A stretch of DNA of 64,000 nt from Candidatus Omnitrophota bacterium. Lineage in GTDB: Bacteria > Omnitrophota > Gorgyraeia > Zapsychrales > JANLHA01. The stretch spans positions 387,864 to 451,863 of the forward strand of contig JAKLFA010000002.1 of assembly GCA_022711395.1 (NCBI GenBank), written 5' to 3'. The notes beneath the pieces are model-generated. The model did not search any database, was not told the origin of the DNA, and saw only the letters and a program-made list of their open reading frames with translations. Positions 1-64,000 of this stretch are shown here, one piece after another. Both the position numbers and the translations under genes were made by a program. Position 1 is the first letter of the stretch. Every line of letters begins with the position of its first letter.

Positions 1-276
1 CCCGTGAGAAAATGGACGGTCGCTGTGCCCGTGATCGGGACGACGGCGCCCTTTTTCAAAAGGCTTTGAATAATACGGCTTCTCACGCTCCCGGCCCTGC
101 CCGCAGAGCGCGGTCAGATGGTCCAGCTTGCGTTCCAACTGTGTCATGTGATCCTCAAGCCGCCTGATCATTTCGACCAGATCAGAGCTCTCCGGCCGTT
201 CTGCCGGGCTTTCCAATGTCACGGTATCTTCGTCACGTTCTTCAAAATCTTCATGCGCCTTACGTCCCATACCCAC
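1..276 (-). CDS. hypothetical small protein, 3' end beyond window edge (partial)
   Basis: Open minus-strand frame from an ATG at 274-276 to the window edge. Not in the ORF track because it has no in-window stop. A GGA-rich ribosome-binding site lies upstream. Confidence 0.3.
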   Translation of the reverse strand, partial: MGMGRKAHEDFEERDEDTVTLESPAERPESSDLVEMIRRLEDHMTQLERKLDHLTALCGQGREREKPYYSKPFEKGRRRPDHGHSDRPFSHG

Positions 277-408
277 GTCCTTTTTTTTGTTTGCTTCGCT
301 TTGGTCGCAATTTAAAACACGCGCTGCCTGTCCTGCGCTTACCGGCCCGGAAAAACAAAGCCCGGCTCACACAGCCGGGCCTTGCCTTACACATCAAAGG
401 CGCTTACG

Positions 409-612
409 TTAAACTTTTCGCACGCTTGTTGCCTGCGGGCCTTTAGGGCCTTCGCCGATCTCAAACTCGACATCCTGTCCTTCGCTCAAAGATTTAAACC
501 CGTCGCCTTGAATTTCACTGTGATGGACGAAGCAATCCTTGCTTCCGTCTTCCGGAGCGATGAATCCAAAACCTTTTTGGTCATTGAACCACTTAACTTT
601 TCCTCTTGCCAT
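409..612 (-). CDS. cspA: cold-shock protein (CspA family)
   Basis: 67 aa. [18 protein letters not shown]...RNP motifs typical of the cold-shock domain. Confidence 0.9.
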
Positions 613-750
613 TTCCCTACCCTCCTGATTGATAGAATATGAGTAAACAATGACGGGTGAAAATTTTCATCATAAACGCAACTTCCTGTTATGACTTCAA
701 TCCCTCATTTTGTTTTACTCATGGTTATTGTATAGCCCATCCGTCTGAAG

Positions 751-1875
751 TCAATCAATAAAAAAATCTTGAAGCATCCCTGACACGACTGAAGAGATCT
801 TCTCGGGATCACGCGTCCTTAAGCTCGCAAGGACTGTTTCGATATCCTCCGGCCGGTAGCGGCCCTGGTGGCGGTCCTCCTGATAGCGCTTGAGCACGTT
901 CTCAAAGATCTCCAGCGCGCCGTTCTCCCCGCCCTCAAGATACAGCCTCAGGTTCTTTAAGAAATTCCCGTTGCCGGGATGGTCCGATTCGCCGATGCTG
1001 GTGGCGGCATCCATCAAATACTGCTCCTTGCCCATGGCCGCCGAGGCAAAAAAGACCTGGTCCGCGAACGGCTCGCCCACCTTGACCCCTCCCACGCGCA
1101 AAATATTTTTAAACTGCATGCCCCGGGGAGTCAGAAAATTCAGCCCGTGGTCGTATTTGAACTCAAAGAACAGCTGCATCAGATCGCGCAGAATGGAGCT
1201 GTATTTTGGATCGGTCCGCGCATGCGTGATGCGCAGCCGGCCCAGCACCACCGCGTCGTTTTTAAGCACGTGATCATACGCCCTCGAAACAGCCCCCGCG
1301 TCCTTGATCTCCATGTCATCATCGCAGAACAAGATCATGCGCTCCCGCAAGCACTGTTCAATGAAGGCGACCTTTTGAGGCCTTTCCCAGCCGATGCTTT
1401 TCGCATCACAAAACGCCCGCAAACGGGCCACCATCGACGCCATGGACGCCTGATAAGCCCCGGCCAATCCTCCGCAGAGGACTTGACGGACACACCTCAG
1501 GGCGGCCGTTCCCTGGCCTTTGGAACGCCCTTCCATGATCGAACGGACCAGCGCTTCATTGCGCTCATTGACCGTCCGGACGCGTTCAGGCGCCTCGCGC
1601 GGCTCATTGATGAAGACCAAAATCTCAACAGGGGCCGAACACTCCTGCAGGCAGAGAGACCGAAGCGTTTGACGCAGTTGCTGCTCTGCCGAGGCGCAGG
1701 ACGGGATCACGATCGAAATGGATGCCGGCTCACCCAGCGAAACAATTTCAGGAATGATATCGCCCTTAAAACTCTTAAGGTAATCATCGGTATTGCCAAT
1801 CGCGCAGCGTGACGTAAAACCCGCCTCCGCGGCCGGCACCTTGGCTCCGGCGCAATTGATGATAAATCCCTTCAT
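751..1875 (-). CDS. glycosyltransferase family 2-like protein
   Basis: 374 aa. ISIVIPSCASAE resembles the GT2 N-terminal motif. The start overlaps the stop of the upstream receiver gene by 4 nt (ATGA), suggesting an operon. Confidence 0.5.
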   Translation of the reverse strand: MKGFIINCAGAKVPAAEAGFTSRCAIGNTDDYLKSFKGDIIPEIVSLGEPASISIVIPSCASAEQQLRQTLRSLCLQECSAPVEILVFINEPREAPERVRTVNERNEALVRSIMEGRSKGQGTAALRCVRQVLCGGLAGAYQASMASMVARLRAFCDAKSIGWERPQKVAFIEQCLRERMILFCDDDMEIKDAGAVSRAYDHVLKNDAVVLGRLRITHARTDPKYSSILRDLMQLFFEFKYDHGLNFLTPRGMQFKNILRVGGVKVGEPFADQVFFASAAMGKEQYLMDAATSIGESDHPGNGNFLKNLRLYLEGGENGALEIFENVLKRYQEDRHQGRYRPEDIETVLASLRTRDPEKISSVVSGMLQDFFID

Positions 1876-2231
1876 AAATTCTCCATCAGGTCCTTCACAA
1901 TGTCCGAGAAACTCAGTTTGTCAATATATCCGTCGCAAGGGACATGATCAAGCTTATCCTTCAGGACATGCCTGGAATACGCGGTCAGCAAAAACACTTT
2001 GGTCTGAGGCCGCTCTTCCTTGATCTTTTTGCAGGCCTCAATGCCGGCGTATTCCTCTTCCATCTTGATATCCATGAACACAACATCCGGGTTGAGCTCA
2101 CGGACGCGGGCCAGCGCTTCTTCTCCGCTGTAGGCGACGCCCACCACCTCGTGCTTGAGCCGGTTGGCAACGACGTGACGGAAAAGCTCCGCCGTCACAT
2201 ACTCATCTTCAACAATAAGGACCCTTTTCAT
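1872..2231 (-). CDS. single-domain response regulator (CheY-like receiver)
   Basis: 119 aa. RVLIVEDE...VVFMDIKM...FLLTAY receiver motifs. Confidence 0.85.
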   Translation of the reverse strand: MKRVLIVEDEYVTAELFRHVVANRLKHEVVGVAYSGEEALARVRELNPDVVFMDIKMEEEYAGIEACKKIKEERPQTKVFLLTAYSRHVLKDKLDHVPCDGYIDKLSFSDIVKDLMENL

Positions 2232-2267
2232 CCATCCCCCGCATTGTTCATTGCCTCACCCTCCGTC

Positions 2268-4433
2268 TTAAGGGCCGGGCTCGCCCTCGTCCTTAAACCT
2301 GAGGCTGAAGACCGCTCCATTATCATACCGGTATTCGAACACCCCCTTGATCTGCCTCGCCAGATTCTCGACCAGTTTCAGCCCCAGGGTCGCCCCTCCG
2401 GAGAAGACGCCGTCTTTGACCCCGATGCCGTCGTCACGGACCACCAATTCATTGATCCGGCCGGCCCTCTTGAATGAAATGAAAATGTTCCCCCGGGCCC
2501 TTCCCGCGAAGGCGTGCTTAAAGGCGTTGACGACCAGCTCGCTTAAGATCAGGCCGCATGGAACGGCCCGGTCGATGTTCAAAAGGATGTCCTGAAGGTC
2601 AAAGGAGATATCGATCTCGTTCTCGCCCCCCTTATAGATCTTAAAGATCTCGGAAACGATATTGCGAATATACTCCGAGAAATTGATCGAAGAGAGATCT
2701 TCCGATTGATACAGCAGCTGATGCGCCAGACCCACCGACTGAATGCGCTGGCGCACCGTTTCCAGGATCTCATTGGCGTCGTGGCTTTCATTGAGCGAAC
2801 CCTGCTGCAAGGTGATCAACCCCTGCAAAAACAGAACGTTATTTTTGACCCGGTGGTGGATCTCGCGAAGCAGCGTTTCCTTCTGCCGCAGGGCGTTGAC
2901 CAGGGCCATTTCCTGTTTTTTGCGTTCCGTGATATCTTCGAAGATCGTGGCGAACTGCCCACTCTTGGGAGACACCGCCGAGATCATGAAATGCCGCTCG
3001 ATCGGAGGGAAATACGTCTCAAAAGCATACGGCTCCATGGTGAGCGCCACACCGCTGAAGATCTTCAAATACGGCGGCTCCGGAGTGCCGTAAGCCTCGA
3101 CCGACGTTTTACCGATGACCTGCTCAGCCAGCAGGCCGGTGTGCTTTTCGTAAGCGGGGTTCACATTGATAACGCGGTAATCCACGGGCTGGCCCTTGCT
3201 GTCATAGACCAGTTCATGCAGGGCAACGCCTTCCACCATGCTCTCAAACAGCGTGCGGAACTTGTCCTCGCTCTCACGAAGTTTCAGCTCCACCAGTTTA
3301 CGCTGTGTGATGTCCGTGTGCACGCCCACCAGCCCCAGGATCCGGCCCTCCTCGTCCTTGACCGCATAGGCGCGAAGAAAGATATCCAGTATTCTCCCGC
3401 CGGTTCCCCGCATCTGGATTTCACCCGCCCACTGCCCACCATCCATGATCGTTTTGAAAACTTCACGCCCCTCATCTTCGTTGGCATACAGCGTCACGGG
3501 CGGGTCCTGTCCGATGTCGCCGAACAGACGGTCAAAGGCCTGATTCTGATAATAATGCCAGCCTTCGGCCGTGGACATGCCGATGGCGTCCATTGAGGCC
3601 TCCACCGCGCCCTGAAAAAGTTCAAGCTCCTTCATGCTCCGGGTCAACGCGGAAATATTGTCTTTGATGGCGATCCGCATATGATTGAAACTGCGCGCCA
3701 GGACAGCCTCTTCATACGACCCCGCCTCCGTCAGGTCCCCGTCCAGCTCGCCCTTTGCCGTCCTTGAAATTTCCTGGATCAGCCTCTGAAAAGGGTCGGA
3801 CAGAAACCCCGCCATCAGATAACTGAACACAAACCCGGCCAGGATAAAACCCGAACTTAAAAGCACAAGCTCGCGGAAATTTTTCTCAAGAAGCCGGTCC
3901 ACCTCAGCGAGGGTCATGCTCGCGCCGAACATATACGCCCTCCCGTGGCTGTCCTGAAACGGCACCAGCGCCGTCATGATCTGGCCCCATTTATCGCGGT
4001 TCACCTGGTATTGCGGCTCCATGGAGGAAAAGACCTTTTCATAAAGCTCAGGGCTGCTGTGCTCTTCAAAAAATTTGGCGTGCTTCTGGCCGGCGACATC
4101 CTTATCCGGCGATGTGGCTGAAGTAAAGACGATCTTCCCGTCGATCTTCATCAGGCTCCAGAGATACTCCAGTCCCAACGCATCGCAAAGCCTGTTGAAA
4201 CGCTCCACGGTCCGGTCGAACTCCTCTTTGGGGACAGACCCCGCGTCCGTGATCCGGTCATGGTAATCCGCCGGCAGCGCGGCCCGGGCCATCACCGCGG
4301 CGGTGTAAAGTTTTTCATCGATCCCTTTGATGAGCGTCTGGTGCTGTTTGACGTAACTTTGGTAGGAAAAGACACCGGAAGAAAAAACCACAAAACCCAG
4401 CATAACGAAAAGGATCCGATATTTGATCTTCAC
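2268..4433 (-). CDS. sensor histidine kinase (periplasmic sensor, HAMP, PAS, HisKA_2/HWE-type kinase core)
   Basis: 721 aa. N-terminal transmembrane segment plus sensor. PAS segments. EIHHRVKNNVLFLQGLI is typical of HisKA_2. C-terminal HATPase with a G-rich box (DDGIGV). Confidence 0.8.
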   Translation of the reverse strand: MKIKYRILFVMLGFVVFSSGVFSYQSYVKQHQTLIKGIDEKLYTAAVMARAALPADYHDRITDAGSVPKEEFDRTVERFNRLCDALGLEYLWSLMKIDGKIVFTSATSPDKDVAGQKHAKFFEEHSSPELYEKVFSSMEPQYQVNRDKWGQIMTALVPFQDSHGRAYMFGASMTLAEVDRLLEKNFRELVLLSSGFILAGFVFSYLMAGFLSDPFQRLIQEISRTAKGELDGDLTEAGSYEEAVLARSFNHMRIAIKDNISALTRSMKELELFQGAVEASMDAIGMSTAEGWHYYQNQAFDRLFGDIGQDPPVTLYANEDEGREVFKTIMDGGQWAGEIQMRGTGGRILDIFLRAYAVKDEEGRILGLVGVHTDITQRKLVELKLRESEDKFRTLFESMVEGVALHELVYDSKGQPVDYRVINVNPAYEKHTGLLAEQVIGKTSVEAYGTPEPPYLKIFSGVALTMEPYAFETYFPPIERHFMISAVSPKSGQFATIFEDITERKKQEMALVNALRQKETLLREIHHRVKNNVLFLQGLITLQQGSLNESHDANEILETVRQRIQSVGLAHQLLYQSEDLSSINFSEYIRNIVSEIFKIYKGGENEIDISFDLQDILLNIDRAVPCGLILSELVVNAFKHAFAGRARGNIFISFKRAGRINELVVRDDGIGVKDGVFSGGATLGLKLVENLARQIKGVFEYRYDNGAVFSLRFKDEGEPGP

Positions 4434-4540
4434 TCGAGGCCTCTGCTTGGTTCAGGTGAAAATTCACATTTTATTATACCCGACAAAATGAAAATCAAAA
4501 AACCCCTTTTCGCTCAATCGTCCCGGCCCGAAGGGCCGTC

Positions 4541-5407
4541 TCACCGGCCGGGATGCGGGCCCTGCGCCCGTGTTTGACAGAACCAGCGGATCAATTCGCT
4601 GGAAATGGACCGCCGGGTCGGGACTTTGGGAAGGGCGTCCGCCTTGAACCATCCGGCCTCAACGATCTCCTCTCCGTCCACCTGAAGGTCCCCGCTTTGA
4701 TATTCCGCCGTAAAACCTATCATCAAACAATCCGGAAACGGCCAGGACTGGCTTTTAAAATATTGGATATTGCCCACCTCAATGCCGGCCTCTTCCAGGA
4801 TCTCGCGCCGCGCGCATTCTTCCAGGGACTCACCCGGCTCCAGAAACCCCGCCAAAACACTATACATCTGCGGGTCCGAATATTTCGAACTCCGCGCCAA
4901 AAGGATCTGATCGCCTTTCAGGACGGCCACGATCACTGCCGGTGAGATCCTCGGATAGCTGATCAAACCGCACGGTTCGCAAACTCTGGCATGCTCAGTG
5001 TTGAGCGCGGCCGTTTCACCGCCGCATCGTCCGCAAAAACGGAAATTCCGGTTCCAGTCCAGGATCTGCCTGGCATATCCGGCAAGCTCTGAAAGCGGGC
5101 GCTCCGCGTTCAAATAAACATCCCGCAAACCGGCCCATTCATATCCGTCGGAAACAGCCCGGCCGGCCGCGGCCGCGCAAAAACACGGCTTTTCATCGAG
5201 CGAACCGATCAAGCGCGTATCCGTCAAAGCAAGCCCCTTCGTCTCCCGCTCGGTCAAAAATGGGAACACGATGCCCCCGGTGTTTTTTTCCACCAGGAGC
5301 TCTTCGCCGCGAAAACAAAGGTAATACGCCCCTTCTGAGCAATGGGCCGGCTGAAGCGCGGATCGTTTGAATGTCATGAACGCGTTTTCCATGGGGACAT
5401 TATACAT
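4541..5407 (-). CDS. nudC: NADH pyrophosphatase NudC (NUDIX hydrolase with zinc ribbon)
   Basis: 288 aa. CGRCGG...CEPCG zinc ribbon followed by the Nudix box GFLEPGESLEECARREILEEAGIEV. Confidence 0.75.
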   Translation of the reverse strand: MYNVPMENAFMTFKRSALQPAHCSEGAYYLCFRGEELLVEKNTGGIVFPFLTERETKGLALTDTRLIGSLDEKPCFCAAAAGRAVSDGYEWAGLRDVYLNAERPLSELAGYARQILDWNRNFRFCGRCGGETAALNTEHARVCEPCGLISYPRISPAVIVAVLKGDQILLARSSKYSDPQMYSVLAGFLEPGESLEECARREILEEAGIEVGNIQYFKSQSWPFPDCLMIGFTAEYQSGDLQVDGEEIVEAGWFKADALPKVPTRRSISSELIRWFCQTRAQGPHPGR

Positions 5408-5486
5408 AAATCAGGCATCTTTGGAACAGACTTTCTATGGCTGATGCGCTCGACACTTTACGCTGAATTCGGGCGCTATTACCTGT

Positions 5487-6638
5487 TTACAAAAGACCCA
5501 AACGGATCAAATATTGACGCAAACCTAAAGCAATAGCCCGGTTTTCCATCGGGCTAAAATGCTGATAATTCCTTACCGAAAACCGCTCTGTTCCCTGCTG
5601 AACAATACGGCACGTCCCAGGCAAAGATTCGCCATTGTGTTGGAGCTTATAAAATTCAGTATAGGGCAGCAGGGAAATCGTCGGAATTTGCCGCTCCCCT
5701 TCCCAGTAATTTAAGAAGGCCTTGATCTCAGGTAACAACTTCTTTTGCTCAACCTTATTATCCCGGATCGCATCAATATTCACGATCACCGGAACGGCCC
5801 CCATGTCCCTAATCGTGTCGATGATCTCATGTAAAATGGCTTTGGTGATCTTTTGTTTCTCAATGCGATAGCCCCCCAAGCGTTTTAAGACCTTGTTCTT
5901 CAAAATAATGAACAGGTCAACAACTTTTAAGCGCCAAAATTCTTTTTTAAACGTTTCCTCCGGGGATGGAACAGGGACGCCTTTCAGGACCAGCTCTTCA
6001 TTCTTAAGGATAAAATACGGCTTGGCATAATCCCGGAAACTTAACAGATTGCGGCTGTCATCCATGCTCAGATAACCGATCATGACAATGTCCGGATCGT
6101 ATTTGGCCCCTTCTTCCTTTAAATATAAAAGCATTTGATCGTGTCCATAGCCAGGCTCCCCCATGTTAACGACCTCCGTATCGGGAAGGAGCTGTTGCAA
6201 AAAATACGGATACGTTTCTCTGTCGCCGACATCAACTCCAAACGTGAAAGAATCCCCGATGATCAAAATGCGCTTTTTTCCGGGAGTGCGGGCGTAAGGA
6301 ATGTCTGTTGGGCCCCGGACCCCTTTGGAATTGATCCGGACGCCACGGCCGTTAAATTCATCGGGGTTGTTGAAATCAGGGATCGACTTCCATCCCAGCG
6401 TCGGATGATACTCGCTATAACTGGAATGATGCAGGATTTCTTTCCTCTGGGAGCTCACTTTTCCATCGACCCATGCCTGGCGCCATAAGGGGGAAACACG
6501 GCAAGAGTCCCAGTCCTCTGAGATCTTTCTGGAGAAACCGGGGATCTTAAAGGCAGCACGCGCGAGAATTTCCGTTGTTAAAAAAAGAAGACCGATCAGC
6601 ACCGCATGAAATATGTATTTCTTTTTAATTGTCATCAT
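5487..6638 (-). CDS. membrane-anchored SGNH/GDSL-type hydrolase family protein
   Basis: 383 aa. N-terminal transmembrane segment. RILIIGDSFTFG block resembles SGNH block I. Confidence 0.5.
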   Translation of the reverse strand: MMTIKKKYIFHAVLIGLLFLTTEILARAAFKIPGFSRKISEDWDSCRVSPLWRQAWVDGKVSSQRKEILHHSSYSEYHPTLGWKSIPDFNNPDEFNGRGVRINSKGVRGPTDIPYARTPGKKRILIIGDSFTFGVDVGDRETYPYFLQQLLPDTEVVNMGEPGYGHDQMLLYLKEEGAKYDPDIVMIGYLSMDDSRNLLSFRDYAKPYFILKNEELVLKGVPVPSPEETFKKEFWRLKVVDLFIILKNKVLKRLGGYRIEKQKITKAILHEIIDTIRDMGAVPVIVNIDAIRDNKVEQKKLLPEIKAFLNYWEGERQIPTISLLPYTEFYKLQHNGESLPGTCRIVQQGTERFSVRNYQHFSPMENRAIALGLRQYLIRLGLL

Positions 6639-6689
6639 CTTGAGGGGACAGTCTATCTTTTCAGGTTTTCCCGTTTTTTTGTTTTCACG

Positions 6690-7784
6690 TTAATAGTCAA
6701 CCCTCTCCGCCATGCCCTGATCCAGCAGATACTGGTTCAAATACACCGGGGACTCCAGGATCGCGTTGATGTCTGAGGTTTCTAACGCCTGGGGCCCGAA
6801 GAACACATCCGCGACAAAACGTCCGTAGGTGTCGGTCTTGCTTTTGTGCGATTTGATGATAAGCGGAGTTCCAGCCGGCAGAAGCCGGGACACTTGGCTT
6901 TTGGCCCGGTCGCCTGCGGGAGTTCCAACTTCCGGGGCATTAATGCCCCGGAGCCGCAATTTCTCCCGCACAATGATCCCGAAACCGAGATGGATCAGGG
7001 CCGCCAGCGTGTCCGCGTCAACGACCCGCTCCAGCGTTGCCGCGTAGGTGTAAGAAGGCGTATCGGTGACATTAAGTGTTTTAAGGACGTCTTTATTGAC
7101 CGGCCAGTGCACAAAAAACCCGCAGTCCAGAAGGACCTCGCCATCGTTTAGGCTGACGTCCAGGGTTGAGCGGCTGTAAGTCTGAAGCACCAGATCCGAC
7201 GGGATTTTGAGCGGTGTTAAGGGCTTTTGAATGACTTGTGTCGTGTGTCCTGTGTCGTGTGTCGAAAAGAAGGTGTCCGGCACCTTCTTTTGAGCGTCCT
7301 CGATCTCACCCCGCTCTAAGCACAGTCGCCTGACCTCCTGGCGGATCTCACGGCTTTTTAAACCCTCTTTGACAATGCGGGCCTCAAGCTGTTTACGAAT
7401 CTTCCCGTCCCTAACCGGCATCAGTTCCACGTAATCGGTCCAAGCCAATTCAGTCGGCGCCGACTGTTTTTGATTGCTCAAAAAAAATTTCCGCATCCGG
7501 CGCAAATTCGTCTCTGAAAAACCTGCGCCATGCTCTTTAACCAGGACTTTAGAAAGCTCCGGGATCAAACCGGTTCCATACTCAGCCCTCAGCTCTCCGT
7601 CCTGCTCTTCCTGAACAATACGCCGGCCCGTCTCCCAGGCAAACTTGACCTGCGCCTCGCGCGCGTTCAGGTAAAGCCGCGAAATATCATCAACGAGTTT
7701 CTGAAACCGCTTTGTCGCCGGGGGTTTGGGCATGGGTTGATCGTGGTTTAAATTGTTATTTCTATCAAAAATTACACAAGGCAA
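6690..7784 (-). CDS. fusion nuclease: DUF1016 (YhcG-like) N-terminal domain plus C-terminal staphylococcal-nuclease-like (SNase) domain
   Basis: 364 aa. N-terminal KRFQKLVDDISRLYLNAREAQVKFAWETGRRIV is YhcG/DUF1016-like. C-terminal LRLRGINAPE...TDTYGRFVADVF matches the thermonuclease motif. The true start may be the internal MPKPP at about 7733. Confidence 0.6.
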   Translation of the reverse strand: MPCVIFDRNNNLNHDQPMPKPPATKRFQKLVDDISRLYLNAREAQVKFAWETGRRIVQEEQDGELRAEYGTGLIPELSKVLVKEHGAGFSETNLRRMRKFFLSNQKQSAPTELAWTDYVELMPVRDGKIRKQLEARIVKEGLKSREIRQEVRRLCLERGEIEDAQKKVPDTFFSTHDTGHTTQVIQKPLTPLKIPSDLVLQTYSRSTLDVSLNDGEVLLDCGFFVHWPVNKDVLKTLNVTDTPSYTYAATLERVVDADTLAALIHLGFGIIVREKLRLRGINAPEVGTPAGDRAKSQVSRLLPAGTPLIIKSHKSKTDTYGRFVADVFFGPQALETSDINAILESPVYLNQYLLDQGMAERVDY

Positions 7785-7912
7785 ATTCCAAACAAATTAC
7801 AAATTCAAATTACAAAAAACAACAGTTTGTGATTTGGTCATTGTTGATTGTCTATTGTTTGGTATTTGAGATTTGTTTATTGTGTATTTTTTCAATTATG
7901 TTTCAAACATGT

Positions 7913-7946
7913 TTGATAGTTTACCTGAAATCCATGCAACTATCAA
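7913..7946 (-). promoter_or_regulatory. putative sigma70-type promoter TTGATA-N17-TAAACT (minus strand) upstream of the DUF1016-SNase gene
   Basis: The reverse complement reads TTGATAGTTGCATGGATTTCAGGTAAACT. A near-identical motif recurs at 12683-12713 upstream of the OmpR-family regulator. Confidence 0.35.
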
Positions 7947-8107
7947 TCGCATTGTGCCACTTTAAATGAAAAGAGCCCTCCGATAAGCGAAGCTTACAGG
8001 AGGGCCCTCACACGAACAATCATTTCTTTTTCTTTTTAGCTTTTTTCTTGTTAGCGACCTTATCCCCCATAGTTTTCACCCCCTTCCGCGTTATGTCCCT
8101 GATCCCA

Positions 8108-8524
8108 TCACGAGAGATCCTTGCCGTTGGCTTCAGGTTGATAAATGATCGTCTCAACCTTCAATTTCGCAACTCCAGCCGGGACCTTCCATTCGATGAT
8201 GTCTCCAACGCCGTATCCCAACAGCGCTGTGCCGATCGGAGCCAAAATCGAGACTAGTCCCTGACTCGCATCTGCCCGGTCAGGGAAAACCAATCGATAC
8301 ACAATCTCTTCCTGCGTGTTCAAATCCCGCAAATGGACTTCTGAATTCATCGTGATAACGTCAGGAGGGATATCCTGAGATTTAACGATCTGTCCCTTGT
8401 TCAGTTCAGTTTCCAATTCCTTTAGATACTTCTCCTCTTCTTTTTTGAACTCTCTGGCGGCCTTGATCATTTCCCGCAATCGTTTCATATCCCTATCAGT
8501 GATATAAATATTTTTTGTTTCCAT
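8108..8524 (-). CDS. GreA/GreB-family transcription factor (Rnk-like)
   Basis: 138 aa. N-terminal coiled-coil and a C-terminal FKBP-like GreA domain (GDIIEWKVPAG...). Confidence 0.7.
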   Translation of the reverse strand: METKNIYITDRDMKRLREMIKAAREFKKEEEKYLKELETELNKGQIVKSQDIPPDVITMNSEVHLRDLNTQEEIVYRLVFPDRADASQGLVSILAPIGTALLGYGVGDIIEWKVPAGVAKLKVETIIYQPEANGKDLS

Positions 8525-8539
8525 ACCGACCTCCTGGTT

Positions 8540-8902
8540 TTATCCAATGACTTCACAAATATCCATCACAAAAATGATGCCCTTACCCGGTTCTTTCAAC
8601 CTGCCGTGTTCCTCCAACAATTTGACGAGCTTCTTTCGATTGGCCTCCAGGGTCACTAGCAGTAAAATTTCTCTCAAGGGTCCGATCCGCAATCCCAGAA
8701 CACGTGCCCCCTCCTTTGCGCACAACCCTTTCCCGGATAATACCGTTGCCCCGAAAATGCCGGCTTCTTTAATGACCGGCAAGATCGTCTTTACTTTTCC
8801 CTTAGGAAAGATCGCCACAATCAGTTTGAACATCCCAAAATTTTTTTTCGTCATGACCTTGCCCCCATCTTGAATGATCACGGTACAACGCTTTAAGGAC
8901 AC
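8540..8902 (-). CDS. P-II-like (GlnB-fold) family protein
   Basis: About 104-120 aa. The layout mimics P-II (FKLIVAIFPKGK...GKGIIFVMDICEVIG). The likely start is the internal MTKKNF at about 8854. Confidence 0.6.
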   Translation of the reverse strand: MSLKRCTVIIQDGGKVMTKKNFGMFKLIVAIFPKGKVKTILPVIKEAGIFGATVLSGKGLCAKEGARVLGLRIGPLREILLLVTLEANRKKLVKLLEEHGRLKEPGKGIIFVMDICEVIG

Positions 8903-9261
8903 AATAATTCAGCAACCCTTTGCCGGACATATTCCATATCAAATGGACGGCTTATCCAGTCTTTCAGGCCTAAATCCATCAGCGCCTGTTTGCCCCGGAT
9001 ATCTGGGAATGCTGAAACCGCGATGATCGGTACACTTATGTTCCTTTTTCTGAGCTGCCTCATTAAACTTTCGCAAAACTCAACCGTCGTTGTGATGCCG
9101 ACGATGATCATATCCACCGGCGCCTGAAGGAGAGCATCCAGGATCTCCGAATGGTTGGACAAAGACATCGTGTGATAGCCGGATTTTTCCAGATTGTCCG
9201 TAAAACTATTTCCGGGATCATAGTATTTTTTAATGACCAAAATGGTCTGCCGACGTTCCAA
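8893..9261 (-). CDS. degenerate receiver-domain protein (pseudo-receiver)
   Basis: 122 aa with a CheY-like fold (ILVIKK...VDMIIVGITTT...IIAVSAF). The canonical acidic pocket and phospho-Asp context are atypical: DMIIVGI replaces the usual D at the expected spacing. Confidence 0.55.
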   Translation of the reverse strand: MERRQTILVIKKYYDPGNSFTDNLEKSGYHTMSLSNHSEILDALLQAPVDMIIVGITTTVEFCESLMRQLRKRNISVPIIAVSAFPDIRGKQALMDLGLKDWISRPFDMEYVRQRVAELLCP

Positions 9262-9280
9262 TTTTATCGTCCGCCTCCTT

Positions 9281-9826
9281 CTAGATCACCGGGTTAAGAC
9301 GCGCGACCGCCCTGATATCCTCGATGGTATAAAAAGCGTCGCGATCAAATTCTTTGATCATGCCCAAAACATTGTCCAGCAGCTTGCGCCGCGCGATAAC
9401 CAGAACGATCTTCACCGGCCCCGCCGCCCCTTGCCCATCGATCGTCGTAGCTCCATATCCTTTAAGCTGAAAAAATTTCAACAAACTCCTGGGATCTTTA
9501 TTTGTTATGAACTGAACGGCCACATTGCCGATGGCGATCTTTTTTTCGATCGTAATGCCCACAAAAGTCCCCATGCTAAAGCCGCCCGCGAAGGCGATAT
9601 AGTTGACCGGGTTATCCAGATTCTGCATAATTTGCGATATTCCGATCAGCCACACGAGCATCTCAAAAAACCCTATGATCGAGGCCAGGGCCCTGATCCC
9701 CCGGCTGACAAAAATGATCCGGACAGCCGACATGCTGACATCCGCAGCCCTCGCGAGAAAGATCAAGACCGGGATCAAGACCGGAACAAAATAATTTTGA
9801 GAAATGACCAAAGACATGTGCCACAC
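9281..9826 (-). CDS. DUF2179/YitT-like (UPF0316) membrane protein
   Basis: 181 aa. Three to four N-terminal transmembrane helices and a C-terminal DUF2179-like domain (KDPRSLLKFFQLKGYGATTIDGQGAAG...FYTIEDIRAV). Confidence 0.6.
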   Translation of the reverse strand: MWHMSLVISQNYFVPVLIPVLIFLARAADVSMSAVRIIFVSRGIRALASIIGFFEMLVWLIGISQIMQNLDNPVNYIAFAGGFSMGTFVGITIEKKIAIGNVAVQFITNKDPRSLLKFFQLKGYGATTIDGQGAAGPVKIVLVIARRKLLDNVLGMIKEFDRDAFYTIEDIRAVARLNPVI

Positions 9827-10050
9827 TCCCGTTAATCCCTATGAAACGCTGTTCTCCAGCTATTGGCCGCTTATCGGTTCTCGGGCTTCCTTGAACCACT
9901 CTGTTTTTAATTGATAAAACACGCATGTTGTGAAGGCGCCAAGACAATATTCTTTCTGCCGGCCTCGCTGGGGAGAAAAACTTTTCCCCGACGAACCGGC
10001 GCAAAGAACATCATGCTCCTGGAAAATCAAATAAGGGCACATCATGCATT

Positions 10051-10800
10051 CTACTTTCCGCTATTAAGAAGCCGCTCGACTTTCTCAATAAGGATATCCA
10101 CACCTTCCGCTTTATCAAAATACTCGTCCGCTCCCGGGATCAGAGACCGCTGGTCCTCTGCGGGAAAGACGCTGGACACGATGACCTTGACCGGAGTATT
10201 CCTTCCCTTGATACCTTCATAGACCTTCATGCCGATCCTTCCTGGGAGCGCGATATCAAGGATCACAAGTCCGATATCAGGTTCTTTGGCGAACAATTCG
10301 AGGCCCAATTCTCCGTCCTCGGCTTCCAACGTGCGATACCCGAGGTCTTCCAGTTGTCCGCTGAACAGCCTCCGGATCTTGAACTCATCCTCAACGATCA
10401 AGATCGTGCTTAACGGCAATATGCCTCGCGCCGCTTTTTTGACCTTTTCCAGCAGGACATCGACCCCTTGCGCCTTATCGTAATAATCAAAGGCGTCCTT
10501 CATGATCCGCCTCTGTTCTTCAACAGGATAAACGCTTGTGACAATGACCTTGATGCTCTTGCTAAAGGCCCGTATCAGATCGAACAAAATGCTCCCATAA
10601 ACCCGCGGAAGGTTGATGTCCAGCAAAATGATATCGAAATGTTTTCTGAGCAGAATTTCACTGGCCTCTACAGCGTCGGGAACGCTTACCACTTGATACC
10701 CTTCGCTCTCAAGCAATTCCGCATGCAGTTTCCGGATCTTGTCCTCATCTTCAACTATCAGGATCCTCAGCATTCGAAATCTCCCGTGTGTACTGCCCAA
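10051..10800 (-). CDS. dual-receiver response regulator (two tandem CheY-like domains, no output domain)
   Basis: 249 aa. Two LIVEDE...ILDI..LP receiver units. Confidence 0.8.
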   Translation of the reverse strand: MGSTHGRFRMLRILIVEDEDKIRKLHAELLESEGYQVVSVPDAVEASEILLRKHFDIILLDINLPRVYGSILFDLIRAFSKSIKVIVTSVYPVEEQRRIMKDAFDYYDKAQGVDVLLEKVKKAARGILPLSTILIVEDEFKIRRLFSGQLEDLGYRTLEAEDGELGLELFAKEPDIGLVILDIALPGRIGMKVYEGIKGRNTPVKVIVSSVFPAEDQRSLIPGADEYFDKAEGVDILIEKVERLLNSGK

Positions 10801-10913
10801 AAAGTACCGGTTACGGATTTTAAATAATTCCGGGATGACCTTAATCCCTGTAGAGGAAATGTAACAAAGAGGGGGTTAACGAAAAGTTAAATAATAATTA
10901 AATTTTTTAATGA

Positions 10914-11972
10914 TCAATCACGGGGAATTGAAAGGCCATCACCGGACATTCGCGGCAGGTCAACAGTAAAAACAGCGCCCTTTCCGATCTCACTGGACAC
11001 CACGATTTCGCCTTGATGGAGCTTTGCGATGGATTGGGCGATGCTCAATCCCAATCCGCTGCTGGGGGCGGCGTCTTTGAGCTTATTCTCGATCCGGAAG
11101 AACTTATCAAAAAGCCGCGGAAGGTTTTTCTGATCGATGCCGATCCCTGTATCACGAATCGAGATCCTGACGCGATCGTCTTCAAAACGGACAATAATAT
11201 CCACCCGTCCGTCTTGAGGCGTGTATTTTATGGCGTTATCGATGAGATTTAAAAAAAGACGCCGCAGGGTCTGCTCATCCGCGTTCACCAGGACCGCGGC
11301 CTCAGGGACTTGAATATGGACCGAGATATTTTTCTTCGCGGCCAGGATCTTGGCTTTTTCAAACAGCACGGCGACAAATTGGGTCAGATCCAACGGCTGA
11401 AGGCGCAGATCGTCCGAACGGTAATTGACGCGCGTCAGCAATAACAGGTCCTCGATGATCTTGAACATCCGGCCCGTTTCTTCCAGACTGCCGGCGATCA
11501 CTTTCTTATATTCTTCTTTGTCCCGCTCCTTTTTCAAGGCCACTTCCGCCTCCCCCCGCATGATCGCAAGCGGGGTCTTCAGTTCATGGGCGATATAGGA
11601 ACTCGATTCCGTGATATACGCGAAGGCGGCTTCAAGCCGTGAGATCATGTCATTGAACGCTTTGACCAAATACTGGACCTCTTCACCGGCATTCTCCGCC
11701 ATGACCCTCCTGCTCAAATCCTCATGAGTAATGCCCTCCGCTGCTTCCGCGACTTCTTTGATCGGCTTGATAATTCTTCCAATCGAGAGCTGGCTCATGC
11801 AATACCCGAGCAAAAAAGCCGGAGGCAGGGGCACTAAAAAATAATACGCCATCCCCATCTTCAGGAGCACGGGACGAAACAAAAAAAGCGCCGCATAATA
11901 AACTCCCAAAATCAAAACCAGCACTGTGGCGCGCGCAATAGTGCGTTGAACATCACCCCGATCAAAACGCAT
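10914..11972 (-). CDS. sensor histidine kinase (two transmembrane segments, HAMP, HisKA, HATPase)
   Basis: 352 aa. HELKTPLAIMRGEAE H-box. RDTGIGI...GLGLSIA G-boxes. The stop overlaps the start of the regulator gene. Confidence 0.85.
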   Translation of the reverse strand: MRFDRGDVQRTIARATVLVLILGVYYAALFLFRPVLLKMGMAYYFLVPLPPAFLLGYCMSQLSIGRIIKPIKEVAEAAEGITHEDLSRRVMAENAGEEVQYLVKAFNDMISRLEAAFAYITESSSYIAHELKTPLAIMRGEAEVALKKERDKEEYKKVIAGSLEETGRMFKIIEDLLLLTRVNYRSDDLRLQPLDLTQFVAVLFEKAKILAAKKNISVHIQVPEAAVLVNADEQTLRRLFLNLIDNAIKYTPQDGRVDIIVRFEDDRVRISIRDTGIGIDQKNLPRLFDKFFRIENKLKDAAPSSGLGLSIAQSIAKLHQGEIVVSSEIGKGAVFTVDLPRMSGDGLSIPRD

Positions 11973-12643
11973 TATGCCTCTCCGATCCTGTAGCCTTTGC
12001 CGTGTATGGTATGGATAAGCGGCTTCTTGAAATCCTTATCCACCTTATTGCGCAAAAAACTGATAAACACGTCGATGACATTAGTGAAACTGTCAAAATC
12101 CTCATGCCAGACATGTTCCGAGATCATGGTCCGGGTGACAACATGATCCGCATTGAGCATCAGGTATTCCAAAAGCGCGAATTCTTTGCTGCTGAGCTGG
12201 ATCTGTTTTTCGGCCCGCTTGACTTTATGGCGCAGCTGGTCGAGCTCCAGATCGGCAACTTTAAGAATGCCTGTTTTGTTGTCTCTGTTTCTGCGCAACA
12301 GAGCGCCGATCCGGGCTGAAAGCTCCTCAAAATCGAACGGTTTGGCGAGATAATCATCCGCGCCGGAATTCAATCCTAGAACTTTATCCCGAACGCGGTC
12401 CTTCGCGGTAAGCATTAAAATAGGGACGCTGATCTCTTTTTTCCTCAACTCACGGCAGATCGTAATGCCATCGACACCCGGAAGCATGATGTCGAGTATG
12501 ATCAGATCATAGGGGTTTATTTCAGCCAAAAACATCGCCTTCTCTCCATCAGAGGCCACATCGACGACATAGTTCTCTTCTTTAAGCCCGCGTTCAATAA
12601 AATTCGCTATTTTTATCTCATCTTCCACCAGTAATATTCGCAT
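11972..12643 (-). CDS. OmpR-family DNA-binding response regulator
   Basis: MRILLVEDE...LDIMLPGVDG receiver plus a winged-helix C-terminus. The start was refined to the internal ATG at 12641-12643, which has a GGAG ribosome-binding site. The track ORF extends to 12706. Confidence 0.85.
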   Translation of the reverse strand: MRILLVEDEIKIANFIERGLKEENYVVDVASDGEKAMFLAEINPYDLIILDIMLPGVDGITICRELRKKEISVPILMLTAKDRVRDKVLGLNSGADDYLAKPFDFEELSARIGALLRRNRDNKTGILKVADLELDQLRHKVKRAEKQIQLSSKEFALLEYLMLNADHVVTRTMISEHVWHEDFDSFTNVIDVFISFLRNKVDKDFKKPLIHTIHGKGYRIGEA

Positions 12644-12682
12644 TTTGGCTCCGAGGGAAATTATGTATTTTGTATGCGGAAA

Positions 12683-12713
12683 ATAGTTTACCTTAAATCC
12701 ATGCAACTATCAA
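12683..12713 (-). promoter_or_regulatory. putative promoter TTGATA-N17-TAAACT for the regulator/kinase operon
   Basis: Same 27-nt motif as at 7913-7946. Lies about 40 nt upstream of the regulator start. Confidence 0.35.
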
Positions 12714-13516
12714 AATGTCTTTTCCCGTTTTCCCGTTTTCCCGTTTAGAAACTCCGCCAACACCGTGTTGAATTCTTCCGGCTTTTCAACCGGCACGGCG
12801 TGATGCGCATCCGGGATGACCACAATCTGCGCCCCGGGCATTAACGCTGTGTATTCTTCTTTCCAGGCAAGAGGCGTGTAATCCTGATCCGCCGCAATGA
12901 CCAGCGCCGGGCATTGGATCGAACCCAGCCTGTCCTTTACACTCCAGCCGGTCAAGGCCCGCATCGCGTCCTGAAAAGCCCGCGGGTCATTCTCCGCCCA
13001 CCGTTCAACAAAAAGTGCTCGTAAAGACTTGTGTTCATCGCCCAGAAAAAGACGTTTGCTCAAGACCTCTCCCATCTTGCGCATGCCCAAAAAGCGCACG
13101 ATCGCGGAGCGTTTGAAGATTTCCATTTTTTCTTTGAAGGTGCGCGCCGCGAATTCAGGGGCGCTGTTGATGATCACCAGTGTTTTGACGAGTGCGGGAA
13201 AATCAACGGCCAGTTGGAAGGCAACGCCGCCTCCCAGGGACAACCCAACGATATGGGCGGATTTGATCTCTAATGCCTTGAGCAAGGCGGCGGTGTCAGC
13301 CGCAAATAGAGAAAGGCTGTAGGGCCCCGCCGGTTTATCGGAGAGCCCATGACCGCGCAGGTCAAATGTGATCACACGGTAGACCCGGGAAAATTCTTTC
13401 ACCTGCAATTCCCAGTCGCGGCCGCTCGAACCCAGGCCGTGGATAAAGACCAGCGCCTGGCCATGGCCGGTACTTTCATAATAGAGATGGATTCCGTTGA
13501 CTTGTATTTTGGGCAT
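12710..13516 (-). CDS. alpha/beta-fold hydrolase
   Basis: VFIHGLGSSGRDW...GLSLGG (GxSxG nucleophile elbow). The likely start is MPKIQ at 13516. Confidence 0.8.
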   Translation of the reverse strand: MPKIQVNGIHLYYESTGHGQALVFIHGLGSSGRDWELQVKEFSRVYRVITFDLRGHGLSDKPAGPYSLSLFAADTAALLKALEIKSAHIVGLSLGGGVAFQLAVDFPALVKTLVIINSAPEFAARTFKEKMEIFKRSAIVRFLGMRKMGEVLSKRLFLGDEHKSLRALFVERWAENDPRAFQDAMRALTGWSVKDRLGSIQCPALVIAADQDYTPLAWKEEYTALMPGAQIVVIPDAHHAVPVEKPEEFNTVLAEFLNGKTGKREKTF

Positions 13517-13532
13517 GGGGCTTCTAAAAATA

Positions 13533-13555
13533 AAAAGGTGCCGGGCACTTTTTAT
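13533..13555. terminator. bidirectional intrinsic terminator hairpin (aaaaaGGTGCCGGGCACttttt)
   Basis: GC palindrome flanked by A and T runs. The same hairpin motif recurs at 14619-14640 and 15936-15978. Confidence 0.4.
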
Positions 13556-13571
13556 TGAATAAAACTGCACG

Positions 13572-13937
13572 TCACCTTATTAAAATTAGTAAAATTAAAA
13601 CCAACAAACACAGTCCAAAGAAAATCCCTAATAAGGACTTTATGGCGTTATTATCGGGATAGAATTTGGTGGCTTCTTCAGCAAAGAATTTTTCAAAATC
13701 TTTCATGGCTTGCGGCGCGTCCTCCCCTTCAACGATCAAAAGCAATGAAGTTTGATATTGGGCCCGGAGCATCCGTAAAGCCATGATCGATCTGCCATTA
13801 ACCCGGTCCTCACCTTTAACGACTGTGACGACAGATTTGAACTTCTTCGCCACGTCCACGAAAGCAGCCGAAGCCCGGACACAGAGGCCTTTTTTATTCA
13901 ACACCATGACTTGTTTTTCAATACGGGGCATTTCCAA
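13572..13937 (-). CDS. HPr-like protein lacking His15 and Ser46, with a C-terminal hydrophobic tail
   Basis: 121 aa. Aligns with HPr (GLCVRASAAFV vs GLHTRPAAQFV; NGRSIMALRML vs NGKSASAKSLF), but His15 is Cys and the Ser46 position is Arg. The last 25 aa (LLGIFFGLCLLVLILLILIR) form a predicted transmembrane helix. Confidence 0.6.
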   Translation of the reverse strand: MEMPRIEKQVMVLNKKGLCVRASAAFVDVAKKFKSVVTVVKGEDRVNGRSIMALRMLRAQYQTSLLLIVEGEDAPQAMKDFEKFFAEEATKFYPDNNAIKSLLGIFFGLCLLVLILLILIR

Positions 13938-14170
13938 CCCCCCTTAAACAAAAAAATGCCAGGCTCTTTTTTGCGCCTGGCACCGTTTCGTTGGGCAGAG
14001 AGTTCTGCCCGGCTAATATCATTCCATCAAATTGTTCAATAAGATCGATCAAAATTGTCAGCTTTCCACAGACGATGAATCAGGAATGCTTCAAATATAA
14101 CAAAATTCCTTTCTTTTATCAAGAAAAATGATGAAATATTGCTGTTTTCCTCCTTAAAACCAGATCCGTC

Positions 14171-14195
14171 TTAAGGTCACAAATTGTGACCTTAA
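14171..14195. promoter_or_regulatory. perfect 12+1+12 palindrome TTAAGGTCACAAaTTGTGACCTTAA (candidate operator)
   Basis: Exact dyad symmetry in a 340-bp intergenic region upstream of the HPr-like gene. Confidence 0.3.
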
Positions 14196-14277
14196 CAGAT
14201 TGCTTCCGCCCTGCGGTCGCTCGCAATGATACAAATAAAAATGACGTACACCTATTTAAATGTGTCCGTCACCTTTA

Positions 14278-14562
14278 TTAAATCCCATACTCGCAAAGGT
14301 AGGCGCTATCCTGCTCGACCTTTATTTTAAATGCGGATTTCGCGGGAACACTGAACGATGAACCCCGTTCAAACTCTTCCCACTCATTATATTGAGGATA
14401 ATAGAGAGAAATTTTACCGAACACAACGGTCATGACCTCGCTTGAATCCGTTGTGAATTCATAATCCCCCGGCTTTATCACACCGACCGTCTGCCTGCCT
14501 TCGGCGGATTCAATACCAAAAGATTTCACCCGGCCGTCAAAATACTCATTCACTTTGATCAC
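14278..14562 (-). CDS. ppnP: pyrimidine/purine nucleoside phosphorylase PpnP (YaiE/UPF0345, cupin)
   Basis: 94 aa. MIKVNEYFDGRVKSFGF...GVIKPGDYEFTTDSSEVMTVV closely matches the DUF1255/PpnP family. Confidence 0.75.
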   Translation of the reverse strand: MIKVNEYFDGRVKSFGIESAEGRQTVGVIKPGDYEFTTDSSEVMTVVFGKISLYYPQYNEWEEFERGSSFSVPAKSAFKIKVEQDSAYLCEYGI

Positions 14563-14644
14563 TTCCCAACCCTTTCATTAATGTTAGAACTTTGGTTTTT
14601 GCTGGACAAAATTTCCTTAAAAAAGTGCCCGGCGCTTTTTGTTC

Positions 14645-15811
14645 TCAAAATATCATATTCGCCAGGATCCCCAAAACAACGACCTGCGGCACCGTAATGA
14701 GCGGAAGCCAGATGGCGGTCCTGCGGCCCACATTATGCCACAAGAGCCCGATCTCGGTGTAATCCGTGGCGACCCCGGCCATCAAAAAGACAAAACTGTT
14801 TCCCAATGCCCCGGTCTGCCGGAAGATCTCAAAGGCCATGGGCGATGACCCTTCCGAACAGACCTCGATCACCGTCGCGGCAAGAAGGGTCACGCAAAGG
14901 CCCGCCAAGGTCGGCCCCATATACGCGTCAAAAAAATGCGGCGGAACATACGCGCCCGCGGCGCTGGCGAGCCCGACCCCGATCAGGATCCACCACAGGA
15001 CCATGTTCGAGAGGGCGGCCATTCCCTGGCAGACGCCCTTGATATCCAGCCAGAGATTTTGCCGGGAAAATTGATAACCCTTCAACCGCCGCTGAATATC
15101 TTTCCTGACGGAAAAACCGGCCTGTATTTCGAGCGAGTTTGTGTTGTGCTCAATAAGGCCCCGCTCATCGAGGACCAGAAAGATCAGTCCAGTCGTGATC
15201 GCGATCACAACCGCCCCTCCGATGATATAAAACGCCTTCAGGCCGAAAAACGAGACCAGCATGAACGTTAAAGAAATATTCGCCCAGGGGCTGGCTAGCA
15301 AAAAGGCCACGACCGCCGGAGTGGACGCGCCTTTTTTGTGCAGCTGGATGGCCAGCGCCAAGATCCCGTGCGAGCAGGCGCTCATAAAAAAGCCCAGCAT
15401 CACCGCCGAAAAGATCGTTGTTTTTTTAGGCTGGGACAAAAAGAACGAGATGTATTCCCGCGGAATATAATGATCGATCAATCCCCCGATCAGGATCCCC
15501 AGCAGGACCGCCCACCACAATTTTTGGACATACATCATCAGCACCATCCGGAAAGGTTCCAGCACCGGAACAGCCAAGGACAGCAGCGACACGGCCAGCA
15601 AAACAGCGGCGGCCATAAAAACTTTATTCCTGTAAAATGGTGCCCGCGAAGGCCTGGCGCACGACGCGATCTCGCTTGCACAGACCCCCCGCTCTTTGGC
15701 GAACTTCTCCAGGCAATGCGCAGAGCAGAAAAAAAAGGTTTGCCCGCCGTGGGCCAGCCTCAGCCCCTTTTTTTCATCAACAGCCATTCCGCAGATCGGA
15801 TCTCGCGCCAT
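14645..15811 (-). CDS. permease (DUF318/ArsP_1-like) with N-terminal YHS/TRASH metal-binding domain
   Basis: 388 aa. N-terminal ICGMAVDEKKGLRLAHGGQTFFFCSAHCLEKF (TRASH Cys motifs) then 8-10 transmembrane helices. A C-terminal CxxxC-like cluster is also present. Confidence 0.65.
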   Translation of the reverse strand: MARDPICGMAVDEKKGLRLAHGGQTFFFCSAHCLEKFAKERGVCASEIASCARPSRAPFYRNKVFMAAAVLLAVSLLSLAVPVLEPFRMVLMMYVQKLWWAVLLGILIGGLIDHYIPREYISFFLSQPKKTTIFSAVMLGFFMSACSHGILALAIQLHKKGASTPAVVAFLLASPWANISLTFMLVSFFGLKAFYIIGGAVVIAITTGLIFLVLDERGLIEHNTNSLEIQAGFSVRKDIQRRLKGYQFSRQNLWLDIKGVCQGMAALSNMVLWWILIGVGLASAAGAYVPPHFFDAYMGPTLAGLCVTLLAATVIEVCSEGSSPMAFEIFRQTGALGNSFVFLMAGVATDYTEIGLLWHNVGRRTAIWLPLITVPQVVVLGILANMIF

Positions 15812-16007
15812 GATAATCTCCTGATATGAAAATTTTGATCGCCCCTGTGCCCGATATTATGTCCGGTTATATGAACGGATCTTACAAAAACGATTCCTTT
15901 ATAATTTATGCTCCCGTAGAAACTTCGTCAAGAAAAGAAAAAAGGTGCCGGGCACTTTTTGTGCCTGGCACCTTTATTAGTGTTTGTCACACGACTTTTA
16001 ACTGCAC

Positions 16008-16955
16008 TTACGCGATCAATTTACGACGGAAGGCCATTCCTAACAGCCCGCTGCCCAAGAGCAGCATTGATGCCGGCTCGGGCACTGCGTTCGTTTCGGA
16101 ATTTCCAACCAGCAACTGACCACCGCGATAAAAGGAAACTCCCGCATCCGGAGTCAAGTCAGCGTGGAAAGAATTGTAAGAATCAACAAATTGTCTTTCA
16201 GAATCGGAACCATAAGCATAAGCGGAGACACTTAACTCCTCTCCCAGATCAATGCCGTTGGTGTAGCCTGAAAAACTAAAATCATACGAAAAGTTGAAAA
16301 CCCCGTCATCGTTATCATCTTCCCAGATCAAATTGAAAAACGACGGGTTGTCTGCCATGTCTCTTGTGAGCATTTCGCCGGTGACGAGGTTCTCTGATGA
16401 AAACCATCCATAGGGTTCCAGGTCCATTTCCCCCTGCTGCACGGCAAAGTGGAAATTATAAGCGATGGAAGGTGTGCGCAGATAATAAGACACGCCGTAA
16501 TTGGCGCTGCCGAGAGTAAAGCTTCCATCCTGTTTCAGCCGCGTTTCAAAGCTGCCCCCCAGGGGCACGGCCGTCCCGCATGTCGTCGCGTCACACTGAA
16601 ATCCATCGTCCCGATAATAGGATGCGGAATAGACTTTATAAATGCTGTCATTGACACTGACGCCGATCTTGGCCCCAAGGCTGCCATCGCTGCCGAATCC
16701 CACCCAGGATTTAGCGTAATTGTTATCGTTATAAACAACAGAACTGTTCCCCTGCCACAAGCTCTCCGCGGACCAGAAGTGGTCATCTTTCGTTGTCACA
16801 CTATCCCGGTCGGTGTAATAACTCCAACTCCGGTACGTGTCGTAGACAGCGGCGAAAGCCGTCCTCCCGGAACCCATCACCATGACTGCCGCGGCCATCA
16901 GTGACAGGCTGACCCGCTGAAATAACAATTTGGAAAAATCGTGACTGTTGTTCAT
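16008..16955 (-). CDS. secreted PEP-CTERM-anchored protein, aromatic-rich
   Basis: 315 aa. N-terminal signal peptide. C-terminal VPEPASMLLLGSGLLGMAFRRKLIA is a classic PEP-CTERM sorting tag. Confidence 0.75.
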   Translation of the reverse strand: MNNSHDFSKLLFQRVSLSLMAAAVMVMGSGRTAFAAVYDTYRSWSYYTDRDSVTTKDDHFWSAESLWQGNSSVVYNDNNYAKSWVGFGSDGSLGAKIGVSVNDSIYKVYSASYYRDDGFQCDATTCGTAVPLGGSFETRLKQDGSFTLGSANYGVSYYLRTPSIAYNFHFAVQQGEMDLEPYGWFSSENLVTGEMLTRDMADNPSFFNLIWEDDNDDGVFNFSYDFSFSGYTNGIDLGEELSVSAYAYGSDSERQFVDSYNSFHADLTPDAGVSFYRGGQLLVGNSETNAVPEPASMLLLGSGLLGMAFRRKLIA

Positions 16956-17146
16956 TGTGTTCTCCTCCTTGAGTTGTCTAGGACCTGTTGTCGATATGCC
17001 CCGCAGCTGACAATTGGGAGCGCTCCATGCCTATCATTGTGCCGAAAATATTGCTACGTTTATACTACACTGTTTAATACCCGTCAATAGGACAGACCTG
17101 GACACACTCCCCAAGGCGCCCCTTTTATTAAAACTCCCCCTCGGGC

Positions 17147-17166
17147 CTGCCTGCCGGCAGGCAGGG
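17147..17166. repeat. 20-bp perfect palindrome CCTGCCTGCCGGCAGGCAGG (copy 1)
   Basis: An identical copy at 17684-17703 lies on the other side of tRNA-Asn and the GIY-YIG gene. Confidence 0.8.
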
Positions 17167-17290
17167 ACTCCGGCGCCTCCCTCTGGTTCGGCACCATTTC
17201 CTTGTCTTTGCGCCCTTCGGGCTTCAGGCTGCGGCCAGAACCTCATGCTTCGCATAAGGTTCTTTCACACCGAAAACCTATTCAAATGAA

Positions 17291-17326
17291 AAAGGGCCAG
17301 CATTCGCTGACCCTTTTCATTTGAAT
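17291..17326 (-). terminator. long hairpin terminator downstream of tRNA-Asn
   Basis: attcaaatgaaaaagggccagc-att-cgctgacccttttcatttgaat. About 20-bp stem. Confidence 0.5.
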
Positions 17327-17327
17327 A

Positions 17328-17400
17328 CTCCCCCGCGAGGACTCGAACCTCGGACATAGTGGTTAACAGCCACTCGCTCTACCGACTGAGCTACAGGGGA
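17328..17400 (-). tRNA. tRNA-Asn (anticodon GTT)
   Basis: Minus-strand read TCCCCTGTAGCTCAGTCGGTAGAGCGAGTGGCTGTTAACCACT...GGTTCGAGTCCTCGCGGGGGAG. Standard D and T arms. Anticodon loop CTGTTAA. U1-A72 as in E. coli tRNA-Asn. Confidence 0.85.
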
Positions 17401-17654
17401 TCAGATTTTAAAGAACGGTTACAAAAGAAAATTTTTATTTTTTCACGACCACAGCCCGACTTATAAAACTTTTCCAACTTGCGCGCCTGGATCCGGCCCT
17501 CACATCGCTGTTGAAAGATCAACCGATACGGCCGGTGCCCTTTCGTTGACTTTTGATGACCAGCATTATGGTCCTTCAAACGCCGCGTCGGATCAAGGCT
17601 TATTCCAACATAAATCGTCCCGTCTTTTTCGCTTTTCAGAACATACACATACAC
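17391..17654 (-). CDS. small GIY-YIG nuclease family protein overlapping the tRNA-Asn 5' end
   Basis: 87 aa. YVYVLKSEKDGTIYVGISLDPTRRLKDHN matches the GIY-YIG motif. The stop codon lies inside the first 10 nt of the tRNA. Confidence 0.75.
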   Translation of the reverse strand: MYVYVLKSEKDGTIYVGISLDPTRRLKDHNAGHQKSTKGHRPYRLIFQQRCEGRIQARKLEKFYKSGCGREKIKIFFCNRSLKSDPL

Positions 17655-17670
17655 GCCAATAGAACCTTTT

Positions 17671-17746
17671 CAGCCACTCGCTCCCTGCCTGCCGGCAGGC
17701 AGGTACCGACTGAGCTACAGGGGATCAGATTTTAAAGAACGGTTAC
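17671..17746. repeat. partial duplication of the tRNA-Asn 5' half plus 22 nt of upstream flank, interrupted by palindrome copy 2
   Basis: cagccactcgct + [ccctgcctgccggcaggcagg] + taccgactgagctacaggggatcagattttaaagaacggttac. Matches 17367-17422 exactly apart from the insertion. Confidence 0.75.
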
Positions 17747-17894
17747 TGAGAAATATGAAACAATTATAAGGAAAAGCAAGCCCTTGTCAACTGCAAAAAC
17801 AGTAAACCCGCCCTTTTCAAATGCCATTTATTTCTTGCTTTTTAACAACGTGTGGTATCATAGATGTCAAAATTTTAACCAAAATCAAACACAA

Positions 17895-18644
17895 ATGTCC
17901 GCTCTGACCATAAAACTGGACCGGGTTTCGCTCAAACGCGGCGAAACCGAGGTCTTTAAGAACCTCTCCTGGGAAGTCCGGAAAGGAGAGCACTGGTTCG
18001 TCATGGGCAACAACGGCTCAGGCAAGACCAGTCTGATCGACCTGATCATGGGACATCTCTGGCCGCAAAAAGGCAAGGTCGTGGTCCTGGGCGAAACCCT
18101 CGGAGAAGTCTTCCTGCCGCAGCTTCGAAAGCGCATCGGTTACGTCTCTCCCTGGATCTTCAACCGCATGGGAAGCTCTGTGCCGGTCTACAACGTGGTG
18201 GCCTCGGGAACAGACGGCTCGGTCGGTTTTTGGGGAAACGTCCCGGATCCGATCTACCAACAGGCCCTGGCGAAACTGGAATTTTTCCACTGCGCGGATC
18301 TTGCAGAACGCGCCTTCGGTTCCCTGTCCTCCGGGCAGCAATTCAAAGTGATCCTCGCCCGCGCCCTGATCAATGACCCTGAGCTTTTTCTGCTGGATGA
18401 GCCGTTCGCGCAGCTGGATATCGGCGCTCGCATGCAGGCCTATGACCTCATTGAAAAATGGGCCGGACTGGGCCACTCCCCCAGCATCATCCTGGTCACG
18501 CATCACCTGGAAGACCTCACCGCTTCCTACACGAAGGGGCTTCTGATCAAGGACTCCCGCGCGGTCTTCAAAGGCAGCCGGAACGATCTTTTAACCAACG
18601 CCTTTTTTAAAAAAACCTTCGGGATCACGAAAAAAATCTTCTAA
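17895..18644 (+). CDS. ABC transporter ATP-binding protein
   Basis: Walker A GNNGSGKTSL, signature LSSGQQ, Walker B LFLLDEP. The start was refined to MSALTIKL. Confidence 0.8.
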   Translation: MSALTIKLDRVSLKRGETEVFKNLSWEVRKGEHWFVMGNNGSGKTSLIDLIMGHLWPQKGKVVVLGETLGEVFLPQLRKRIGYVSPWIFNRMGSSVPVYNVVASGTDGSVGFWGNVPDPIYQQALAKLEFFHCADLAERAFGSLSSGQQFKVILARALINDPELFLLDEPFAQLDIGARMQAYDLIEKWAGLGHSPSIILVTHHLEDLTASYTKGLLIKDSRAVFKGSRNDLLTNAFFKKTFGITKKIF

Positions 18645-18738
18645 GCAGGCCGGTTCAGGATTACAAACAAGGCGCCGGATTATACTTCCCTTTATCACGG
18701 CCAATGCTATACTTAACTCACGATCAAAGGAGGCCGCC

Positions 18739-19176
18739 ATGTATAGACACACCCAACCCGGATGGACAACGATCCTGTCGCTCGGCACCGCTCTTTGCGT
18801 TGTCCTCATCCTCAATTCCGTTTCTTATTCTCCCGTCGCGGCGGTAGTGGCGGTCGTGCTGGCCTTGACGATCCCTCTGTTCTTCAACCTGACCGTCACG
18901 ATCGATCAGGAGAGCTTGAGCGCGGTTTTCGGTATCGGGGTCTTCCGCGTCCGCCTGAAAGTCAGCGAGATCGTTTCCACGCGGCCCGTTCGAAATAAAT
19001 GGTGGTACGGCTACGGCATCCATGGCTGGTTCGGGAAAGGATGGCTTATCAACATTTCGGGCCTGGACGCTGTCGAGCTTAAAATGAAAAACGGCATGAC
19101 CTACTGGATCGGCACCGATGAGCCTCAAGAGCTGAACGCGGCGCTCCAGCGGGCGATGAACGAGGCCGGCTCTTAA
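18739..19176 (+). CDS. hypothetical membrane protein
   Basis: 145 aa. Two N-terminal transmembrane helices. No recognisable family. Confidence 0.4.
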   Translation: MYRHTQPGWTTILSLGTALCVVLILNSVSYSPVAAVVAVVLALTIPLFFNLTVTIDQESLSAVFGIGVFRVRLKVSEIVSTRPVRNKWWYGYGIHGWFGKGWLINISGLDAVELKMKNGMTYWIGTDEPQELNAALQRAMNEAGS

Positions 19177-19290
19177 AAAAACGCCCTCCCGAAACAGCCT
19201 GACCATCCGGCAAAAGATCCTTAAAAAGCATAGGAGCCCCCTCCTTTCTCTGCTAGAATAAAATCAATCTTAAACCCGTATGGAACGGTT

Positions 19291-20157
19291 ATGCCCGTCA
19301 AACTTTCCAGAAAAAAGAAGCGCAAACAGTGGGTCGATGACATCCTCTTCACCACCCTTATCCTGATCCCGACCTTCGGTGTGGCGGCGCTGCTTCTGAC
19401 AAATTTCGAGAACAGCATCTTTGACTTCATGTCCCGCGTCCTGGCCATCGACACCAGGCTCTTGTTCACATTTCTGTTTTTCATCTTCATCGTCTGCGGG
19501 ACCCTTTTGTTCATCATCCTCCAATGGGCCGACCGCGACAACGTGCGTTTCAAGATGAAGCGCGACCAATACCGCAGCCAGCTGGTCTGCCGGGACTATT
19601 ACGGCAGCGCGCACCGTTTCCGGGTGGATAAATTCATCGCCGGGCATTTGGCGGAAGCCCCTAAAGAACAAAAGATCGATATCGACCACAGCTTGCGGAC
19701 ATCGGACTTTGTGGCCACGGACCAGACCTACAAAGCGCTCGCGGCGCGCAAGACCGATATCCATTTTGAAAAGGGCAAACTGCACGGAACGTTCAAGACC
19801 CATTTCGCTTCCGGAAGCGTGCTCGCCGAGATCAATTATGAGCACGGCCGCCTTCACGGCCCGCTTCTGGTCTACTACCCCAACGGGGCTCTTCATAATG
19901 AAAAGCATTTCCGCGACGGAAAGCTCAACGGGATCTTCCGCGCGTGGGATGAGGACGGGGCGTTATTTTTTGAGATCGAGTTCAAGGACGACCTTCAGCA
20001 TGGCTTTGACAAGACCTATCAGAAGGGCGGCGTCCTGGAATATGAGGACACTTTCGTCAACGGCAAACGGATCCTCAGAAAGACCTTCGATTCCAGCGGA
20101 AAGCTCAAATTCGAGCAAAGCTATTTAACGGAAGAATTCAAGATCAAAGATGCCTGA
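19291..20157 (+). CDS. MORN-repeat-variant protein (YwqK-like)
   Basis: 288 aa. N-terminal transmembrane segment. Repeated HGxxxxYYxNGxL units (GTFKTHFASGSV, GPLLVYYPNGAL, GIFRAWDEDGAL). Confidence 0.6.
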   Translation: MPVKLSRKKKRKQWVDDILFTTLILIPTFGVAALLLTNFENSIFDFMSRVLAIDTRLLFTFLFFIFIVCGTLLFIILQWADRDNVRFKMKRDQYRSQLVCRDYYGSAHRFRVDKFIAGHLAEAPKEQKIDIDHSLRTSDFVATDQTYKALAARKTDIHFEKGKLHGTFKTHFASGSVLAEINYEHGRLHGPLLVYYPNGALHNEKHFRDGKLNGIFRAWDEDGALFFEIEFKDDLQHGFDKTYQKGGVLEYEDTFVNGKRILRKTFDSSGKLKFEQSYLTEEFKIKDA

Positions 20158-20161
20158 TGTT

Positions 20162-20767
20162 TTACGGAATGACCATTTCCCGGCGGGAATTCAAGGACAT
20201 GGTCAGCGTCGAATGGTCCACATATTCGACCGAGCTCCCCATGGGGATGCCGACCCCGATGCGTGAAACCCTGATCCCGGCCGATCTCAGCCGGTCCGCG
20301 ATAAAAAGCGCGGTCATCTCGCCTTCGGTGTCAGCGTCGGTGGCGATCAGAACCTCCCTGGCCTTTAAACGCTCAATGCGGCCCAAAAGATGCTCGACCT
20401 TCAGGTCGTCCGGCCCCCTTCCATCCGACGGTGAGATCGCGCCCAAAAGCACGTGATACAACCCGCGGAAGACCCCTGTGCGCTCGATGGCCAGCAGGTC
20501 TTTGGGGTTCTCCACGACACAGATCACGGAGCGGTCCCGGCTCTCATCCTGGCAGATGCGGCAGGTCGGCTGGTCGGTCAGGCTGTTGCATTCCTGACAA
20601 AAACGCAACTCCTCTTTAAGGCGGCGGATCCCATCAGACAACGCGGCGGACTCCTCTGGCGCGCTGTTCAAGAGCCAAAAGACCATGCGCTCCGCGCTTC
20701 GTCTTCCGATGCCGGGAAGCCGTGAGAACTGTTCGATCAATTGTTCGACGAGTTTAGGATACGACAT
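20162..20767 (-). CDS. recR: recombination protein RecR
   Basis: HhH N-terminus (LPGIGRRSAERM), C4 zinc finger (CQECNSLTDQPTCRIC) and Toprim domain. Confidence 0.85.
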   Translation of the reverse strand: MSYPKLVEQLIEQFSRLPGIGRRSAERMVFWLLNSAPEESAALSDGIRRLKEELRFCQECNSLTDQPTCRICQDESRDRSVICVVENPKDLLAIERTGVFRGLYHVLLGAISPSDGRGPDDLKVEHLLGRIERLKAREVLIATDADTEGEMTALFIADRLRSAGIRVSRIGVGIPMGSSVEYVDHSTLTMSLNSRREMVIP

Positions 20768-20794
20768 ATAACCTTTCAACAAGACACTGTGACA

Positions 20795-20992
20795 CTAAGG
20801 CACTAGGACACTAAAGCCATATCAAATAAAATACATAGAAATAAATATGACAATATACAAACAGCAAATTCCAAGTATTTCTTTAATGTCCCCGCCCTGT
20901 TTTAGTTTTTATATCTTGTCTTTTGTGTATTGCTTGGTATTTGGTGCTTGTTTATTTTGTTCGCTTCTAAAGCTCTCTCAGTGTCCTAGTGC
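20795..20992. repeat. AT-rich intergenic element bounded by 14-bp inverted repeats (GGCACTAGGACACT / AGTGTCCTAGTGCC)
   Basis: The interior shares motifs (gcaaattccaa, ttgtcttttgtgtattgcttggtatttg..gtttatt) with the element at 7745-7920. Confidence 0.45.
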
Positions 20993-21005
20993 CTGAGCGC
21001 CTTTT

Positions 21006-22712
21006 CTATTCATTATGCCAGCGGGAGACGACCTCCCCGCCGAACGTCTTTAACGCGTCCTGGATGACCGGGGAATCCACTTCGACCGCCGGAGGATGGA
21101 TGTCCTTGATGATCCTGTATTCGATCGTCACCGGGCGGCTGAGGGCTTCAGAGAAGATCCTCTCCACCAGTTTAATGTTGTCCCCGTGCTCCATGGAATC
21201 CTTGTAAAATTCACAGTCCTGGCTAAAGCCGATGACCAAATGCCCTCCCGGAAGATCGAACGAGACGGGAGCGGCTTCCTGAAGATAGGTCGCAAGCGAC
21301 ATCCTCTCCCTTGAAACCGCGTGCGTCAAGGCCGGCCATTCGCTCATGCAGTAGGCCAGGTCAACTGTCGCAGGGACCATCTCCCCCGCTTTGGAAAGCT
21401 GGAGCGGCTGCTCCACGAATGGATCGATCTCATCGTTTGCTTCGGGCCCGTCAGAAGCCGGCGGATTCAACGGATTGAGCTGGCCGCGCCTGTTCTTGAT
21501 CAGGCTCCCGGAGACAAAACCCTGGGCGGCGGGCTGTTCGACCTTCGGTTCCGCCGGGACGGCTGCGGCCGGAGCCGTCTTTTCGGCCGCGCCCGCGGAA
21601 GGGCCGATCGCCAGCGTTAATTTCGCGAAGGCGATCTCAAGCGGGGCGCGCTCGCTTTCCGTGATCCGTGCGACATCCTGCGACTCGATGAAAATATCGA
21701 TCGCCCGCAGGATATCCGCCATTTTGAATTGCTGGGCCTGCTGAAAATATTCGGTCTTGACCTCTCCGGGATAATCCACGAGCTTGCCCATCTCAACGGC
21801 CATCTCCTTGGAAGCGCCGGCGACCTTCATGACCATCAAATTTCTAAAATGCTCGACCAGGTCTTTTGACAGCTGCTTGATGTCCTTGCCCCGCTCGATG
21901 ATCTCGTCAAAAATGATCAGCGCCTGCGCGCAGTCCCCGGCCGCCAGGGCCCGTGCCAGGCCGAACATCAGTTCCAACTCGACCATCCCGAGCATCGAAT
22001 ACACGTCCTGGCCGCGGATCTCCTGCTGTTTGGAAGCCCCCACCTGGTCCATGATGCTTAAGGCGTCCCGGAAGCTCCCCTGAGAAGCCTTGGCGATCGC
22101 GTAGACCGCCTGGTCATCGATCGAGATCTTTTCCTTTTTGGCGATGGCCTTTAACGCGTCGCAGGCCACCTTAAAGGGGATCCGCTTAAAATCATAGCGC
22201 TGGCAGCGCGATATGATCGTCGCCGGGACCTTGTTGGGGTCCGTGGTGGCAAAAATGAACTTGACGTGTTCCGGCGGCTCTTCCAGCGTTTTTAAAAGCG
22301 CATTGAACGCCTCCGAGGTCAGCATGTGGACCTCATCGACGATATAGATCTTATATCGCCCGTAACTGGGCGCGAACTTGACATTTTCCCGGATCGTGCG
22401 GATCTCATCGATGCCGCGGTTGGATGCCCCGTCGATCTCCAGGACATCAAAACTATTGCCGGAAGTGATGGACTGGCAGGAGGAGCACGTCCCGCACGGC
22501 TCAACGGTAAGACCCTTCTCACAGTTCAGGGATTTCGCCAGGATCCGCGCGCAGGAGGTCTTCCCGATCCCCCGCGGCCCGCAGAACAGATACGCCTGGC
22601 CCAGACGGCCGCTTTGCACCCCGTTCTTCAAGACCTCGGTGATATGCTCCTGCCCGATGACCGTGTCGAACGTTTCCGGACGGTATTTTCGCGCTAAGAC
22701 AAGATATGACAT
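21006..22712 (-). CDS. dnaX: DNA polymerase III subunit gamma/tau
   Basis: 568 aa. GPRGIGKTSCARILAKSLNCE Walker A. Zinc module CGTCSSC. Proline- and alanine-rich linker. Confidence 0.9.
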   Translation of the reverse strand: MSYLVLARKYRPETFDTVIGQEHITEVLKNGVQSGRLGQAYLFCGPRGIGKTSCARILAKSLNCEKGLTVEPCGTCSSCQSITSGNSFDVLEIDGASNRGIDEIRTIRENVKFAPSYGRYKIYIVDEVHMLTSEAFNALLKTLEEPPEHVKFIFATTDPNKVPATIISRCQRYDFKRIPFKVACDALKAIAKKEKISIDDQAVYAIAKASQGSFRDALSIMDQVGASKQQEIRGQDVYSMLGMVELELMFGLARALAAGDCAQALIIFDEIIERGKDIKQLSKDLVEHFRNLMVMKVAGASKEMAVEMGKLVDYPGEVKTEYFQQAQQFKMADILRAIDIFIESQDVARITESERAPLEIAFAKLTLAIGPSAGAAEKTAPAAAVPAEPKVEQPAAQGFVSGSLIKNRRGQLNPLNPPASDGPEANDEIDPFVEQPLQLSKAGEMVPATVDLAYCMSEWPALTHAVSRERMSLATYLQEAAPVSFDLPGGHLVIGFSQDCEFYKDSMEHGDNIKLVERIFSEALSRPVTIEYRIIKDIHPPAVEVDSPVIQDALKTFGGEVVSRWHNE

Positions 22713-22793
22713 GAAACACCTTTGAACATCAGATTGGTAAATTCTTAACTTGCCTGTATTTTAACACAAAACCTTTTTTTTCAAATTCAAAAT

Positions 22794-23711
22794 CTATTTT
22801 GTTTTTGGGCCCAGGGCCGCGCTGAGGGCCGAACTTAAGTCCGGATATGAAAAACGGTATCCGCTGCGCAAAAGCCTGGCGGGAAGAGCGGACACTCCCT
22901 GCAAAATGACCTCCTGGGCCATCGGCCCCAGGACAGCCTTAAGCGCAAACGCCGGCACCGGCAAAAAAGCCGGGCGCCTGAGCGCCAGCCCAAGTTGGGC
23001 GCTCAATTCCGCGCTGGAGACCGGATAAGGAGATGAGCAGTTGACCGGCCCGTCCAGCTCGTCATGCTCCAGAATGTGCTCAATAACGCGCGGGACCTCC
23101 AAAAGAGATATCCAGCTTAGAGGTTGTTTCCCGCTTCCCAGACAGCCGCCCAGCCCGGTCCGAAATACCGGCAGCAGCTTGGCCAGCATTCCGCCATTTC
23201 TGCTGAGCACCGCCCCAAAACGCAGCGCAACCGTGCGGATGCCGAGGCGCCTGGCCGCGAAAGCTTCTTCTTCCCAGGCCCTGCAGACATCCGCCAAAAA
23301 GCCTGTCCCGGCGGGAGATGATTCATCACAGAATTCCTCGATCCGGTGCCCGCCGTAAAACCCCAGCGCTGACGCTGACAGAAAAACCTTGGGCGGGGCA
23401 GGCATTTTTCGAAATGTTTCGACCAGAAGCCTGGTGGATCGAACGCGGCTTTCCAGGATCTCGCGTTTGTAAGCATCATCCCAGCGCCGCGCCGCCAGAT
23501 TGGCGCCTGCCAGATGGATGACCGCCCCGGCCCCGTCCAGAGCGCCGGCATCAAGGCGTCCTTCAGCAGGCGACCAGATCACATCGCCTGGACGCGCGCC
23601 TGCGCAAGCGCCTCCCCTCCTGATACGCAGCAACGGAATGTCTTTATTTTGAAAATACGAGCACAGATAAGATCCGATGAGCCCGGCCGAACCGGTGATG
23701 GCGATCTTCAT
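22794..23711 (-). CDS. TIGR01777/YfcH-family NAD-dependent epimerase-like protein (SDR39U1-type)
   Basis: 305 aa. MKIAITGSAGLIGSYL Rossmann motif. DUF1731-like C-terminus. Confidence 0.75.
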   Translation of the reverse strand: MKIAITGSAGLIGSYLCSYFQNKDIPLLRIRRGGACAGARPGDVIWSPAEGRLDAGALDGAGAVIHLAGANLAARRWDDAYKREILESRVRSTRLLVETFRKMPAPPKVFLSASALGFYGGHRIEEFCDESSPAGTGFLADVCRAWEEEAFAARRLGIRTVALRFGAVLSRNGGMLAKLLPVFRTGLGGCLGSGKQPLSWISLLEVPRVIEHILEHDELDGPVNCSSPYPVSSAELSAQLGLALRRPAFLPVPAFALKAVLGPMAQEVILQGVSALPARLLRSGYRFSYPDLSSALSAALGPKTK

Positions 23712-23746
23712 TTTCTTAAAGCCCCTCAGATAAAAAGGACCGTGAT

Positions 23747-25906
23747 CTATCGCTTTGTCCCAAAATGCTGCTGAAGGTCCCTTTTCATGGACAAGGCGAT
23801 GCGTTTGCGGTCGAGTTCGACCTCAAGAACAGTGACCTCCACCTTTTGATGGACTTGGACCACATCATTGGGATCTTTGACAAATTTATCCGATAGTTGG
23901 CTGATGTGCACAAGCCCTTCTAAATGAACGCCGATATCCACGAACGCGCCGAACTTGGTGACGTTGGTCACGATCCCCGGGAGCTTCATTCCGGGTTTCA
24001 AGTCCTCCGGCTTGGTCACCCCTTTTTTGAATGAAAACGCCTCAAACTGAACGCGCGGGTCCCTGCCCGGCTTGGCGAGCTCCTGCAGGATGTCCTCGAG
24101 GGTCGGCCTGCCGACAAGGTCCGTCACATAACGGTCAAGGATGATGCGGCTACGCAGCTGGTCATTGCGCAAAAGCTCCCCGACGCGGACATTGAGGTCC
24201 TTGGCCATGCGTTCAACAATGGAATAGCTTTCCGGATGGATGGCGCTGGCGTCCAGCGGATTGGCCCCGTCCCGGATCCGCAAAAAACCCGCCGCCTGTT
24301 CGACCGCCTTCGGCCCCAGGCCGTTCACATTATAAAGGTCGTCCCTTGAATTGAAACGGCCATGCTCCTGACGGTAGGCCACGATCGCCTGAGCGCGCGT
24401 CGGCCCCAGCCCGGAAACATAGGTCAGCAGCTGTTTGCTGGCGGTATTGAGCTCAACTCCCACCTGGTTGACGCAGCTGATGACCGTGTCATCCAGGCTC
24501 TCTTTCAAAAGGTTCTGGTCCACGTCATGCTGATACTGCCCGACCCCGATGGATTTAGGATCGATCTTGACCAGTTCCGCCAGCGGGTCCATGAGGCGCC
24601 GCCCGATGGAGATCGCCCCGCGCACCGTCACGTCAAAATCCGGAAATTCCTCCCGCGCCACATCCGAGGCAGAATAGATCGAAGCCCCGCTTTCATTGAC
24701 CACCAGGACATGGATATCGTCCGGCAGGCCAAGCCCGCGGACGAACTCCTCGGTCTCACGAGACGCCGTTCCATTTCCGATGGCGATAAAACGGACCTTG
24801 TAGCGCTCGACCAATTGCGGGATCATTTTGGCGCAAAGCTCCATTTGCGCTTCAGATCCGACGGGAAAGACTGTTTCATTCATCAAAAAAGCGCCGTTCT
24901 CATCCAGGCAGACCACTTTGCATCCGGTGCGGAAACCGGGATCGATCGCCATCACCCGATGATGCCCCAGCGGTGATTCCATCAAAAGCCCGTGCAGATT
25001 CTTTTTAAAGACTTCGATCGCTTCCCTATCAGCCTCAAGCTTCGTCGCGATCCGCACTTCGGTCTCCATGGAAAGGGACAGCAGCCGTTTGTAGGAATCC
25101 TCGACGGCCAGTCTCACCTGCTCGGCGGCATCATTTTTCGCCTTAAGAAAATATGAATTCAGGATCCTGACCGCTTCTTCCTCCGGGGCGGCGACCCGAA
25201 GCATCAGCACCCCTTCCTTCTCACCCCGCCGGACGGCCAGCAGCCGGTGCGAGGGGATCGACTTGACCGGTTCCTGCCAGTCAAAATAATCACGGTATTT
25301 GATCCCTTCGGTATCTTTTCCGCGCACGACCTTGGAACGGTAAACGCCCTGTTCAAAGAACAGGGTCCGGAGCTTCGCCCGGACGTCCGCGTTCTCGTTG
25401 ACCCATTCCGCGATAATGTCCCTGGCCCCGGATAACGCCTCTTCGTAATTGGCCACCTTCTTTTCTTCGTCGATATATTTCGCCGCCTCTTCGACGATAT
25501 CAAAGACCCCCTGCTCAAAGAGCTTCTGCGCCAAAGGCTCCAGGCCCTTTTCTTTGGCAACAGTGGCGCGCGTGCGGCGCTTGGGCTTATACGGAAGGTA
25601 AATATCCTCCAGGACGCTCATGGTCTCGGCGGCCATGACCTTTTCTTTGAGTTCATCGGTCAGTTTGTTCTGCTCGGTGAGGGATTTGATGATCGCCGCG
25701 CGCCGTTTATCAAGTTCGCGCAGCTGATTGATGCGGTCGCGAATATTGGTGACCGCCACCTCATCGAGGCTGCCGGTCGCCTCTTTGCGGTAACGGGAGA
25801 TGAACGGAACGCTGGCGCCGCCGTCCAAAAGCTCCACGGCCGCGGCAACACCCCGGCTGGGCAGCGACAATTCAGCCGCAATGTCCTTGATATACTTCTC
25901 ACTCAT
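23747..25906 (-). CDS. tex: Tex-like transcription accessory protein (YqgF, HhH and S1 domains)
   Basis: 719 aa. N-terminal SRYRKE motif. C-terminal S1 domain (GMKLPGIVTNVTKFGAFVDIG). Confidence 0.85.
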   Translation of the reverse strand: MSEKYIKDIAAELSLPSRGVAAAVELLDGGASVPFISRYRKEATGSLDEVAVTNIRDRINQLRELDKRRAAIIKSLTEQNKLTDELKEKVMAAETMSVLEDIYLPYKPKRRTRATVAKEKGLEPLAQKLFEQGVFDIVEEAAKYIDEEKKVANYEEALSGARDIIAEWVNENADVRAKLRTLFFEQGVYRSKVVRGKDTEGIKYRDYFDWQEPVKSIPSHRLLAVRRGEKEGVLMLRVAAPEEEAVRILNSYFLKAKNDAAEQVRLAVEDSYKRLLSLSMETEVRIATKLEADREAIEVFKKNLHGLLMESPLGHHRVMAIDPGFRTGCKVVCLDENGAFLMNETVFPVGSEAQMELCAKMIPQLVERYKVRFIAIGNGTASRETEEFVRGLGLPDDIHVLVVNESGASIYSASDVAREEFPDFDVTVRGAISIGRRLMDPLAELVKIDPKSIGVGQYQHDVDQNLLKESLDDTVISCVNQVGVELNTASKQLLTYVSGLGPTRAQAIVAYRQEHGRFNSRDDLYNVNGLGPKAVEQAAGFLRIRDGANPLDASAIHPESYSIVERMAKDLNVRVGELLRNDQLRSRIILDRYVTDLVGRPTLEDILQELAKPGRDPRVQFEAFSFKKGVTKPEDLKPGMKLPGIVTNVTKFGAFVDIGVHLEGLVHISQLSDKFVKDPNDVVQVHQKVEVTVLEVELDRKRIALSMKRDLQQHFGTKR

Positions 25907-25958
25907 ACGTCGATCCTCTTGTCCGGAAAGTCCTGAACTTCAGGTTTTATGATAAGAA

Positions 25959-27095
25959 CTAGAATTGAATGCCTGTTTTAAGGCCAAATTCCCAGGTCCG
26001 GTTGTTCGGCTCAAGCCCGCACATGTCAACCGTGCAGCCGGCGTTGGAATCCTTAATATGCCAATACCGGGTGAACGGTTCCACAACAAAATTCACGACC
26101 GGCGTTTCCTTAATGACCTTGATCGAACCCCGGTAGCCGTAACCTTCATTTTGGTCATTCTCCAGGGTCTCGCTATAGCCCGGGACATCCCCCAGATGGC
26201 TCCGCTGCTGCCCATCAACAAAAATGTCATACTCAAGATTAAAGACCGTCTTCCATCCCGCCTCAAAGGTGCGTTCAATATCGATCCCAAGCGGAATATA
26301 GACATACTGGGATTCCCGGTCATAGCTCCAATGGCCGGTCGTTGTCCGCTGTCCGCCGTTATCATCTTTCAAATAACGATACCCCAGCCCGGCGTAGGGC
26401 GTGAGCGTGATGTTCTTTCCCGACAAGGGATAATCCGCCCCGACGACCAGGCGCGTTTCATGCGCGAAATGCGTTTCATCCTCTTTCTCGCCGCTTCCTT
26501 CCGAACGGTATTTGATATCGCTCCCGCGGCTGTAGCGGCTGTCCAGGCGCAAAACGTTCAACCTTTCCACCCCGGAGAAGATCTCACCCAGCGAATTGAC
26601 CGGTTCATTCTCATGGAAACGGTGCGTGTAAACCCCGTAGACACCGATCATCGAACCATCCAGTTTCATGAAGCCCTCTTCCCGATATGTGTAATCAAAG
26701 ATCTCGGCCCCGACCTCGGCGCTATTAAGGGGGTTCTCCTTAAAATTCAAATACTGATAAGAAAAATTCTCCTTCGGGAGTCCCGCCGGCGCCGCAAAAG
26801 ACGCCGGTTCTTCATTGGAGGGCGCAGCCATCTCAGCCGGATCAGGCTCGACAGCCTGATCATCAGAACGGACAACGATCGGGTCGACTTTTACCTTGAC
26901 CGATGGCCTCCTCGCTTCCGGCGCGGCCGTGTCAAGCGCGCAAATATCCCGCTGATTGATCGCTCCCTCATCATAAAGCCTCTGAAAACAATCCAGGTTT
27001 TGCGCGATAACACCCTGGCGGTCTGAAGCCCCGGACGCTGAGGCGCCTATCAAGCACATGCCTAAAACGGCAAGAAGAGAAAAAATTTTTTTCAT
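25959..27095 (-). CDS. putative outer-membrane beta-barrel protein (paralog A)
   Basis: 378 aa. Signal peptide and C-terminal Phe. Alternating amphipathic strands. Shares a conserved approximately 250-aa C-terminal region with the next gene (TPYAGLGYRYLKDDNGGQRTTTGHWSYDRESQY...). Confidence 0.5.
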   Translation of the reverse strand: MKKIFSLLAVLGMCLIGASASGASDRQGVIAQNLDCFQRLYDEGAINQRDICALDTAAPEARRPSVKVKVDPIVVRSDDQAVEPDPAEMAAPSNEEPASFAAPAGLPKENFSYQYLNFKENPLNSAEVGAEIFDYTYREEGFMKLDGSMIGVYGVYTHRFHENEPVNSLGEIFSGVERLNVLRLDSRYSRGSDIKYRSEGSGEKEDETHFAHETRLVVGADYPLSGKNITLTPYAGLGYRYLKDDNGGQRTTTGHWSYDRESQYVYIPLGIDIERTFEAGWKTVFNLEYDIFVDGQQRSHLGDVPGYSETLENDQNEGYGYRGSIKVIKETPVVNFVVEPFTRYWHIKDSNAGCTVDMCGLEPNNRTWEFGLKTGIQF

Positions 27096-27107
27096 GAAAT
27101 TCCCCTT

Positions 27108-28280
27108 TTAAAAATTAACGCCCATTCGCAGACCGTATTCTTCGGTCCGGTTATTCGGCTCGATCCCGCAGGTCTCATCAGAGCATCCGACATGGGACGG
27201 TTCAATGTGCCAGTAGCGCACGAACGGTTCCAGGAACAAATCCATCATTTCCGCCTGCCTGGAAAGCTTCAAAGACGTTCGGGCCCCGTAACCGCTGGGC
27301 TGGTGATTGGACAGCGTTTGCGTGTAGACACCATCAGGATCGTCCTCAAAATGGCTCTTCTGCTGGCCGGTCATGAACCAGTCGTATTCCGCGTTCCATT
27401 TGAGCCTCCATCGCTCAGAAAGCGGCCGCGCCAGATCAAAACCGATCGGCACATAATAATATTGCGATTCACGGTCATACGCCCAATGCCCCGTGGTGCT
27501 GCGCTTGCCACCGTTATCATCCAGAAGGTAACGATAGCCGACACCGATATACGGGGTCACGGTAAATCCATTCTTTAAATAATAATCGTAGCCGGCCATG
27601 GTCCGGACTTCATAGCTGTAATGTTTCTCATCAAAAGCGTCCCCCGTGCCTTCGGAGCGGTAATGCCCGTCCCACATGCCGCTCACGCGCGCGTCCACCT
27701 TGAACATCGTCGGATGAATCACGGTCTTGCCCATCTCTTCCATGGATGTGACCTGATAAGGCTTGCGGAAACGGTGCTCGTATTCACTGCGCAGACCATA
27801 CATCGTCCCGTCAATCTTCATGAACCCTTCCTCACGGTAGCTGTAATCAAAGGCTTCGAACCCGATATCAAGCGAATTGTTGGGGTCTTTCAGATCAAAG
27901 AACTGCTGGGCGATGGTCTTTTTCGGGTCCCGGATCGGCGCGTCTTCTCCAGGCTGTGAAAACTCCGGATCTGAAATGCGCGCCACCGTAACGGCTTGAG
28001 GCTGAGCGGAAACAACTGGATCCGGAGCTGTTTCACGGATACTGGAATGAACGTCGCTCAAGGCTTCAACAGGCTCAACAGCAACGGCCGGCAAAGACGT
28101 CTCTTTTTGTTCATAAGCATCAAGGGCCTGTCCAACGACCTCTTTGCGCGGCTGATAGGTCTCGTAGCGGCTGGTCACGTAAGACGGACGGGACGCGGCT
28201 GAAGCGTTCATCGCCTCAGGGAAAAAAACGCAGAGAAAAAGCGTTCCAGCGCAAATTTTAAGAGATATCGAAATCTTCAT
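27108..28280 (-). CDS. putative outer-membrane beta-barrel protein (paralog B)
   Basis: 390 aa. Same architecture and conserved blocks as paralog A. Ends GLRMGVNF. Confidence 0.5.
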   Translation of the reverse strand: MKISISLKICAGTLFLCVFFPEAMNASAASRPSYVTSRYETYQPRKEVVGQALDAYEQKETSLPAVAVEPVEALSDVHSSIRETAPDPVVSAQPQAVTVARISDPEFSQPGEDAPIRDPKKTIAQQFFDLKDPNNSLDIGFEAFDYSYREEGFMKIDGTMYGLRSEYEHRFRKPYQVTSMEEMGKTVIHPTMFKVDARVSGMWDGHYRSEGTGDAFDEKHYSYEVRTMAGYDYYLKNGFTVTPYIGVGYRYLLDDNGGKRSTTGHWAYDRESQYYYVPIGFDLARPLSERWRLKWNAEYDWFMTGQQKSHFEDDPDGVYTQTLSNHQPSGYGARTSLKLSRQAEMMDLFLEPFVRYWHIEPSHVGCSDETCGIEPNNRTEEYGLRMGVNF

Positions 28281-28364
28281 GTGTGTTTAAATAATATATA
28301 TTTTTATTTTAGGGGGTTACGAATAACGTGGCAATGAAAAAAACGTTTTTTGTTCCGTCTGTTT

Positions 28365-30008
28365 TTAACGGTCTTTCTTTTGCTCCCGCTGAAACCGCCG
28401 CTCCATCTCATCGACCTTTTTCTTCAGCTCCATGATCCGCTCTTCCCGCCCGATGCTCGCTTTAAAAAAGATCTCAAGTTCATGCAGGTGCTTTTTCGTT
28501 TCGTTCTCTGTTTTCGTTCGTAATTCAACCTCCTGGCGAAGCTGCTGCTCATTGGCAACCAGCTGCTGATTGATCGCTGTCAACTGCTGCTGGCTCGCCC
28601 GCAACTGCTGATTGGCCGCCTGAAGCTGCTGCTCACTGGCCTGGAGCTGCTGATTGGCCGCCATCAATTCCGACGTCCGGCTCTGGACCATCCGCTCCAG
28701 TTCCTCTTTCCATCCGCTCATCCGCTCCAGCATCGCGTTGAACTGCCGTCCTAAAAACCCGATCTCATCTTTTGAAAACTCGCTGATCCTCGCCGAAAGG
28801 TCCCCCGCCTGAGCGCGCCGGGCGACCTCCGCCATCCTTTTGATCGGGCGCACCAATGAGGAGGACAATAAATAAATCGCGATCATCCCCAGCAGCATGC
28901 CCAAAAACGTCACCCCTAAAGAATAAAAAAGATTCTCCCGGACAGGCCAAAAGACGTCATCAAAATTCTCCTTGACCACCATCCCGATCGACTCTTTATA
29001 CGAGATCGGGATGTTCCGATACGCGGCCAGAACTTTGACGCCGCGGTAATCCCTGCCCTCCAAAACCCCCTCTTCTCCGCTGGCCGCGCGCCGGGCCGGT
29101 TCTGCATTGATCGTGTATCCCAGGGGGACCGGCTTTGTCCCATCTTTGAGCGGAAACTTCAGCGGTGTTAAAATTCGCTGATCCTGGTTGACCAGAACAA
29201 CCTCTCCGCTCCGGCCCAGTCCCTTGGCCGCGTTCAGCATCGGTGACAAAAACGACCCTAAATTCACATAGGTCACCAAAAGCAGCTCGTCTTCCTTAGC
29301 CGGTTCATCACCCCGCGCGCCTTCACCCGTCACGGGGGCCGCCAGCAAAAAATCCCCGGCCCCTCCGATCAAATCGCACTGCCGGATCGTGACAAAAACG
29401 CCACCCTCCGTCAGATCGATCGAATTCAGCCGCGCATCAAGGATCTTTTTACCGTAATCCTCATCGTGCGGCGGGACAACAGCAAAGCCCGTGGAATTGT
29501 CAACGACCGTGAACCGGTGAAAGACATTGCCATACACTTGCTGGGCCTGATGCAAAAAGTTCCTCGACTCCTTATACGACGGTTCCTGGCTCAGCGCCTG
29601 CCAAAGCTCTTCTCCGCTTTTGCCTTGTTTCCGATACTCCTTCCGTAAACGGCTCAATTCCTGGAGGTTCTCTCTCAACAACTGGTTAGCGGCAATCGCC
29701 TTAACATCATATTTCCGCTCCAGAAGCCACGCCGTAATGTTGTCCTTCTGCAGATCCGCGATCACGGAAAAATTATCCAGCGTGTTTTTCTTGAGCACGT
29801 ATTGAACGCCTTCGAATCCCACAAAAGGGATCCCGTAAAGGCGCGCCCATTCCAAGGACATCGATCCTGCCAAAAAAAGAAGCCCGAACAGCGTTATCAT
29901 TTTTAAGCGCAAACCGAAGAATTTATCTCTATCCATGACTCCGTCCCCCTTTATAAAGCAATGCTTCTGTGCGGTCTCCTTCAGCGCAATAAACAGACCC
30001 GTCCTCAA
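28365..30008 (-). CDS. Cache-like periplasmic sensor / HAMP / coiled-coil protein without kinase or MCP signalling domain
   Basis: Two transmembrane helices flank an approximately 300-aa periplasmic region. HAMP (VRPIKRMAEVARRAQAGDLSARISEF...). Five tandem heptads follow: NQQLQAS/EQQLQAA/NQQLRAS/QQQLTAI/NQQLVAN. The true start is probably an internal Met near 29930-29960, because the ORF overlaps cheD. Confidence 0.6.
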   Translation of the reverse strand: MRTGLFIALKETAQKHCFIKGDGVMDRDKFFGLRLKMITLFGLLFLAGSMSLEWARLYGIPFVGFEGVQYVLKKNTLDNFSVIADLQKDNITAWLLERKYDVKAIAANQLLRENLQELSRLRKEYRKQGKSGEELWQALSQEPSYKESRNFLHQAQQVYGNVFHRFTVVDNSTGFAVVPPHDEDYGKKILDARLNSIDLTEGGVFVTIRQCDLIGGAGDFLLAAPVTGEGARGDEPAKEDELLLVTYVNLGSFLSPMLNAAKGLGRSGEVVLVNQDQRILTPLKFPLKDGTKPVPLGYTINAEPARRAASGEEGVLEGRDYRGVKVLAAYRNIPISYKESIGMVVKENFDDVFWPVRENLFYSLGVTFLGMLLGMIAIYLLSSSLVRPIKRMAEVARRAQAGDLSARISEFSKDEIGFLGRQFNAMLERMSGWKEELERMVQSRTSELMAANQQLQASEQQLQAANQQLRASQQQLTAINQQLVANEQQLRQEVELRTKTENETKKHLHELEIFFKASIGREERIMELKKKVDEMERRFQREQKKDR

Positions 30009-30459
30009 TATTCAGCCAGGCGCTGCGCCGGATCACGCCCCCCACGGCCGTCTCCATGACCCTGATCCCTTCTTGCTTGAGGATCTCCGTGACCGAATCG
30101 ATGAGAGCGCGGCACAAGGTGTCATTTTCATCCTTGAGGACATTTCCCCCTCCGATAAGGCAGGCGGTCATATCCTCCGCGACAGAACCTAAACGCTTCA
30201 TTTTAAAAAGCAGGTCATCGATGGCGTCTTGCGCGTATTTCCGGTTCGGCATGAACCCGCGGTTCGCCGACTTGCCCGGAAGCATGATGTGCCCCAATCC
30301 GCCGATCATCCGCTTAGGGTCATGGGCGGCCACAACGACGCATGATCCGATTCCGTCCGAGCGCAGGATCACTTTTTGGGACGTGACCCAGACCTCTCCC
30401 GTGGCCACGGGAATCACCGCTTTCCTCCCTGCCGAAAATTGTCCGCGGTTCCCGATCAT
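29929..30459 (-). CDS. cheD: chemoreceptor glutamine deamidase CheD
   Basis: 176 aa. GIGSCVVVAAHD...GLGHIMLP matches the CheD catalytic Cys and His region. Confidence 0.8.
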   Translation of the reverse strand: MIGNRGQFSAGRKAVIPVATGEVWVTSQKVILRSDGIGSCVVVAAHDPKRMIGGLGHIMLPGKSANRGFMPNRKYAQDAIDDLLFKMKRLGSVAEDMTACLIGGGNVLKDENDTLCRALIDSVTEILKQEGIRVMETAVGGVIRRSAWLNIEDGSVYCAEGDRTEALLYKGGRSHG

Positions 30460-30649
30460 GCCCTCACGATCCTCTTAAAAAACGATTTTCTAATGGTGAT
30501 ACTTTTACTATACGCATTTGAGTATTAGCAAACAAGAAATTTTCTTAAAAAGTCAGCAAAAGGGCCATAGAACCATGCGGAAGAAAAATAAAAAATTTCG
30601 CCCCTTTACAATCGCAAATTCAGCGTATAAACTTTAAAAAGAAAGGAAC

Positions 30650-30976
30650 TTGACCATGATCCACATTTACTTATCGAAACGCAATCTGATCATTCTATTA
30701 ATGATTGTTGTGATCGCCTGCGCCGCACCGGTGATCGCGCAGTACTGCGTGCAGGACCCCACCGCTGGCATGGGGCCTCACAGCCTGCACGGGACATGCA
30801 AGATCAATCTTTACACCGGGGCCTGTTCGCTAGGATTTTCAGCCACCCCGGCTTTCTGCGCCACCGCGACAACATGCGGATGCGAGGCGGGCTACACGCC
30901 CCTCCTCTATCGCGAGCATGACAATCCCGCGAACACCACCGTCAACGCGCAATTCTGGACCTGCATGAAGAACTAA
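30650..30976 (+). CDS. small secreted cysteine-rich protein (paralog 1)
   Basis: 106-108 aa. Signal peptide (LLMIVVIACAAPVIAQY) and 8 Cys. C-terminal CMKN. A hairpin terminator follows. Confidence 0.6.
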   Translation: MTMIHIYLSKRNLIILLMIVVIACAAPVIAQYCVQDPTAGMGPHSLHGTCKINLYTGACSLGFSATPAFCATATTCGCEAGYTPLLYREHDNPANTTVNAQFWTCMKN

Positions 30977-31131
30977 ACTGCCTGGGCCCAGTTGCTCAAT
31001 GTTTTATCAAAATGGGATCTCAAACAAAACCCGTCTTTTTTCTAAAATAAGGCCATTGAACCAATAAAAATAAAAACGCCCTTTACATTCCACAGGACAG
31101 CCGATAAACTTTTAAAAATGGAGACGTCAGC

Positions 31132-31470
31132 ATGATTCAAATCAATCTTTCACAGCGCGACATCATCGTCTTATTGGCCATTATAATGATCATTTGCGCT
31201 GCCCCTGTGATCGCCCAATACTGCATCCAGGATCTTTCGGCACTGCCAGAAGGAAGTCAATTGCCGTATTCATTGGCTGGTTACTGCAAACAAACTCTTA
31301 TCGCCGATGGGGAGACTACCGTAGGATGCTCCGGCAGTTTTCCCGCGACGTGTTCACCTTGCGGCTGCACAAGCGGCTACACACTGGTGAGAACCGGTTC
31401 ACATTTTGTCCCAAACTCGCCCACAACACAACTCAGCGCCAAATTTTTTTCCTGCATGAAAAACCCGTGA
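31132..31470 (+). CDS. small secreted cysteine-rich protein (paralog 2)
   Basis: 112 aa. Same signal peptide, Cys spacing and C-terminal CMKNP. The upstream promoter region is conserved with paralog 1 (CGCCCTTTACA...GATAAACTTTAAAAA). Confidence 0.6.
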   Translation: MIQINLSQRDIIVLLAIIMIICAAPVIAQYCIQDLSALPEGSQLPYSLAGYCKQTLIADGETTVGCSGSFPATCSPCGCTSGYTLVRTGSHFVPNSPTTQLSAKFFSCMKNP

Positions 31471-31590
31471 CCCGGTTAAGAAAAAATCATTCAGAAAATT
31501 AAAACGTTTCAAAATAAAAACCCCTTTCACTGAACCTGAAAGGGGTTTTTATTTGTAAAAAAGCCCCTGTAAAAGGGGCTTGAAATTAAA

Positions 31591-31679
31591 CGGAGAGATC
31601 GGGATTTGAACCCGAGAACCCAGTTACCCAGGTTAACTGCTTAGCAGGCAGCTCCGTTCGGCCACTCCGGCATCTCTCC
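31591..31679 (-). tRNA. tRNA-Ser (anticodon GCT)
   Basis: GGAGAGATGCCGGAGTGGCCGAACGGAGCTGCCTGCTAAGCAGT...GGTTCAAATCCCGATCTCTCCG. Long variable arm. Flanked by a symmetric terminator hairpin (aagcccctgtaaaaggggctt). Confidence 0.8.
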
Positions 31680-31789
31680 AAAATTTTATCCGCAAAACCT
31701 GCTCACTTCCAACAACAAGTGCTAATAGAATAAAGCCTGATGTTCTCTTTCGCAAGAATTTTTTTCAATTCCGGCGAGCCGGACGCGGA

Positions 31790-32257
31790 TCACTTTTTGC
31801 CCAGAGCGCGCTTGCCCTGAAAAAATCCGCTCAACAGCCCTGAGCATTCCTCAGCCAGAACCCCGTCCCGCAATTCAAAATGGTGGTTCAAATCGCTATG
31901 CCGGGCAAGGTCCAGAACAGAACCGCAGGCCCCCGCTTTGGGGTCTCTTGCCCCAAAACACACCCTCCCGATCCTGGCGAGGACCAGCGCCCCCGCGCAC
32001 ATGCAGCAGGGCTCCAGCGTCACATACAAACAGCAGTCTTGCAACCATTTGGATTGAACGGCGTTGGTCGCCTGGGTCAGAGCGATCATTTCAGCGTGGG
32101 CGGTGGGGTCCTTGAGCATCTCGACCTGATTATAGGCCCGCGCGATCACCGCGTCCTTACGGACGATCACAGCACCCACCGGGACCTCATCCGAATTCAA
32201 AGCCCGCCTGGCCTGCTTCAAAGCTTCCCGCATAAAGATCTGGTCCATATCATCCAT
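31790..32257 (-). CDS. tadA: tRNA-specific adenosine deaminase TadA
   Basis: HAEMIAL...PCCMCAGAL zinc-binding deaminase motifs. Confidence 0.85.
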   Translation of the reverse strand: MDDMDQIFMREALKQARRALNSDEVPVGAVIVRKDAVIARAYNQVEMLKDPTAHAEMIALTQATNAVQSKWLQDCCLYVTLEPCCMCAGALVLARIGRVCFGARDPKAGACGSVLDLARHSDLNHHFELRDGVLAEECSGLLSGFFQGKRALGKK

Positions 32258-32262
32258 AGCGC

Positions 32263-33828
32263 CTACGCCTTTATTGAACGCCCGCCAGCCAGCGGAAGCA
32301 CGATGCGGATCTGTGTCCCGTGCCGTTGATCACTCTTGACCTGGATCTCCCCCTGCACGCTTTTGACCAGCGCGTAAGCGATCGAAAGCCCCAGGCCCAA
32401 ATTCTTATGCGCGCCCCTGAACTTCGTCGTGAAAAAAGGTTCGAAAATGTGCGGCAGGTCCTCTTCCGCGATGCCGATCCCCTGGTCCCTCACGCAGATC
32501 TCACACATGGTTTTATCTTCAACAAGCCCGCAACTGATGCCCAGCAGCCCTCCGGCGTCCATCGCCTGGACCGCGTTGTCCAGGATATTGCCGATGACCT
32601 GGGAAAGATCGATCATGCTGATCCTCACCTTGCAGGGGGTCCTGCTAAACGATGTCTTGACACGGATCCCGCCGTGCTTAAAAACAGCCGCTTTCGATGA
32701 AAGCACCGCCTCGATGGCAGCCTTAACGTCCGTGGAGGCCTTATCCATCTGGGCTTTCTTCTGGCTCAGGCGTAAAAGACGGTCCGCGGTTTGATAGCAG
32801 TATTCGATCTGATTCTTCATGCGTTCGATATTGGAAAAGATCAAGACAAAATCATGATAACTGATGTATTCAAAATCCCGGTTCTTGTATTTCTTCAAAA
32901 GCCCCTCGGCGATCCTGGATATGCCCAGCAACGGATTCTTGAGTTCATGCGCGGCACCTTCAATAAAAAGCTTGAGCGCTTCCATCTTGTCCGATTCATG
33001 CTGCAGGCGGTCCTTCTCGATCCGCGGGCGCAGGTCCCTCACGATGCTGTGGGCCCCCACGACCTGCCGCCCCTGATAAAGCGGCGAAATGTTCATCTCC
33101 ACCGGGATCGCCAGCCCGCTTTGGGTCATAAGGTCAACAGTCTGGTTGAAAAAGCTCTTGCCGGATTTCACGCCCTGAAAGATCTTGCGCGCGCGGCCAA
33201 GATGCTTGGAGGACAAAAAATGCTCATAAAGGCGTGGCTCCTGGGCACGGCTGGAGATCTCTAAAAGACGGGCCATGGCAGGATTAACATAGGTGATCTC
33301 CCCTTTAAGATTTAGGGTGATGATCCCGTCCGCGGCCCCTTCGCTCAGCAGACGGTAGAGGTTCTTGGATTCTTTCAAGCCGTCCTGCAGGGAGATTTGG
33401 CGCGTGACATCGCGGCCTAGCGACAGGATATATCCCCGCCCTTCCAGCGTTGTATAAACCGCGGTCGCATCGATGATCTGGACCTGGCCATGGCGCCCTT
33501 TGCGTTCAAGTTGATAGCTGACGGTCTTTTTGGCGCGTTTCAGCTCCGCGAGGTGGGCCTTCTTCCACTGGGGCAAGGTCATCTTTTTATTAAAAAAACG
33601 GGTGATCGGAGTCCCGATCAAGTCCTTCAAAGCGATGCCCAGGCCGTTGACGGAAGCGTCATTGGCATAGACGATCCTGCCGTCCTCGTCAATGATAAGC
33701 AGTTCATCGCCGATATAACGCAAGATATTTTTTAAAAGGCCCGCTTCACAGTTCAGCAGATCGAGAAAAGACCTTTTTGATAGGTTCTTTGAAGGCATGC
33801 GATTTTTACGTGCGGCAGATGAGGGCAT
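32263..33828 (-). CDS. PAS-domain sensor histidine kinase (cytoplasmic, 2x PAS + HisKA + HATPase)
   Basis: 521 aa. EGAAHELKNPL H-box. RDQGIGI...GLGLSIA G-boxes. Confidence 0.85.
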   Translation of the reverse strand: MPSSAARKNRMPSKNLSKRSFLDLLNCEAGLLKNILRYIGDELLIIDEDGRIVYANDASVNGLGIALKDLIGTPITRFFNKKMTLPQWKKAHLAELKRAKKTVSYQLERKGRHGQVQIIDATAVYTTLEGRGYILSLGRDVTRQISLQDGLKESKNLYRLLSEGAADGIITLNLKGEITYVNPAMARLLEISSRAQEPRLYEHFLSSKHLGRARKIFQGVKSGKSFFNQTVDLMTQSGLAIPVEMNISPLYQGRQVVGAHSIVRDLRPRIEKDRLQHESDKMEALKLFIEGAAHELKNPLLGISRIAEGLLKKYKNRDFEYISYHDFVLIFSNIERMKNQIEYCYQTADRLLRLSQKKAQMDKASTDVKAAIEAVLSSKAAVFKHGGIRVKTSFSRTPCKVRISMIDLSQVIGNILDNAVQAMDAGGLLGISCGLVEDKTMCEICVRDQGIGIAEEDLPHIFEPFFTTKFRGAHKNLGLGLSIAYALVKSVQGEIQVKSDQRHGTQIRIVLPLAGGRSIKA

Positions 33829-33842
33829 AGGTAGTATAAAAA

Positions 33843-33916
33843 CGCGCCTGAGGGGACTCGAACCTCTAACCTTCTGTTCCGTAGACAGATGCTCTATCCA
33901 ATTGAGCTACAGGCGC
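33843..33916 (-). tRNA. tRNA-Arg (anticodon ACG)
   Basis: GCGCCTGTAGCTCAATTGGATAGAGCATCTGTCTACGGAACAGAAGGTTAGAGGTTCGAGTCCCCTCAGGCGCG. Confidence 0.85.
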
Positions 33917-34002
33917 AGATGTGTGCTGTTCTATAAAAATGTATAACGGTTTTACTACAAAACGTCGTGTTCGTCAACTGATTTTTGGCAAGGAGTCCGG
34001 CG

Positions 34003-35412
34003 TCAATGGACGAAGCGCTGGCGCCGTTCATCCAGATATTCTTTCCCAAGCAGTTCCTCACGGCTGAGGCCAAGGCCCGCGACCGCCTTGTCCGGATCAC
34101 GGCTAAAGGCCCGGCAAAACAGCGTTACTTCCCGAAGGGTCGTCAAATTGCGGTTGGCAAGCTCTTTGAGGAGCATCGCCCGCAACTGGACCTCCAGGAT
34201 AAGGTCTTTGGGAAGGAGCCCCGATTGCTGGGAGAGCTTATCACGGTAAACCGTGCTGGTAGACATCTGACGGATCTCGTTGGATTCATAATCATATTTA
34301 TAGATCTGCGAAAGGAGCACCTTCTCCTGCTCCATGCCGCTGGTCTCGCTGATCTCATCCACGATACGGGTCACCCTGCCTCCGACGTGATAACGCTTTA
34401 GGACCACAAAGACATCGATCAGCCGCACAAGCTCCTTTGGGATATTCATGGGCTGGTTCTGAAGGCGCATGATCGCCTCCCGGGACGTGAGCGCGTGGAT
34501 CGTGCCGATGCAATATTTCCCGATGTTGGCCGCCGTGATCATGTCCCCCGCCTCAGCGCCCCGGACCTCACCGATCACGATCCGTTCAGGCCGCATGCGC
34601 AAGCTGTTCTTGACCAGGTCCGCCAGTGAAAAATCCTCCCCGCTCTCCAGTCGGGAGCAGCTGGAAACAAATTCCGTGTTCAATTCCAGAGTGTCTTCGA
34701 TCACCACCAGACGGTCAGTGTCGGGAATAAAACTGAAAAGCGCGTTCAAAAGGGTCGTCTTTCCAACACCCGGCCCCCCGGCAATGATCATGTTCGCCGG
34801 GCGGATCGACATTCCTTCCAGATACAGCCAAAGCTGGGCCGCGACCTCATAGGTCATCCCGCCCCGCTTGATCAGGTCCAGGACACTCAAAGGCGACGCC
34901 TTGGCCTTGGTGATCGTGATCTGGGGGCCGAACGGCGATTTGATAATATTGACACGGCCGTCAAGATTGGGAAGCTCGATATTCATGATATTTTCGAACC
35001 GCGTGCGTCCTGAAAACAAGATCAGCTTCTTGATAAAAAGGTCCAGCTCTTCTTTGGATTTGAATTGGCGGTCAACGCAGACCAGGCCTTTTTCCGAATG
35101 ATGGATATAGATCGGGTTGAGCGCGTTAATGATCACGTCTTCCACGTTGATGTCGCTTAAAAGCTCCTGCAAAAGCCCATAAGAAAGGAAATTCTGAATG
35201 AACAGGTTGCGGGTATGCTCATTGTCCAGCTCTTCCATCTCCTTCTTGAACCGGGTCTTGTTGCCTTCAAGAAAGAATTCCTTTAAACCCTCCTGGACGA
35301 TTTCGATCTTCTCGTCATGCCGTTGCAGGAGATGGAAACGGCCATAGAGCTTCTCGACCAAAGCGGTCTGCAGATCAATGGATTGTTTTGTTTCTGAAGG
35401 TAAAGAGTTCAT
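34003..35412 (-). CDS. type II/IV secretion-system family ATPase (CpaF/TadA/FlaI-like), orphan
   Basis: 469 aa. Walker A GGPGVGKTT. Asp box and Walker B (VIEDTLEL). His box (RIVIGEVRGAE). No other secretion or pilus genes are nearby. Confidence 0.75.
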   Translation of the reverse strand: MNSLPSETKQSIDLQTALVEKLYGRFHLLQRHDEKIEIVQEGLKEFFLEGNKTRFKKEMEELDNEHTRNLFIQNFLSYGLLQELLSDINVEDVIINALNPIYIHHSEKGLVCVDRQFKSKEELDLFIKKLILFSGRTRFENIMNIELPNLDGRVNIIKSPFGPQITITKAKASPLSVLDLIKRGGMTYEVAAQLWLYLEGMSIRPANMIIAGGPGVGKTTLLNALFSFIPDTDRLVVIEDTLELNTEFVSSCSRLESGEDFSLADLVKNSLRMRPERIVIGEVRGAEAGDMITAANIGKYCIGTIHALTSREAIMRLQNQPMNIPKELVRLIDVFVVLKRYHVGGRVTRIVDEISETSGMEQEKVLLSQIYKYDYESNEIRQMSTSTVYRDKLSQQSGLLPKDLILEVQLRAMLLKELANRNLTTLREVTLFCRAFSRDPDKAVAGLGLSREELLGKEYLDERRQRFVH

Positions 35413-35471
35413 AATGTTAAATTACTGTATCACTAAAGATAGCAGCTGTAAATATTTATGACAAATCTCTT

Positions 35472-38129
35472 TCAGGGTTGCGGCTGCGACTTCGGCAATC
35501 CGATCAGCGTCAACAGCCGTTGATCCCCCAGATAGGTTTGGGCAAGGCTCTGAACATCCTCCGCGGTGACCGAATTGATCCTCTCTTCATAACGTTTATA
35601 CGAATCCCAGCCCAGGCCATAGAGCTCGTCTAACGCTGTCATAAATGAAAACCCGGAATCCGTCTCTTTCGTCCGCCGGAAACTTCCGATCAAATAGGCC
35701 TTTGTGCTTTGAAGAAGGTCCGCATCGACCGGCTGTTCTCGCAATTCCCTGATCAGCCCGTGCAAAGCGGCCTTGACTTCCTGCGCGCGGTCAGGAGAGG
35801 TCAAAACATGGAACAAAACATAACCCGTATCCCGTAACGGCTGAAATCCCCCTCCCAAACGATACGAAGCGCCCATCTGTTCCCGGATCACATTAAAGAT
35901 CCTGCCCCGAAAAGGCGATCCCAGGATCGCCGCCAGGATTTCCATCGCATAACGGTCCTCGTGATAAAAACCGACCGCCTGCGCACCGACCAGAACGACG
36001 GCCTGTTCTTTCTCAAAATATTCGCTTATCTCTCTTGCCTCGACCGGGGCAGGCGAGGATGAACGGATATCGACCTCCTGCCTGGCCATAGACCCGAAAA
36101 GAGACGTTACGTGTTTTAAAACAGCTTCACGGTCGAAATTTCCAAATACCGCCAGGACAGCGCTATTCGGTTTCACGTAAGACCGGTAATAGGCCAGCAC
36201 ATCCTCCCTGGAAAGGGCTTCCACGCTCTCATGGGTCCCCAGCTCGGTCAAGCGGGCGGGATGCCCCGCGAAAAGCTTTTCTAAAAACAGCCGCCGTGCC
36301 GCCCGCGGCAGGTCATCGTCACGCGCCGAGATCGATGTGTGGATACGCTGCCGGCTTTTACGGACCTCCTCGTCCGGGAACACTGGGCCCAAAACAACCT
36401 CTGCCAGAAGTTCCAGTCCCAGACGGATATCTTTATCCATCATGGACATGGAGAGACCAATACTGTTGCGCCCGGCAAATGCGCTTAGGGAGATCGCCTC
36501 CTTTTCCAAAAGCGCGTGAAGCCTCTCGGCCGAAAAACGCCGGGTCCCCTGCGTCCAGACATCGGCGAACAGGTTGGAGATCCCGTTGTTGCGCTCATCT
36601 TCCTGTCCGACTCCAGCGTTAAAAACAAACACCGCCTGCACGAACGGCAGCGTGGGATTCTGCCGCAACAGCACGGTCATCCCGTTGTCCAAACGCACGG
36701 CATCGACCGCGTCCTTATCAAAATTCAACGAATCGGGCCCCGGCCCGGAGGGCTCCTGCGTCTGCGGGGTCAACGCCGTTACCGTTAAACTCTCATCCAC
36801 CAGGTAGCGCCGGGCCGCCTGCTGGATCTCTTTTACGGTCAGGCGGTCAAAAGCCTTCACATACCTCAACGAAAAGGAGCTGTCACCGAACAACCCCTCG
36901 CTCACCGCCAAGTCATGCGCCAATGAGGAGGATGTTTCCTGGCGCTGCCAATAATCTTTCCAGACCGCTTTCTTGGCCTTCAAAAGCTCCTCTTTGCTGA
37001 TCCCTGAACGCTGGATCGCACGGACCTGTTTCAGGACCTCTTCCCGGACCCGATCAAGGGGCACATCCATGAACGACACTTCGATCTCAAAGACCCCGTC
37101 GCCCACCGGTGTAAAATTGGAAGCGGAAACGGACTGGACCAGTGACTGCCGCTGCACAAGTTCCCGATAAAGCCGGGAACTGGCCCCCTGTCCGAGGACC
37201 ATCGCCAACGCGTCCAACGCTGCCATATCATCATGAAAAACATTCACCCCTCGGTAGGCAAGGCTCATGCGGGTCAAAGGCGTGGGATATCCCTCGGAAT
37301 AAAAACGGGACCCCTTCTGGACCGGCTCCTGGGGAAAGTCTCTCAAAGAGACCGGCGTGCGTTCAAATTTCTCGAATGCCGCTCTGGCCAGGGGGACCAC
37401 CTCGTCTTTTTTGACCCCGCCGGCCACCACCAGCACGATATTGTTGGGAGCGTAAAATTTCTTGTAATGCTGTCTCATCTGCTGCGCGGTCAATGAACGC
37501 AGAAGCGGTTCATAGCCGATGATCGGGACCTTGTAGGGATGGACACGATAGACATTCGAAAAGGTCATCTCGCTCAAATACCGGTCAGGCGAATCTTTAT
37601 ACATCTTCAGTTCGCTCAGAACGACCTCCTTCTCCCGGTCGAACTCCCCCTCATCGATGACAGCGTTCATCAGCATGTCCGCAAGGATATCCAGCCCCTT
37701 TGAAAAACTGACGGCGGGGACCGTGATCGTGTAGATGGTGTAATCAAGCCCCGTTGAAGCGTTGATCACCCCGCCCAGCGACTGGATCTCATCGGGGATA
37801 TCCCCGGGCTTTCGCGTCAACGTCCCTTTAAAGATCATGTGCTCAAGGAAATGGGACAATCCCGTGCCTAAAAATGGTCCCTCCATGGTCGAACCAACAT
37901 CCACAAAACCATAGACCGAGACCATGTCGCTGGCCGGCATCTCGGCCACAATAAGCCTCATTCCATTTTCAAAAAGGATCTTTTCTGGTCGAACGGGTTC
38001 GATCGAAACCGCATCGCCCGTGGCAAAAAACAGAAGGCAGACGGCGACCGCCCCTGCCAAGAAAAAACGCAAACTTATGGAAAGGTTATTTTTTCTTCCG
38101 GAAATCATTGAGTAATTTCTGGATATCAT
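35472..38129 (-). CDS. secreted tandem M16 (pitrilysin/insulinase) family zinc peptidase
   Basis: 885 aa. Signal peptide. HFLEHM inverted zinc motif in the first half. Second inactive-type M16 half. Confidence 0.8.
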   Translation of the reverse strand: MISRNYSMISGRKNNLSISLRFFLAGAVAVCLLFFATGDAVSIEPVRPEKILFENGMRLIVAEMPASDMVSVYGFVDVGSTMEGPFLGTGLSHFLEHMIFKGTLTRKPGDIPDEIQSLGGVINASTGLDYTIYTITVPAVSFSKGLDILADMLMNAVIDEGEFDREKEVVLSELKMYKDSPDRYLSEMTFSNVYRVHPYKVPIIGYEPLLRSLTAQQMRQHYKKFYAPNNIVLVVAGGVKKDEVVPLARAAFEKFERTPVSLRDFPQEPVQKGSRFYSEGYPTPLTRMSLAYRGVNVFHDDMAALDALAMVLGQGASSRLYRELVQRQSLVQSVSASNFTPVGDGVFEIEVSFMDVPLDRVREEVLKQVRAIQRSGISKEELLKAKKAVWKDYWQRQETSSSLAHDLAVSEGLFGDSSFSLRYVKAFDRLTVKEIQQAARRYLVDESLTVTALTPQTQEPSGPGPDSLNFDKDAVDAVRLDNGMTVLLRQNPTLPFVQAVFVFNAGVGQEDERNNGISNLFADVWTQGTRRFSAERLHALLEKEAISLSAFAGRNSIGLSMSMMDKDIRLGLELLAEVVLGPVFPDEEVRKSRQRIHTSISARDDDLPRAARRLFLEKLFAGHPARLTELGTHESVEALSREDVLAYYRSYVKPNSAVLAVFGNFDREAVLKHVTSLFGSMARQEVDIRSSSPAPVEAREISEYFEKEQAVVLVGAQAVGFYHEDRYAMEILAAILGSPFRGRIFNVIREQMGASYRLGGGFQPLRDTGYVLFHVLTSPDRAQEVKAALHGLIRELREQPVDADLLQSTKAYLIGSFRRTKETDSGFSFMTALDELYGLGWDSYKRYEERINSVTAEDVQSLAQTYLGDQRLLTLIGLPKSQPQP

Positions 38130-38700
38130 GATCCGCGTTCTTAAGCACTTGGGAACAATTATACAAAAGAATGGAGAATTGCCAGCTCTCCTCCAGTCCG
38201 ATGATCAGGCCCGTGCGGACATTCTCCTCTTTCTGGAGCTTGTCCTTATAAAAGCTGATCGCCTTGGAAAGCCGGCCCTCAAACACATCCAGTGACTGCG
38301 TTTTATTATTGTAGCGATAGGACGGGATCGATATCCCGCGCACAAGGAAAAAATTCACGATCGAATCTTCATCCCCCTCCATCTCCTCCTCAAATTCGAA
38401 TCCCTTAAACTGAGGGACATTCGGCGGCAGGACCAGAGACGGTTTCTGGATGACGACCTCCCCCTGGCGCACGACCGTGTCACCGGGATTGATGGTGGAT
38501 TCCGCCAGAAAAATATACGGCATGATCGTGTCCGAATCCGTCAAAAGGCCGCGGATGCGCGAACGAACGATCTCAGTATTCTTCAGCGCCTTGACCCAGG
38601 CGTCATACATATTCATATCCGTCTCCCAACATTTCACAGTGCCCTTACAGGAAAACTCCTTTTTTAGTCGGAGTCCGGCGTTTTTCCTGACGAAAATCAA
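38086..38700 (-). CDS. hypothetical protein
   Basis: 204 aa, Lys-rich C-terminus, no recognisable family. Overlaps the M16 gene 3' end by 44 nt. The start may be MNMYD at about 38617. Confidence 0.35.
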   Translation of the reverse strand: MIFVRKNAGLRLKKEFSCKGTVKCWETDMNMYDAWVKALKNTEIVRSRIRGLLTDSDTIMPYIFLAESTINPGDTVVRQGEVVIQKPSLVLPPNVPQFKGFEFEEEMEGDEDSIVNFFLVRGISIPSYRYNNKTQSLDVFEGRLSKAISFYKDKLQKEENVRTGLIIGLEESWQFSILLYNCSQVLKNADHDIQKLLNDFRKKK

Positions 38701-38798
38701 CCGCCATTGCGCTTCGTTGAGCTATGCTCAACTTGCGGGTCCTCACTCTACCAAATTATTTTATTTGATCGGGCTGTCTTCAGCCCGATCAAATAAAA

Positions 38799-38883
38799 CG
38801 GAGAGGCAGGGATTCGAACCCTGGGAGGTTTGACCCTCGCGCGCTCTCCAAGCGCGTGCTTTCGGCCACTCAGCCACCTCTCC
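38799..38883 (-). tRNA. tRNA-Ser (anticodon GGA)
   Basis: GGAGAGGTGGCTGAGTGGCCGAAAGCACGCGCTTGGAGAGCGCG...GGTTCGAATCCCTGCCTCTCCG. A bidirectional terminator hairpin at 38767-38790 follows. Confidence 0.85.
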
Positions 38884-38973
38884 ATAATCAATCGAATTCA
38901 GCGAATTTTCAAAGAAAAGCAAACAATGGAGGTATGAATATACCACACTTCGTCCGTTTTGCAACCAAATCCG

Positions 38974-39270
38974 TTAAGACAATTTATAGGACAGAAGAAA
39001 CATAAAAGAAGCGATCGCAATAAACAGTCCGGACCAAAATGAATACTTTAATACGATCTTATCGATGGCAAATGATACCTTGTTTTCCAATTTCGGCCAG
39101 ATCCGTTTCCGCAGCCCGGCCTCCTTCTTGAAATCCTCGTTCAAACGCTCCACCGCCTGGCGTGACACCATCAACATGATCCCGATAAAGAACGCCAGAT
39201 ACAGCATCATCTCAACCAAGAACGTCACTGCCAGATCAAGGCTTGATCCCAGTCCGAAATTTTCCAACAT
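38974..39270 (-). CDS. small membrane protein, hypothetical
   Basis: 98 aa. Two predicted transmembrane helices. Confidence 0.3.
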   Translation of the reverse strand: MLENFGLGSSLDLAVTFLVEMMLYLAFFIGIMLMVSRQAVERLNEDFKKEAGLRKRIWPKLENKVSFAIDKIVLKYSFWSGLFIAIASFMFLLSYKLS

Positions 39271-39287
39271 TCCTTCCTCCTTAAGTA

Positions 39288-40622
39288 TTAACCTTCAATG
39301 GATTTCAACGGAACGTTATACGATGAGCGCCCCAACTGCTCTTCAAAGGCCCTCAATGAATCCTTGATCTTTTTCAAAGCTTCGGATTCCTCGACCGGAA
39401 TATCCTCGATCCCCTGATGGTTCAGGATCGAGATCACGTTCTGGACGGTCAATGACTCAATATCACGAGCAGGCTGATAAGACACTTCACCCGCGTTGTT
39501 ATTGAAGGCCACCTCCACAAGAACCCCCGCCTGGGTCAACTGGAACAAAAGTTCTCTGACCAAACGGATGGGGACCTCAAGTTGATGCGAGATCTGGCTG
39601 GCGGTATACGGCGCTTTTGCTTTGACAAAATTCGAAACACATAAATGCGTGATCCGCAACGCCATAAGGCGCTTAAAATAATGGCTGGCCTTCAGGCAAT
39701 CCTGCTCAAACTCATAGGTCTCCACGTTCTGCTCGGCGAAGGCCACCTCCGCCCCGAACAAGACAACAAGCCAGCTGATCTGAAGCCACATCAAGAACAA
39801 CGGCAACGCGGCAAAGCTCCCGTAGATCGCGCCGTATTTCGCGACCATGATCTGGGCCGAAAAATACAAAAATTGAATGACCTGATAAAGCGTTCCCGCA
39901 ATGATCCCTCCCAGGAACGCGGACTTGAACTGGACTTTCGTGTTCGGCATAAAAATATAAATAAAGGTGAACAATAACCACAGGAACAAAAACGGTAAAA
40001 ACTTCAGGGAAAAATTGACCAGCGGCGCCAGCACTCCCAAAATAGCGATCTTTTCCATGATCAGATTGACTTGGCTGGTGATCAGAACGGTCATGCTGCT
40101 GGACATGATCAGCAGAATCGGACAGATCAGCATGATCGAAAGATAATCACTGAACTTGCGCCCGAACGAACGCGGCTTTTTGATCCCCCATATCTCGTTA
40201 AACGCCTTTTCGATATTGCCCAACACCTTGATCACGGTCCAAAACAGAAGCGCCACGCCGATACCGGCGATCAAACCGCCTTTTGTGTTCTCCAGGAATG
40301 TCCGTGAAAACGTCACGATCCTCCCCACCACTTCTTCCTGGCCTGCCATTTTTTCATACAGGATCTTTTCCAGGACATTCTCAAAACCAAACCCCTTGGC
40401 GATCCCGAATGCCATGGCCACGATCGGAACGATCGACATGAGCGTGTAATACGTCAAGGCCGATGCCTGCAGCGCGCATTTGTCCTCATCAAAGCCCCGC
40501 TTGGACAGGACAAAGATCCTCAACTGCCTCAAAAGCAGGGATTTTCTCTTCGGAAGATGACGGGAATTGATCCGCCAAATACCCTCATCAAGAAAATTCA
40601 GGATTTTAGAAAGAATACCCAC
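39288..40622 (-). CDS. YihY/BrkB (virulence factor BrkB / RNase BN-like) family membrane protein with extra C-terminal domain
   Basis: 444 aa. ALTYYTLMSIVPIVAMAFGIA is typical of YihY. About 130-aa soluble C-terminal extension. Confidence 0.75.
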   Translation of the reverse strand: MGILSKILNFLDEGIWRINSRHLPKRKSLLLRQLRIFVLSKRGFDEDKCALQASALTYYTLMSIVPIVAMAFGIAKGFGFENVLEKILYEKMAGQEEVVGRIVTFSRTFLENTKGGLIAGIGVALLFWTVIKVLGNIEKAFNEIWGIKKPRSFGRKFSDYLSIMLICPILLIMSSSMTVLITSQVNLIMEKIAILGVLAPLVNFSLKFLPFLFLWLLFTFIYIFMPNTKVQFKSAFLGGIIAGTLYQVIQFLYFSAQIMVAKYGAIYGSFAALPLFLMWLQISWLVVLFGAEVAFAEQNVETYEFEQDCLKASHYFKRLMALRITHLCVSNFVKAKAPYTASQISHQLEVPIRLVRELLFQLTQAGVLVEVAFNNNAGEVSYQPARDIESLTVQNVISILNHQGIEDIPVEESEALKKIKDSLRAFEEQLGRSSYNVPLKSIEG

Positions 40623-40654
40623 AAGGCCACCTCTTTCATATAAGCCGTTCGAAA

Positions 40655-40936
40655 TTAAAGATTATTGAGCATCCGGTCAAAATCGTCCATAGAGACCGCC
40701 GGGCATGTGGAAAACGAGATCCCGGTCAACAAGGTGAGCCCCAAAGACGCCTTCATAGCGATCTTATTGTCCGGAAAATCCGCGATAAGGACGCAATCAT
40801 AACCGCCCAGCAAGGCATACATGCTGATGAGCTTTCCGCCCAATTGGTTGATCAAGGACAACGCGCGATCGGTCCGTTCAGAACTGATCTCCTTGATCGA
40901 CTCCGTATTGTATTTCCCGATAAAAACATAGGTCAT
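40655..40936 (-). CDS. GYD-domain protein
   Basis: MTYVFIGKYN...GYDCVLIADFPDN. The start was set to the internal Met. Confidence 0.65.
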   Translation of the reverse strand: MTYVFIGKYNTESIKEISSERTDRALSLINQLGGKLISMYALLGGYDCVLIADFPDNKIAMKASLGLTLLTGISFSTCPAVSMDDFDRMLNNL

Positions 40937-41034
40937 GGCGCGCTCCTTTTTTGAATTTGAACACATCCCCATCATACGACGAAACCAAATCCCACGCAAT
41001 AAGAAAGCGGAAATTTAACCCGTATTTTCACGAC

Positions 41035-42108
41035 TTAAACACTGAAACGGAAATACAGCACATCTCCATCCAGGATCTCGTATTCCTTACCCTCCAGCCG
41101 GACCAGGCCCTGTTCCTTCAAAATGGAATACTCCCCAAGGCGAACCAGGTCATCATATTTGTAGACTTCGGCCCGGATAAACCCTCGTTCCATATCCGTG
41201 TGGATCTTTCCCGCGGCCTTGACCGCCGGAGTGCCTTGCGGGATCAGCCAGGCTCGTGTTTCCTGCGGCCCTGCCGTAAAAAAACAGGCCAGCTTCAAAA
41301 GCTCACACCCCGCGCGGGCGAGCTTGCCCAGCCCCGGAGTCGCGATACCGGCGGCGTCATAATAGCTTTTCCGTTCCTCTTCAGGCAATTCCAGGATCTC
41401 GGATTCAAGCTTTGTGCAAAGTTCGATGACCGCGGCGCCCTCACGGGCCGCAAGTTCTTTTAAAGGACCGATCATATCCGGGCTGGCGCCGTTCTCATCA
41501 CAATTCGCCACATATAACACCGGTTTCGCGGTCAAGAACTGATACTCGCTTAAGATCTCTCCCGGAATATCCTGCAAGCGCGCGGATTTCCCCTGGTCAA
41601 AATTCGCGATGATCTGCTCCAGCGCCGCAACGCGTTCCCTGGCTTCCTTCTCACCACTTTTAGCGAACTTATGGGCCCGCTCAAGGGCTTTCTGCGCCTG
41701 CTGCAAGTCTGCCAGCAAAAGTTCCGTTTCAATAATTTCAGCGGCTTGAACAGGATTAAGGTCTCCGGCGACATTAACAACATCTTCATCATGAAAGCAC
41801 CGCACCACGTGGCACAGCGCATCCACTGCGCGGATATTGGCCAAAAATTTATTGCCCAGCCCTTCCCCCTGGCTGGCGCCCTTGACAAGGCCGGCGATGT
41901 CCACAAAACGGATACCGGACGGCGTGATCTTGGCGCTCTTCCATTTTTCAGCCAAGACTGAAAGCCGCTCATCCGGCAAGGGAACAATGCCGACGTTGGG
42001 TTCGATCGTTGTGAACGGGAAATTTTCCGCCGCGATCCCCGCGCCGGTCAGCGCGTTGAACAGGGTGGATTTTCCGACATTGGGTAAACCGACGATTCCA
42101 ATTTCCAT
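41035..42108 (-). CDS. ychF: redox-regulated ATPase YchF (Obg-family)
   Basis: MEIGIVGLPNVGKSTLFNALT P-loop. TGS C-terminal domain. Confidence 0.9.
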   Translation of the reverse strand: MEIGIVGLPNVGKSTLFNALTGAGIAAENFPFTTIEPNVGIVPLPDERLSVLAEKWKSAKITPSGIRFVDIAGLVKGASQGEGLGNKFLANIRAVDALCHVVRCFHDEDVVNVAGDLNPVQAAEIIETELLLADLQQAQKALERAHKFAKSGEKEARERVAALEQIIANFDQGKSARLQDIPGEILSEYQFLTAKPVLYVANCDENGASPDMIGPLKELAAREGAAVIELCTKLESEILELPEEERKSYYDAAGIATPGLGKLARAGCELLKLACFFTAGPQETRAWLIPQGTPAVKAAGKIHTDMERGFIRAEVYKYDDLVRLGEYSILKEQGLVRLEGKEYEILDGDVLYFRFSV

Positions 42109-42134
42109 TTTGATCCTTAATGTGAACTTTCAAA

Positions 42135-42226
<92 letters not shown>

Positions 42227-42312
42227 GCGAACATTCTATATTTTTTTCCTCACCGGACGGATGGGCGAACCGCATGCTGGAATGTGCCGATCTCCTCCCT
42301 GATCAATCCTGA

Positions 42313-42343
42313 AAGATCGGCCAACCACTCAGACACCTCTCCG
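42313..42343. repeat. duplicate of tRNA-Ser(CGA) 5' acceptor/D-arm plus 14-nt upstream flank
   Basis: ccactcagacacctctccgcgaacattctat is repeated from 42208-42238. A 75-bp spacer separates the copies. Confidence 0.7.
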
Positions 42344-42434
42344 CGAACATTCTATTCCGTAGAAATTAATAAATAGTATAAATACCAAAATAAGATATCA
42401 CATTATATGTGGGGGATTATAGGGCGTCAAGCGA

Positions 42435-42938
42435 TTATGAAGGGCTGTTCCAGGTCCGGATCGCTCCGCTGTCAAAAACAGGTTTCCATTTCGAGACCTC
42501 ATCATGAGTATCAGCCGCAGCGTCCACTGAATCGATGTTCGCCCTCAGGATCCCGTCTTCGGTAACCCCGAATTCAACCTTGGGCGAAAGCGGATGGATC
42601 GGTGAGGCAGAGATCACCCGGTAATCATCTCCCAGGACCTGAAAATCATAATAATACCCATCAAACACGCGGCGTTTGATGTTCTCTGAACGGAAGAAAT
42701 ACCCTTCCTCCTGGGAATACAAAACGAACTCCGGCAGCTGCGAGAGCGTCGTGACGCGGACACCCGAGATCTTTTCATAGGAATAGATGTAACGGTTCAA
42801 AGCATCGACCCCGAACCTCACGCGCTTGATCTTATCGTATCGGGAAATGGCGAATAACAACGCCAGGCAGGCGAACATCACCGCTCCATAAAAAGCGTAG
42901 CGGATATATGGCGAAATGATCATTCCGGATGATTTCAT
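42435..42938 (-). CDS. membrane-anchored hypothetical protein
   Basis: 167 aa. N-terminal transmembrane helix, no family recognised. Confidence 0.35.
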   Translation of the reverse strand: MKSSGMIISPYIRYAFYGAVMFACLALLFAISRYDKIKRVRFGVDALNRYIYSYEKISGVRVTTLSQLPEFVLYSQEEGYFFRSENIKRRVFDGYYYDFQVLGDDYRVISASPIHPLSPKVEFGVTEDGILRANIDSVDAAADTHDEVSKWKPVFDSGAIRTWNSPS

Positions 42939-42953
42939 GTTTCCTCACAACTG

Positions 42954-44390
42954 TTAAATGACCCGCTCCAAAGCATCGACAACCTGCTGATCGAGCTCTT
43001 CTTTCAAGGAACGCAAATGAGCGACCGCCTTTGTCGGGGTGTAGGAAATGCGGTAAGGACGCTCTGAGGTCATCGCGTCATAGATATCAGCGATCGTTAA
43101 GATCCTCGTCGGCAAAGAGATCGCCCCGTTCTTCAATCCATCAGGATACCCGCTCCCATCGAGTTTTTCATGATGGTGGCGGATGATGTCGCAAAGGTCC
43201 CTTAACGAGGCGATCGGCTTGATGATGCTCTCTCCGATCTCCGGATGTTTTTTCATCATCGCCATTTCGTCACGGTCCAGGGGCCCCTTCTTGGTCAGGA
43301 TCTTGTCCAGGACCCCGATCTTTCCGATATCATGAAGCTTGGCCGCGTCGCGCAGAAGCATGATCGCCTGCTTATCCAGCCCCATCTCATGGGCGATGCG
43401 CGTGCAAAGGTCCGCCACCCGGTCCAAATGGCCGCGGGAATAGGGGTCTTTGGCCTCGACCGCCAAGGCAAGGGCGGAGATCGTTTCGAAATAGGTCCGC
43501 TCAGCGTTCTCATTCAATTTTGAATTTTCAACAGCGACCGCGGTCTGCAGCGCGATATTGAAAAGCAGCCCCTCCTCATCCGCCGTAAACGGGGTCTGGC
43601 TTTTGCGGCCGCAGACAACCACAAAACCCAGGACCTCTTCATGCAGAATCAGAGGAGCGCACAGTGTTGGTTCCTCTAGAATATTTGCCAACGGATCGGT
43701 CCGGGAAATACGCTCAATAAGGACCGTCCGTTTTTCACGGGCCACAAGGCTTAAGAGCCCCTCTTCTTCCACTCCGACAGATTTGTATTGGCCTGGGCTG
43801 ACGTCCTTGCCGAAAAACGTTTTTAAAAAGAAGGTCTGCCCGTCATCATTGTGCAGGAACAAAAACCCGCTCTTGGAATCGATCGCCTCTACGACCGTTT
43901 CCAGAATCAGGTCCAGAAAACTGTCAATGTTCTCCATGGATGAGATCCCCTCACCGATGCGGGAAAGGACCGACTGCAGCGTCCGCTTGGCCAGTTCGAG
44001 GTTGCGGACGTTCTCCTCCAGATGCAACGTGATCTCATTGAAGGATTTTGCCAGAAGGGCCACCTCATTGACATCCGTCTCTCTCAGTTCTTCAGCCTTG
44101 CGCGGTCCCAGGATCTCGATCAAGGCGTCCGTATTCTTGGATGTCACCTCCACCAGGTTCAGCAGGATCGTGCGCACGGAAAAAAAACCCACCGCTATCC
44201 CAAAGACGATGAAGATCATCAGCCAGAAAAACTGCACTTCGGAGATCGTGATCGTTCCCAGATTGCGCAGCTGAAGATAAAAATAATACAAAACGCCCAC
44301 CGGCAGGACAGACATGACAAAATAAAGGATGGTGAATTTCCTGAGGATCGAGGTGTTCTCAAAGGATGTGAGTTTAAACTTTTTCGCCAT
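42954..44390 (-). CDS. membrane HD-GYP phosphodiesterase with HAMP and GAF sensor domains
   Basis: 478 aa. HDIGKIGV...HHEKLDGSGYPDGL. Confidence 0.8.
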   Translation of the reverse strand: MAKKFKLTSFENTSILRKFTILYFVMSVLPVGVLYYFYLQLRNLGTITISEVQFFWLMIFIVFGIAVGFFSVRTILLNLVEVTSKNTDALIEILGPRKAEELRETDVNEVALLAKSFNEITLHLEENVRNLELAKRTLQSVLSRIGEGISSMENIDSFLDLILETVVEAIDSKSGFLFLHNDDGQTFFLKTFFGKDVSPGQYKSVGVEEEGLLSLVAREKRTVLIERISRTDPLANILEEPTLCAPLILHEEVLGFVVVCGRKSQTPFTADEEGLLFNIALQTAVAVENSKLNENAERTYFETISALALAVEAKDPYSRGHLDRVADLCTRIAHEMGLDKQAIMLLRDAAKLHDIGKIGVLDKILTKKGPLDRDEMAMMKKHPEIGESIIKPIASLRDLCDIIRHHHEKLDGSGYPDGLKNGAISLPTRILTIADIYDAMTSERPYRISYTPTKAVAHLRSLKEELDQQVVDALERVI

Positions 44391-44477
44391 GCTGTAATTT
44401 CCAATCCATCGTTCTGGTATCAGTATATCACAGCTTGAAACGTGTCAAAACGGAGTTTGACTTTTTTAACACGGCCC

Positions 44478-44681
44478 TCACCAGCGGCTTTGAGGAGTGG
44501 AGCGGACCAAAAGGCCGAACGCCCCGAAAAACAGCATGAAAAGGAACAGGATCGTCAAGAACCCTGATATCTGCTCATTAGGGATCAACGGACGTCCGAA
44601 CATCTGGGCCGTCAGCAGAATAGCCAAAAGAACCAGGATCAGAATATAAGTCCATTTCAGCGTCGCAAGGAAGATTTTCAT
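44478..44681 (-). CDS. small membrane protein, hypothetical
   Basis: 67 aa. Two transmembrane helices. Confidence 0.3.
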   Translation of the reverse strand: MKIFLATLKWTYILILVLLAILLTAQMFGRPLIPNEQISGFLTILFLFMLFFGAFGLLVRSTPQSRW

Positions 44682-44711
44682 AATGGATCCTTTTAAAAAT
44701 GATCATAAAAA

Positions 44712-44796
44712 ACGGAGAGGCCGAGATTCGAACTCGGGAGGCCTTTCGGCCTGCTTGTTTTCAAGACAAGTGCTTTCAACCGCTCAGCCACCTCTC
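44712..44796 (-). tRNA. tRNA-Ser (anticodon TGA)
   Basis: GGAGAGGTGGCTGAGCGGTTGAAAGCACTTGTCTTGAAAACAAG...AGTTCGAATCTCGGCCTCTCCG. Confidence 0.85.
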
Positions 44797-44884
44797 CCAC
44801 ACGCCATCACCCCCGACACCGGCGGGGAAAAATCAGAGACATGATTATAACAAAATAAATTGGATTTTCAACAGTGAAAAAATT

Positions 44885-45484
44885 TCAGATAACACGAAGT
44901 TTGTGCAGCACAAATCTATAGATCGCGCCGCTTGTCTCATAAGCCTTGTTCCAAAAATCAATGAACGTGGACGACTCAAAGCACAAATGCATCAGCGCCA
45001 TGACCAGGGCCAGGACAGTGATATACATCAACCCCGCGTGAAACAGATAATGCCCTTTCAAGTGGGTCTCATCTTCCTCATACTCATCCTGCGCGGTCAG
45101 GACCACGTGCATCGAAAGAGAAAATCCGGTAAAGAACATCAGGGCGGCCTCCCACCCTTTTAAATTCATCAGGTTCACGGCCACATAAACGACCAGCAAA
45201 AGGACCGTGGTCAAAAACGGGATCACATCCGGCAGGATGGCATTGAGGATCGTGGAGAACCCAAAGATCTCGGCGATGATCCCCTGAAAAAAATGATACA
45301 GCCCCTGCGGAGTGAACACAAAGAGATGGAACAGAACATAGGCGATCACGCCGTACCAGAACAGGTCGGCAAGGCTGCCGAGTTTGGCGATCTCACCGGA
45401 AAACGCGCCCGTGACAGCGATCACAACAGGCAAAAGACAGATAAACCCTATAAGTTTCAGAACACCGAGCAGGCCGATCTTCAT
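44885..45484 (-). CDS. polytopic membrane protein, hypothetical
   Basis: 199 aa. Five to six transmembrane helices. Acidic loop DEYEEDETH. Confidence 0.4.
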   Translation of the reverse strand: MKIGLLGVLKLIGFICLLPVVIAVTGAFSGEIAKLGSLADLFWYGVIAYVLFHLFVFTPQGLYHFFQGIIAEIFGFSTILNAILPDVIPFLTTVLLLVVYVAVNLMNLKGWEAALMFFTGFSLSMHVVLTAQDEYEEDETHLKGHYLFHAGLMYITVLALVMALMHLCFESSTFIDFWNKAYETSGAIYRFVLHKLRVI

Positions 45485-45502
45485 GGTCCAACCTCACTCC
45501 TG

Positions 45503-46774
45503 TTAGTTTTTAGTGATCTTTTGCATTCCGCCCATATAAGGCCTCAACACATCCGGGACAACAATGTTCCCTTCGGCGGTCTGATAATTTTCCAGGATCG
45601 CCACCATCGTGCGGGCCAGCGCCAGGCCGGAGCCGTTGAGCGTGTGAACATAGGCGGGCTTTTTCTGGGCCGCGCCCTTAAAACGGATATTCGCCCTGCG
45701 GGCCTGAAAATCCTCAAAATTCGAACAGCTGGAGACCTCCAGCCATTTGTCCATCCCGGCGGCATGCGCTTCAAGATCATAACATTTGGCCGCGGCAAAG
45801 CTCATGTCACCGGACGCCAACAAAAGGACCCGATACGGAAGGCCAAGCTTCTGCAAGATCGATTCAGCATCCGAAAGAAGTTTTTCGTGTTCATCATATG
45901 ATGTATCAGGATGGACGAACTTAACCAGCTCGACTTTATTGAACTGATGGACCCGCACAAGCCCCCGGGTCTCTTTACCGTAAGAACCCGCCTCCCTACG
46001 GAAACACGCCGTATAGGATGTGTAAAGGACCGGCAGCTCCTTTTCAGAAAGGATCTCATCCCGATGGAGATTGGTGGTCGGGACCTCAGCGGTCGGGATC
46101 AAATACAGGTCATCGTCCGCGCAGCGGTACATATCTTCAGCCATTTTCGGCAATTGACCGGTGCCGGTCATGGAAGCCGTGTTGACCACAAACGGCGGGA
46201 ACACCTCCTTATAACCGTGCTCGCTGGTATGAACATCCAGCATAAAATTGAACAACGCCCGTTCCAGCCTAGCCCCGGCGCCTTTATAGACAATAAAATT
46301 CGAACCCGAGATCTTCGCCGCCCGTTCAAAATCGATGATATCCAGGTTTTCAGCAAGCTCAATATGGGTTTTCGGCTTGAAACCCAGCTTCACCGGCTCT
46401 CCCCAGGCCTTAACGACCTGATTGGCCTGCGGCCCTCCGACCGGAACACTTTTATGAGGCAGATTGGGGATGGCGATCAAAAGCTGATTCAGGCGCTCTT
46501 CAATGCTTTTCAATGGCTCCTGGAGCTTTTCGATCTTCGCCTTGATCTGTTTCATAGCCTCGATCTGAACGGAAGCGTCCTTTTTATCCCTCATCAAGAT
46601 CCCGATCGCGTCGCTGGCCTTATTCTGTTCCGCCCGCAGCTCATCCGCCTGTGTCAAAAGCTTGCGCCGCTCCTGATCAAGGCCCAAAATCTCTTCAAGG
46701 TCGACCTTAACGTTCTTGGCTGCCAGCCCATCCCGCACACGTTGCAAATCTTCCCGGATCAAATGAATATCGAA
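45503..46774 (-). CDS. serS: seryl-tRNA synthetase
   Basis: N-terminal coiled-coil arm plus class II core motifs (FRREAGS..., GSGLALART). The start was set to MFDIH. Confidence 0.9.
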
Positions 46775-46804
46775 CATCCACCACATCCTTTATCGATCGT
46801 TAAA

Positions 46805-47257
46805 TTAAGAACCCGATTTTTTAGCGCTGTCCATGTCCTCAAAAGCCATGCAGACCTGACGGACCAGGGTCTTGGCATCGATCGGCTTGGCCAGATAATT
46901 GTCCGCGCCCGCCTGAAAACACTCCAGGACATCTTTGGAACTGGCGCTTCCTGTTAAAAAAATGACCGGTATGCTGTTGGTCACCGGATCTTCCTTGATC
47001 TGAACGCAAAACTCCTTCCCGTTCATCCCCGGCATCATATAATCCGAAATGATCAGATCCGGCCTGCGGCTGCGGATCATCTCCAAAGCCTGAGAAGCAT
47101 TCTCCGCGCCGCTGACATTGAATTCCGCCTTGATCAGCGAGCGGGTATAAAATTCCCGTTCGACCGGGCTGTCATCAACGACCAGCACGGACCTACCCTT
47201 ATAAAGATTGCCTTTTGTGGGCGCAAAAATATTCGCTAGCCATTTCCACATGCGCAT
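46805..47257 (-). CDS. single-domain response regulator (CheY-like)
   Basis: SVLVVDDSPVEREFY...DLIISDYMMPGMNG...IFLTG. Confidence 0.75.
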   Translation of the reverse strand: MRMWKWLANIFAPTKGNLYKGRSVLVVDDSPVEREFYTRSLIKAEFNVSGAENASQALEMIRSRRPDLIISDYMMPGMNGKEFCVQIKEDPVTNSIPVIFLTGSASSKDVLECFQAGADNYLAKPIDAKTLVRQVCMAFEDMDSAKKSGS

Positions 47258-47336
47258 GCCCCCTTGGTTATGTTTCGAATCCGAAGGATTATACCAAAAA
47301 GAGGCCGAAAATGCATATGAAAATGTTAATAAATAT

Positions 47337-47966
47337 TCAGGAATTTGATTTCCGCAACCGCCCGCCTGCCAGCGAAAACGCCATGATAAACAATGACCAT
47401 GTCGCCGGCTCAGGGACCGCCATGCTTAACGGATAATCCGTCCTGCCTGGTGAGAACGCCTCCCCCAAAGACACCGTGACCTTCGCGTCATACCGCGGGC
47501 TAACACGGATAAGCGAAACATCCCTTCCGCCTTCCGCGCCGAAACGAAACTCATCGATCAGCGTCTTTTGCGGATCATAAAGCCGCGCGATATCACCGGT
47601 ATTGTTCAGGTTTAAGCCTCCGTTTGAAGCCTTATACCAGGATGGGGCCGCAAACAAAGCCGGCGAACCGCCAAAGACCACGACCGTAGACCAGGGCCCG
47701 ATAATGCTTCCCGCGCCAAAAACATGGCGTTCAGCCAGCGCGTCATGGATCGACCAGCCCACCAGGTCCACCTGGTCCTCCGACACATTATACAGCTCCA
47801 CAAATTCGTCACCAGAACTTGAAATGATGCCGTCCTGGTTAGCATCCCCTCCGATCGATGGTGGATCAGCCAGGACCTCACTGATCAAAACAAAACTTTC
47901 CGCCGGCGCCGCCATCAAAAACAATGCGGACACCGCCCACGCACAGACTCTCGCCCGTTTCAGCAT
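47337..47966 (-). CDS. secreted lamin-tail-domain (LTD) protein with PEP-CTERM anchor
   Basis: 209 aa. Signal peptide. LTD motifs (DEFVELYNVSEDQVDLVGWSI). C-terminal VPEPATWSLFIMAFSLAGGRLRKSNS. Confidence 0.7.
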   Translation of the reverse strand: MLKRARVCAWAVSALFLMAAPAESFVLISEVLADPPSIGGDANQDGIISSSGDEFVELYNVSEDQVDLVGWSIHDALAERHVFGAGSIIGPWSTVVVFGGSPALFAAPSWYKASNGGLNLNNTGDIARLYDPQKTLIDEFRFGAEGGRDVSLIRVSPRYDAKVTVSLGEAFSPGRTDYPLSMAVPEPATWSLFIMAFSLAGGRLRKSNS

Positions 47967-48065
47967 AACCGCCTCCGTAAGATTTTAGGGGATCAAAAAG
48001 GGATGAGACATCGCATGATGGCAGGGGCGCTTAAACAAGCGCCCCGCCACCATGAAAATCCATGA

Positions 48066-51000
48066 TCAGCTTTTGAACGGATCAAGCTTTTGGGCCGGGC
48101 CCATGGCACCGGCTGACTGCTGAGCTCCGCCGGCATCCGTTTCAGTGGCATCCATGCCCAGAAACGCCGGTATGCCCTGAACGGGAAGGATATTGATGAT
48201 CACCGGATAAAACCCGTCGATCTTCATATCATTAATCGGCTGCTGCGGCAAAGGCAAGGGGACGCCTTCTCCGTCACGCTTGATCTGAAGGTTCAGCGCA
48301 GCCGTGTTCAAATCGATACCACCGACCTTATCCGCCCCCGGCAGCACCGCGGCGTTGGTCTGGGTGGCGGCATTTTCAAAAACCGTCCTGACCGTTGCGG
48401 CAACCCGCTGAGGAGAAATAAGACTGCGGACAACCACCGTTCCGCCGTCGACCTGCTGCTCCGAAAAAGAAACCGTTCCCAGCAAGCCCTCCGCCAACTG
48501 GCCTTTGAGAGCCACCGGCAATGACCCCAGGACTTCCGAAGTCTCGATCCGGACTTCAACCTGCTGATGAAGCGCTTCACGGTATTGCTGTTCAGCCTGA
48601 CGTCTACGTTCCCCGAACCGGTCAGGATGGACCGTCCACTCTTCAGGATTCCGCGATCTGATCACGACCTTCTGATCAAAGTTTGAGACCATCCAGGCTG
48701 TTAAGTCCTGCGCGGAAAGGTCCAGAACCGCCGCGTTCGTTGCCGCAGGTGGAATGGATGCCGCGATCTCCGCTTCAACAAGAGAGCTAACAGCGCTGCT
48801 TTCCACTGTGTATGTATCCCCATTGACCTGGCCGACAAAGGTGACCGCCTCGACCAAACGCTGGATCAAATCCGTTTTTTGCTCAGATGACAACCCAAGA
48901 TCCTCTGCGGACATGATCTGCGCTTCAAGCTGGCTCTGGACTCCCTGTTTGAAACCCGCAAGGGCCCGTTCAACCGTTTCTTCGAACGCCGAAGCCGGCT
49001 CGCGCCACTGCGTAGGATCGGCCGAAGTCAGAACGGTCTTTTTGTCAAACGTCGCCACGACCCAGTCTCTCAATGCAGACGCGGCGGGGGTCAAAACCGC
49101 GGCATTGGTCGATGAAGACCCCGACGGAAGGATGCTGACCCATTCAGCCCCCAACTCCACTTTGGCTTTGTCTTCCAGCTGTTCCTGGGTCACGCCGGTC
49201 ATCAAAAGCACGATCCTTTTAAGCTGATCGTATTTCTCCTGCATGACCTGCTGCGAATCCGAAAATTTCCCGAACGCCTCCGCGTAGGCCTTGACCGCCG
49301 GCTCGGTTCCGGACGGGCGCAACAGGATCCAGCCGGTGTTTAAAACAAGCTTAACACCGTCTTTGGTAATGACATCGATGACCCAGTCACGGATCCCGGC
49401 GTCCTGCAAAAGCTGGTTCATTTCCTTGACGATCGAAAGCTCATCCCTGGTTTTTCCCATGGCGAGCTCCTCTTTGGTCTGGGCGATCTTTTTGTTGGTT
49501 TCAAGCTTTACAGCATCATTCTTGCCCCGCAATGTGAGCGTGCTGATCTGAAACCGCATATTAAGCGCTTCAAGGACTTTTTCCTTATATTGCTGCAATG
49601 ACATCCCGGTGCGGGTCACGATCCACAGTCCCATCAACCCGATGACCAGCCCGTCATCCCAGGACTTCATGAACGGGCCGACGCCGACGTGAGCACTCTC
49701 CTCGCCGGCGATCAAATACTGACGGCCCTGGCTGACGATCTTCTCAACAAACCATTTAAAACCGACCGCCTCTTCATCCACCGCTCCGGCGCCGAGGAAT
49801 TCAGCGATCGCATTGACCATGTTGCTGGTGGCGACGGTCTTTCCGATCTGGCCTTTAAGGCCGATGTCCTTGGCCAGAAAATAGGCGATCAATGCCATCA
49901 TGTCATTGGCACCGATGAACGCGCTGTCAAAATCAATGTTCCCGAAACGGTCCGCATCCCCGTCCTGCATCAGACCAAACGCCTTTCCTTGAAATCCGGA
50001 GACCAGCTTCCGGATCGTCTTATGGCTCCCGGGCGCTTCCGGGCGCGGCTGGCCGTCAACTTCCGTGAACCTCGCGTCCATGTTATTCGTATGGATCATC
50101 GTGAAAAACGGGCGTCCCGCGTCTTTGGCCAGTTCCTGAAACAATGCGCGAGCGTATTTCACCATCGTCCCCTGCATGGGGTCCTCATAGACATGAAAAT
50201 CCGGATTCGCTTTAATATAAGCAACGATATCCGCCCAGGCCCCGATCTTCTTCAGACCCGGGACCAGATACTCATGGACATAAATACGGACCGCTTCTTC
50301 TGCGGTCATCTCCACGATCAGCCCTCTCTTCTTGGCCGCTTCATAATCCATCACCGGGATCTCTTCGACGCTGTTGGCGGTCTTCTCAAGCTCGGTGGTC
50401 ACCGCTTTGGGGGCCGCCCCGCCGTGCGAGGGGGAATATTTGAACCCGTCATCTTCATAAGGGTTATGGCTGGCGGTCAGATTAACGACACCGCCGATCA
50501 TTTCATCGCTCTGAGCGATCACCGCCAGAACCGGCGTCGGAGTCGGCTCATTGATGATGATCGTTCTCACTCCCTGGGCCGCGTTGATCGATGCGATCAG
50601 CTTCGCCGAGGCATTGTTGCCTTCCCTGGGGTCATAACCAACCAGCATGGCCTTGCCGGGCTCTGCCTTCGCAGTGTATTTTGCGGCCGCGTAAGCGTCA
50701 CGCGGAACATTGATCTGATGAAAACCGGATGTGATCTTGCCGCGGTTGCCGCTCGTGCCGAAGACGATCGGCTGTTCTTGACCCGTGACAGGATCGGTCA
50801 AGACCGGCACTGAAATTTTTGTAATGATCGCGGAATTGACCGCGGGCGTATTCGCCGTTGCATCATCCACGTTCTCAAGAAGCTGCACAGGGACCTTATA
50901 CGTCGTTCCCTGTTCTTTAAGGCTTTCACGCAGGACCGCCGCGTTAGTCGCCGGCCGGCCGTCTGTTCCGTCCTTGATCACTTCGACCTTCACGCCCAGG

Positions 51001-52088
51001 GCCTGTTCACCCGCGAACGCCTTAAACAAACCACTGGCCGATGTCCCGCCTGAAAAATACCGCCTCGGGATCATCTCTCCGCTTGTCTCATCAATTTCTT
51101 CTTTAATATAGTCATAAGCGCCTTTTTTAAAGGCCTCCACATATTGTTCATAGATCCTTTGATTGACTGCCGGGTCTTTCAGGTCGATCCCCTTGACCTT
51201 GGCCTGGTCCACATACACCTGCGACAAAAGGGTCTGACGCAAATTCGCCTTATACCAGGCGGCCAGGATCATGGAATTGTAGACCTGGCGCAAATTCGCG
51301 AAATGTTTTCCCTCATTGACCTCCCGTTCGATCTCCGGGATCAGGACCTCTTTTAAGGCCTGGGTAAAGGCCTCGCCCTGCCCTTCCATGCCCGGGGCGG
51401 AGCCAACACTGGAAGAAGAACCTTCGCCCAGCGTCTTTTGAAGCGCCAAATAGTCCTCCTCAAGCATGACTTTCAAATGGCTTTTGACCACATAGACCGT
51501 TCCCTTATGTTCATAAACAACCGCCTCATCCGGAACGATCCAGACCTTGTGAAATGAATTGAGCGGAATCTCTGCGGCGCCGGCCTTTGCTTCGACCTTG
51601 CTGTAAATGTTCTTCCAAAAATCCTGACCCAATTCCTGCTCAGGATACATGAACGAAGCCGTCAGCTGTTTGAGGATATAATCCTGCGCCAGCAGGTCAC
51701 GGCCCATTTCCGTGGAACCAAGATCCCCCGGGATCATGCGGTCTTTTTCATGAGGGGACAAATTGACCCACAGGTCCTCTTCCGGAACGGTCAGCGAAAC
51801 TAGAAAATATTTGATCAGTTTTTGAGCCTCCGCCTTTAAGGCATCCCCTTCCATCCCCGTGTGGCCGCTGTCGATAATGAAATCAAACCCCAGCGGATTG
51901 ACCGGGTCCGGCGTCATGCCCTTGATCATGACCGGGACAAAACCGCTCGTTACCGAGAGCATCTCACCCGGCAATGACGGCATGATCTGCGCTCGGGCGA
52001 TATCCGGCGGACAGATAAAGCTGAACGTGAAGACCACAACGAGGACGGCAGATACAAAACGACGCAGGTGTTTTTGAGTCAAAACCAT
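48066..52088 (-). CDS. giant secreted multidomain protein containing a complete alpha-D-phosphohexomutase domain and tandem 'TNAAVL' domains
   Basis: 1340 aa. Signal peptide. Internal GTSGNRG (GTSGLRG-like), TASHNPYEDDGFKY (catalytic Ser loop), DGDADR (Mg loop) and GEESAH (sugar loop). Four segments begin with TNAAVL, and two of them are approximately 125-aa homologous C-terminal domains. Confidence 0.6.
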   Translation of the reverse strand: MVLTQKHLRRFVSAVLVVVFTFSFICPPDIARAQIMPSLPGEMLSVTSGFVPVMIKGMTPDPVNPLGFDFIIDSGHTGMEGDALKAEAQKLIKYFLVSLTVPEEDLWVNLSPHEKDRMIPGDLGSTEMGRDLLAQDYILKQLTASFMYPEQELGQDFWKNIYSKVEAKAGAAEIPLNSFHKVWIVPDEAVVYEHKGTVYVVKSHLKVMLEEDYLALQKTLGEGSSSSVGSAPGMEGQGEAFTQALKEVLIPEIEREVNEGKHFANLRQVYNSMILAAWYKANLRQTLLSQVYVDQAKVKGIDLKDPAVNQRIYEQYVEAFKKGAYDYIKEEIDETSGEMIPRRYFSGGTSASGLFKAFAGEQALGVKVEVIKDGTDGRPATNAAVLRESLKEQGTTYKVPVQLLENVDDATANTPAVNSAIITKISVPVLTDPVTGQEQPIVFGTSGNRGKITSGFHQINVPRDAYAAAKYTAKAEPGKAMLVGYDPREGNNASAKLIASINAAQGVRTIIINEPTPTPVLAVIAQSDEMIGGVVNLTASHNPYEDDGFKYSPSHGGAAPKAVTTELEKTANSVEEIPVMDYEAAKKRGLIVEMTAEEAVRIYVHEYLVPGLKKIGAWADIVAYIKANPDFHVYEDPMQGTMVKYARALFQELAKDAGRPFFTMIHTNNMDARFTEVDGQPRPEAPGSHKTIRKLVSGFQGKAFGLMQDGDADRFGNIDFDSAFIGANDMMALIAYFLAKDIGLKGQIGKTVATSNMVNAIAEFLGAGAVDEEAVGFKWFVEKIVSQGRQYLIAGEESAHVGVGPFMKSWDDGLVIGLMGLWIVTRTGMSLQQYKEKVLEALNMRFQISTLTLRGKNDAVKLETNKKIAQTKEELAMGKTRDELSIVKEMNQLLQDAGIRDWVIDVITKDGVKLVLNTGWILLRPSGTEPAVKAYAEAFGKFSDSQQVMQEKYDQLKRIVLLMTGVTQEQLEDKAKVELGAEWVSILPSGSSSTNAAVLTPAASALRDWVVATFDKKTVLTSADPTQWREPASAFEETVERALAGFKQGVQSQLEAQIMSAEDLGLSSEQKTDLIQRLVEAVTFVGQVNGDTYTVESSAVSSLVEAEIAASIPPAATNAAVLDLSAQDLTAWMVSNFDQKVVIRSRNPEEWTVHPDRFGERRRQAEQQYREALHQQVEVRIETSEVLGSLPVALKGQLAEGLLGTVSFSEQQVDGGTVVVRSLISPQRVAATVRTVFENAATQTNAAVLPGADKVGGIDLNTAALNLQIKRDGEGVPLPLPQQPINDMKIDGFYPVIINILPVQGIPAFLGMDATETDAGGAQQSAGAMGPAQKLDPFKS

Positions 52089-52327
52089 AGACCGGCTCCT
52101 TTTGAAACCATTTTTGGATGTTCAATCAATTATAAGGGGCGAGTTTTAACAGCTACAAATAAGACGGCACAAATACGACTTTTTAAAACGCCATGTGATA
52201 GGATTGTATAAGTATATATTATATAAGCCCGTTTTTGCAAATTTTTTAAATAAATTAGTTACCCTTGTGGTGTATGTATGCAACGCATTCAAAACCGCTT
52301 CGGGGTCCCTCTCAGCCACCTTTAACA

Positions 52328-52385
52328 GAATTCCGGAATTCCGGGAATTCCGGGAATTCCGTGTCCCCGGAATTCGGAATTCTCT
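52328..52385. repeat. array of GGAATTCC(G/C)-type units (left, inverted copy)
   Basis: gaattccggaattccgggaattccgggaattccgtgtccccggaattcggaattc. Contains cgtgtccccggaattc, the reverse complement of the unit at 53224-53311. Confidence 0.65.
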
Positions 52386-52465
52386 TGTCAACAGGGGAAC
52401 AGTTACTTTTTATGGGAATGAGATGGGATTAAAAAATTTAAACGCCTGGAGAAGGGCAACATTTT

Positions 52466-52741
52466 TTATTCAATATTGGACGAAATCAACCTTCCTCGCT
52501 TATCAAAATTAAACCGAAAAGTCTTGTCATCCTGGCGGTTGCGATAGACCCAGGATTCCCCGGAATCCGCTTCCACAATTTCATCCGGTTTTCCCCAATC
52601 AAATTTAACACGGGTTTGTGACGCTCCGGAGACCATGTATTGGCTGGTTTTCTGATAATCCGAAAACATCCGGCCTCCACCTGGAATAAGCCCGCAACTC
52701 ACTAGACAAAAACAACAAAAAATTAGTAACAGAATACGCAT
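52466..52741 (-). CDS. small lipoprotein (candidate orphan immunity protein)
   Basis: 91 aa. Lipobox LVSC. Low-GC gene. Confidence 0.5.
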   Translation of the reverse strand: MRILLLIFCCFCLVSCGLIPGGGRMFSDYQKTSQYMVSGASQTRVKFDWGKPDEIVEADSGESWVYRNRQDDKTFRFNFDKRGRLISSNIE

Positions 52742-52810
52742 ATCAAACCTCCCCGGCTAATGTATGGAACACTCTCAAACAAAACTTTCTCGATAACAAC
52801 TCCAGAAAAC

Positions 52811-53161
52811 CTAAAAAACATTTACTGCTTGAACGACTCCATCCTGAATATAGAACCAAACAGCTTTGGCAGGTTCTGAATGGAATTCTTTGTAAACGCC
52901 TTTAGAAAAATTATAATACCAGGACTCTTCATACTGTTCGCCATGAATCCAAGCATCAGGATCAATTGATCGTGGCTCTCCGAGATTAACCAATAAATGA
53001 TTTTTCGACTTCCCAACATATTCTTTCTCATAGGAATTACGGGCATCTTCAATCGCATTCAACCAATCCTGTTGATTCTGCATGTGATGCGACAAAACCC
53101 CGCACCCCGTCAAAACAAAACTGAAAAGCACCAAATAAAGCATTAAGACACATATTTTCAT
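52811..53161 (-). CDS. small lipoprotein (candidate orphan immunity protein, paralog)
   Basis: 116 aa. Lipobox LTGC. Shares a LGxP...E.WYY...GV core with its neighbours. Low GC. Confidence 0.5.
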   Translation of the reverse strand: MKICVLMLYLVLFSFVLTGCGVLSHHMQNQQDWLNAIEDARNSYEKEYVGKSKNHLLVNLGEPRSIDPDAWIHGEQYEESWYYNFSKGVYKEFHSEPAKAVWFYIQDGVVQAVNVF

Positions 53162-53223
53162 TGAGCACCCTTGTCAAAATGGATATCTATGGCTTTTTAT
53201 CCCTAAGGGGAGAGAATTCCGGG

Positions 53224-53311
53224 GACACGTACCTAATTCCTTCAATTCCGGGCGAATTCCGGGGACACGTACCTAATTCCTTCAATTCCGGGGGAATTCC
53301 GCTAATAGACA
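53224..53311. repeat. 2.2 tandem copies of a 40-bp unit gaattccggggacacgtacctaattccttcaattccggg (right copy)
   Basis: Direct tandem repeat. In inverted orientation relative to the array at 52328-52385. Confidence 0.65.
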
Positions 53312-53350
53312 AATTAAATTTTCTAATACGGCCAGAATGATCTTTATAAA

Positions 53351-53725
53351 CTATAGAAACAAAACATCTTCAATTACGCCCTGGTTAAGATAAAAAACAT
53401 ACGCCCAAGAATTTTGGTTTAGCAATGGAATCCCTCTGGAATTGTAATAATACCATTCTTCTTCATAAAGCTTCCCGCCACGATAAACATTTTTTTTGAT
53501 CTCCGTTGGCTGGCCCAAATCCCGCAATAGCGCCGCGGAATCTTTGCCTATATAGCCTCTCAACAATTCATCGACTTTCTGTCTGGCCTCTGCATCACGC
53601 GTGCCGTCATGCGAATCTCGTAAAAGCGCCGCGCGCAAAAAATTTTGTTCAGCAGCACAACCCCACACAAAAACCAGGATCATAAAAATTAATAATTCGA
53701 TTTTTCTGTTCTGAGAATCCAACAT
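53351..53725 (-). CDS. small lipoprotein immediately downstream of the RHS toxin gene (candidate cognate immunity protein)
   Basis: 124 aa. Signal and lipobox (VWGC). GQPTEI...EEEWYYYN...GVIEDV core shared with the two downstream paralogs. Confidence 0.5.
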   Translation of the reverse strand: MLDSQNRKIELLIFMILVFVWGCAAEQNFLRAALLRDSHDGTRDAEARQKVDELLRGYIGKDSAALLRDLGQPTEIKKNVYRGGKLYEEEWYYYNSRGIPLLNQNSWAYVFYLNQGVIEDVLFL

Positions 53726-53731
53726 GCTTCC

Positions 53732-56700
53732 TCAATATGGCCAATAATGATTCTGAATTCCAACCGGAAGAACCGCCGTTCCAACAGCCCCGCCCAAAAA
53801 ATGTTTTGGGTTTAAATTGGGCGCTAAAAACCCTGAAAAATCCCACATCCCAGTCTTATATAAAACATGTCGTGAATTTAGTCCACCAATAGCGCCTGAA
53901 ACAAAAGTCCTGATCTGACTTACTTGCGATGACCCAACCGTTAAACTGCTTAAAACATTCCGCTGATCTCGTAAACCAAGATTCAATGCGACATTGGAAG
54001 CGATAATCCCTCCCTGACTGAAACCCGCCAAGTGTATGCCTTTTAACCCGATCAGACGATTAGAAATTTGGCGTGATACAGAACTCGTGAATGTGAATTT
54101 TCCAAGCCCAGCCTCAATCAAATCCGCAATCGGTCCGGAGGACGGATTATATGCCAAAACTTCTGCGCCATTTCTCCATGCCTGCTCAAGCGCCCCCTCC
54201 AACCGTCCCTGTGTTTCCAAGGGCGTTGTGATTCCATTAATAAAAACATGCTCCCCACTTTGAACGAAATCACCCGTGCTGTCTTTTCGAACAAATCGAA
54301 ACCGATTCTCATACGCCCAATCTTTAATCCCTTTCAGGACATTCGCGCCGGCATACAACCCCGCCGTTCCCATGGCCGCGTAATTGAGCGCCTGCTGGCC
54401 ATCAGACCAGCCGGCCGCGCCGGCCACCTGCCCGCCCAGCGATAGCCCGCCGGAAATCCTCGTCAGCCCCCACCAGTAGCCCTGCTTTTCGATCGACGAA
54501 AACGGCGTTCCCAATGCCGCGCCGGACAGAAACCCCTGCAGCCCTCCCCAGAACGCGCCTTTCCAAGCCGATTGATCATTATTATACGCCATGACCCCGC
54601 CGGAGATCCCGCCGATCAACGCGCCGATGATCGCGGCGATGAACCAGCCGTGCCCGTCCGGGTCTACCAGCACCACTGGATTATTGCGAACATAGGCGTA
54701 ACGATTGAACGCCTGCGGATCGCCCGCGCTGGGCACCACGGTATCCGCGGAAATAAACCGCCCCAAATCGGGATCATAATATCTGGATTTATAATAATAT
54801 AACCCCGTTTCATCATCAAGCCTTTGTCCAGTAAAATACGCGCTGCCATTTTCGGCCCTGCCGAACCGCTCATGGCGGCTGAAACTCCCGAATGGCTGAT
54901 ATTCGATCAGCTCACTGACCGAACCCGCATGATCAGTGACAAGATTCGCCGAACCCAAATGGTCCGGATGGATGAACGCGACCTCCCCGTTTTTCACAGA
55001 CGCGATCCTGCGCTCACCGGCAAAAATGTGCTTTGTCAGATCAACATTCGTTTTTTCAAAAAGCTGCCCGACAAAGTGCGTGACCAGGTCCTGTTCTCCG
55101 CCGTTGCCTTCCAGAAGCTCAGGAAACGACATGGTCGAAACCCCGCCGCCGGATAACGCCCCATAGACGATCTTTTTGACCCGCCCGCCATCCCCGTCAT
55201 AAGCGAAACGCACCTCTTGCTCTCCATTACGGAAAACCTGCCTGAGCCTTCCTTCCGCATCAAATTCAAAACTGCTGACCACGCCGGAACGTTCTTTGCG
55301 GATCATATTGCCGTTGGCATCATACTGGAAAACCGTTCCATTCCCCAGCGACGTCACGGCATGCGGGCCTGCCGCTGCGCCGCCAACACGCGAGCCGCTT
55401 TCCGCATACCGATACGATACGCCGCCCTTTTCAAGAATATTGCCGACCCGGTCATAACCATATGTCTGCGTCCCATAAGTCGCGTCATGGCTGGCCAGAA
55501 CCAAACGGTTGAGATGGTCATATTCAAAATACTGCGTGGCGTGCCTCACCCCATCACGGATCACGACCATGTTTCCCACAGCGTCATACTCATAAAACAG
55601 ATCCTGAAGAACTTTACCGTCCGCATCCGCCGTAATGACCCGCGTAAGGCGAAAGTTCAAGGGATCATATTCATAGATCGTGCTCACTCCATTTCCATAA
55701 AGAATTCTTTCGATCTGGCCCAGGGCCGTGTATTGAATGTCAGAAATATACACCTTGGGCTCTTCCATCCTCATGCCGGCGACAACTTGGATTTCGATCA
55801 TCTTTGAAACTGCCTCATCAGGATCTTTCACTTCCACAGGGATCGTATAATCTCCCTGCTGCACGGCCGTCGGTGACCATGATAAACGTCCTTCAAGACG
55901 GCCTTCTGAGGAGGAGACGATCTTAAAATCACAACCCAGCGGAAGGTCCCCCGCCTCCGGACGCAAAAACTCCAACCGATCTCCATCCTCATCCGTCGCG
56001 ATGACGGAAAGATCCAGCGGCGTTCCGTTGAGAACGGTAGCCCCGGTTATGGCAACCACAGGCTTTTGGTTGGGGGAACGGGTCAAATATTGATAATCAA
56101 AATATTTCCATCCCAAAGACGTGCGCGACCAAAGCCTGACATACAGCGGCCGGCCCGTTCTGGGCACCGATGCTGTCACAGAAGTCGCCAAATCCATGTT
56201 CCGGTTCAAAATATCAGCGCCCCCCTGCTGCGCGCCCAGATAGATCCAATACTGCAAAACACCCTCCCCCTTATCCCACTGAAAACCAGCCTGATCCTGA
56301 GAAATCAATGTGCCCGGGGCCGGTGATATCATCTTCGCCGGAACGATCGTCTGATTCCCTGTGGTTGAGAACGTGTAATCCTTAAATTCCCACCGCCCTT
56401 CCGACAGATAGGACCAAAGCCGAACATGCAACGATGCACCATTGATGGGGACATTAACAGAAACCGTCCTCACTCCATTATTGGGGAAATATTTCACATA
56501 GAGATCAGCGGCCCCGGGGGAGCTACCGATGTAAAGATAATATCCGCTCACTCGGACCCCCGGGCTCCAGGATATCTGCAGCGGAGAAGACGAGACAACC
56601 GATCCCGGAACCGGAGATGAGATTTCCGCTGGGGCCGATGCCGCCCCCAAAGGAATGCTCTGATACTCATAATCCTTATACTTCCATCCTTGATAGGCGA

Positions 56701-59700
56701 TATAGCTCCACAAACGGAAATAAACCGGCCCGCCTTTAAGCTGAACATCCGAAAGGTCCAGCCGGCTCCCATAAAGATACGCCGAATAGATGTCGCTTCC
56801 TCCCCTGGTAGATCCGATATACAAATAATAATGTGAAACATTCAGACCGGGATCCCAACTGATCGACAGAGGCAGCGATGAGATCGTGGAGCCGGGCTGC
56901 GGAGAAATGATCGACGCCTCACGGTAAGTTTCCTGCGCATGTGCCTCTTTGACCCCGAACAGGCATGACGCCATCCTTCCCACCCATCGCCAAAACTCTC
57001 TGGAGGATGACAGCCAGCCGGAGGATGCGGCAGCATCATCAAACAATTCGGGGTCATTGGCCACACCATCCAGTTGGCCAGCCTCGTTAAAATGATAATA
57101 CACCGCCGTGCCATCCGGATAAATCACCCCGATAAGATTCCCCATCGAATCATAGATCCGCTGAATCTGATATGGCTGACCATCGATCGTTTTTTGAGAA
57201 CGGACTTCACGCCCGAATCGATCATACTGAAACTCTGTCCAGTCCCCGTCTCCCATGGGCCCATATTCCACAAGTCCAAGCCGCCCCTGAGAATAAGGCA
57301 GATCCTGCCGGTCGTAGGTGTAAACCACATCGATCTCATCCCCGTCCGTTTTATTCACCAGCCGGTTGAGCGCGTCATAGGCAAAATCCACCCGCCGACC
57401 CTGCGCATCAACCTGCCATTTTAGATTTCCGTTATTGTCATATCCATATTCCCAGCGGCCCATATCCGGGTCGTCCATCACGGTCTTACGGCCAAGCTTG
57501 TCATAGGCGATCACGGTCGAATTATTTTGAGCGTCCCTAACGCTTAAAAGCCGTCCCAGGCCGTCATATTCATATCGCGTTAGCGCGTAAAGCTCATAAT
57601 TTTTCTGAGGATAGCGATGGAACCTCCCATCCGCGCCCGCATAATCCTCAATTCTCACAACACGCCCCAGCGCGTCCGAATAGGAAATTTTTTTATGGCC
57701 ATTCGCGTCAATTTCAGAGACCACAGACTCCGCCTTCCTAGGCAGAAGAGCGTAACCCCAGCTTTGACGGGTTCCATCGAAATTGTACTGCTCAATGGGG
57801 CGGTCACGCTCATCATACTCATAGCGTGCGTGCGCGAACTCCTCATTGATCTGATCAAGAACGCCCAGTTCCGATGAAACATCACGAGGATGAAACTCTT
57901 TTTCAACACGTCCTAACCCATCGCGCGTTTTTTGCCCGGAAAGGATATACCGCCCTGGTTTTCCGCTTTGGGTCTTTGACAAAATAGGCGTCCCCAGTCC
58001 ATCAAAGAACCGCACCGAATCAATGGTCTGGGCCTGACCGGATTGCCGCCGGAGCGAATGAAAAACCGCCGTGTGATCAGACCGAAACTGATACGCGTAG
58101 GCTTCCGTAGGAACGGCAATAGAATCATCAGGCCCTGCCACCTTTAACAGTCGCCCTAAACTGTCATAACTATATCGGACCCGCGCCCCATTCGCGTCCG
58201 TTTCAGCAGCCAGTGACCCAGCGGGCCCCCAGGCGCCGTCATCATTTTCAAAACCATTCTCACCGACCCCGAAGTATTCCTTTTTGGAAAACTGCCCTAG
58301 CGCGTTGATCGCCTTAACGGGAAGCATATGATAACGCCCATCAAATTCCAGCCGGCTGCGGTTTCCCTCCGGATCGGTCTCCGCTACCAGATTTCCATAG
58401 GAATCATAGTCATACTTGACCGTTTGCAACTTGACTGAAATATTGTTCGGATCAAGAATGTTTTTCTGGGTCAACATGCCTCTGGACGGAAGCGCGTTGC
58501 TGTAATTCGCGCCATCATAGAGATATTCCTCCCTCGACTCATATCCAAATCCGCTTTGTCGTTTTTGCCGGGTAAGATTCACGATCCAAACATCATCGGA
58601 ATAATTTCCTGCGACCTGGGTTTCCTGCTGCAGCGAATACTTGGAATTGTCGATCTCATTGCTGTAGCCTTTTAGGTCTTGCGCCCCCATGAACCATCGA
58701 AAGCTCTGATACGCGGTTCCATATTGGGCATTAACCGTGTATGTATTCCATGTCTTTAGTTCGATCCCCTCGATCCCATCGATGCCATAGACCCGATCCC
58801 TTTCCCAAGTGAGGCACGGAAGGCGCACCGGAATTCGCTCATCCGAGAACAGCGGCTTCACTTCCCAGGTGCTCAATTTTTCCCCTACCCGCCGGCCATC
58901 AGGCTGATAAGACGTCTGGCTCGCCGCCCTTCCTCTTAAATAATAATCATCCTGAAGGAAGATCGTTTCCGTGAACCGGCCGGCCGGATCCGTTACACGC
59001 ACCTTCCGAAAACCATAAAACTCACGGTCCTGCGGCTTCCACAAACCGCCCTCATAAGAATATTTCAGCATCAATGCGTGGTCACGGCTGTTGGAGGTCT
59101 CCACGGATGAGACCAGCGGGATCACAAAAGGCAAATACGTGTTGTTATACGCTGTTGACGGAACATATGAAATACGGGTCTTGCCACCGATCGTGTTATC
59201 AACTCCGGTCAAAAGATCTCCGGGAATCCCGTTTGAATACGCGAACTCCTCATTACCGAATAAATTATACGCAACAAAATCCACGATCCCGTCCCCATTG
59301 AAATCCGCGCTTTGAAGCTGCGTGTCCGCGCCGCGCAAGTGGAACAAAAATGGCAGGTCATGAATCTCTTTAGTAAAATCCTCCGCCGTTGAATAACGGA
59401 AATGCGCCGCACCGACGTCCGGATCAAAATACCCCAGATCCGTCATCCCATCACCGTTCACGTCAGCGGCTAGCATTTGCTTCTTAGCGCCAAAATTCAG
59501 GATTTCCGCGGCTTTAATAAATTTCGGCGCGAGCTCTCCCTTATTTAAATATACTTCCCAACGCCCATTCGATGGGTCAAACGAGCCCAGATCAGTCAGC
59601 CCGTCTCCGTTGAAATCCGCCGCAAACGCCGTGGTTCCAGAAACCCCAACCTCAGAAACCACTTCGATCGGCTCAAACAGCATGTTTCTGTTCAAGGCAA

Positions 59701-64000: not shown

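Follow-up and report, generated by a model that had tools for sequence, protein, structure and literature searches.

Why does the gene for a very small nuclease end inside a tRNA gene, and why do fragments of the same tRNA, each interrupted by an identical palindrome, lie on both sides of it? This question is raised by a tRNA-Asn locus in a genome contig of a Candidatus Omnitrophota bacterium, of which a stretch of 64,000 nucleotides (henceforth referred to as the window) was analysed. We consider that the locus is probably a selfish mini-cassette of 0.3 kb that resides in tRNA-Asn and parasitizes its promoter, with a perfect 20-bp palindrome (henceforth referred to as PAL) as its cognate palindrome. 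The anatomy of the locus, the family-wide recurrence of its design, the clade specificity, the purifying selection, the distribution of PAL and its seamless insertion are directly established. In the order in which the unit is read, the parts are:

17763 to 17790, minus strand: sigma-70 promoter of the tRNA-Asn unit, TTGACA and TATAAT separated by 16 nt (12/12 consensus matches)
17704 to 17746, minus strand: part A of the dead copy, a 22-nt leader and tRNA-Asn nt 1-21, 43/43 identical to 17380-17422
17684 to 17703, strand-neutral: PAL copy 1, CCTGCCTGCCGGCAGGCAGG, a perfect palindrome 29 nt 5' of the start codon
17671 to 17683, minus strand: part B of the dead copy, tRNA-Asn nt 22-34, 13/13 identical to 17367-17379
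17423 to 17670, minus strand: unique cassette DNA between the repeat copies, 248 bp, with a short 5' UTR and the conserved part of the ORF
17391 to 17654, minus strand: predicted stand-alone GIY-YIG nuclease gene of the Slx1/UPF0213 branch, 87 aa, GTG start
17401 to 17422, minus strand: live (second) copy of the 22-nt leader, from the repeat comparison
17328 to 17400, minus strand: intact tRNA-Asn(GTT) (ARAGORN; Rfam tRNA, 68.8 bits)
17279 to 17327, minus strand: terminator-like hairpin followed by a T-run, 17-nt arms 94% complementary
17171 to 17278, minus strand: spacer with small GC hairpins and GAA loops (e.g. 17237-17263, GCGAAGC core)
17146 to 17165, strand-neutral: PAL copy 2, from a palindrome search of the window
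17130 to 17170, minus strand: dead 3' fragment of tRNA-Asn, 18/21 identical to the live 3' end

All elements named in the first-pass annotation are present, and the only correction needed is a shift of one base in the second palindrome, which had been placed at 17147-17166. The tRNA 5' end and the ORF overlap, as had been noticed, and do so by 10 nt; the TAG stop codon is nt 8-10 of the tRNA (U8-A9-G10). The 5'-half duplication is likewise exact: 56 contiguous bases (17367-17422, i.e. the 22-nt leader and tRNA nt 1-34) recur with 100% identity as 17671-17683 plus 17704-17746, and the dead copy terminates just past the first anticodon base. PAL copy 1 splits this copy seamlessly between nt 21 and 22, where the D loop meets the 3' D stem; as single-stranded DNA it stacks onto the D-stem pairs (-17.5 kcal/mol, z -4.4). 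The coding sequence for the last 10 residues of the nuclease, as well as its stop codon, comes from the repeated leader together with nt 1-10 of the tRNA, and the unique 248 bp have neither a promoter nor a stop codon of their own. The consensus promoter, upstream of the dead 5' copy, is the sole promoter-like site available to the nuclease gene. On the 3' side, the hairpin and T-run fit a terminator, as proposed, and in the spacer that follows there is neither an ORF nor a tblastn hit to the nuclease; this DNA may be left over from an earlier 3'-side insertion. The dead 3' fragment comprises the end of the T loop, the T stem, the 3' acceptor strand and the trailer, and has PAL copy 2 inserted in it; without PAL it reads GAGTCCCCGAGGGGGAGTTTT, and the live tRNA-Asn 3' end reads GAGTCCTCGCGGGGGAGTATT (score 15.0, compared to 8.6 ± 1.3 and a maximum of 13.5 for shuffles). 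The consensus promoter had been overlooked previously, as had the location of the second palindrome in a dead tRNA fragment. The statement that PAL occurs only twice was borne out, since no third copy exists in the 64 kb with up to 3 mismatches allowed, and 0/100 shuffles matched. The arrangement is identical across three independent assemblies, which excludes an assembly artefact. Rfam detected only the tRNA over the locus, and a search of the window for Intron_gpI was negative even with a threshold of E <= 1; the neighbouring genes encode a PEP-CTERM protein and an ABC ATPase. Elsewhere in the window, a second 5'-half duplication, ORF-less and also overlooked before, is present at tRNA-Ser(CGA), 42286-42355; the notion that its insert is a deletion derivative of the Asn cassette was rejected.

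The 87-residue protein is, as judged from its sequence and its modelled structure, a predicted GIY-YIG nuclease of the stand-alone Slx1/UPF0213 (YhbQ-like) branch. Its Pfam hit is GIY-YIG PF01541 (E 1.1e-13; 51.7 bits, cut-off 22.6), and a PDB profile search returned the UPF0213 proteins 1ywl and 1zg2 at ~1e-13, followed by Slx1. The AlphaFold model (pLDDT 89.6) has the expected fold of a three-stranded sheet and helices, nearest to Slx1/UPF0213, and Foldseek ranked 1zg2 and Slx1 7cq2 best (probability 1.0), followed by the I-TevI catalytic domain. The catalytic set (Tyr of GIY, Tyr of YIG, Arg, His and Glu) is complete; among 40 homologues, Y4, R25, H29 and E61 never vary, and conservation of Y15 is at least 90%. 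With 87 residues the protein consists of the catalytic domain only, and neither Pfam nor the AlphaFold model contains a separate DNA-binding domain. NCBIfam and PADLOC gave no match, and a word-indexed protein search returned only two 90%-identity clusters. Compared to the gene at a related locus (L003), dN/dS is 0.08 at dS ~1, i.e. the gene is under purifying selection and thus functional.

The only close relative (85% protein identity) has the same occupied arrangement. No empty tRNA-Asn site was found, as orthologues of the ABC ATPase (58-68% identity) are non-syntenic and lack a tRNA in their vicinity. Between the window and L003 the promoter is 100% kept, the 148 nt 5' of the ORF are nearly identical despite a dS of ~1, and the unique 248 bp are the sole diverging stretch. 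The near-identity of the 148 nt points to function or gene conversion, and not to a decaying scar.

The nuclease belongs to a family with 3978 cluster representatives at E <= 1e-3, and its metagenome homologues were sampled without bias using a hand-made degenerate DNA pattern (motif scan). A tRNA gene, of one of many isotypes, abuts 56% of 121 sampled homologues. In this motif-based metagenome sample, a same-strand tRNA lies downstream of 27/112 ORFs (24%) compared to 24/616 control ORFs (3.9%), and a same-strand tRNA lies upstream of 42/114 homologue ORFs (37%). Family cassettes are usually flanked by a direct repeat of part of the nearest tRNA: a 5' tRNA copy is found upstream of the ORF in at least 15 of the 27 tRNA-downstream loci, and a 3' tRNA copy downstream of it in at least 17 of the 42 tRNA-upstream loci. 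The side on which the tRNA lies (5' or 3') is clade-specific and is shared with the nearest neighbour in 56/67 cases; the isotype is shared in 21/67, with 4.5 expected by permutation, and proteins that are 69-72% identical occur at different tRNAs (Ala vs Val, Met vs Leu). Tandem and internally deleted cassette copies exist. At one locus (L088) a dead copy carrying PAL and its tRNA enclose no more than the first 7 codons of such an ORF, and at another (L282) a group I intron (Rfam, 86 bits) splits the tRNA-Asn downstream of a similar cassette. The distribution of the homologues is patchy and extends over multiple tRNAs, which contradicts the housekeeping alternative. Literature searches, made also with the palindrome string, brought up no account of PAL or of tRNA-linked Slx1-like cassettes, and the family is large and apparently undescribed so far. 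Overall, the idea of the first-pass annotation that a tiny mobile GIY-YIG element targets tRNA genes and regenerates their 5' half receives strong support at the level of the family, and at that level only, from the tRNA adjacency above controls, the direct repeats, the ~70%-identical proteins at different isotypes and the dN/dS of 0.08.

PAL has a pan-bacterial distribution of its own, which the first-pass annotation had not recognized. It occurs letter-perfect in at least 120 species of at least 9 bacterial phyla and in 35 viral-contig stretches; 73% of its copies are intergenic (16% expected), and 14/127 copies, compared to 11/595 controls, lie in tRNA-like fragments. Insertion is seamless, at varying tRNA positions and with local tRNA sequence on either side. 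A direct repeat of at least 5 nt adjoins only 4% of the sites, and a regular target duplication was therefore rejected. A preference for hairpin loops is a weak trend (p 0.095). Degenerate copies are few, with a recurring variant in which GGC is changed to GGT, and there are contigs with multiple copies. An adapter or assembly artefact was rejected on the grounds that PAL is present in isolates, turns up across many independent projects and has a clade-specific biology. The PAL-associated nucleases are mutual nearest relatives, that is, they form one clade, and the dead tRNA fragments beside this clade are enriched for PAL. A second PAL within 1.5 kb is found at 6/14 clade loci compared to 4/116 other PAL loci (p 8e-5). 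A search for any other protein family recurring near PAL found none besides GIY-YIG, and for more than 90% of PAL copies a GIY-YIG gene is absent within 8 kb. PAL is thus a separate 20-bp unit and not the terminus of an element. It is most likely the DNA site of the predicted nuclease, moved or copied with the help of that nuclease, a causal link that we infer.

A rather doubtful alternative is that PAL is not moved by the nuclease at all, but is a palindromic repeat in its own right, which host factors or unknown ones spread. It would be kept here either as a stable 5' UTR hairpin that tunes a toxic nuclease under a strong tRNA promoter, or because compact genomes have few neutral sites and dead tRNA pieces belong to these. 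Consistent with this, other clades have sequence-unrelated hairpins 11-29 nt 5' of the start codon, a perfect stem of at least 6 bp is present in 82% of the ORFs that have a tRNA downstream compared to 27% of random windows, most PAL copies are distant from any GIY-YIG gene, and the GGC to GGT variant preserves a G-U pair, which is permitted in an RNA hairpin. However, the letter-perfect conservation across phyla with few degenerate copies is unlike that of a structurally selected RNA hairpin, the association is specific to one clade around whose genes the copies cluster, and the RNA folding of the 5' UTR in the window is unexceptional (z -0.65).

The preferred reading, a promoter-parasitic cassette with a cognate palindrome, can be set out as a series of events, in which we infer the cleavage specificity and the mode of movement of the cassette. 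The cassette would have entered tRNA-Asn in the anticodon loop, after G34, and entry would have been accompanied by the 56-bp duplication of the leader and tRNA nt 1-34, so that a complete tRNA-Asn persists downstream. The tRNA's own consensus promoter would then drive a unit of promoter, dead 5' half, nuclease mRNA and tRNA, in which translation of the nuclease would stop at U8-A9-G10 of the tRNA. The nuclease may break tRNA genes, which can fold into cloverleaf or hairpin DNA, and the cassette may be installed either by repair from an occupied copy or by illegitimate joining, with selection retaining solely those events that regenerate the tRNA. To our knowledge, GIY-YIG enzymes are hydrolytic and unable to join DNA themselves. 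PAL may have the secondary effect of breaking up the dead target copy and of placing a stable hairpin 11-32 nt 5' of the start codon. Several points speak against this reading. The live tRNA is identical to the dead copy, and therefore a purely tRNA-sequence-specific nuclease should still cut the live tRNA. The protein lacks a DNA-binding domain, and its branch has been viewed as inherited vertically (PMC1564403). No empty site came to light, most PAL copies are remote from GIY-YIG genes, PAL lacks a target duplication and shows a weak hairpin-loop preference at best, hydrolytic enzymes could not do the joining, and the near-identity of the 148 nt is unlike a decaying scar. With regard to cleavage resistance of the occupied allele, we note that the dead copy is disrupted by PAL and the live tRNA is intact.

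A wider and more tentative proposal, possible but not one that we would favour at present, is that PAL is the smallest known mobile DNA and constitutes, with the domain-only GIY-YIG clade, a two-part selfish system. Aided by these nucleases of 80-90 residues, the perfect 20-bp palindrome may be excised or copied and may enter new sites seamlessly, and a promoter-parasitic cassette that invades tRNA genes, together with a non-autonomous palindrome, may have crossed at least 9 phyla and some phages. In a sharper variant, the cassette tRNA and a host copy disabled by PAL may form a natural 'cleave and rescue' addiction module.

Related to this variant is the unlikely alternative that the locus is a replacement ('cleave and rescue') element of ~500 bp (17171-17670), which brings a tRNA-Asn of its own and a terminator along with the nuclease gene, and that the tRNA-Asn of the host was destroyed, its remains being the dead 5' and dead 3' parts, each marked by PAL. 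The host would depend on the tRNA of the element, and the element would therefore be hard to lose. In the window, PAL-holding dead 5' and dead 3' fragments indeed flank the ORF, the tRNA and the terminator. At a tRNA-Leu locus (L212), a module of D-arm, PAL variant and CGCGCACGC lies on both sides of the ORF and the live tRNA, and its downstream copy runs into a full tRNA 3' part with a middle unlike that of the live tRNA. Elsewhere, dead copy and live tRNA disagree at ~8 positions (L005), or the dead copies are of the Lys(TTT) type and the live tRNAs are Lys(CTT) (L168). However, the 22-nt leader, which is not tRNA sequence, is identical in both window copies, and local duplication fits this better. 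The dead 3' fragment, at 18/21 identical, is also short, its acceptor strand mismatches the dead 5' copy, and a downstream dead copy is absent at most PAL-clade loci.

That nothing at the locus is mobile is very unlikely. The small nuclease gene would then be a resident one that serves the cell in DNA repair or tRNA metabolism and is co-transcribed with the tRNA by chance, and the repeats would stem from local replication slippage. The strong purifying selection on the gene and the lack of an empty site agree with this explanation, as does the published view that the stand-alone Slx1-like branch, in which there is one case of fusion to a tRNA methyltransferase, is ancient and has been inherited vertically (PMC1564403). 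Against it, precise partial tRNA duplications recur at many isotypes, 5' as well as 3', and closely related proteins are found beside different tRNAs. There are also tandem and internally deleted copies, and the protein falls into only two 90%-identity clusters with no NCBIfam or PADLOC match.

The first-pass annotation had regarded the two palindromes as paired boundaries, that is, as the termini of a composite element of ~560 bp, and this reading is now improbable and largely refuted. Identical palindromes do bracket the ORF, the tRNA and the terminator, 22 nt are complementary between the two sites, and the second PAL within 1.5 kb at 6/14 clade loci could be read in the same way. However, PAL is self-complementary and therefore any two copies resemble inverted repeats. 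It is free-standing, being solitary at more than 100 unrelated sites; 8/14 related cassettes have a single copy; and in the window it lies inside the duplicated target and not at its edge, with no duplication outside the pair. The weakest explanation, leftover attachment sites of an integrase-borne genomic island at tRNA-Asn, has in its favour that tRNA genes are classic integration sites and that a dead 3' fragment lies downstream, but it is scarcely credible given that no integrase is nearby (the PEP-CTERM protein and ABC ATPase genes adjoin), that the repeats enclose just 248 bp and one GIY-YIG ORF but no tyrosine or serine recombinase gene, that no relative was seen with an integrase-bearing island at this place, that integrases typically restore the 3' part of the tRNA, and that the family-wide pattern is bound to the GIY-YIG gene.

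Several known systems resemble parts of the proposed cassette. The free-standing GIY-YIG homing-endonuclease genes of fungal mitochondria likewise are small nuclease ORFs inside an essential gene, enter host sequence and are accompanied by a partial duplication that leaves one copy intact and a pseudogene fragment; Allomyces atp6 is reportedly an example of a GIY-YIG gene at the end of a host gene with such a duplication. Those enzymes are of the I-TevI/UvrC lineage with DNA-binding domains, whereas the window protein is of the domain-only Slx1/UPF0213 type of ~80-90 aa, and the window cassette is bacterial, targets a tRNA gene, parasitizes a tRNA promoter and has a conserved palindrome alongside. 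With respect to PAL, the REP/RAYT system also consists of a short palindromic unit dispersed mainly between genes and one specifically associated nuclease family, at whose gene the copies cluster. RAYTs belong to the HUH tyrosine transposases, and REP sequences are imperfect and specific to a species; PAL, in contrast, is a perfect 20-mer that is identical across phyla, and its partner is a hydrolytic GIY-YIG protein and not an HUH enzyme. The GC clusters of yeast mitochondria and the Rickettsia palindromic elements are, like PAL, GC-rich palindromes in AT-richer DNA, RNA genes included. They are lineage-restricted, longer or variable, and often have target duplications, whereas PAL is 20 bp, invariant and pan-phylum.

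Phage T4 SegB is a GIY-YIG endonuclease within a tRNA gene cluster (PMC2330249) and is reported to drive segmental amplification of tRNA loci (PMC13096335). Like the cassette, it is a free-standing GIY-YIG gene embedded among tRNA genes, and its cleavage in the tRNA gene region promotes local duplications. Unlike the cassette, it is a multi-domain, site-specific phage enzyme with neither a flanking partial-tRNA direct repeat nor a palindrome. Group I introns with homing endonucleases in the anticodon loops of bacterial tRNAs (PMC3984707) share the target region of the cassette, but the cassette has no ribozyme and would keep the tRNA intact by duplication and not by splicing. Nearest in sequence and fold are Slx1 and bacterial UPF0213/YhbQ (PDB 7cq2, 1ywl, 1zg2; PMC1564403). 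Slx1 is structure-specific on branched and stem-loop DNA, which fits the link to a hairpin and to tRNA genes that can form a cloverleaf. Slx1/UPF0213 proteins are regarded as housekeeping repair proteins, and in the literature searched no mobility, tRNA linkage or cognate palindrome is reported for them.

PAL is a sequence of 20 bp that is letter-conserved across phyla and spreads without a known enzyme, and together with the dead tRNA pieces it corrupts annotation: of the 151 closest proteins in the database, 21 have PAL-encoded peptides in mis-called extensions, and tRNAs that carry PAL are called by tRNA finders. Should its site prove to be a defined one, whether a 20-bp palindrome or a structure, so tiny a nuclease would be a potential tool. 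Also conditional on the proposed reading, the cassette would represent a minimal design of mobile DNA, with one gene of 80-90 residues and no promoter, stop codon or DNA-binding domain of its own, and the stand-alone Slx1-like GIY-YIG proteins of bacteria, so far treated as small repair enzymes of unknown role, would largely be selfish cassettes on tRNA genes.

The window lies on a 516-kb JGI metagenome contig, and the ABC ATPase next to its tRNA-Asn locus has its best named matches in Candidatus Omnitrophica. The tRNA-Asn locus, an arrangement also found in two other assemblies, comprises the following features:

17146-17165: second copy of a perfect 20-bp palindrome (PAL), the sole further copy in 64 kb with up to 3 mismatches allowed
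17328-17400, minus strand: tRNA-Asn(GTT), called by ARAGORN and Rfam
17391-17654, minus strand: GIY-YIG ORF of 87 codons with a GTG start (Pfam GIY-YIG, 51.7 bits)
17684-17703: first copy of PAL, CCTGCCTGCCGGCAGGCAGG, splitting the second copy of the tRNA 5' half
17763-17790: consensus promoter (12/12 matches), upstream of this dead 5' copy

The first-pass annotation had described a tRNA-Asn overlapped by a GIY-YIG gene, a duplicated tRNA 5' half with 22 nt of flank and a palindrome splitting the duplicate, all of which we recovered: the TAG stop of the ORF is nt 8-10 of the tRNA, and the 56 bases at 17367-17422 (22-nt leader plus tRNA nt 1-34) recur without mismatch at 17671-17683 and 17704-17746. 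The other palindrome copy, placed one base off in that annotation, is indeed the only one in the 64 kb, where none is expected by chance. The encoded nuclease consists of the catalytic domain only and, in an alignment of homologues, keeps the catalytic Tyr, Arg, His and Glu. A profile built from 40 homologues matches the UPF0213 proteins EF2693 and BH0048 and next Slx1, and the same proteins are the top structural matches of its AlphaFold model (pLDDT 89.6). Compared with L003, the only close relative, the protein is 85% identical and 47/264 nt differ, with dS of about 1.0 and dN/dS of 0.08, from which it follows that the gene is functional and both lineages old. Upstream of the ORF, 148 nt (promoter, leader, dead half and PAL) differ between the two loci by one base, as do the live leader and tRNA; part of this near-identity, but not all of it, can be explained by constraint on the promoter and by gene conversion involving the live tRNA.

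The family to which this nuclease belongs numbers 3978 cluster representatives in an exhaustive search, mostly of 75-130 aa, and a metagenome scan using a degenerate DNA pattern of the conserved motif yielded 125 ORFs. A same-strand tRNA lies at -40 to +106 nt after the ORF in 27/112 family ORFs, compared to 24/616 control ORFs from the same loci, and at least 15 of these 27 have a copy of the tRNA 5' part 30-110 nt upstream. The mirror layout is commoner still: an intact tRNA ends within 150 nt upstream of the ORF in 42/114, and at least 17 of the 42 carry a copy of the tRNA 3' part (from about nt 44) directly after the ORF. Overall, 68 of the 121 aligned members abut a tRNA, over many different isotypes. 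The side of the tRNA is a property of the clade, being common to a member and its nearest neighbour in 56/67 cases. Isotype is shared above chance (21/67 against 4.5 expected), despite which proteins 69-72% identical adjoin Ala and Val or Met and Leu tRNAs. Many ORFs read into the tRNA and end at or close to U8-A9-G10, and ten loci have a gap of -10 to -18 nt from stop to tRNA start. Together, the adjacency, the partial copies, the isotype switches and the run-in are features of an inserted, moving cassette and not of a resident operon gene.

At four loci (L225, L193, L220 and L231) family ORFs stand in tandem, two or three of them within 1 kb, which points to local amplification. The motif-recovered loci are tRNA-dense (one tRNA per 4.6 kb), and the window itself contains, within 13 kb (31590-44797), four more tRNA-Ser genes and a tRNA-Arg gene, all five on the minus strand. 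One of its tRNAs, tRNA-Ser(CGA) at 42137-42226, adjoins a second 5'-half duplication at 42286-42355 (minus strand), in which a 13-nt leader and nt 1-21 (34/34 identical) are followed by a hairpin, GCCGATCT...AGATCGGC, a 46-nt spacer, the leader repeated and the intact tRNA; this duplication contains no ORF, and its spacer shows no relation to the Asn cassette. L282 (IMG/VR 3300035537_000177) has the same cassette layout, again at a tRNA-Asn gene (about 830-1800) and with PAL inserted at 21|22. A group I intron (Rfam Intron_gpI, 86 bits), which carries an ORF with an HNH-like motif, interrupts the downstream tRNA-Asn after nt 35, so that two different selfish elements have settled on one anticodon loop.

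Of the 151 closest homologues, 21 have mis-called extensions at the N or C terminus that contain peptides from the three reading frames of PAL (PACRQA, LPAGRQ and CLPAGR), which led us to check for PAL at the DNA level. Among the entries concerned are P0005, P0007, P0018, P0021, P0049, P0065 and P0088, and tRNA-derived peptides (e.g. VELADT, SSVGRASD) stand beside PAL peptides in the same extensions. Two loci with proteins 50-58% identical and differing GC content and tRNAs (L004 and L005) have the same 20-mer, in each case within a dead tRNA copy that precedes the ORF. With one genome scanned per species, PAL was found in at least 120 stretches, compared to about 0.5 expected by chance, in Patescibacteria, Bacteroidota (cultured isolates included), Omnitrophota, Planctomycetota, Gamma- and 'Delta'-proteobacteria, Bdellovibrionales, Thermodesulfovibrio and Chloroflexi; viral contigs added 35 further stretches. 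The flanks are mutually unrelated, 73% of copies are intergenic (16% expected), degenerate copies are fewer than perfect ones, and no regular target duplication was found at PAL sites.

Removing PAL in silico restores unbroken tRNA sequence across the join, and 14/127 sites are tRNA-like compared to 11/595 controls. The position within the tRNA varies (21|22, 23|24, 14|15, 12|13, 16|17, 31|32, the variable loop and about 61|62), with local tRNA sequence on either side, which argues that PAL is inserted anew each time and not carried as the end of a cassette. The earlier proposal of a tiny GIY-YIG element that targets a tRNA gene and regenerates its 5' half is right in essence, but its palindromes do not mark the boundaries of the element. 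In two high-GC IMG/VR contigs (L275 at 2239-2330 and L252 at about 8570-8660) PAL lies in the variable loop of a phage-type tRNA-Met; ARAGORN still calls a 92-nt tRNA, which may mean that the tRNA tolerates PAL as a long extra arm. One 29.5-kb IMG/VR contig (L271/L278/L279) has at least six PAL copies within two larger repeat families, and 10 kb of L273 contain about eight PAL-like variants; the density is REP-like, and no GIY-YIG gene is in view.

The 12 members with PAL upstream, which include all five from a PAL-blind scan, are mutual nearest relatives among the 121 and adjoin Asn, Leu, Arg, Lys, Gly and Ser tRNAs. A further PAL lies within 1.5 kb in 6/14 loci of this clade compared to 4/116 other PAL loci (p 8e-5), and no other protein family was found to recur around PAL. 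In other clades, different small GC hairpins take its place as seamless insertions 11-29 nt ahead of the start codon. Upstream of the L239 ORF the hairpin is instead a replacement: the 17-nt anticodon arm of a dead tRNA-Gly copy has given way to a 17-nt perfect hairpin, TCCCGCC-TCC-GGCGGGA, which keeps the anticodon TCC in its loop, the tRNA sequence picking up again at nt 44-52. The grouping of PAL-bearing members in one clade, the clustering of PAL, the lack of a rival family and the hairpins of other clades fit a reading in which PAL and the nuclease of its clade would be a cognate pair in the manner of REP and RAYT. More than 90% of PAL copies lie far from any such nuclease gene, and a hydrolytic nuclease has no means of joining DNA by itself. 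In the clade with the tRNA upstream of the ORF (L154, L157, L159, L165, L166, L179, L186, L209, L219, L222, L230 and L235), a composite palindrome of roughly 100-130 nt with the recurring motifs CCTTCGC ... GCTACGG(C/A)TGGCAAGCC ... GCGAAGG lies between tRNA and ORF, possibly another cognate repeat.

We also considered whether the element brings its own tRNA. Without PAL, 17130-17170 reads GAGTCCCCGAGGGGGAGTTTT, which is 18/21 identical to the 3' end and trailer of the live tRNA-Asn (alignment score 15.0, shuffles 8.6 ± 1.3), so that both PALs of the window lie within dead tRNA-Asn fragments flanking ORF, tRNA and terminator; L212 and L155 likewise have PAL-bearing modules on either side of the ORF. 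Although both observations leave room for such a replacement, the identical 22-nt leader points to local duplication, and we regard replacement as unlikely. The stretch from the terminator to the dead 3' fragment has small GAA-loop hairpins (17237-17263 and 17171-17236), one with the core GCGAAGC, a known, very stable DNA mini-hairpin; in L170 and L180, insertions of similar GAA-loop hairpins interrupt the dead copies.

A 2006 survey of the superfamily took the stand-alone Slx1-like proteins of bacteria to be inherited vertically, with no mention of a linkage to tRNAs (PMC1564403). We found no description of PAL or of a tRNA-linked cassette in the searchable literature, itself of incomplete coverage. 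The closest precedent for the cassette comes from fungal mitochondria, where one free-standing GIY-YIG gene reportedly accompanies a partial atp6 duplication. Such genes also occur there with a partial atp9 duplication (PMC7487136). Overall, the locus is most likely a promoter-parasitic selfish cassette with a cognate 20-bp palindrome. We infer that the cassette would move by break and repair.

Follow-up and report, generated by a model that had tools for sequence, protein, structure and literature searches.

Covalent modification of the signalling helix, i.e., deamidation of Gln and methylation of Glu, is regarded as a hallmark that divides chemotaxis receptors from two-component sensors. The consensus of Thermotoga maritima CheD is A/S-x-x-Q/E-Q/E-x-x-A/S. 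The Gln residues deamidated by CheD lie in the alpha-helices of chemoreceptors (MCPs) (PMC7022378; PMC3513319), and the catalytic triad of the T. maritima enzyme consists of Cys27, His44 and Thr21 (PMC7022378).

In this work, we have analysed a locus of an uncultivated Omnitrophota bacterium, where a membrane sensor carries six glutamine-written copies of the chemoreceptor modification motif and is encoded next to a homologue of CheD. The features of the locus are collected in Table 1, with positions in the window, that is, the whole 64-kb stretch of DNA that was analysed. All sequences analysed come from metagenome-assembled genomes. Our literature search has returned no description of CheD-linked glutamine-heptad arrays (Q-arrays).

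Table 1. Features of the cheD-sensor locus and their positions in the window.
Feature	Position	Strand	Description
cheD	29929..30459	(-)	CheD-family glutamine deamidase homologue, 176 aa from ATG; first gene of the pair
8-nt overlap	29929..29936	(-)	ATGGATAG; cheD stop TAG overlaps sensor ATG; sequence read directly
Sensor gene	28365..29936	(-)	Likely 523 aa; TM1, dCache-like periplasmic domain, TM2, HAMP, Q-heptad array, conserved C-terminal tail
Periplasmic dCache-like ligand-binding domain	29004..29780	(-)	Weak dCache_1 score; AF2 and Foldseek fold match
HAMP domain	28719..28871	(-)	PF00672, 56.5 bits, E = 3.6e-15
Six-heptad array	28530..28655	(-)	aa 428-469; NQQLQAS EQQLQAA NQQLRAS QQQLTAI NQQLVAN EQQLRQE; putative CheD binding/deamidation array
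Conserved C-terminal tail	28368..28529	(-)	VELRTKTENETKKHLHELEIFFKASIGREERIMELKKKVDEMERRFQREQKKDR; 54 aa; putative docking or output helix

The sensor and its glutamine-heptad array

The sensor likely starts at the ATG at 29936 (MDRDKFF…), since the N-termini of the orthologues and the gene calls agree on it; this makes the protein shorter than the 547 aa given in the preliminary description. Its orthologues (P0001 and P0003-P0006, 41-84% identity, from several genomes) match it in length and at both ends. The architecture, as observed directly, is that of the dCache-HAMP transmembrane class, with a dCache fold between two TM helices and then a HAMP domain. A Cache-like sensor with HAMP had been proposed for this protein. 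The HAMP part is confirmed by its Pfam score and the dCache part by fold rather than by sequence score, as dCache_1 reaches a weak 19 bits, below its cut-off of 45. In the AF2 model of the sensor (pLDDT 78.8) the dCache-like region is confident, and in the PDB Foldseek matches it to the dCache ligand-binding domains of PctA, vpHK1S-Z8 and DctB with E = 1e-7 to 1e-13. In agreement with the earlier claim that an MCP signalling or kinase domain is absent, no MCPsignal (PF00015), HisKA or HATPase domain was found in the sensor by Pfam (E <= 0.01) or NCBIfam; the MCP equivalogs of NCBIfam match its HAMP region only, far below their cut-offs. A scan for promoters and terminators gave nothing that exceeds the shuffled expectation.

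The array follows the pattern [N/E]-Q-Q-L-x-A-x, and when the window is translated in all six frames, no other in-register run of three or more QQ[LMIVF] heptads is found. The five heptads reported at first are all present, and a sixth one, EQQLRQE, has to be added. All six pairs are QQ, as had been stated for the five, and their twelve Gln residues are all CAG codons. On the other hand, two other details have had to be corrected. The array does not lie at about 28555-28680 (see Table 1), and at DNA level it is not a near-perfect tandem repeat: its units have only 10-16 of 21 bases in common (48-76% identity), and TRF reports a period of 21 with 2.5-3.3 copies and 72-74% matches. Such a low identity between the units rules out that the DNA was recently duplicated in tandem or that it is a contingency repeat; the heptad repeat is maintained at the protein level.

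The same motif is found in the other proteins linked to CheD. The 109 heptads from 15 such proteins give the consensus [N/E]-Q-Q-L-[R/K/Q]-A-[S/A/N], and when we compare it and the six heptads of the window with the chemoreceptor modification motif (PMC1079850), both match. This supports the correspondence that had first been noticed in the window. The Ala of the heptad is kept in 104 of the 109; it would lie outside the coiled-coil core in either hand-assigned register, which would fit recognition by an enzyme. Of 1,423 heptads, 94.5% retain the QQ pair, and a codon for Glu hardly ever occurs at these two positions.

CheD and its linkage to the arrays

The window CheD scores 56 bits with PF03975 (cut-off 25) and aligns to T. 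maritima CheD 2F9Z with E = 2.8e-16. We directly observe a conserved catalytic triad, since Cys40, His57 and Ser34 align with Cys27, His44 and Thr21 of the T. maritima protein; the Ser in place of Thr is also seen in the homologue NTAN1. Against the NCBIfam CheD equivalogs the protein stays below all cut-offs (best 83 vs 240 bits), so it belongs to a divergent subfamily. All six members of this subfamily that were aligned have the Cys and the His, and at the third position they have either Ser or Ala. For cheD, an alternative start 14 codons downstream is also possible.

The overlap of cheD with the sensor gene is real, while its extent is not the ~80 nt described initially: with the corrected sensor start it is 8 nt. 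Such an overlap implies translational coupling and co-expression of the two genes. An overlapping or abutting arrangement is also present in L001, L002, L003, L009, L010 and L097.

We have found a same-strand cheD beside a Q-array protein in all 15 distinct loci examined (the window, L001, L002, L003, L006, L008, L009, L010, L013, L059, L089, L095, L097, L099 and L100). In 12 of the 15 the two genes overlap or are at most 60 nt apart, and the gap is 535 nt in L006, 759 nt in L008 and 1,452 nt in L059. Three of these loci (L013, L059 and L089) were found independently. In addition, we have counted both genes in 78 non-redundant loci (702 kb) selected by the tail motif only (see below). CheD and array occur together in 8 of them, neither occurs in 70, and none has CheD alone or array alone (Fisher p = 4.3e-11). 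The functional link to CheD, which had been proposed from one adjacency, has therefore gained much firmer ground. The CheD-linked array proteins have various sensors (dCache-HAMP, a second dCache-HAMP family, multi-TM, HAMP only, PilJ, PAS) and various outputs (tail type 1, tail type 2, HisKA_2 kinase, HisKA kinase). Overall, these genomic data strongly support a CheD-array link that is strong and general, whatever the sensor or the output. A search for CheD homologues gave 12 matches only and no further architectures. A metagenome scan with the CheD alignment gave only 5 loci, mostly too short; in L090 and L091 the start of the same downstream gene is visible before the contig ends.

It may be argued that the Q-heptads are a mere structural linker, a polar coiled coil common in these phyla, and that CheD is linked to the system otherwise, e.g., by modifying the kinase, the tail or another protein. 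The arrays indeed occupy inter-domain linker positions, like generic signalling helices, and their sequence resembles designed coiled coils; moreover, there are CheD-PAS-tail fusions which tie CheD to the tail network without carrying an array. However, both CheD fusions have a Q-array protein as near neighbour, and in general each cheD has an array protein beside it, while the ~70 array-less tail loci have no cheD. Nor does a coiled coil require that the modification consensus be matched exactly, with the invariant Ala outside the core and the S/A after it. We thus consider this explanation quite unlikely.

No MCP, CheA, CheW, CheR, CheB or CheC gene was found in any annotated CheD locus, and there is no MCP or che gene among the Pfam-scanned genes of the window (most large ORFs, 20.1-52.1 kb). 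The genomes were examined only in part, so MCP and che genes may lie elsewhere in them, and there may also be Q-array proteins without an adjacent cheD. This observation bears on the role that the preliminary description had given to the sensor, i.e., a sensor-gated decoy or sink which titrates CheD from the chemoreceptors, or a switch which releases ammonia, with the heptads as its only output. The array does mimic the MCP modification site, the sensor has no enzymatic output domain, and CheC offers a precedent for a CheD binder that mimics the substrate (PMC3513319). Nevertheless, besides the lack of MCP and che genes in the CheD loci examined, arrays with an adjacent CheD are also found inside complete histidine kinases (L099, L100 and L089, with DHp and HATPase_c). 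There the array is located between the sensor and the DHp, where it can only be part of the signalling path. As the conserved tail linked to a kinase class supplies an output as well, a decoy, sink or ammonia switch is in our opinion very improbable, and the arrays seem to be genuine targets rather than decoys for chemotaxis.

The C-terminal tail and its putative partner kinases

The array is followed by a conserved C-terminal helix of ~50 aa containing HLHELEIFFKASIGREERIMELKK, so that the heptads are not the only output of the sensor, contrary to what had been claimed. The tail motif (…HLxELExFYKAxxGREERIxELKKx…) lies at the extreme C-terminus of the sensor protein and belongs to an unnamed family, referred to here as the 'GREERIxELKK' tail family. 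The window sensor matches the tail HMM with E = 4.7e-28, and the match ends 5 residues before the C-terminus. With the tail profile we have found at least 2,404 cluster representatives at E <= 1e-3, and the tail is at the extreme C-terminus in 150 of the 150 matches listed and in all the genome loci. On the tail itself, Pfam and NCBIfam gave no match, and the precomputed Pfam annotation of the orthologues has HAMP only; a PDB sequence search with the C-terminal 112 aa found only designed coiled coils with E > 0.3. A tail His (KHLHEL) was also considered as a phospho-acceptor and rejected, as neither His is invariant.

In the AF2 model, the sensor is one helix from HAMP AS2 onward, with no antiparallel MH1/MH2 hairpin. 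A cryptic hairpin in the tail was considered, as the full-length model has low-confidence breaks at about aa 478-497; with a 70-sequence alignment, however, the last 76 residues are predicted as a single continuous helix with a pLDDT of 96.6. The preliminary description had named two findings that would speak against it, a cryptic MCP hairpin after the heptads and a truncated or pseudogenised MCP. The former is thus not seen, and the latter, a truncated or frameshifted MCP gene that has lost its signalling hairpin, can be judged from the tail too. It is true that many MCPs have a dCache-HAMP front end, that the best Foldseek matches of the sensor include models of B. subtilis McpB and McpC, and that the heptads resemble methylation helix 1. 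Yet the orthologues share the full length and end at the same conserved tail, the clusters of the tail family end alike, and the next gene, which starts after 84 nt, encodes an unrelated signal-peptide protein. Given also the lack of an MCPsignal match and the one continuous helix at the C-terminus, a truncated MCP is already effectively refuted.

As for a putative partner, of 53 genes that follow a tail-bearing gene, 35 encode a HisKA/HATPase kinase (Pfam on the downstream ORFs), and these kinases have a conserved 'SMLEDNNxIRExLE' helix ahead of the H-box (pre-DHp). 'SMLEDNN' is encoded downstream on the same strand in 38 of the 62 tail loci with enough flank, and on the opposite strand never. 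The CheD loci with such a kinase are L001, L002, L006, L013 and L089; in L002, the kinase encoded downstream of P0006 has 933 aa. When the neighbours of the tail genes are clustered by BLAST, one PAS/kinase super-cluster dominates and the grouping is uninformative. The linkage of tail and kinase is thus a direct observation in the relatives; in the 64-kb window the 'SMLEDNN' kinase is absent throughout, so the output step for the window sensor rests on these relatives. The tail family is a large uncharacterised family of output-less sensors, which have a conserved terminal helix and whose genes lie upstream of a distinctive kinase class.

Proposed mechanism and significance

Based on the above analyses, we think that the array probably serves the co-translated CheD as a dedicated substrate for binding and deamidation, located within a signal-transmitting coiled coil. 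cheD and the sensor gene would form a two-gene module, in which CheD would be made from the mRNA of the sensor through translational coupling. In its cytoplasmic part the sensor would form a single long helix, which in the dimer presumably pairs into a parallel coiled coil, and its real output would be the conserved ~50-residue helix at the end. CheD would bind the array at its Gln pairs and most likely convert these to Glu by deamidation, as on chemoreceptor methylation helices. By such a reaction, neutral Q-Q would become acidic E-E beside the conserved Arg/Lys at heptad position 5. The change of charge may shift the stability or register of the signalling helix, and in this way the bias or gain with which the signal passes from HAMP to the terminal helix. 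This terminal helix may dock on a partner 'SMLEDNN' histidine kinase, as the relatives suggest. With neither CheR nor CheB alongside, the modification would run in one direction only. It would then belong to maturation, or else be a write-once setting that depends on the signal and is cleared only when the protein is turned over.

There are also points against this reading. An irreversible modification without a reverse enzyme has no obvious adaptive logic, and the CheD subfamily is divergent, with NCBIfam equivalog scores far below the cut-offs. CheD might instead be a stoichiometric binding partner of the array and not an enzyme, so that its binding and release regulate the helix, as CheD binding activates the receptors of B. 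subtilis, where it matters more than deamidase activity (PMC3513319). The translational coupling of the two genes suggests near-stoichiometric synthesis, and the linkage of CheD and array genes is compatible with binding and catalysis alike. However, the invariance of the catalytic Cys and His in the subfamily, with Ser or Ala at the third position, argues against pure binding, and so does the retention of Gln rather than Glu at both heptad positions, as one would expect if the amide were what CheD acts on. In CheC, which is only a binder, the equivalent site has Glu (PMC3513319). We therefore regard binding without catalysis as unlikely and retain deamidation as the preferred reading.

A wider picture is possible, though we propose it only tentatively. 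In Omnitrophota, Planctomycetota and neighbouring phyla, two-component signalling may have a chemotaxis-independent layer of covalent modification made up of CheD and Q-arrays. Sensor kinases and accessory sensors would have Gln pairs, as many as dozens, irreversibly converted by a dedicated deamidase within their signal-transmitting coiled coil. The extent of conversion would follow the signalling state, so that the array could serve as a write-once, multi-step memory or timer that records past stimuli.

In these loci, a CheD-family enzyme and its recognition motif are dedicated to non-chemotaxis sensors and histidine kinases, with no chemotaxis partner nearby. This suggests that chemoreceptor-style covalent tuning is also used outside chemotaxis. 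If CheD modifies the arrays, adaptation- or memory-like tuning is not confined to chemoreceptors, and CheD genes outside che clusters gain a function. It would also provide a simple and testable model, consisting of a small enzyme and a helical peptide, for how the charge of a coiled-coil linker sets kinase output.

Comparison with known systems

The S-helix and coiled-coil linkers of sensor kinases are likewise parallel coiled coils that transmit the signal between sensor or HAMP and output, but they do not consist of a tandemly repeated modification motif, nor do they have an enzyme dedicated to their modification.

With an NEEL array as the query we obtained fragments named 'two-component system CheB/CheR fusion protein' by JGI, and several of them contain PAS_10. 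Such sensor kinases, with N-E-E-L-x-S-x arrays, also combine chemoreceptor-modifying enzymes and a motif array in a non-MCP, PAS-containing protein. In contrast to the present system, their arrays are written in Glu and the methyltransferase and methylesterase are fused; the likeness is drawn from the annotation names of short fragments. We know of no experimental work on CheB/CheR fusion proteins with NEEL arrays.

In Tar and Tsr of E. coli, which are matured by CheB, the encoded Gln is likewise a neutral state, similar to methyl-Glu, until it is deamidated. There the enzyme is CheB and the resulting Glu enters a reversible methylation cycle, whereas no methyltransferase is linked here.

CheC is also a non-MCP protein which presents a receptor-like helix to the active site of CheD (PMC3513319). 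It is, however, a CheY-P phosphatase with a single mimic site that has Glu, while the proteins described here are sensors and kinases with many Gln-Gln sites and no CheC-like domain.

The closest system is the adaptation region of MCPs with CheD, as in Bacillus subtilis and Thermotoga maritima. The enzyme family (PF03975, with the conserved Cys/His triad) is the same, and so is the motif, [E/Q]-[E/Q]-x-x-A-[S/T], which recurs at a spacing of 7 residues on a helix directly behind HAMP, with sites encoded as Gln. On the other hand, window-type targets have neither an MCP signalling domain nor the antiparallel return helix (MH2), and there is no CheA/CheW/CheR/CheB/CheC context around the array loci; without CheR, modification of the array would be irreversible. 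Finally, MCPs have 3-6 scattered sites, mostly Glu, whereas the CheD-linked arrays have 3-27 perfectly tandem sites, almost all of them Gln-Gln.

The cheD-sensor gene pair

The ORF 3' of cheD on the minus strand was listed with a TTG start and a length of 547 aa. Orthologue starts align with an internal ATG at 29936 (MDRDKFF… here, MNKENFF… in the database protein P0001), and since the orthologues begin at this position, the sensor most likely has 523 residues. The overlap with cheD claimed in the preliminary description stands, while the claimed length most likely does not. The sequence read gives 8 nt between the sensor ATG and the cheD stop (ATGGATAG), with a purine-rich stretch just 5' of the ATG. 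The closest database relative is P0002, an incomplete sequence with 100% identity from a MAG of Candidatus Omnitrophota.

Features of the cheD region and other loci in the window
Feature	Position	Strand	Description
cheD (CheD-domain gene)	29929-30459	minus	PF03975, 56 bits
Sensor gene	28365-29936	minus	dCache-like-HAMP-heptad-tail protein
Six heptads	28530-28655 (residues 428-469)	minus	NQQLQAS EQQLQAA NQQLRAS QQQLTAI NQQLVAN EQQLRQE
Tail		minus	54 residues after the heptads, …KKHLHELEIFFKASIGREERIMELKKKV…; conserved in all orthologues
Signal-peptide proteins	27108-28280; 25959-27095	minus	paralogous, 390 and 378 aa
Small Cys-rich proteins	30650-30976; 31132-31470	plus	paralogous, 108 and 112 aa
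Long ORF	53732-61663	minus	2,643 aa
Phosphoglucomutase/phosphomannomutase-like protein	48066-52088	minus	1,340 aa; similarity in the centre, ~440 N-terminal and ~400 C-terminal residues without assignment

In the sensor, Pfam detects a HAMP domain (56.5 bits), and dCache_1 matches below threshold. In its AlphaFold2 model (pLDDT 78.8) the periplasmic domain is confident, and Foldseek ranks dCache ligand-binding domains, together with B. subtilis McpB/McpC models, as its best matches in PDB. As first described, there is no MCP signalling or kinase domain, as MCPsignal, HisKA and HATPase are all absent in Pfam and NCBIfam searches. The neighbours scanned with Pfam (20.1–52.1 kb) comprise housekeeping genes and some genes for signalling and secretion, such as those for a PAS histidine kinase, a GAF-HD protein and a T2SSE ATPase; no che or MCP gene is among them.

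Directly 3' of the sensor gene lie the two signal-peptide proteins, which are OMP-like with weak sub-threshold Autotransporter beta-domain matches, followed by Tex. The pair is also conserved in L003-L005, a close relative, but CheD loci at a greater evolutionary distance lack it. The Cys-rich proteins, divergent and upstream of cheD, have a hydrophobic segment at the N-terminus and match no family; a 106-aa ORF takes the same place in L003-L005.

The glutamine heptad array

Overall, the minus-strand ORF after cheD, its HAMP domain and its heptads are confirmed, while the quality of the DNA repeat and its location are not. The heptad units share only 10–16 of 21 bases and TRF reports 72–74% matches over 2.5–3.3 copies, so "near-perfect" was an overstatement, and the location given (~28555-28680) was about 25 nt off. 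All 12 Gln of the six pairs are encoded by CAG, and six-frame translation of the window reveals no second such run. The periodicity of the array is kept by selection at the protein level, not by recent duplication.

The consensus of 109 heptads from 15 CheD-linked proteins is [N56/E38]-Q109-Q109-L107-[R47/K20/Q17]-A104-[S43/A25/N16]. Across 1,423 heptads (192 arrays in 122 proteins, 3–27 heptads per array), QQ makes up 94.5% of the pairs and EQ 1.5%, with QE and EE at ~0.1% each; Glu is almost never encoded there. At the modification sites of MCPs, Glu predominates, and its near-absence in the arrays is expected if the amide matters. In Tsr, the sites 297, 304 and 311 of methylation helix 1 are likewise seven residues apart (PMC1079850). 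Judged by sequence, the array is the chemoreceptor site motif in its amide form, repeated head to tail. With registers set by hand, extending the hydrophobic pattern of HAMP AS2, the Leu of the heptad would take a coiled-coil core position, and in both possible registers the invariant Ala would be a non-core residue, which suggests protein recognition rather than packing.

A recurrent domain of ~110 aa (…KELDCLYGLSQLVE…PEITCARV…DEGPFLKEER…LAERLG…), with no Pfam match in precomputed lists, occurs in P0016, P0025, P0028, P0031, P0033, P0035, P0069 and P0126 (for example, L099:10001-11722). It has Q-heptad arrays on both sides in CheD-linked kinases and in one PAS-array-tail protein.

CheD is linked to the array

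This link is the central finding, and the fairer sample for it is a set of 78 non-redundant loci retrieved by the tail motif only. Eight of them have both CheD and an array, none has CheD only or an array only, and 70 have neither (Fisher p = 4.3e-11). This split ties CheD to the array rather than to the tail, HAMP, PAS or one type of sensor.

The individual loci cover many sensor types. On the same strand, cheD lies directly upstream of array-plus-tail genes of the same family (L001, L002, L003-5), of a different dCache-HAMP protein in Scalinduaceae (L006/7), and of multi-TM (L009, L010), HAMP-only (L013) and PilJ (L095) proteins, while in L097 (PAS sensor) it is directly downstream of the array gene. 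In L089, the gene after cheD encodes a HAMP-array-PAS-HisKA kinase. The Q-array HisKA_2 kinases P0033 and P0025, chosen without regard to gene context, both have cheD directly upstream (L099, L100/101). In L008:8451-12071 (1,206 aa) and L059:4557-6767 (737 aa), the CheD domain is fused to 4–5 PAS domains and a GREERI tail; each fusion gene has, 0.8–1.5 kb upstream and in the same orientation, a separate gene for a Q-array protein whose tail is a variant (…MVDRELRIIELKKEVN…, pattern …MNKFMVDRE[LM]R[IV]I[ED]LKKEVN[KR]LC…). MCP, CheA, CheW, CheR, CheB and CheC genes are absent from the annotated CheD loci.

In L097, response-regulator and KaiB-family genes (L097:117-801) lie directly upstream of the array gene. 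L096 has two array-plus-tail genes in tandem (1-177 and 237-1571), the second with an SBP_bac_3 sensor and 10 heptads, and a single CheD may be shared by more than one array protein.

The array as a probable CheD target

CheD deamidates internal Gln of MCP alpha-helices via Cys27/His44/Thr21 (PMC7022378), and a helix of CheC that resembles the receptor is another of its binding partners (PMC3513319). In the alignment of the window CheD to T. maritima CheD (E = 2.8e-16), the triad residues correspond to Cys40/His57/Ser34; within the subfamily, neither the Cys nor the His varies. Each heptad fits A/S-x-x-Q/E-Q/E-x-x-A/S, reportedly the consensus of T. maritima CheD according to Chao et al. in 2006. 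Comparative genomics gives good support to the central intuition of the preliminary description, that CheD has a substrate outside chemoreceptors, whereas its decoy or ammonia switch is unsupported. We consider it rather probable that the array is a dedicated target for CheD binding and deamidation within the signalling helix. The main rival is that CheD binds the array without catalysis, since in B. subtilis CheD works mainly by binding (PMC3513319).

The C-terminal tail and its putative partner kinases

The heptads had been taken as the only output, yet the conserved tail comes after them. Past HAMP AS2 the sensor model is one long helix, and its last 76 residues are predicted as one continuous helix (pLDDT 96.6, 70-sequence alignment); on this model, the cryptic MCP hairpin that the preliminary description had considered past the heptads is ruled out. 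The tail, covered by neither Pfam nor NCBIfam, is also conserved in proteins with unrelated N-terminal sensors. At E <= 1e-3, its profile matches 2,404 cluster representatives (clustered at 50% identity), forming the extreme C-terminus in 150/150 among the matches listed and likewise in 79 genome loci. The majority are PAS-type sensors with neither another output domain nor Q-heptads.

The ORF directly 3' of the tail gene is a HisKA/HATPase kinase in 35 of 53 cases (dCache 29/53, HAMP 28/53). Just N-terminal to the H-box, these kinases have a strongly conserved helix, …E(I/V)MxSMLEDNNxIRExLEKSLxELK…, which, like the tail helix, is absent from Pfam. Of the 62 tail loci whose flank is 2.5 kb or longer, 38 have its SMLEDNN motif downstream in the same orientation; the opposite strand, over 702 kb, has none. 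CheD loci also have it (L001 ~10299, L002 ~9587, L006 ~10586, L013 ~8004, and L089). Sensors that end in this GREERIxELKK tail typically lie 20–30 nt upstream of a dCache-HAMP-HisKA-HATPase kinase (L014-L089; e.g., L015:6163-9042, L017:6155-9073, L023:6162-9041). This looks like an undescribed accessory-sensor/kinase pairing, and we infer that tail proteins are accessory sensors whose C-terminal helix engages the SMLEDNN kinase class. As no SMLEDNN kinase occurs within the 64-kb window, the output step of the window protein rests on its relatives.

We infer the following mechanism. A periplasmic ligand would act on the dCache domain, and HAMP would relay the signal into the long coiled coil, where co-translated CheD would bind the array and convert Q-Q to E-E. 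The new carboxylates would lie close to the alternating Asn/Glu of heptad position 1 and at i+3/i+4 relative to the conserved Arg/Lys of position 5; helix stability or inter-helix packing would change, and the C-terminal helix would be presented differently to the partner kinase. Since there is no CheR or CheB, modification would be one-way: a maturation, or a write-once record erased by turnover.

Comparison with known systems

In the literature searched, an incomplete set that gives absence of evidence only, no work describes CheD as acting on arrays or kinases of this kind or on the tail family, or as linked to them. Both enzyme and motif are those of the chemoreceptor adaptation system, but the targets do not belong to it; of the MCP-defining features tested, the array proteins have the site motif alone. 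One of the closest analogues is CheC, which is not an MCP but offers CheD a mimic helix. The other is the NEEL-heptad arrays of "CheB/CheR fusion proteins", a likeness based on annotation names of short fragments. Arrays of N-E-E-L-x-S/T-x, the Glu version (P0262-P0315), match fragments named by JGI "two-component system CheB/CheR fusion protein", which in some cases carry PAS_10. This suggests a parallel case, in which methylation enzymes are paired with tandem arrays of sites outside MCPs. What we describe here would be a modification system of the CheD type whose targets have become two-component sensors.

Follow-up and report, generated by a model that had tools for sequence, protein, structure and literature searches.

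Small disulfide-rich proteins are frequent among toxins. Class II bacteriocins of the enterocin P type, for instance, are made by Gram-positive monoderm producers and are accompanied by an adjacent immunity gene. Other small exported proteins belong to the cell envelope: Lpp is a small abundant lipoprotein, and OmcA is a canonical lipoprotein. OmcA (Pfam Chlam_OMP3) belongs to the disulfide cross-linked chlamydial outer membrane complex (PMC6752827). The cysteine-rich YTV proteins have been recovered from cell-wall preparations and are reported only in Planctomycetales (PMC8567305). Hardly any members of the Omnitrophota have been cultured, and little is understood about their envelope and lifestyle.

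The two Omnitrophota proteins reported here, A and B, resemble each of these systems in part. Like OmcA, they are small, carry an export leader and many cysteines, and may reside in the envelope and form intermolecular disulfides. However, they share no sequence similarity with OmcA and lack a canonical lipobox, and cross-linking is only proposed for A and B. The YTV proteins are likewise cysteine-rich and lineage-restricted, and A and B also carry an invariant Y-T motif, but YTV proteins are repeat proteins whereas A and B are single small domains. Membership of either family was rejected, because neither Chlam_OMP3 nor a YTV model was among the matches of a Pfam scan at E ≤ 10. With Sec-dependent class II bacteriocins such as enterocin P, A and B have in common their small size, an ordinary Sec signal peptide and probable disulfides; they differ in that their host is diderm and that neither an immunity gene nor homology was found. 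Finally, a short C-x-C stretch in A resembles part of the TSP1/EGF-like modules (PF23308). This match, the best in Pfam, covers 18 residues and occurs in A only, with no match in B; its score of 20.9 bits stays below the cut-off of 27. A Foldseek search with the B model shows no related fold. We therefore treat it as a chance similarity of cysteine-rich sequences.

A and B are encoded in a stretch of 64,000 nucleotides from a Candidatus Omnitrophota bacterium, referred to below as the window. In our best explanation, to which we assign a probability of about 0.6, they are Sec-exported, cleaved, disulfide-held beta-sheet proteins of the periplasm or envelope with a structural or protective role. 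Such a role appears the most likely one, and it is also the least secure part of this package, because it is drawn from promoter features and analogy only. The features of the locus are as follows.

30563–30575, plus strand: copy of the GGCCATTGAACCA block before gene A
30583–30599, plus strand: A-rich tract upstream of the −35 element of A, read from the sequence
30605–30633, plus strand: promoter-like site of A, sigma-70-type, TTTACA-17-TAAACT, from a promoter scan
30656–30976, plus strand: gene A (also P0002), encoding a 106-aa precursor, in a reading frame open from 30650
30656–30739, plus strand: predicted signal peptide of A
30740–30973, plus strand: predicted mature A, 78 aa, 8.3 kDa, pI 6.3, seven cysteines
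31051–31063, plus strand: GGCCATTGAACCA block before gene B, of doubtful significance
31082–31110, plus strand: promoter-like site of B, sigma-70-type, TTTACA-17-TAAACT, from a promoter scan
31132–31470, plus strand: gene B (also P0001), encoding a 112-aa precursor
31132–31215, plus strand: predicted signal peptide of B
31216–31467, plus strand: predicted mature B, 84 aa, 8.8 kDa, pI 6.7, seven cysteines
31512–31554, plus strand: predicted intrinsic terminator after B, about −23 kcal/mol, z = −3.8

The two genes are adjacent and lie head to tail on the plus strand. Their products are 46% identical over the full length (BLASTP, E 4e-29), and tblastn found no further paralogs in the 64-kb window. 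An AAGGA Shine-Dalgarno sequence lies 8 nt upstream of the ATG at 30656, which was also picked as the start of A by gene callers (P0002, 106 aa). The TTG at 30650 was rejected as a start, because it is not in frame with the ATG in the close relative L013. The initial annotation had described adjacent paralogs of about 108 and 112 residues, with eight cysteines in the same spacing, a common CAAPVIAQYC core and a C-terminal CMKN. The pair, the length of B and both shared motifs hold (the proteins end in CMKN or CMKNP), and the description as small exported cysteine-rich paralogs agrees with the Sec-type leaders, the 46% identity and the seven mature cysteines. By contrast, A is 106 residues long when read from the ATG, and the cysteine spacing is alignable but not identical, with indels between Cys2 and Cys5. 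The supposed eighth cysteine, Cys22, lies in the signal-peptide core and is absent from both relatives in contig L001, so that the mature count is seven.

The family occupies a site between cheD and tRNA-Ser(gct)/tadA that is syntenic in three related Omnitrophota lineages, with two, one and two copies. In the window organism A is followed by B, each with a promoter of its own. Positions 30460–31590 are 100% identical in ten contigs (L002–L011) from different JGI and ENA metagenomes; this identity carries no information on population variation and suggests a near-clonal population spread over the sampled reactors. A close relative (CheD 89% identical) has an A-type copy only (L012, 803–1120; L013, 3416–3733), and its two alleles are one nucleotide apart, a difference that changes the seventh cysteine to tyrosine (C57Y). 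In the more distant relative L001 (CheD 66%), a B-type gene (P0003) is followed after 53 nt by an A-like gene, D (10390–10764, 124 aa, nine mature cysteines). Gene D has no recognisable promoter or Shine-Dalgarno sequence of its own, and it is missing from protein databases since gene calling passed it over. Identity between the A-type and D copies is 50%, compared with 58–93% for the neighbouring genes. In Omnitrophota further removed (L014, L016 and L018), the cheD-HAMP pair is present but no such small genes lie nearby. Thus, copy number, order and operon structure vary inside a narrow clade. Between A and its L013 orthologue there are 25 synonymous and nine non-synonymous differences (dN/dS 0.085, dS 0.45), and B compared with its P0003 orthologue gives a dN/dS of 0.16. 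Values of 0.08–0.16 indicate that the proteins are under purifying selection, and by this measure A and B are real, selected genes.

We searched widely for relatives outside the family. A two-sequence profile run against 5.8 billion proteins returned P0001–P0003 only, as did a six-sequence profile at E ≤ 1 against the same number, and 1.84 billion cluster representatives, searched exhaustively with an HMM, added nothing beyond the family. No match above threshold was obtained for A or B in Pfam, NCBIfam, PADLOC or PHROGs, and the best hit of a sequence search of the PDB had an E-value of 1.3. Protein-pattern scans of genome and metagenome contigs gave no confirmed relative, in collections evidently without the source contigs. 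A degenerate DNA pattern for PV(I/V)AQYC(V/I)QD had no matches among metagenome, genome and viral contigs, a result of little weight since the source contigs are evidently absent there as well. In the databases the family proteins are labelled 'hypothetical protein, Candidatus Omnitrophota bacterium'. The earlier claim of 'no known family' is strongly borne out by the profile, HMM, family and fold searches, and homology to a characterised periplasmic family, which had been named as a counter-test, was not found by sequence or fold. By these searches, A and B are an orphan family limited to three closely related lineages.

The leaders were judged by rules that require a basic n-region, an h-region of about 10–18 hydrophobic residues, a helix breaker near −4 to −6, small or neutral amino acids at −3 and −1, and a residue other than Pro at +1, and those of both A and B conform to a Sec leader cut by signal peptidase I. 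The n-region carries K8/R9, and the hydrophobic core spans 15–18 residues. The N-terminal Kyte-Doolittle maximum over 15 residues is 2.9–3.1 in the four copies analysed, and the value for A and B, about 3.1, is the top N-terminal value among the open reading frames of the window. Pro at −4, Val at −3, Ala at −1 and Gln at +1 are found in all six family sequences, and V-I-A before Q agrees with the −3/−1 rule for signal peptidase I. The enzyme is thus predicted to cut after VIA and to leave a mature N-terminus of Gln-Tyr-Cys. The surrounding block, AAPV(I/V)AQYC(V/I)QD, is kept as protein while synonymous differences between copies affect three to eight of its 12 codons, which shows selection on the peptide and not gene conversion. 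An ordinary signal peptide would rarely be conserved this strictly over its predicted cleavage site, and this is the main unexplained feature of the family. The block might act as a dedicated signal for sorting or processing, or it might belong to a membrane anchor that is never cleaved.

The window encodes autotransporter-like beta-barrel outer-membrane proteins and canonical lipoproteins, which indicates that the host is diderm. Sec export would therefore bring A and B to the periplasm only, and we infer a periplasmic or envelope location. Two lipoprotein assignments were rejected. VIAC in A fits a lipobox at Cys22, but this residue is Ala or Val in the L001 copies; since it is not conserved, it is neither a structural cysteine nor that of a lipobox. 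In front of the invariant Cys31 stands A-Q-Y, against the rule [LVI][ASTVI][GAS]C, while the lipoprotein boxes of the window itself read LVSC, LTGC and VWGC. A Flp/Tad pilin was also considered and rejected, because there is no Pfam (Flp_Fap) match and no G/xxxxEY motif, and the hydrophobic stretch comes before AQYC, not after it.

Mature A and B have seven aligned cysteines, and six of these occur without exception throughout the six family sequences. A tyrosine replaces the seventh (Cys57 in A, Cys66 in B) in L013, and copy D has two additional cysteines. A C-G/A-C motif, His88, Asp34 and the Y-T motif (GYT/SYT) are also invariant. The other exported proteins of the window have mature cysteine counts of 2, 2, 2, 4, 2, 0, 0, 0 and 4. 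Under a criterion attributed to Dutton et al. in 2008, a bias to even counts is reportedly typical of organisms that make periplasmic disulfides, and the mostly even counts here make disulfides plausible in A and B. A and B themselves stand out in the window, with 7% cysteine and an odd number, whereas the other exported proteins are cysteine-poor. No DsbA, DsbB or VKOR was noticed among the open reading frames of the window, a minority of which were compared with protein-family libraries. We infer that the six invariant cysteines form three intramolecular disulfides in a small beta-sheet fold.

AF2 runs with a three-sequence alignment gave, for mature B, a model of four antiparallel strands with a disordered N-terminal 18 residues (pLDDT 68.7, pTM 0.56), while the model of A was too poor for use (pLDDT 53). 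Foldseek searches with the B model yielded no convincing match in the PDB (best E 0.37, TM 0.37) or in BFVD (best E 0.11); since these matches are weak, B is given no fold. The weak model of A and the moderate model of B count against the predicted beta-sheet fold. The odd number of cysteines, unlike the counts of most exported proteins of the window, counts against the three-disulfide model.

Each gene is preceded by the same promoter-like site, which the initial annotation had recognised as a conserved −35/−10-like block. In its extended form, CCTTTACA-N16-ATAAACTTT, the block has two exact matches in the 64-kb window, only at A and B, against 0.05 expected by chance, and two matches arose in none of 100 shuffles. 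The promoter of A is near-identical in L013 despite the gene dS of 0.45, which indicates constraint on the block, and the −35 element and the A-tract are still recognisable in the more distant L001. The A-rich tract at 30583–30599 is possibly an UP-element-like sequence, and a comparable tract precedes the −35 element of B and of the L001 and L013 orthologues. Promoters with such A-tracts suggest high expression. The GGCCATTGAACCA block has two exact copies, matches with up to two mismatches are no commoner than in shuffled sequence, and it is not conserved in L013 or L001. The GGCCATWGAACCA block before both genes was tried as an operator and dropped, because it is not conserved in L013 or L001 and its near-matches are not enriched.

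A strong hairpin had been described after each gene; this holds for B and fails for A. The terminator after B has a G+C-rich stem between an A-run and a T-run and, with these flanks, can act in both directions; beyond it, a second hairpin serves the convergent tRNA-Ser gene. After A there is no strong hairpin: the stretch folds at −6.6 kcal/mol (z = +0.89), a value equalled or bettered by 160 of 200 shuffles. With the sole strong terminator located after B, transcription of A probably runs on into B, which also has its own promoter. Rfam matched the tRNA only, apart from sub-threshold matches at the terminator hairpins.

Upstream of A lies a divergent operon (25959–30459, minus strand) that encodes CheD, a dCache-like/HAMP protein and two paralogous autotransporter-barrel-like outer-membrane proteins of 378 and 390 aa. 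In the HAMP protein the only detectable part of the C-terminus is a Q-rich heptad coiled coil (NQQLQAS...), and no MCP-signal, kinase or other output domain was detected. The pair of CheD and HAMP protein is also kept in the more distant Omnitrophota L014 and L016. Downstream of B follow tRNA-Ser, tadA, a PAS histidine kinase, tRNA-Arg, a Tad/FlaI-type ATPase and an M16 peptidase. The ATPase most resembles the archaellum ATPase FlaI in NCBIfam (E 1.9e-58), below the family cut-off. A neighbouring exporter or modification enzyme had been suggested as a check; in all three lineages no exporter, immunity gene or modification enzyme adjoins the genes, whose neighbours are cheD and the HAMP sensor on the upstream side and tRNA-Ser, tadA and a PAS histidine kinase on the downstream side. 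The synteny is common to close relatives only and thus offers no evidence on functional linkage.

We then propose a model for the synthesis and fate of A and B. The two near-identical sigma-70-type promoters would start transcription, and the single strong terminator after B would end the transcripts. A classical Sec signal peptide would direct the export of each precursor, and signal peptidase I would cut after AAPV(I/V)A to release a protein of 78–84 residues that begins with Gln-Tyr-Cys. The mature protein may fold as a small antiparallel beta-sheet, stabilised by three disulfides between the six invariant cysteines, while the seventh, dispensable cysteine would be free or open to an intermolecular bond. 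In the diderm cell, A and B would be retained in the periplasm or envelope, barring export by another system, and they may serve there as abundant structural or protective proteins.

Several other readings have to be weighed against this model. The odd seventh cysteine hints at intermolecular cross-linking, and it is tempting to speculate that it links A and B into a heterodimer or a lattice of envelope proteins. Four of the six family sequences have seven mature cysteines and copy D has nine, again an odd number, where the other proteins of the window are mostly even; only the seventh cysteine varies (C57Y), as expected of a residue outside the intramolecular set. The promoters look strong and carry A-tracts, two diverged paralogs are retained in two genomes, and other bacterial phyla provide analogous systems (PMC6752827; PMC8567305). 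On the other hand, neither the OmcA nor the YTV Pfam models match even at E ≤ 10, the existence of a single-copy lineage means that a heterodimer is not obligatory, and C57Y is perhaps a sequencing error or a rare deleterious allele. Overall, we regard cross-linking as unlikely. The more far-reaching version, in which a new Omnitrophota-specific envelope family forms a disulfide heterodimer or lattice through the seventh cysteine as an independent counterpart of the cross-linked envelopes of Chlamydia and Planctomycetales, seems to us a little less likely again. An atypical lipoprotein, with AQYC as a non-canonical lipobox and Cys31 as the lipid-modified N-terminus, would account for the strict conservation of V(I/V)AQYC(V/I)QD as well as for the odd counts, as six cysteines (eight in D) would be left after subtraction of one from seven or nine, and small abundant examples are familiar in Lpp and OmcA (for OmcA, PMC6752827). 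This is very unlikely given that Tyr at −1 and Gln at −2 break the lipobox rule, that the three small lipoprotein candidates of the window have canonical boxes, and that a leader of 30 residues is long for the class.

The initial annotation had compared A and B to secreted signalling or bacteriocin-like peptides. In such a reading, a toxin, bacteriocin, effector or signal would cross the outer membrane after Sec export and act on other cells, which would suit a possibly host-dependent or predatory lifestyle of Omnitrophota. The family is lineage-specific and diverges fairly fast compared with its neighbours, its copy number and order vary among close relatives at a site adjoining a tRNA gene, and small disulfide-rich proteins are common among toxins; two autotransporter-barrel-like proteins are encoded in the divergent operon, and the Tad/FlaI-type ATPase lies 2.5 kb downstream. 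However, an adjoining immunity gene, a dedicated exporter and a modification enzyme are all missing, and the neighbours are conserved housekeeping or sensor genes whose synteny reflects close relatedness only. A class II bacteriocin or microcin locus was accordingly rejected, as there is no GG leader, no adjoining ABC exporter with a C39 peptidase and no immunity gene. The leader is of the ordinary Sec/signal peptidase I type, which reaches only the periplasm in a diderm cell. The dN/dS values show purifying selection with no arms-race signature, PADLOC and PHROGs gave no match, and a folded beta-sheet protein of 78–84 aa with three probable disulfides is not peptide-like. The chance of a toxin, effector or signal is therefore slim; the bacteriocin or signal reading is unsupported rather than refuted, and a diffusible molecule of this kind is less likely than a structural or protective protein of the envelope or periplasm. 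A last alternative is that the cysteines stay reduced in a strict anaerobe and bind metal in the periplasm, together with the CxC motif, His88 and Asp34, for scavenging or detoxification in a sulfidic digester. The C-G/A-C motif and the His and Asp are all invariant, and the host apparently comes from anaerobic-digester metagenomes, in our reading of the sample records. We consider metal binding highly improbable, because no metal-binding family of Pfam or NCBIfam matches, the even-cysteine bias of the other exported proteins argues for paired periplasmic cysteines, and no metal transporter or regulator adjoins A and B.

Among the exported proteins of the window, which otherwise contain almost no cysteine, A and B alone are cysteine-rich. 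With its signs of strong expression, the family may reasonably be considered for a role as envelope component or host-interaction factor. It is also one of many lineage-specific families of hypothetical exported proteins in metagenome-assembled genomes, which are common in uncultured phyla, and no new mechanism was discovered with it. Its value lies in being a well-delimited target: six sequences are available, the promoters are mapped, a processing site is predicted, and the cysteines comprise six invariant ones and a variable one. If A and B do form a disulfide cross-linked envelope layer, the family would be of greater interest.

Several further features of the window were observed. A 98-aa open reading frame at 62506–62802 (minus strand) encodes a signal peptide followed by three mature cysteines, two of them in a CxC motif, with no NCBIfam match and no similarity to A or B. 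At 34003–38129 (minus strand), the Tad/FlaI-type secretion ATPase stands alone beside an 885-aa double M16 peptidase. The segment 48066–61663 (minus strand) encodes two very large proteins (1340 and 2643 aa) that are almost devoid of cysteine and begin with a signal or anchor sequence; three small canonical lipoprotein genes (52466–53725) lie between them. Six tRNA genes, all on the minus strand, are spread among protein-coding genes at 17328–44797, and four of the six are tRNA-Ser isoacceptors (gct, gga, cga and tga).

Follow-up and report, generated by a model that had tools for sequence, protein, structure and literature searches.

An Omnitrophota protein with a predicted signal peptide and a complete phosphoglucomutase-type module belongs to a large modular family

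In Omnitrophota, giant proteins carry PGM/PMM and glycolytic domains in regions predicted to be extracellular, according to the accessible text of two preprints (10.1101/2023.11.21.568195; 10.64898/2026.06.07.730766). In the accessible text of the first, the authors suspected that topology predictors mislocalise such domains. The same text describes archaeovorins, with a gene of more than 90 kb, which combine glycosyltransferases, methyltransferases, glycoside hydrolases, peptidases and NUDIX domains. At such lengths, the giants are intractable by experiment, and calls of their topology are unreliable. Here, we describe a protein that presents the same paradox in 1,340 residues, in which a single hydrophobic segment is combined with a single intact enzyme.

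As far as the accessible preprint text describes the ‘archaeovorin’ and ‘multi-enzyme metabolic cluster’ giants, they come from the same phylum and have predicted N-terminal signal peptides. Shared cargo comprises PGM/PMM, PGI, TIM, FBA, FBPase, PPDK, GT5 glycogen synthase, HEAT, GGDEF, radical SAM and receiver domains. In both cases, cytoplasmic-type enzymes are predicted to be outside the cytoplasm. In contrast to our protein, with its single hydrophobic segment, the giants described there have 10,000–147,000 residues and many predicted membrane helices. Note that a 4.0-kb gene with one enzyme module has neither the size nor the content of an archaeovorin; the type of cargo alone overlaps. 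The accessible text of both preprints was found to hold no mention of the N-domain, junctions or GGIDLN element set out below. Similarly, we found no account of this head, junction and tail architecture in the literature, and neither Pfam nor NCBIfam has a model of it.

The architecture is that of a family. Its members share a plan of signal peptide, N-domain of ~320 residues, connector, one to many cargo modules that are each preceded by a junction, C-terminal element of ~60 residues and acidic tail. Searching with the N-domain profile (hmmsearch) returned at least 8,373 representatives at 50% identity, 6,741 of them with E<=1e-30. Hence, what a first-pass annotation of this DNA had treated as an isolated oddity belongs to a family that comprises more than 8,000 clusters. 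Among the 150 matches listed, proteins range from 420 to 5,312 residues, and the N-domain is always found at residues ~2–370, in one copy. Species-representative genomes contain at least 568 loci of the family. The best 78 of these are nearly all from Candidatus Omnitrophota MAGs, with 3–6 paralogues per genome among those 78. In our best explanation, to which we assign roughly equal chances of being right or wrong, we have here a small representative of a modular ‘carrier’ family that is very large and specific to Omnitrophota.

The gene and its surroundings

The gene (48066..52088, minus strand) starts with ATG and encodes 1,340 residues, too few to merit the label ‘giant’ that it had been given. 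The product is identical to NCBI entry HSA31330.1, titled ‘hypothetical protein [Candidatus Omnitrophota bacterium]’. A ribosome-binding site read from the sequence, AAGGAG (52096..52101, minus strand), is 7 nt 5' of the start codon. Further upstream, TTGCAA-18-TATACT (52211..52240, minus strand) is a sigma-70-like promoter match, which is weak as consensus evidence. Within the 64-kb window, meaning the whole stretch of DNA that was analysed, there were no further copies of the N-domain or C-terminal region. An Rfam scan of the window detected six tRNAs only, and nothing close to the carrier gene.

Downstream is a gene for a 209-residue LTD protein (47337..47966, minus strand; Pfam/NCBIfam) that has the PEP motif, membrane helix and basic cluster of a PEP-CTERM protein. 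Upstream is a gene encoding a SpvB/TcdB/FG-GAP/RHS protein of the RHS/Tc toxin type (53732..61663). Domain matches in both reading frames agree with the earlier placement of the carrier gene between them. However, the functional tie to these neighbours that this placement had hinted at was discarded, because synteny is found only in the closest, 85%-identical, relative and is absent from a 47%-identical relative that also bears PGM.

A misassembly, missed stop codon or frameshift could, in principle, join an ordinary pgm gene to adjacent open reading frames. Against this, the identical protein has been deposited independently, on a 516-kb contig. Furthermore, an 85%-identical orthologue, with its parts in the same order, is found in two other assemblies, and thousands of relatives share the plan. 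We consider such an artefact refuted, with a negligible chance of being the explanation.

The phosphohexomutase module

The cargo comprises one complete PGM-type module and two copies of a lineage-specific 125-residue alpha/beta module. The former, a complete alpha-D-phosphohexomutase according to Pfam, PDB alignment and its loops, spans residues 432–960 (49209..50795, minus strand). Pfam models match for PGM_PMM I (residues 442–576, 88 bits), II (residues 625–719, 27.8 bits, slightly below the 29.3 cut-off), III (residues 728–838, 58.8 bits) and IV (residues 887–939, 34.9 bits). The module also aligns end to end with the bacterial phosphoglucomutase structures 9vfy, 9v68, 2fuv and 3na5 (E ~1e-30). 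Together, these matches bear out the claim of an intact domain, with all four subdomains present. Each of the motifs named in the first-pass annotation is also present. Loop 1, GTSGNRG, is at residue 444 and has Asn in place of His or Trp. The catalytic phosphoserine loop, TASHNP, occupies residues 538–543 (Ser540), the metal-binding loop, DGDADR, residues 709–714, and the sugar-binding loop, GEESAH, starts at residue 795. A fifth loop, the phosphate-binding RPSGTEP at residue 924, had not been listed.

Bacterial alpha-D-phosphohexomutases (Salmonella/E. coli-type PGM; 2fuv, 3na5 and 9vfy) have the same four domains and all of the catalytic loops. However, these known enzymes are free-standing cytoplasmic proteins of ~470–550 residues, whereas the carrier module is inside a predicted exported chain and only ~30% identical to them. 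Note that the module fits no named NCBIfam equivalog. Scores were below cut-off for pgm (TIGR01132, 118 versus 778 bits), GlmM (TIGR01455, 94 versus 448 bits) and archaeal GlmM (TIGR03990, 146 versus 439 bits). Judging from the GEES loop and the best PDB matches, the substrates may be glucose phosphates.

In distant family members, fused PGM modules occur at varying positions in the chain. Most have kept the catalytic loops and, in a rough NJ tree, they mostly group together. Since the loops are intact both in our protein and in most of the distant fused modules, the PGM module is best read as catalytically maintained. The other option is that the fold lets a surface protein bind, or adhere to, sugar phosphates or glycans. 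GAPDH, enolase, PGK, TIM, FBA, PGM and PGI are the classic surface moonlighting enzymes of pathogens, and the set of enzymes carried by the family matches this list. The Asn in loop 1, where His or Trp is usual, would also be consistent with non-catalytic use. However, the four catalytic loops, like the phosphate-binding one, are intact here and kept in most distant fused modules. Such conservation would be needless for mere binding and, hence, we think a non-catalytic role most improbable.

Predicted signal peptide, N-domain and C-terminal element

Residues 1–33 (51990..52088, minus strand) have the layout of a signal peptide. The n-region, KHLRR, is followed by the h-region, FVSAVLVVVFTFSFI, and then by CPPDIARA, after which the next residue is Q34. 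The features of Sec and signal-peptidase-I substrates are all found: a positive n-region, an h-region of 7–16 residues, a helix breaker, and small residues at -3 and -1 (A-R-A, then Q). The hydrophobic run, of 15–16 residues, has Pro-Pro at its end and, in a hydropathy scan, is the only strongly hydrophobic segment of the protein. Signal peptides of 216 family members have a median uncharged run of 16 residues and a mean n-region charge of +3.2. In the logo for these relatives, Pro occupies -6 to -4 and position -3 is small; Ala takes -1 in 184/189 and Gln takes +1 in 189/189. Hence, the N-terminus resembles a cleavable Sec signal peptide more than it does a membrane anchor. Because the short run ends in Pro-Pro, and the ARA/Q site is conserved across the 216 relatives, export is, by sequence rules, the favoured reading. 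The same two features back the signal peptide proposed at first pass. Two other types of signal were rejected: a lipoprotein signal, as SFIC is no lipobox and the Cys is not conserved, and a Tat signal, as the family consensus has a single Arg.

In Bacteroidetes, a ‘Q-rule’ is said to have been described by Bochtler and colleagues in 2018, whereby signal-peptidase-I substrates reportedly have Gln at +1 that is cyclised to pyroglutamate. The near-invariant Gln of the carriers, right after the predicted cleavage site, is similar. Unlike in Bacteroidetes, and in another phylum, this rule is seen here inside one protein family only. Two other secreted proteins of the window, when inspected, had no Gln at +1.

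Alternatively, the helix could stay uncleaved, or fail to drive translocation, and so tether the PGM module to the inner face of the membrane, for use in ordinary metabolism. All recognisable cargo consists of cytoplasmic enzymes and signalling domains that need nucleotides, cofactors or cytoplasmic partners, as this arrangement would provide. In the accessible text, a 2026 preprint (10.64898/2026.06.07.730766) classes 46% of long Omnitrophota proteins as ‘TM-only’, their domains being cytoplasmic, and a 2023 preprint (10.1101/2023.11.21.568195) doubted extracellular calls for glycolytic domains. However, the positive charge is N-terminal of the run and the next 20 residues are neutral. This predicts an N-in, C-out orientation, the opposite of what tethering needs. 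In addition, a run with a median of 16 residues, a Pro-Pro end and a near-invariant small-x-Ala/Gln site is typical of cleaved signal peptides. Relatives of ~525 residues, from the same PGM subfamily and without a signal, also exist, though in hosts that may not be Omnitrophota. We consider a tethered cytoplasmic enzyme unlikely.

The family-defining N-domain follows the signal peptide, at residues 34–353 (51030..51989, minus strand), and ends with IPRRYFSGG. In an AF2 model, its pLDDT is 71. There are 55 invariant columns, among them WVNLSPxE, DYxLKQ and IPEIExEVNEG..F..LRQ, and the domain is single-copy and N-terminal in all family members found. In the profile (A1), our protein is the first row and 40–55% identical to the 30 other rows. 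Comparison with Pfam, NCBIfam and PDB gave no match, with noise only in Pfam at E<=10. Likewise, the profile had 0 matches to PDB sequences at E<=10, and Foldseek found nothing in PDB at E<=1e-3. The top Foldseek matches, to the ClyA-type toxins NheA and MakB, had a probability of 0.1 and a TM-score of 0.1; we rejected this fold as meaningless.

At the other end of the chain is the family-wide C-terminal element (GGIDLN...PVIIN; residues 1256–1315; 48144..48323, minus strand), with the sequence GGIDLNTAALNLQIKRDGEGVPLPLPQQPINDMKIDGFYPVIINILPVQGIPAFLGM. A variable acidic or polar tail completes the protein (residues 1316–1340; 48069..48143, minus strand). The element has 19 columns that are >=90% conserved and is mostly coil, with a pLDDT of 50–90 (AF2). 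In 111 of 120 relatives, GGI[DN][LF]...PVII is a single element located 55–134 residues from the C-terminus, and it is also present in family members of 4–5 kaa. Its hydrophobic stretch was rejected as a membrane anchor; hydropathy is 1.46, there are three prolines and the acidic tail comes after.

Like T9SS cargo, autotransporters and PEP-CTERM substrates, the carriers combine a Sec signal, a variable passenger and a short C-terminal element shared by paralogues. Unlike PEP-CTERM substrates, they have an element without a PEP motif and without a membrane helix plus basic tail. Consistently, the 1,340-residue protein has no match to PF07589 or TIGR02595 and ends in an acidic stretch, and so differs from PEP-CTERM/exosortase substrates as these models define them. 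Unlike autotransporters and T9SS cargo, they have an element of ~60 residues, with no barrel of >=250 residues and no beta-sandwich sorting domain. Residues 994–1340 matched nothing in Pfam at E<=10, Por_Secre_tail included. A T9SS-type sorting domain was detected once, as PF18962 in relative P0045, and was rejected as an internal cargo module. Note also that the T9SS, autotransporter and PEP-CTERM systems all lack the large conserved N-domain and the internal junctions. Since the N-domain and C-terminal element are without known fold or function, their role in sorting or retention, suggested by position and conservation, is a guess.

Junctions, cargo and the site of enzyme action

As reported at first pass, there are four exact copies of TNAAVL, with the Thr at residues 381, 994, 1117 and 1244; composition predicts 0.0035. 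Junction 1 (residues 381–386), a connector of ~35 residues (..V.L.EN..) and VNSAII (residues 421–426) together span 50811..50948 on the minus strand. VNSAII is a fifth, degenerate, junction directly N-terminal of the PGM module. Junction 2 opens repeat module 1 (residues 994–1116; 48741..49109, minus strand), which is alpha/beta without a known fold, and junction 3 opens repeat module 2 (residues 1117–1243; 48360..48740, minus strand). Junction 4 (residues 1244–1249; 48342..48359, minus strand) abuts the C-terminal element. The claim that unknown domains each start with TNAAVL is correct for the two repeat modules and incorrect for the N-domain, which the first motif follows. That the ~125-residue repeats are homologous was confirmed (36% identity over 106 residues, E 3e-16), by direct pairwise comparison and HMM; BLASTP self-comparison missed them. 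The repeat modules and tail had no fold match in PDB. Among 338 proteins compared, the repeat module is found in our protein, P0001 and P0002 only. A homologue search with the modules gave no match, though P0001 and P0002 contain them, which we attribute to the search tool.

TNAAVL is not the domain signature that it had seemed, but the lineage version of a junction motif used between modules throughout the family. Other genomes have DxAM[LV] or SSSP[VI] instead. Paralogues of one genome all have the same type of junction, which differs from genome to genome. In the cargo regions of 217 members, SSPV is enriched 41-fold and DAAM 27-fold. The AF2 model has the motif either inside a linker or at the end of a helix. 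TNAAVL codons differ in every copy, so we rejected a DNA-level recombination site. A signal-peptidase-I site was also rejected, by the -3/+1 rules (Asn or Asp at -3; Pro at +1 in SSSP/V).

Junctions could be cut by a putative lineage-specific protease, making the protein a precursor that releases a free PGM of ~60 kDa. This fits either location of the enzyme. A short and strongly enriched motif at each module boundary is consistent with cleavage, as are low-confidence linkers or helix ends at these sites (AF2). The differing codons imply selection at the protein, not DNA, level, and junction ‘dialects’ common to paralogues genome-wide are expected if they co-evolve with one reader. Processing of giant Omnitrophota proteins by proteolysis is proposed by West-Roberts et al. 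in the accessible text of their preprint (10.1101/2023.11.21.568195). However, the junction matches no known cleavage consensus and misfits signal peptidase I; docking or recognition would account for the data just as well. We therefore see a cleaved precursor as possible but doubtful.

Among relatives, cargo includes PGI, PGK, FBA (aldolase), FBPase, UGPase, starch/glycogen synthase, receiver (REC), GGDEF and HEAT domains; P0323 has PPDK, GAPDH, TIM, PGK and enolase within one chain. Such cargo is predominantly cytoplasmic in kind, with ATP-, NAD- and SAM-dependent enzymes, radical SAM, receiver, GGDEF, HTH and DnaJ domains. Cargo of this kind is hard to picture at work outside the cytoplasm, and Sec is an unusual route for cofactor-loaded enzymes. 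PGM requires Mg2+, a phosphorylated serine and glucose-1,6-bisphosphate. To our knowledge, neither the periplasm nor the medium is expected to contain sugar phosphates. These needs weaken the case for an extracytoplasmic PGM.

Export and cytoplasm-type cargo would be reconciled if the carrier reached the surface or interior of a host or prey cell. The enzymes would then act in the cytoplasm of the prey, which offers cofactors and sugar phosphates. Omnitrophota are described as host-dependent or predatory nanobacteria in the accessible text of PMC10066038 (and by Kizina et al. 2022, as cited). Transport in the unfolded state is also suited to delivery systems, and the RHS/Tc-type toxin gene adjoins the carrier gene. 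However, the RHS neighbourhood is not conserved, and no delivery-system gene was found in the 64-kb window. Moreover, effectors are normally toxins, not full glycolytic pathways, HEAT repeats and receiver domains, and there are dozens of paralogues per genome and more than 8,000 clusters. Delivery to prey is, in our view, improbable.

The reading that we prefer is a Sec-exported modular carrier, with head and tail for sorting, a folded and active PGM outside the cytoplasm, and a junction reader. Taken whole, it could as well be wrong as right. Briefly, the precursor would cross the cytoplasmic membrane unfolded, via Sec, and signal peptidase I would cut after ARA33, making Gln34 the new N-terminus. 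The conserved head and tail would then see to the retention of the protein in the cell envelope or to its further sorting there. The PGM module would fold outside the cytoplasm and interconvert glucose-1-phosphate and glucose-6-phosphate. It would do so alongside paralogous carriers with UGPase, glycogen synthase, PGI and glycolytic enzymes. A genome-specific reader, either a processing protease or a docking protein, may recognise the junction motif as a linear signal.

A broader proposal, which we put forward as speculation and think unlikely to hold in full, is that Omnitrophota send out entire pathways, those of sugar phosphates, glycogen and glycolysis, as junction-delimited chains with signal peptides. 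These would form an extracytoplasmic metabolic layer, within a compartment of the envelope or else on or in prey cells, with modules processed or docked by the genome-specific reader. If so, the 1,340-residue PGM carrier would be a tractable single-enzyme case of energy or carbon metabolism outside the producer cytoplasm. Its size, one enzyme and shared architecture make export, junction cutting, and the activity and place of the enzyme directly testable. At present, metabolic reconstructions treat carrier-borne domains as ordinary cytoplasmic glycolysis. Should the enzymes turn out to act in the cytoplasm, the ‘signal peptide’ that the family conserves would be something new. Should they work outside, metabolic reconstruction would change for a phylum of ultra-small, host-dependent bacteria.

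The gene, its enzyme module and its surroundings

The gene for the phosphoglucomutase (PGM) carrier spans 48066..52088 of the window, on the minus strand, and encodes 1340 amino acids. A strong ribosome binding site, AAGGAG, can be read 7 nt 5' of the ATG, and a stretch of ~380 bp appears to provide the gene with a promoter region of its own. The protein is identical to HSA31330.1 ('hypothetical protein [Candidatus Omnitrophota bacterium]'), from a 516-kb contig. The first-pass annotation described a giant protein with the PGM catalytic motifs GTSGNRG, DGDADR and GEESAH. The open reading frame and these motifs were confirmed but, at 1340 residues, the protein is not giant.

The enzyme domain is intact, as had been proposed. 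All four phosphoglucomutase/phosphomannomutase domains were found by Pfam, within residues 442-939, and solved bacterial phosphoglucomutases align end to end with residues 432-960 (E ~1e-30). Each of the five functional loops is preserved: GTSGNRG (residue 444), TASHNP (538), DGDADR (709), GEESAH (795) and RPSGTEP (924), the last being the domain-IV phosphate loop. Judged by the GEES loop and by the PDB structures that match best, glucose phosphates are a candidate substrate, but the module approaches none of the NCBIfam equivalog cut-offs.

Among distant family members, most fused modules retain the five loops, with the module located anywhere from residue ~350 to ~1,500. In a rough neighbour-joining tree, fused PGM modules and signal-less PGMs of ~525 residues form a clade, separate from generic bacterial PGM/PMMs of ~470 residues. 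Within the tree, most fused modules cluster with one another. Loop retention, and this grouping, argue that purifying selection has acted on catalysis over the long term in modules that are fused. They also speak against a purely structural or adhesive role for the module. Hence, we consider it very probable that the enzyme module of the query has been maintained for catalysis. The closest signal-less relative (49% identity) is at 6001-7682 of ena:ERZ25039512 contig_37540. Note that this PGM is split into two open reading frames, encoding domains I-III and domain IV, and adjoins GT5/GT4 glycosyltransferases. The same contig encodes MtmB and RACo, and none of the signal-less relatives was traced to Omnitrophota.

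Domains of the adjacent proteins place the gene between LTD/PEP-CTERM and RHS genes, in agreement with the first-pass annotation. The 3' neighbour encodes an LTD and PEP-CTERM protein and the 5' neighbour (53732-61663, minus strand) a 2643-residue SpvB/TcdB_mid/FG-GAP/RHS-repeat protein. In the 85%-identical relative the genes follow in the same order, from RHS through PGM carrier, LTD/PEP-CTERM and response regulator to SerRS. Because the neighbours of a 47%-identical PGM carrier are unrelated to those of the query, we do not infer a functional link. The window is ordinary chromosome, encoding RecR, DnaX, Tex, SerRS, YchF, several two-component systems and six tRNAs, on the minus strand. Of the long open reading frames whose domains are recognisable, nearly all lie on this strand, as do the six tRNA genes, and GC skew is below zero in every 2-kb bin. 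Such a pattern would fit a single replichore having strong strand bias.

Several further features of the window were apparent. Past the RHS core, the C-terminal region of the RHS protein has a GFSQGG motif, resembling a nucleophile elbow, which suggests that the toxin tip may be an alpha/beta-hydrolase (lipase or esterase). Directly 3' of the RHS gene are three small lipoprotein-like open reading frames (52467-53725, minus strand), in a region of low GC content (41% for 52001-54000). Two are paralogous (35% identity, E 1e-12, common YEE.WYY motif); the third, at ~52467-52741, was spotted only on reading the intergenic DNA. These are possible immunity or orphan-immunity genes. At ~52325-52382, ~240-290 bp 5' of the PGM-carrier start codon, five or six GGAATTCC(C) palindromic units overlap in tandem. 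The run was flagged as a hairpin in a terminator scan and could be a regulator-binding array. An 885-residue tandem M16 (insulinase-type) peptidase is encoded at 35472-38129 (minus strand), although nothing ties it to processing at the junctions described below. Finally, a second PEP-CTERM protein, of 315 residues, is encoded at 16008-16955 (minus strand). Hence, the genome probably has an exosortase system.

A common plan with variable cargo

When the full-length protein was used as query in a homology search, more than 4,500 matches were obtained. Most were to the first ~350 residues only, at 47-58% identity, and were to Candidatus Omnitrophota MAG proteins of 800-2,300 residues, with differing Pfam domains in their middle parts. 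A profile of this N-domain was made by aligning the first 372 residues of the query with 30 diverse relatives, which left 55 columns invariant. Against 1.84 billion cluster representatives, the profile gave 8,373 matches at E<=1e-3 and 6,741 at E<=1e-30. Among the matches listed, the N-domain is single-copy, at residues ~2-370 in 150 of 150 cases, and the host proteins have 420 to 5,312 residues. A scan of one genome per species found at least 568 N-domain loci. Labels for the best 78 of these are almost all Candidatus Omnitrophota; the exceptions are automated bins ('uncultured Planctomycetales') and one 2.3-kb contig labelled Elulimicrobium. Counted within the same 78 loci, there are at least 3-6 paralogues per genome.

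The relatives that we read have their parts in a common order. A signal-like N-terminus of conserved shape precedes the N-domain, which ends in ...IPR[KR]YFSGG. Next is a connector, consisting of a junction motif, ~35 residues with V.L.E[NS], and a second junction motif. One to many cargo modules follow, with a junction motif ahead of each. Within ~10-25 residues of the last junction motif is a near-invariant tail element, GGI[DN][LF]N..L.LQIKRDG.G.PLP..QQPI..M.I[DE]GF.PVIIN[IV].P...LP.LLG, and then a variable, usually acidic, C-terminal tail. One copy of the tail element, 55-134 residues before the C-terminus, is present in 111 of 120 relatives, and conservation reaches at least 90% in 19 of its columns. 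Members of 4-5 thousand residues have exactly one head and one tail. For example, PPDK, GAPDH, TIM, PGK and enolase all lie between the head and tail of one relative (P0323; 4,729 residues). Relatives matched by their heads alone carry, as enzyme cargo, PGI, PGK, GAPDH, class-II aldolase, FBPase, TIM, PPDK, UDP-glucose pyrophosphorylase and starch/glycogen synthase, with NDK and PfkB kinases in addition. Their other cargo includes receiver, GGDEF, PP2C, HEAT repeat, DnaJ, GNAT, HTH and radical SAM domains. In about half of these relatives, the cargo has no Pfam match.

Since the query shows the same plan of head, junctions and tail, it is a short family member whose cargo comprises one PGM and two copies of a 125-residue module, three modules in all. 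Of 338 sequences, three have the latter module: the query and the two relatives closest to it. A word-indexed homologue search with these modules found no matches, although P0001 (the 85%-identical orthologue) and P0002 hold clear copies. Hence, negatives from word-indexed searches are untrustworthy for short, lineage-specific modules.

Structures were predicted with AF2. The N-domain model (pLDDT 71, pTM 0.63) comprises the signal helix, two beta-hairpins and a bundle of long helices. No significant PDB match was found by Foldseek or sequence profile, and the domain matches nothing in Pfam or NCBIfam. The repeat modules are confidently folded (pLDDT 80-93), as small alpha/beta units, and a PDB search with them gave no match. 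The tail element is mostly coil, with locally high confidence, and contains three prolines followed by the acidic tail. These features argue against a membrane helix or PEP-CTERM-like anchor. The element is also far too short for an autotransporter barrel and lacks the T9SS sorting domain signature. Its position and conservation suggest a possible sorting, retention or docking signal.

Two other C-terminal features were noted. Six relatives (P0005, P0008, P0009, P0015, P0334 and P0306) have a second variant of the element, GGIDFN...FDPAM...[RK]GDFSG..PVII.I.P, together with a distinct N-domain subtype (ALLNQVY vs SLLGQVY); the pairing could reflect shared lineage or head-tail co-evolution. After the acidic tail, many members (P0026, P0029, P0037, P0067, P0074 and others) end in ...(E)x[LIV]S[FYAL]LN. 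This motif is absent from the query (...KLDPFKS) and its closest relatives.

Junction motifs and possible module turnover

Four copies of TNAAVL, as originally counted, are present in the query, compared to 0.0035 expected by composition. A degenerate fifth junction, VNSAII (residues 421-426), is immediately N-terminal of the PGM module. The segments after copies 2 and 3 are the ~125-residue repeats of the first-pass annotation, and their homology was borne out (36% identity, E 3e-16). The proposal that every unknown domain starts with TNAAVL holds for these repeats but not for the largest unknown region (residues 34-353). Note that codons differ between the four copies. Hence, selection is on the peptide rather than the DNA.

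We counted 4-mer enrichment over the cargo regions of 217 family members. With the once-per-protein tail element set aside, multi-copy 4-mers were the most enriched. These included SSPV (41-fold; 120 copies in 57 proteins), DAAM (27-fold; 72 copies in 32 proteins), SSPI, ASSP and SSSP. In the closest relatives of the query the junction form is N[AS]AV[LV]. TNAAVL is the local form of a family-wide signal. Each genome has one dialect, common to its paralogues. DxAM and SSP forms number 19 and 1 in the five paralogues of DATDQB01, 8 and 0 in JAJDCA01, and 0 and 5 in CAYIQK01. Less probably, such sharing could arise because lineage-specific paralogue expansions have a common ancestor. Dialect differs by lineage among PGM-bearing members, the PGM modules of which form a cluster. 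Furthermore, in an AF2 model of residues 961-1340, the motif is at the end of a helix or within a linker of low confidence, rather than in a fixed structural position. Taken together, genome dialects, their variation among PGM-bearing members and the linker position fit a linear signal that a co-evolving putative factor, either a processing protease or a docking partner, would read in trans.

The query and P0001 are collinear except C-terminal of the PGM, where one module has been replaced or expanded. This suggests that cargo modules may turn over at junctions.

Probable export and relation to described proteins

Residues 12-30 form the sole strongly hydrophobic 19-mer of the query (Kyte-Doolittle hydropathy 1.97); the second-ranked, at 1.46, is in the tail element. 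Across 216 family members, the uncharged run has a median length of 16 residues (5-95%, 10-17). Residues N-terminal of the run have a mean net charge of +3.2, and at least +1 in 97% of cases, while the 20 residues C-terminal are neutral. In the family cleavage-site logo, Pro marks positions -6 to -4 and A/S/V/G position -3; Ala occupies -1 in 184 of 189 cases and Gln occupies +1 in all 189. For the query, the predicted site is ARA|Q34. According to the von Heijne rules, such features mark a textbook cleaved Sec signal peptide. Hence, the signal peptide proposed by the first-pass annotation is upheld by rule, and there is a strong case that the family N-terminus would be cleaved and oriented N-in/C-out. 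A lipobox and a Tat motif were both ruled out for the query, since neither was matched. The conserved h-region (..FIAFTF.FS..) and invariant +1 Gln are more than an ordinary signal peptide would require, and so hint at a dedicated step, which may be likened to the 'Q-rule' of Bacteroidetes.

Exported Omnitrophota proteins that are large and have sugar-phosphate enzymes embedded in them are already a known kind of object, because two preprints describe enzyme domains in such proteins. The text of West-Roberts et al. 2023 (10.1101/2023.11.21.568195) describes giant 'Archaeovorins', with TIM, PGI, FBPase, PGM/PMM and aldolase domains 'predicted to be in an extracellular region', and cautions that an overlooked membrane helix might account for this placement. 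A 2026 preprint (10.64898/2026.06.07.730766) catalogues proteins of at least 10 thousand residues; its text includes many SP+TM calls and describes starch synthase, GT1, PGM, receiver and radical SAM domains as together making up a sugar-metabolism module. In the text of these preprints, the wider literature, Pfam and NCBIfam, we found neither a family defined by head domain, junction motif and tail element, nor its size (at least 8,373 clusters) and dominance by 'ordinary-sized' proteins, nor the conserved cleavage site and genome-specific junction dialects.

Export of an intact enzyme is the best-supported reading of the query, as the first-pass annotation had it. The query is, however, no one-off, and we see no tie to its neighbours. 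Export itself is likely, judged from the predicted signal. That PGM catalysis is located in the envelope of the producing cell is a more doubtful proposition, and none of the readings explains why the cargo of the family is cytoplasmic in nature. We conclude that the PGM carrier is, almost certainly, a short and tractable member of a huge, uncurated Omnitrophota family.
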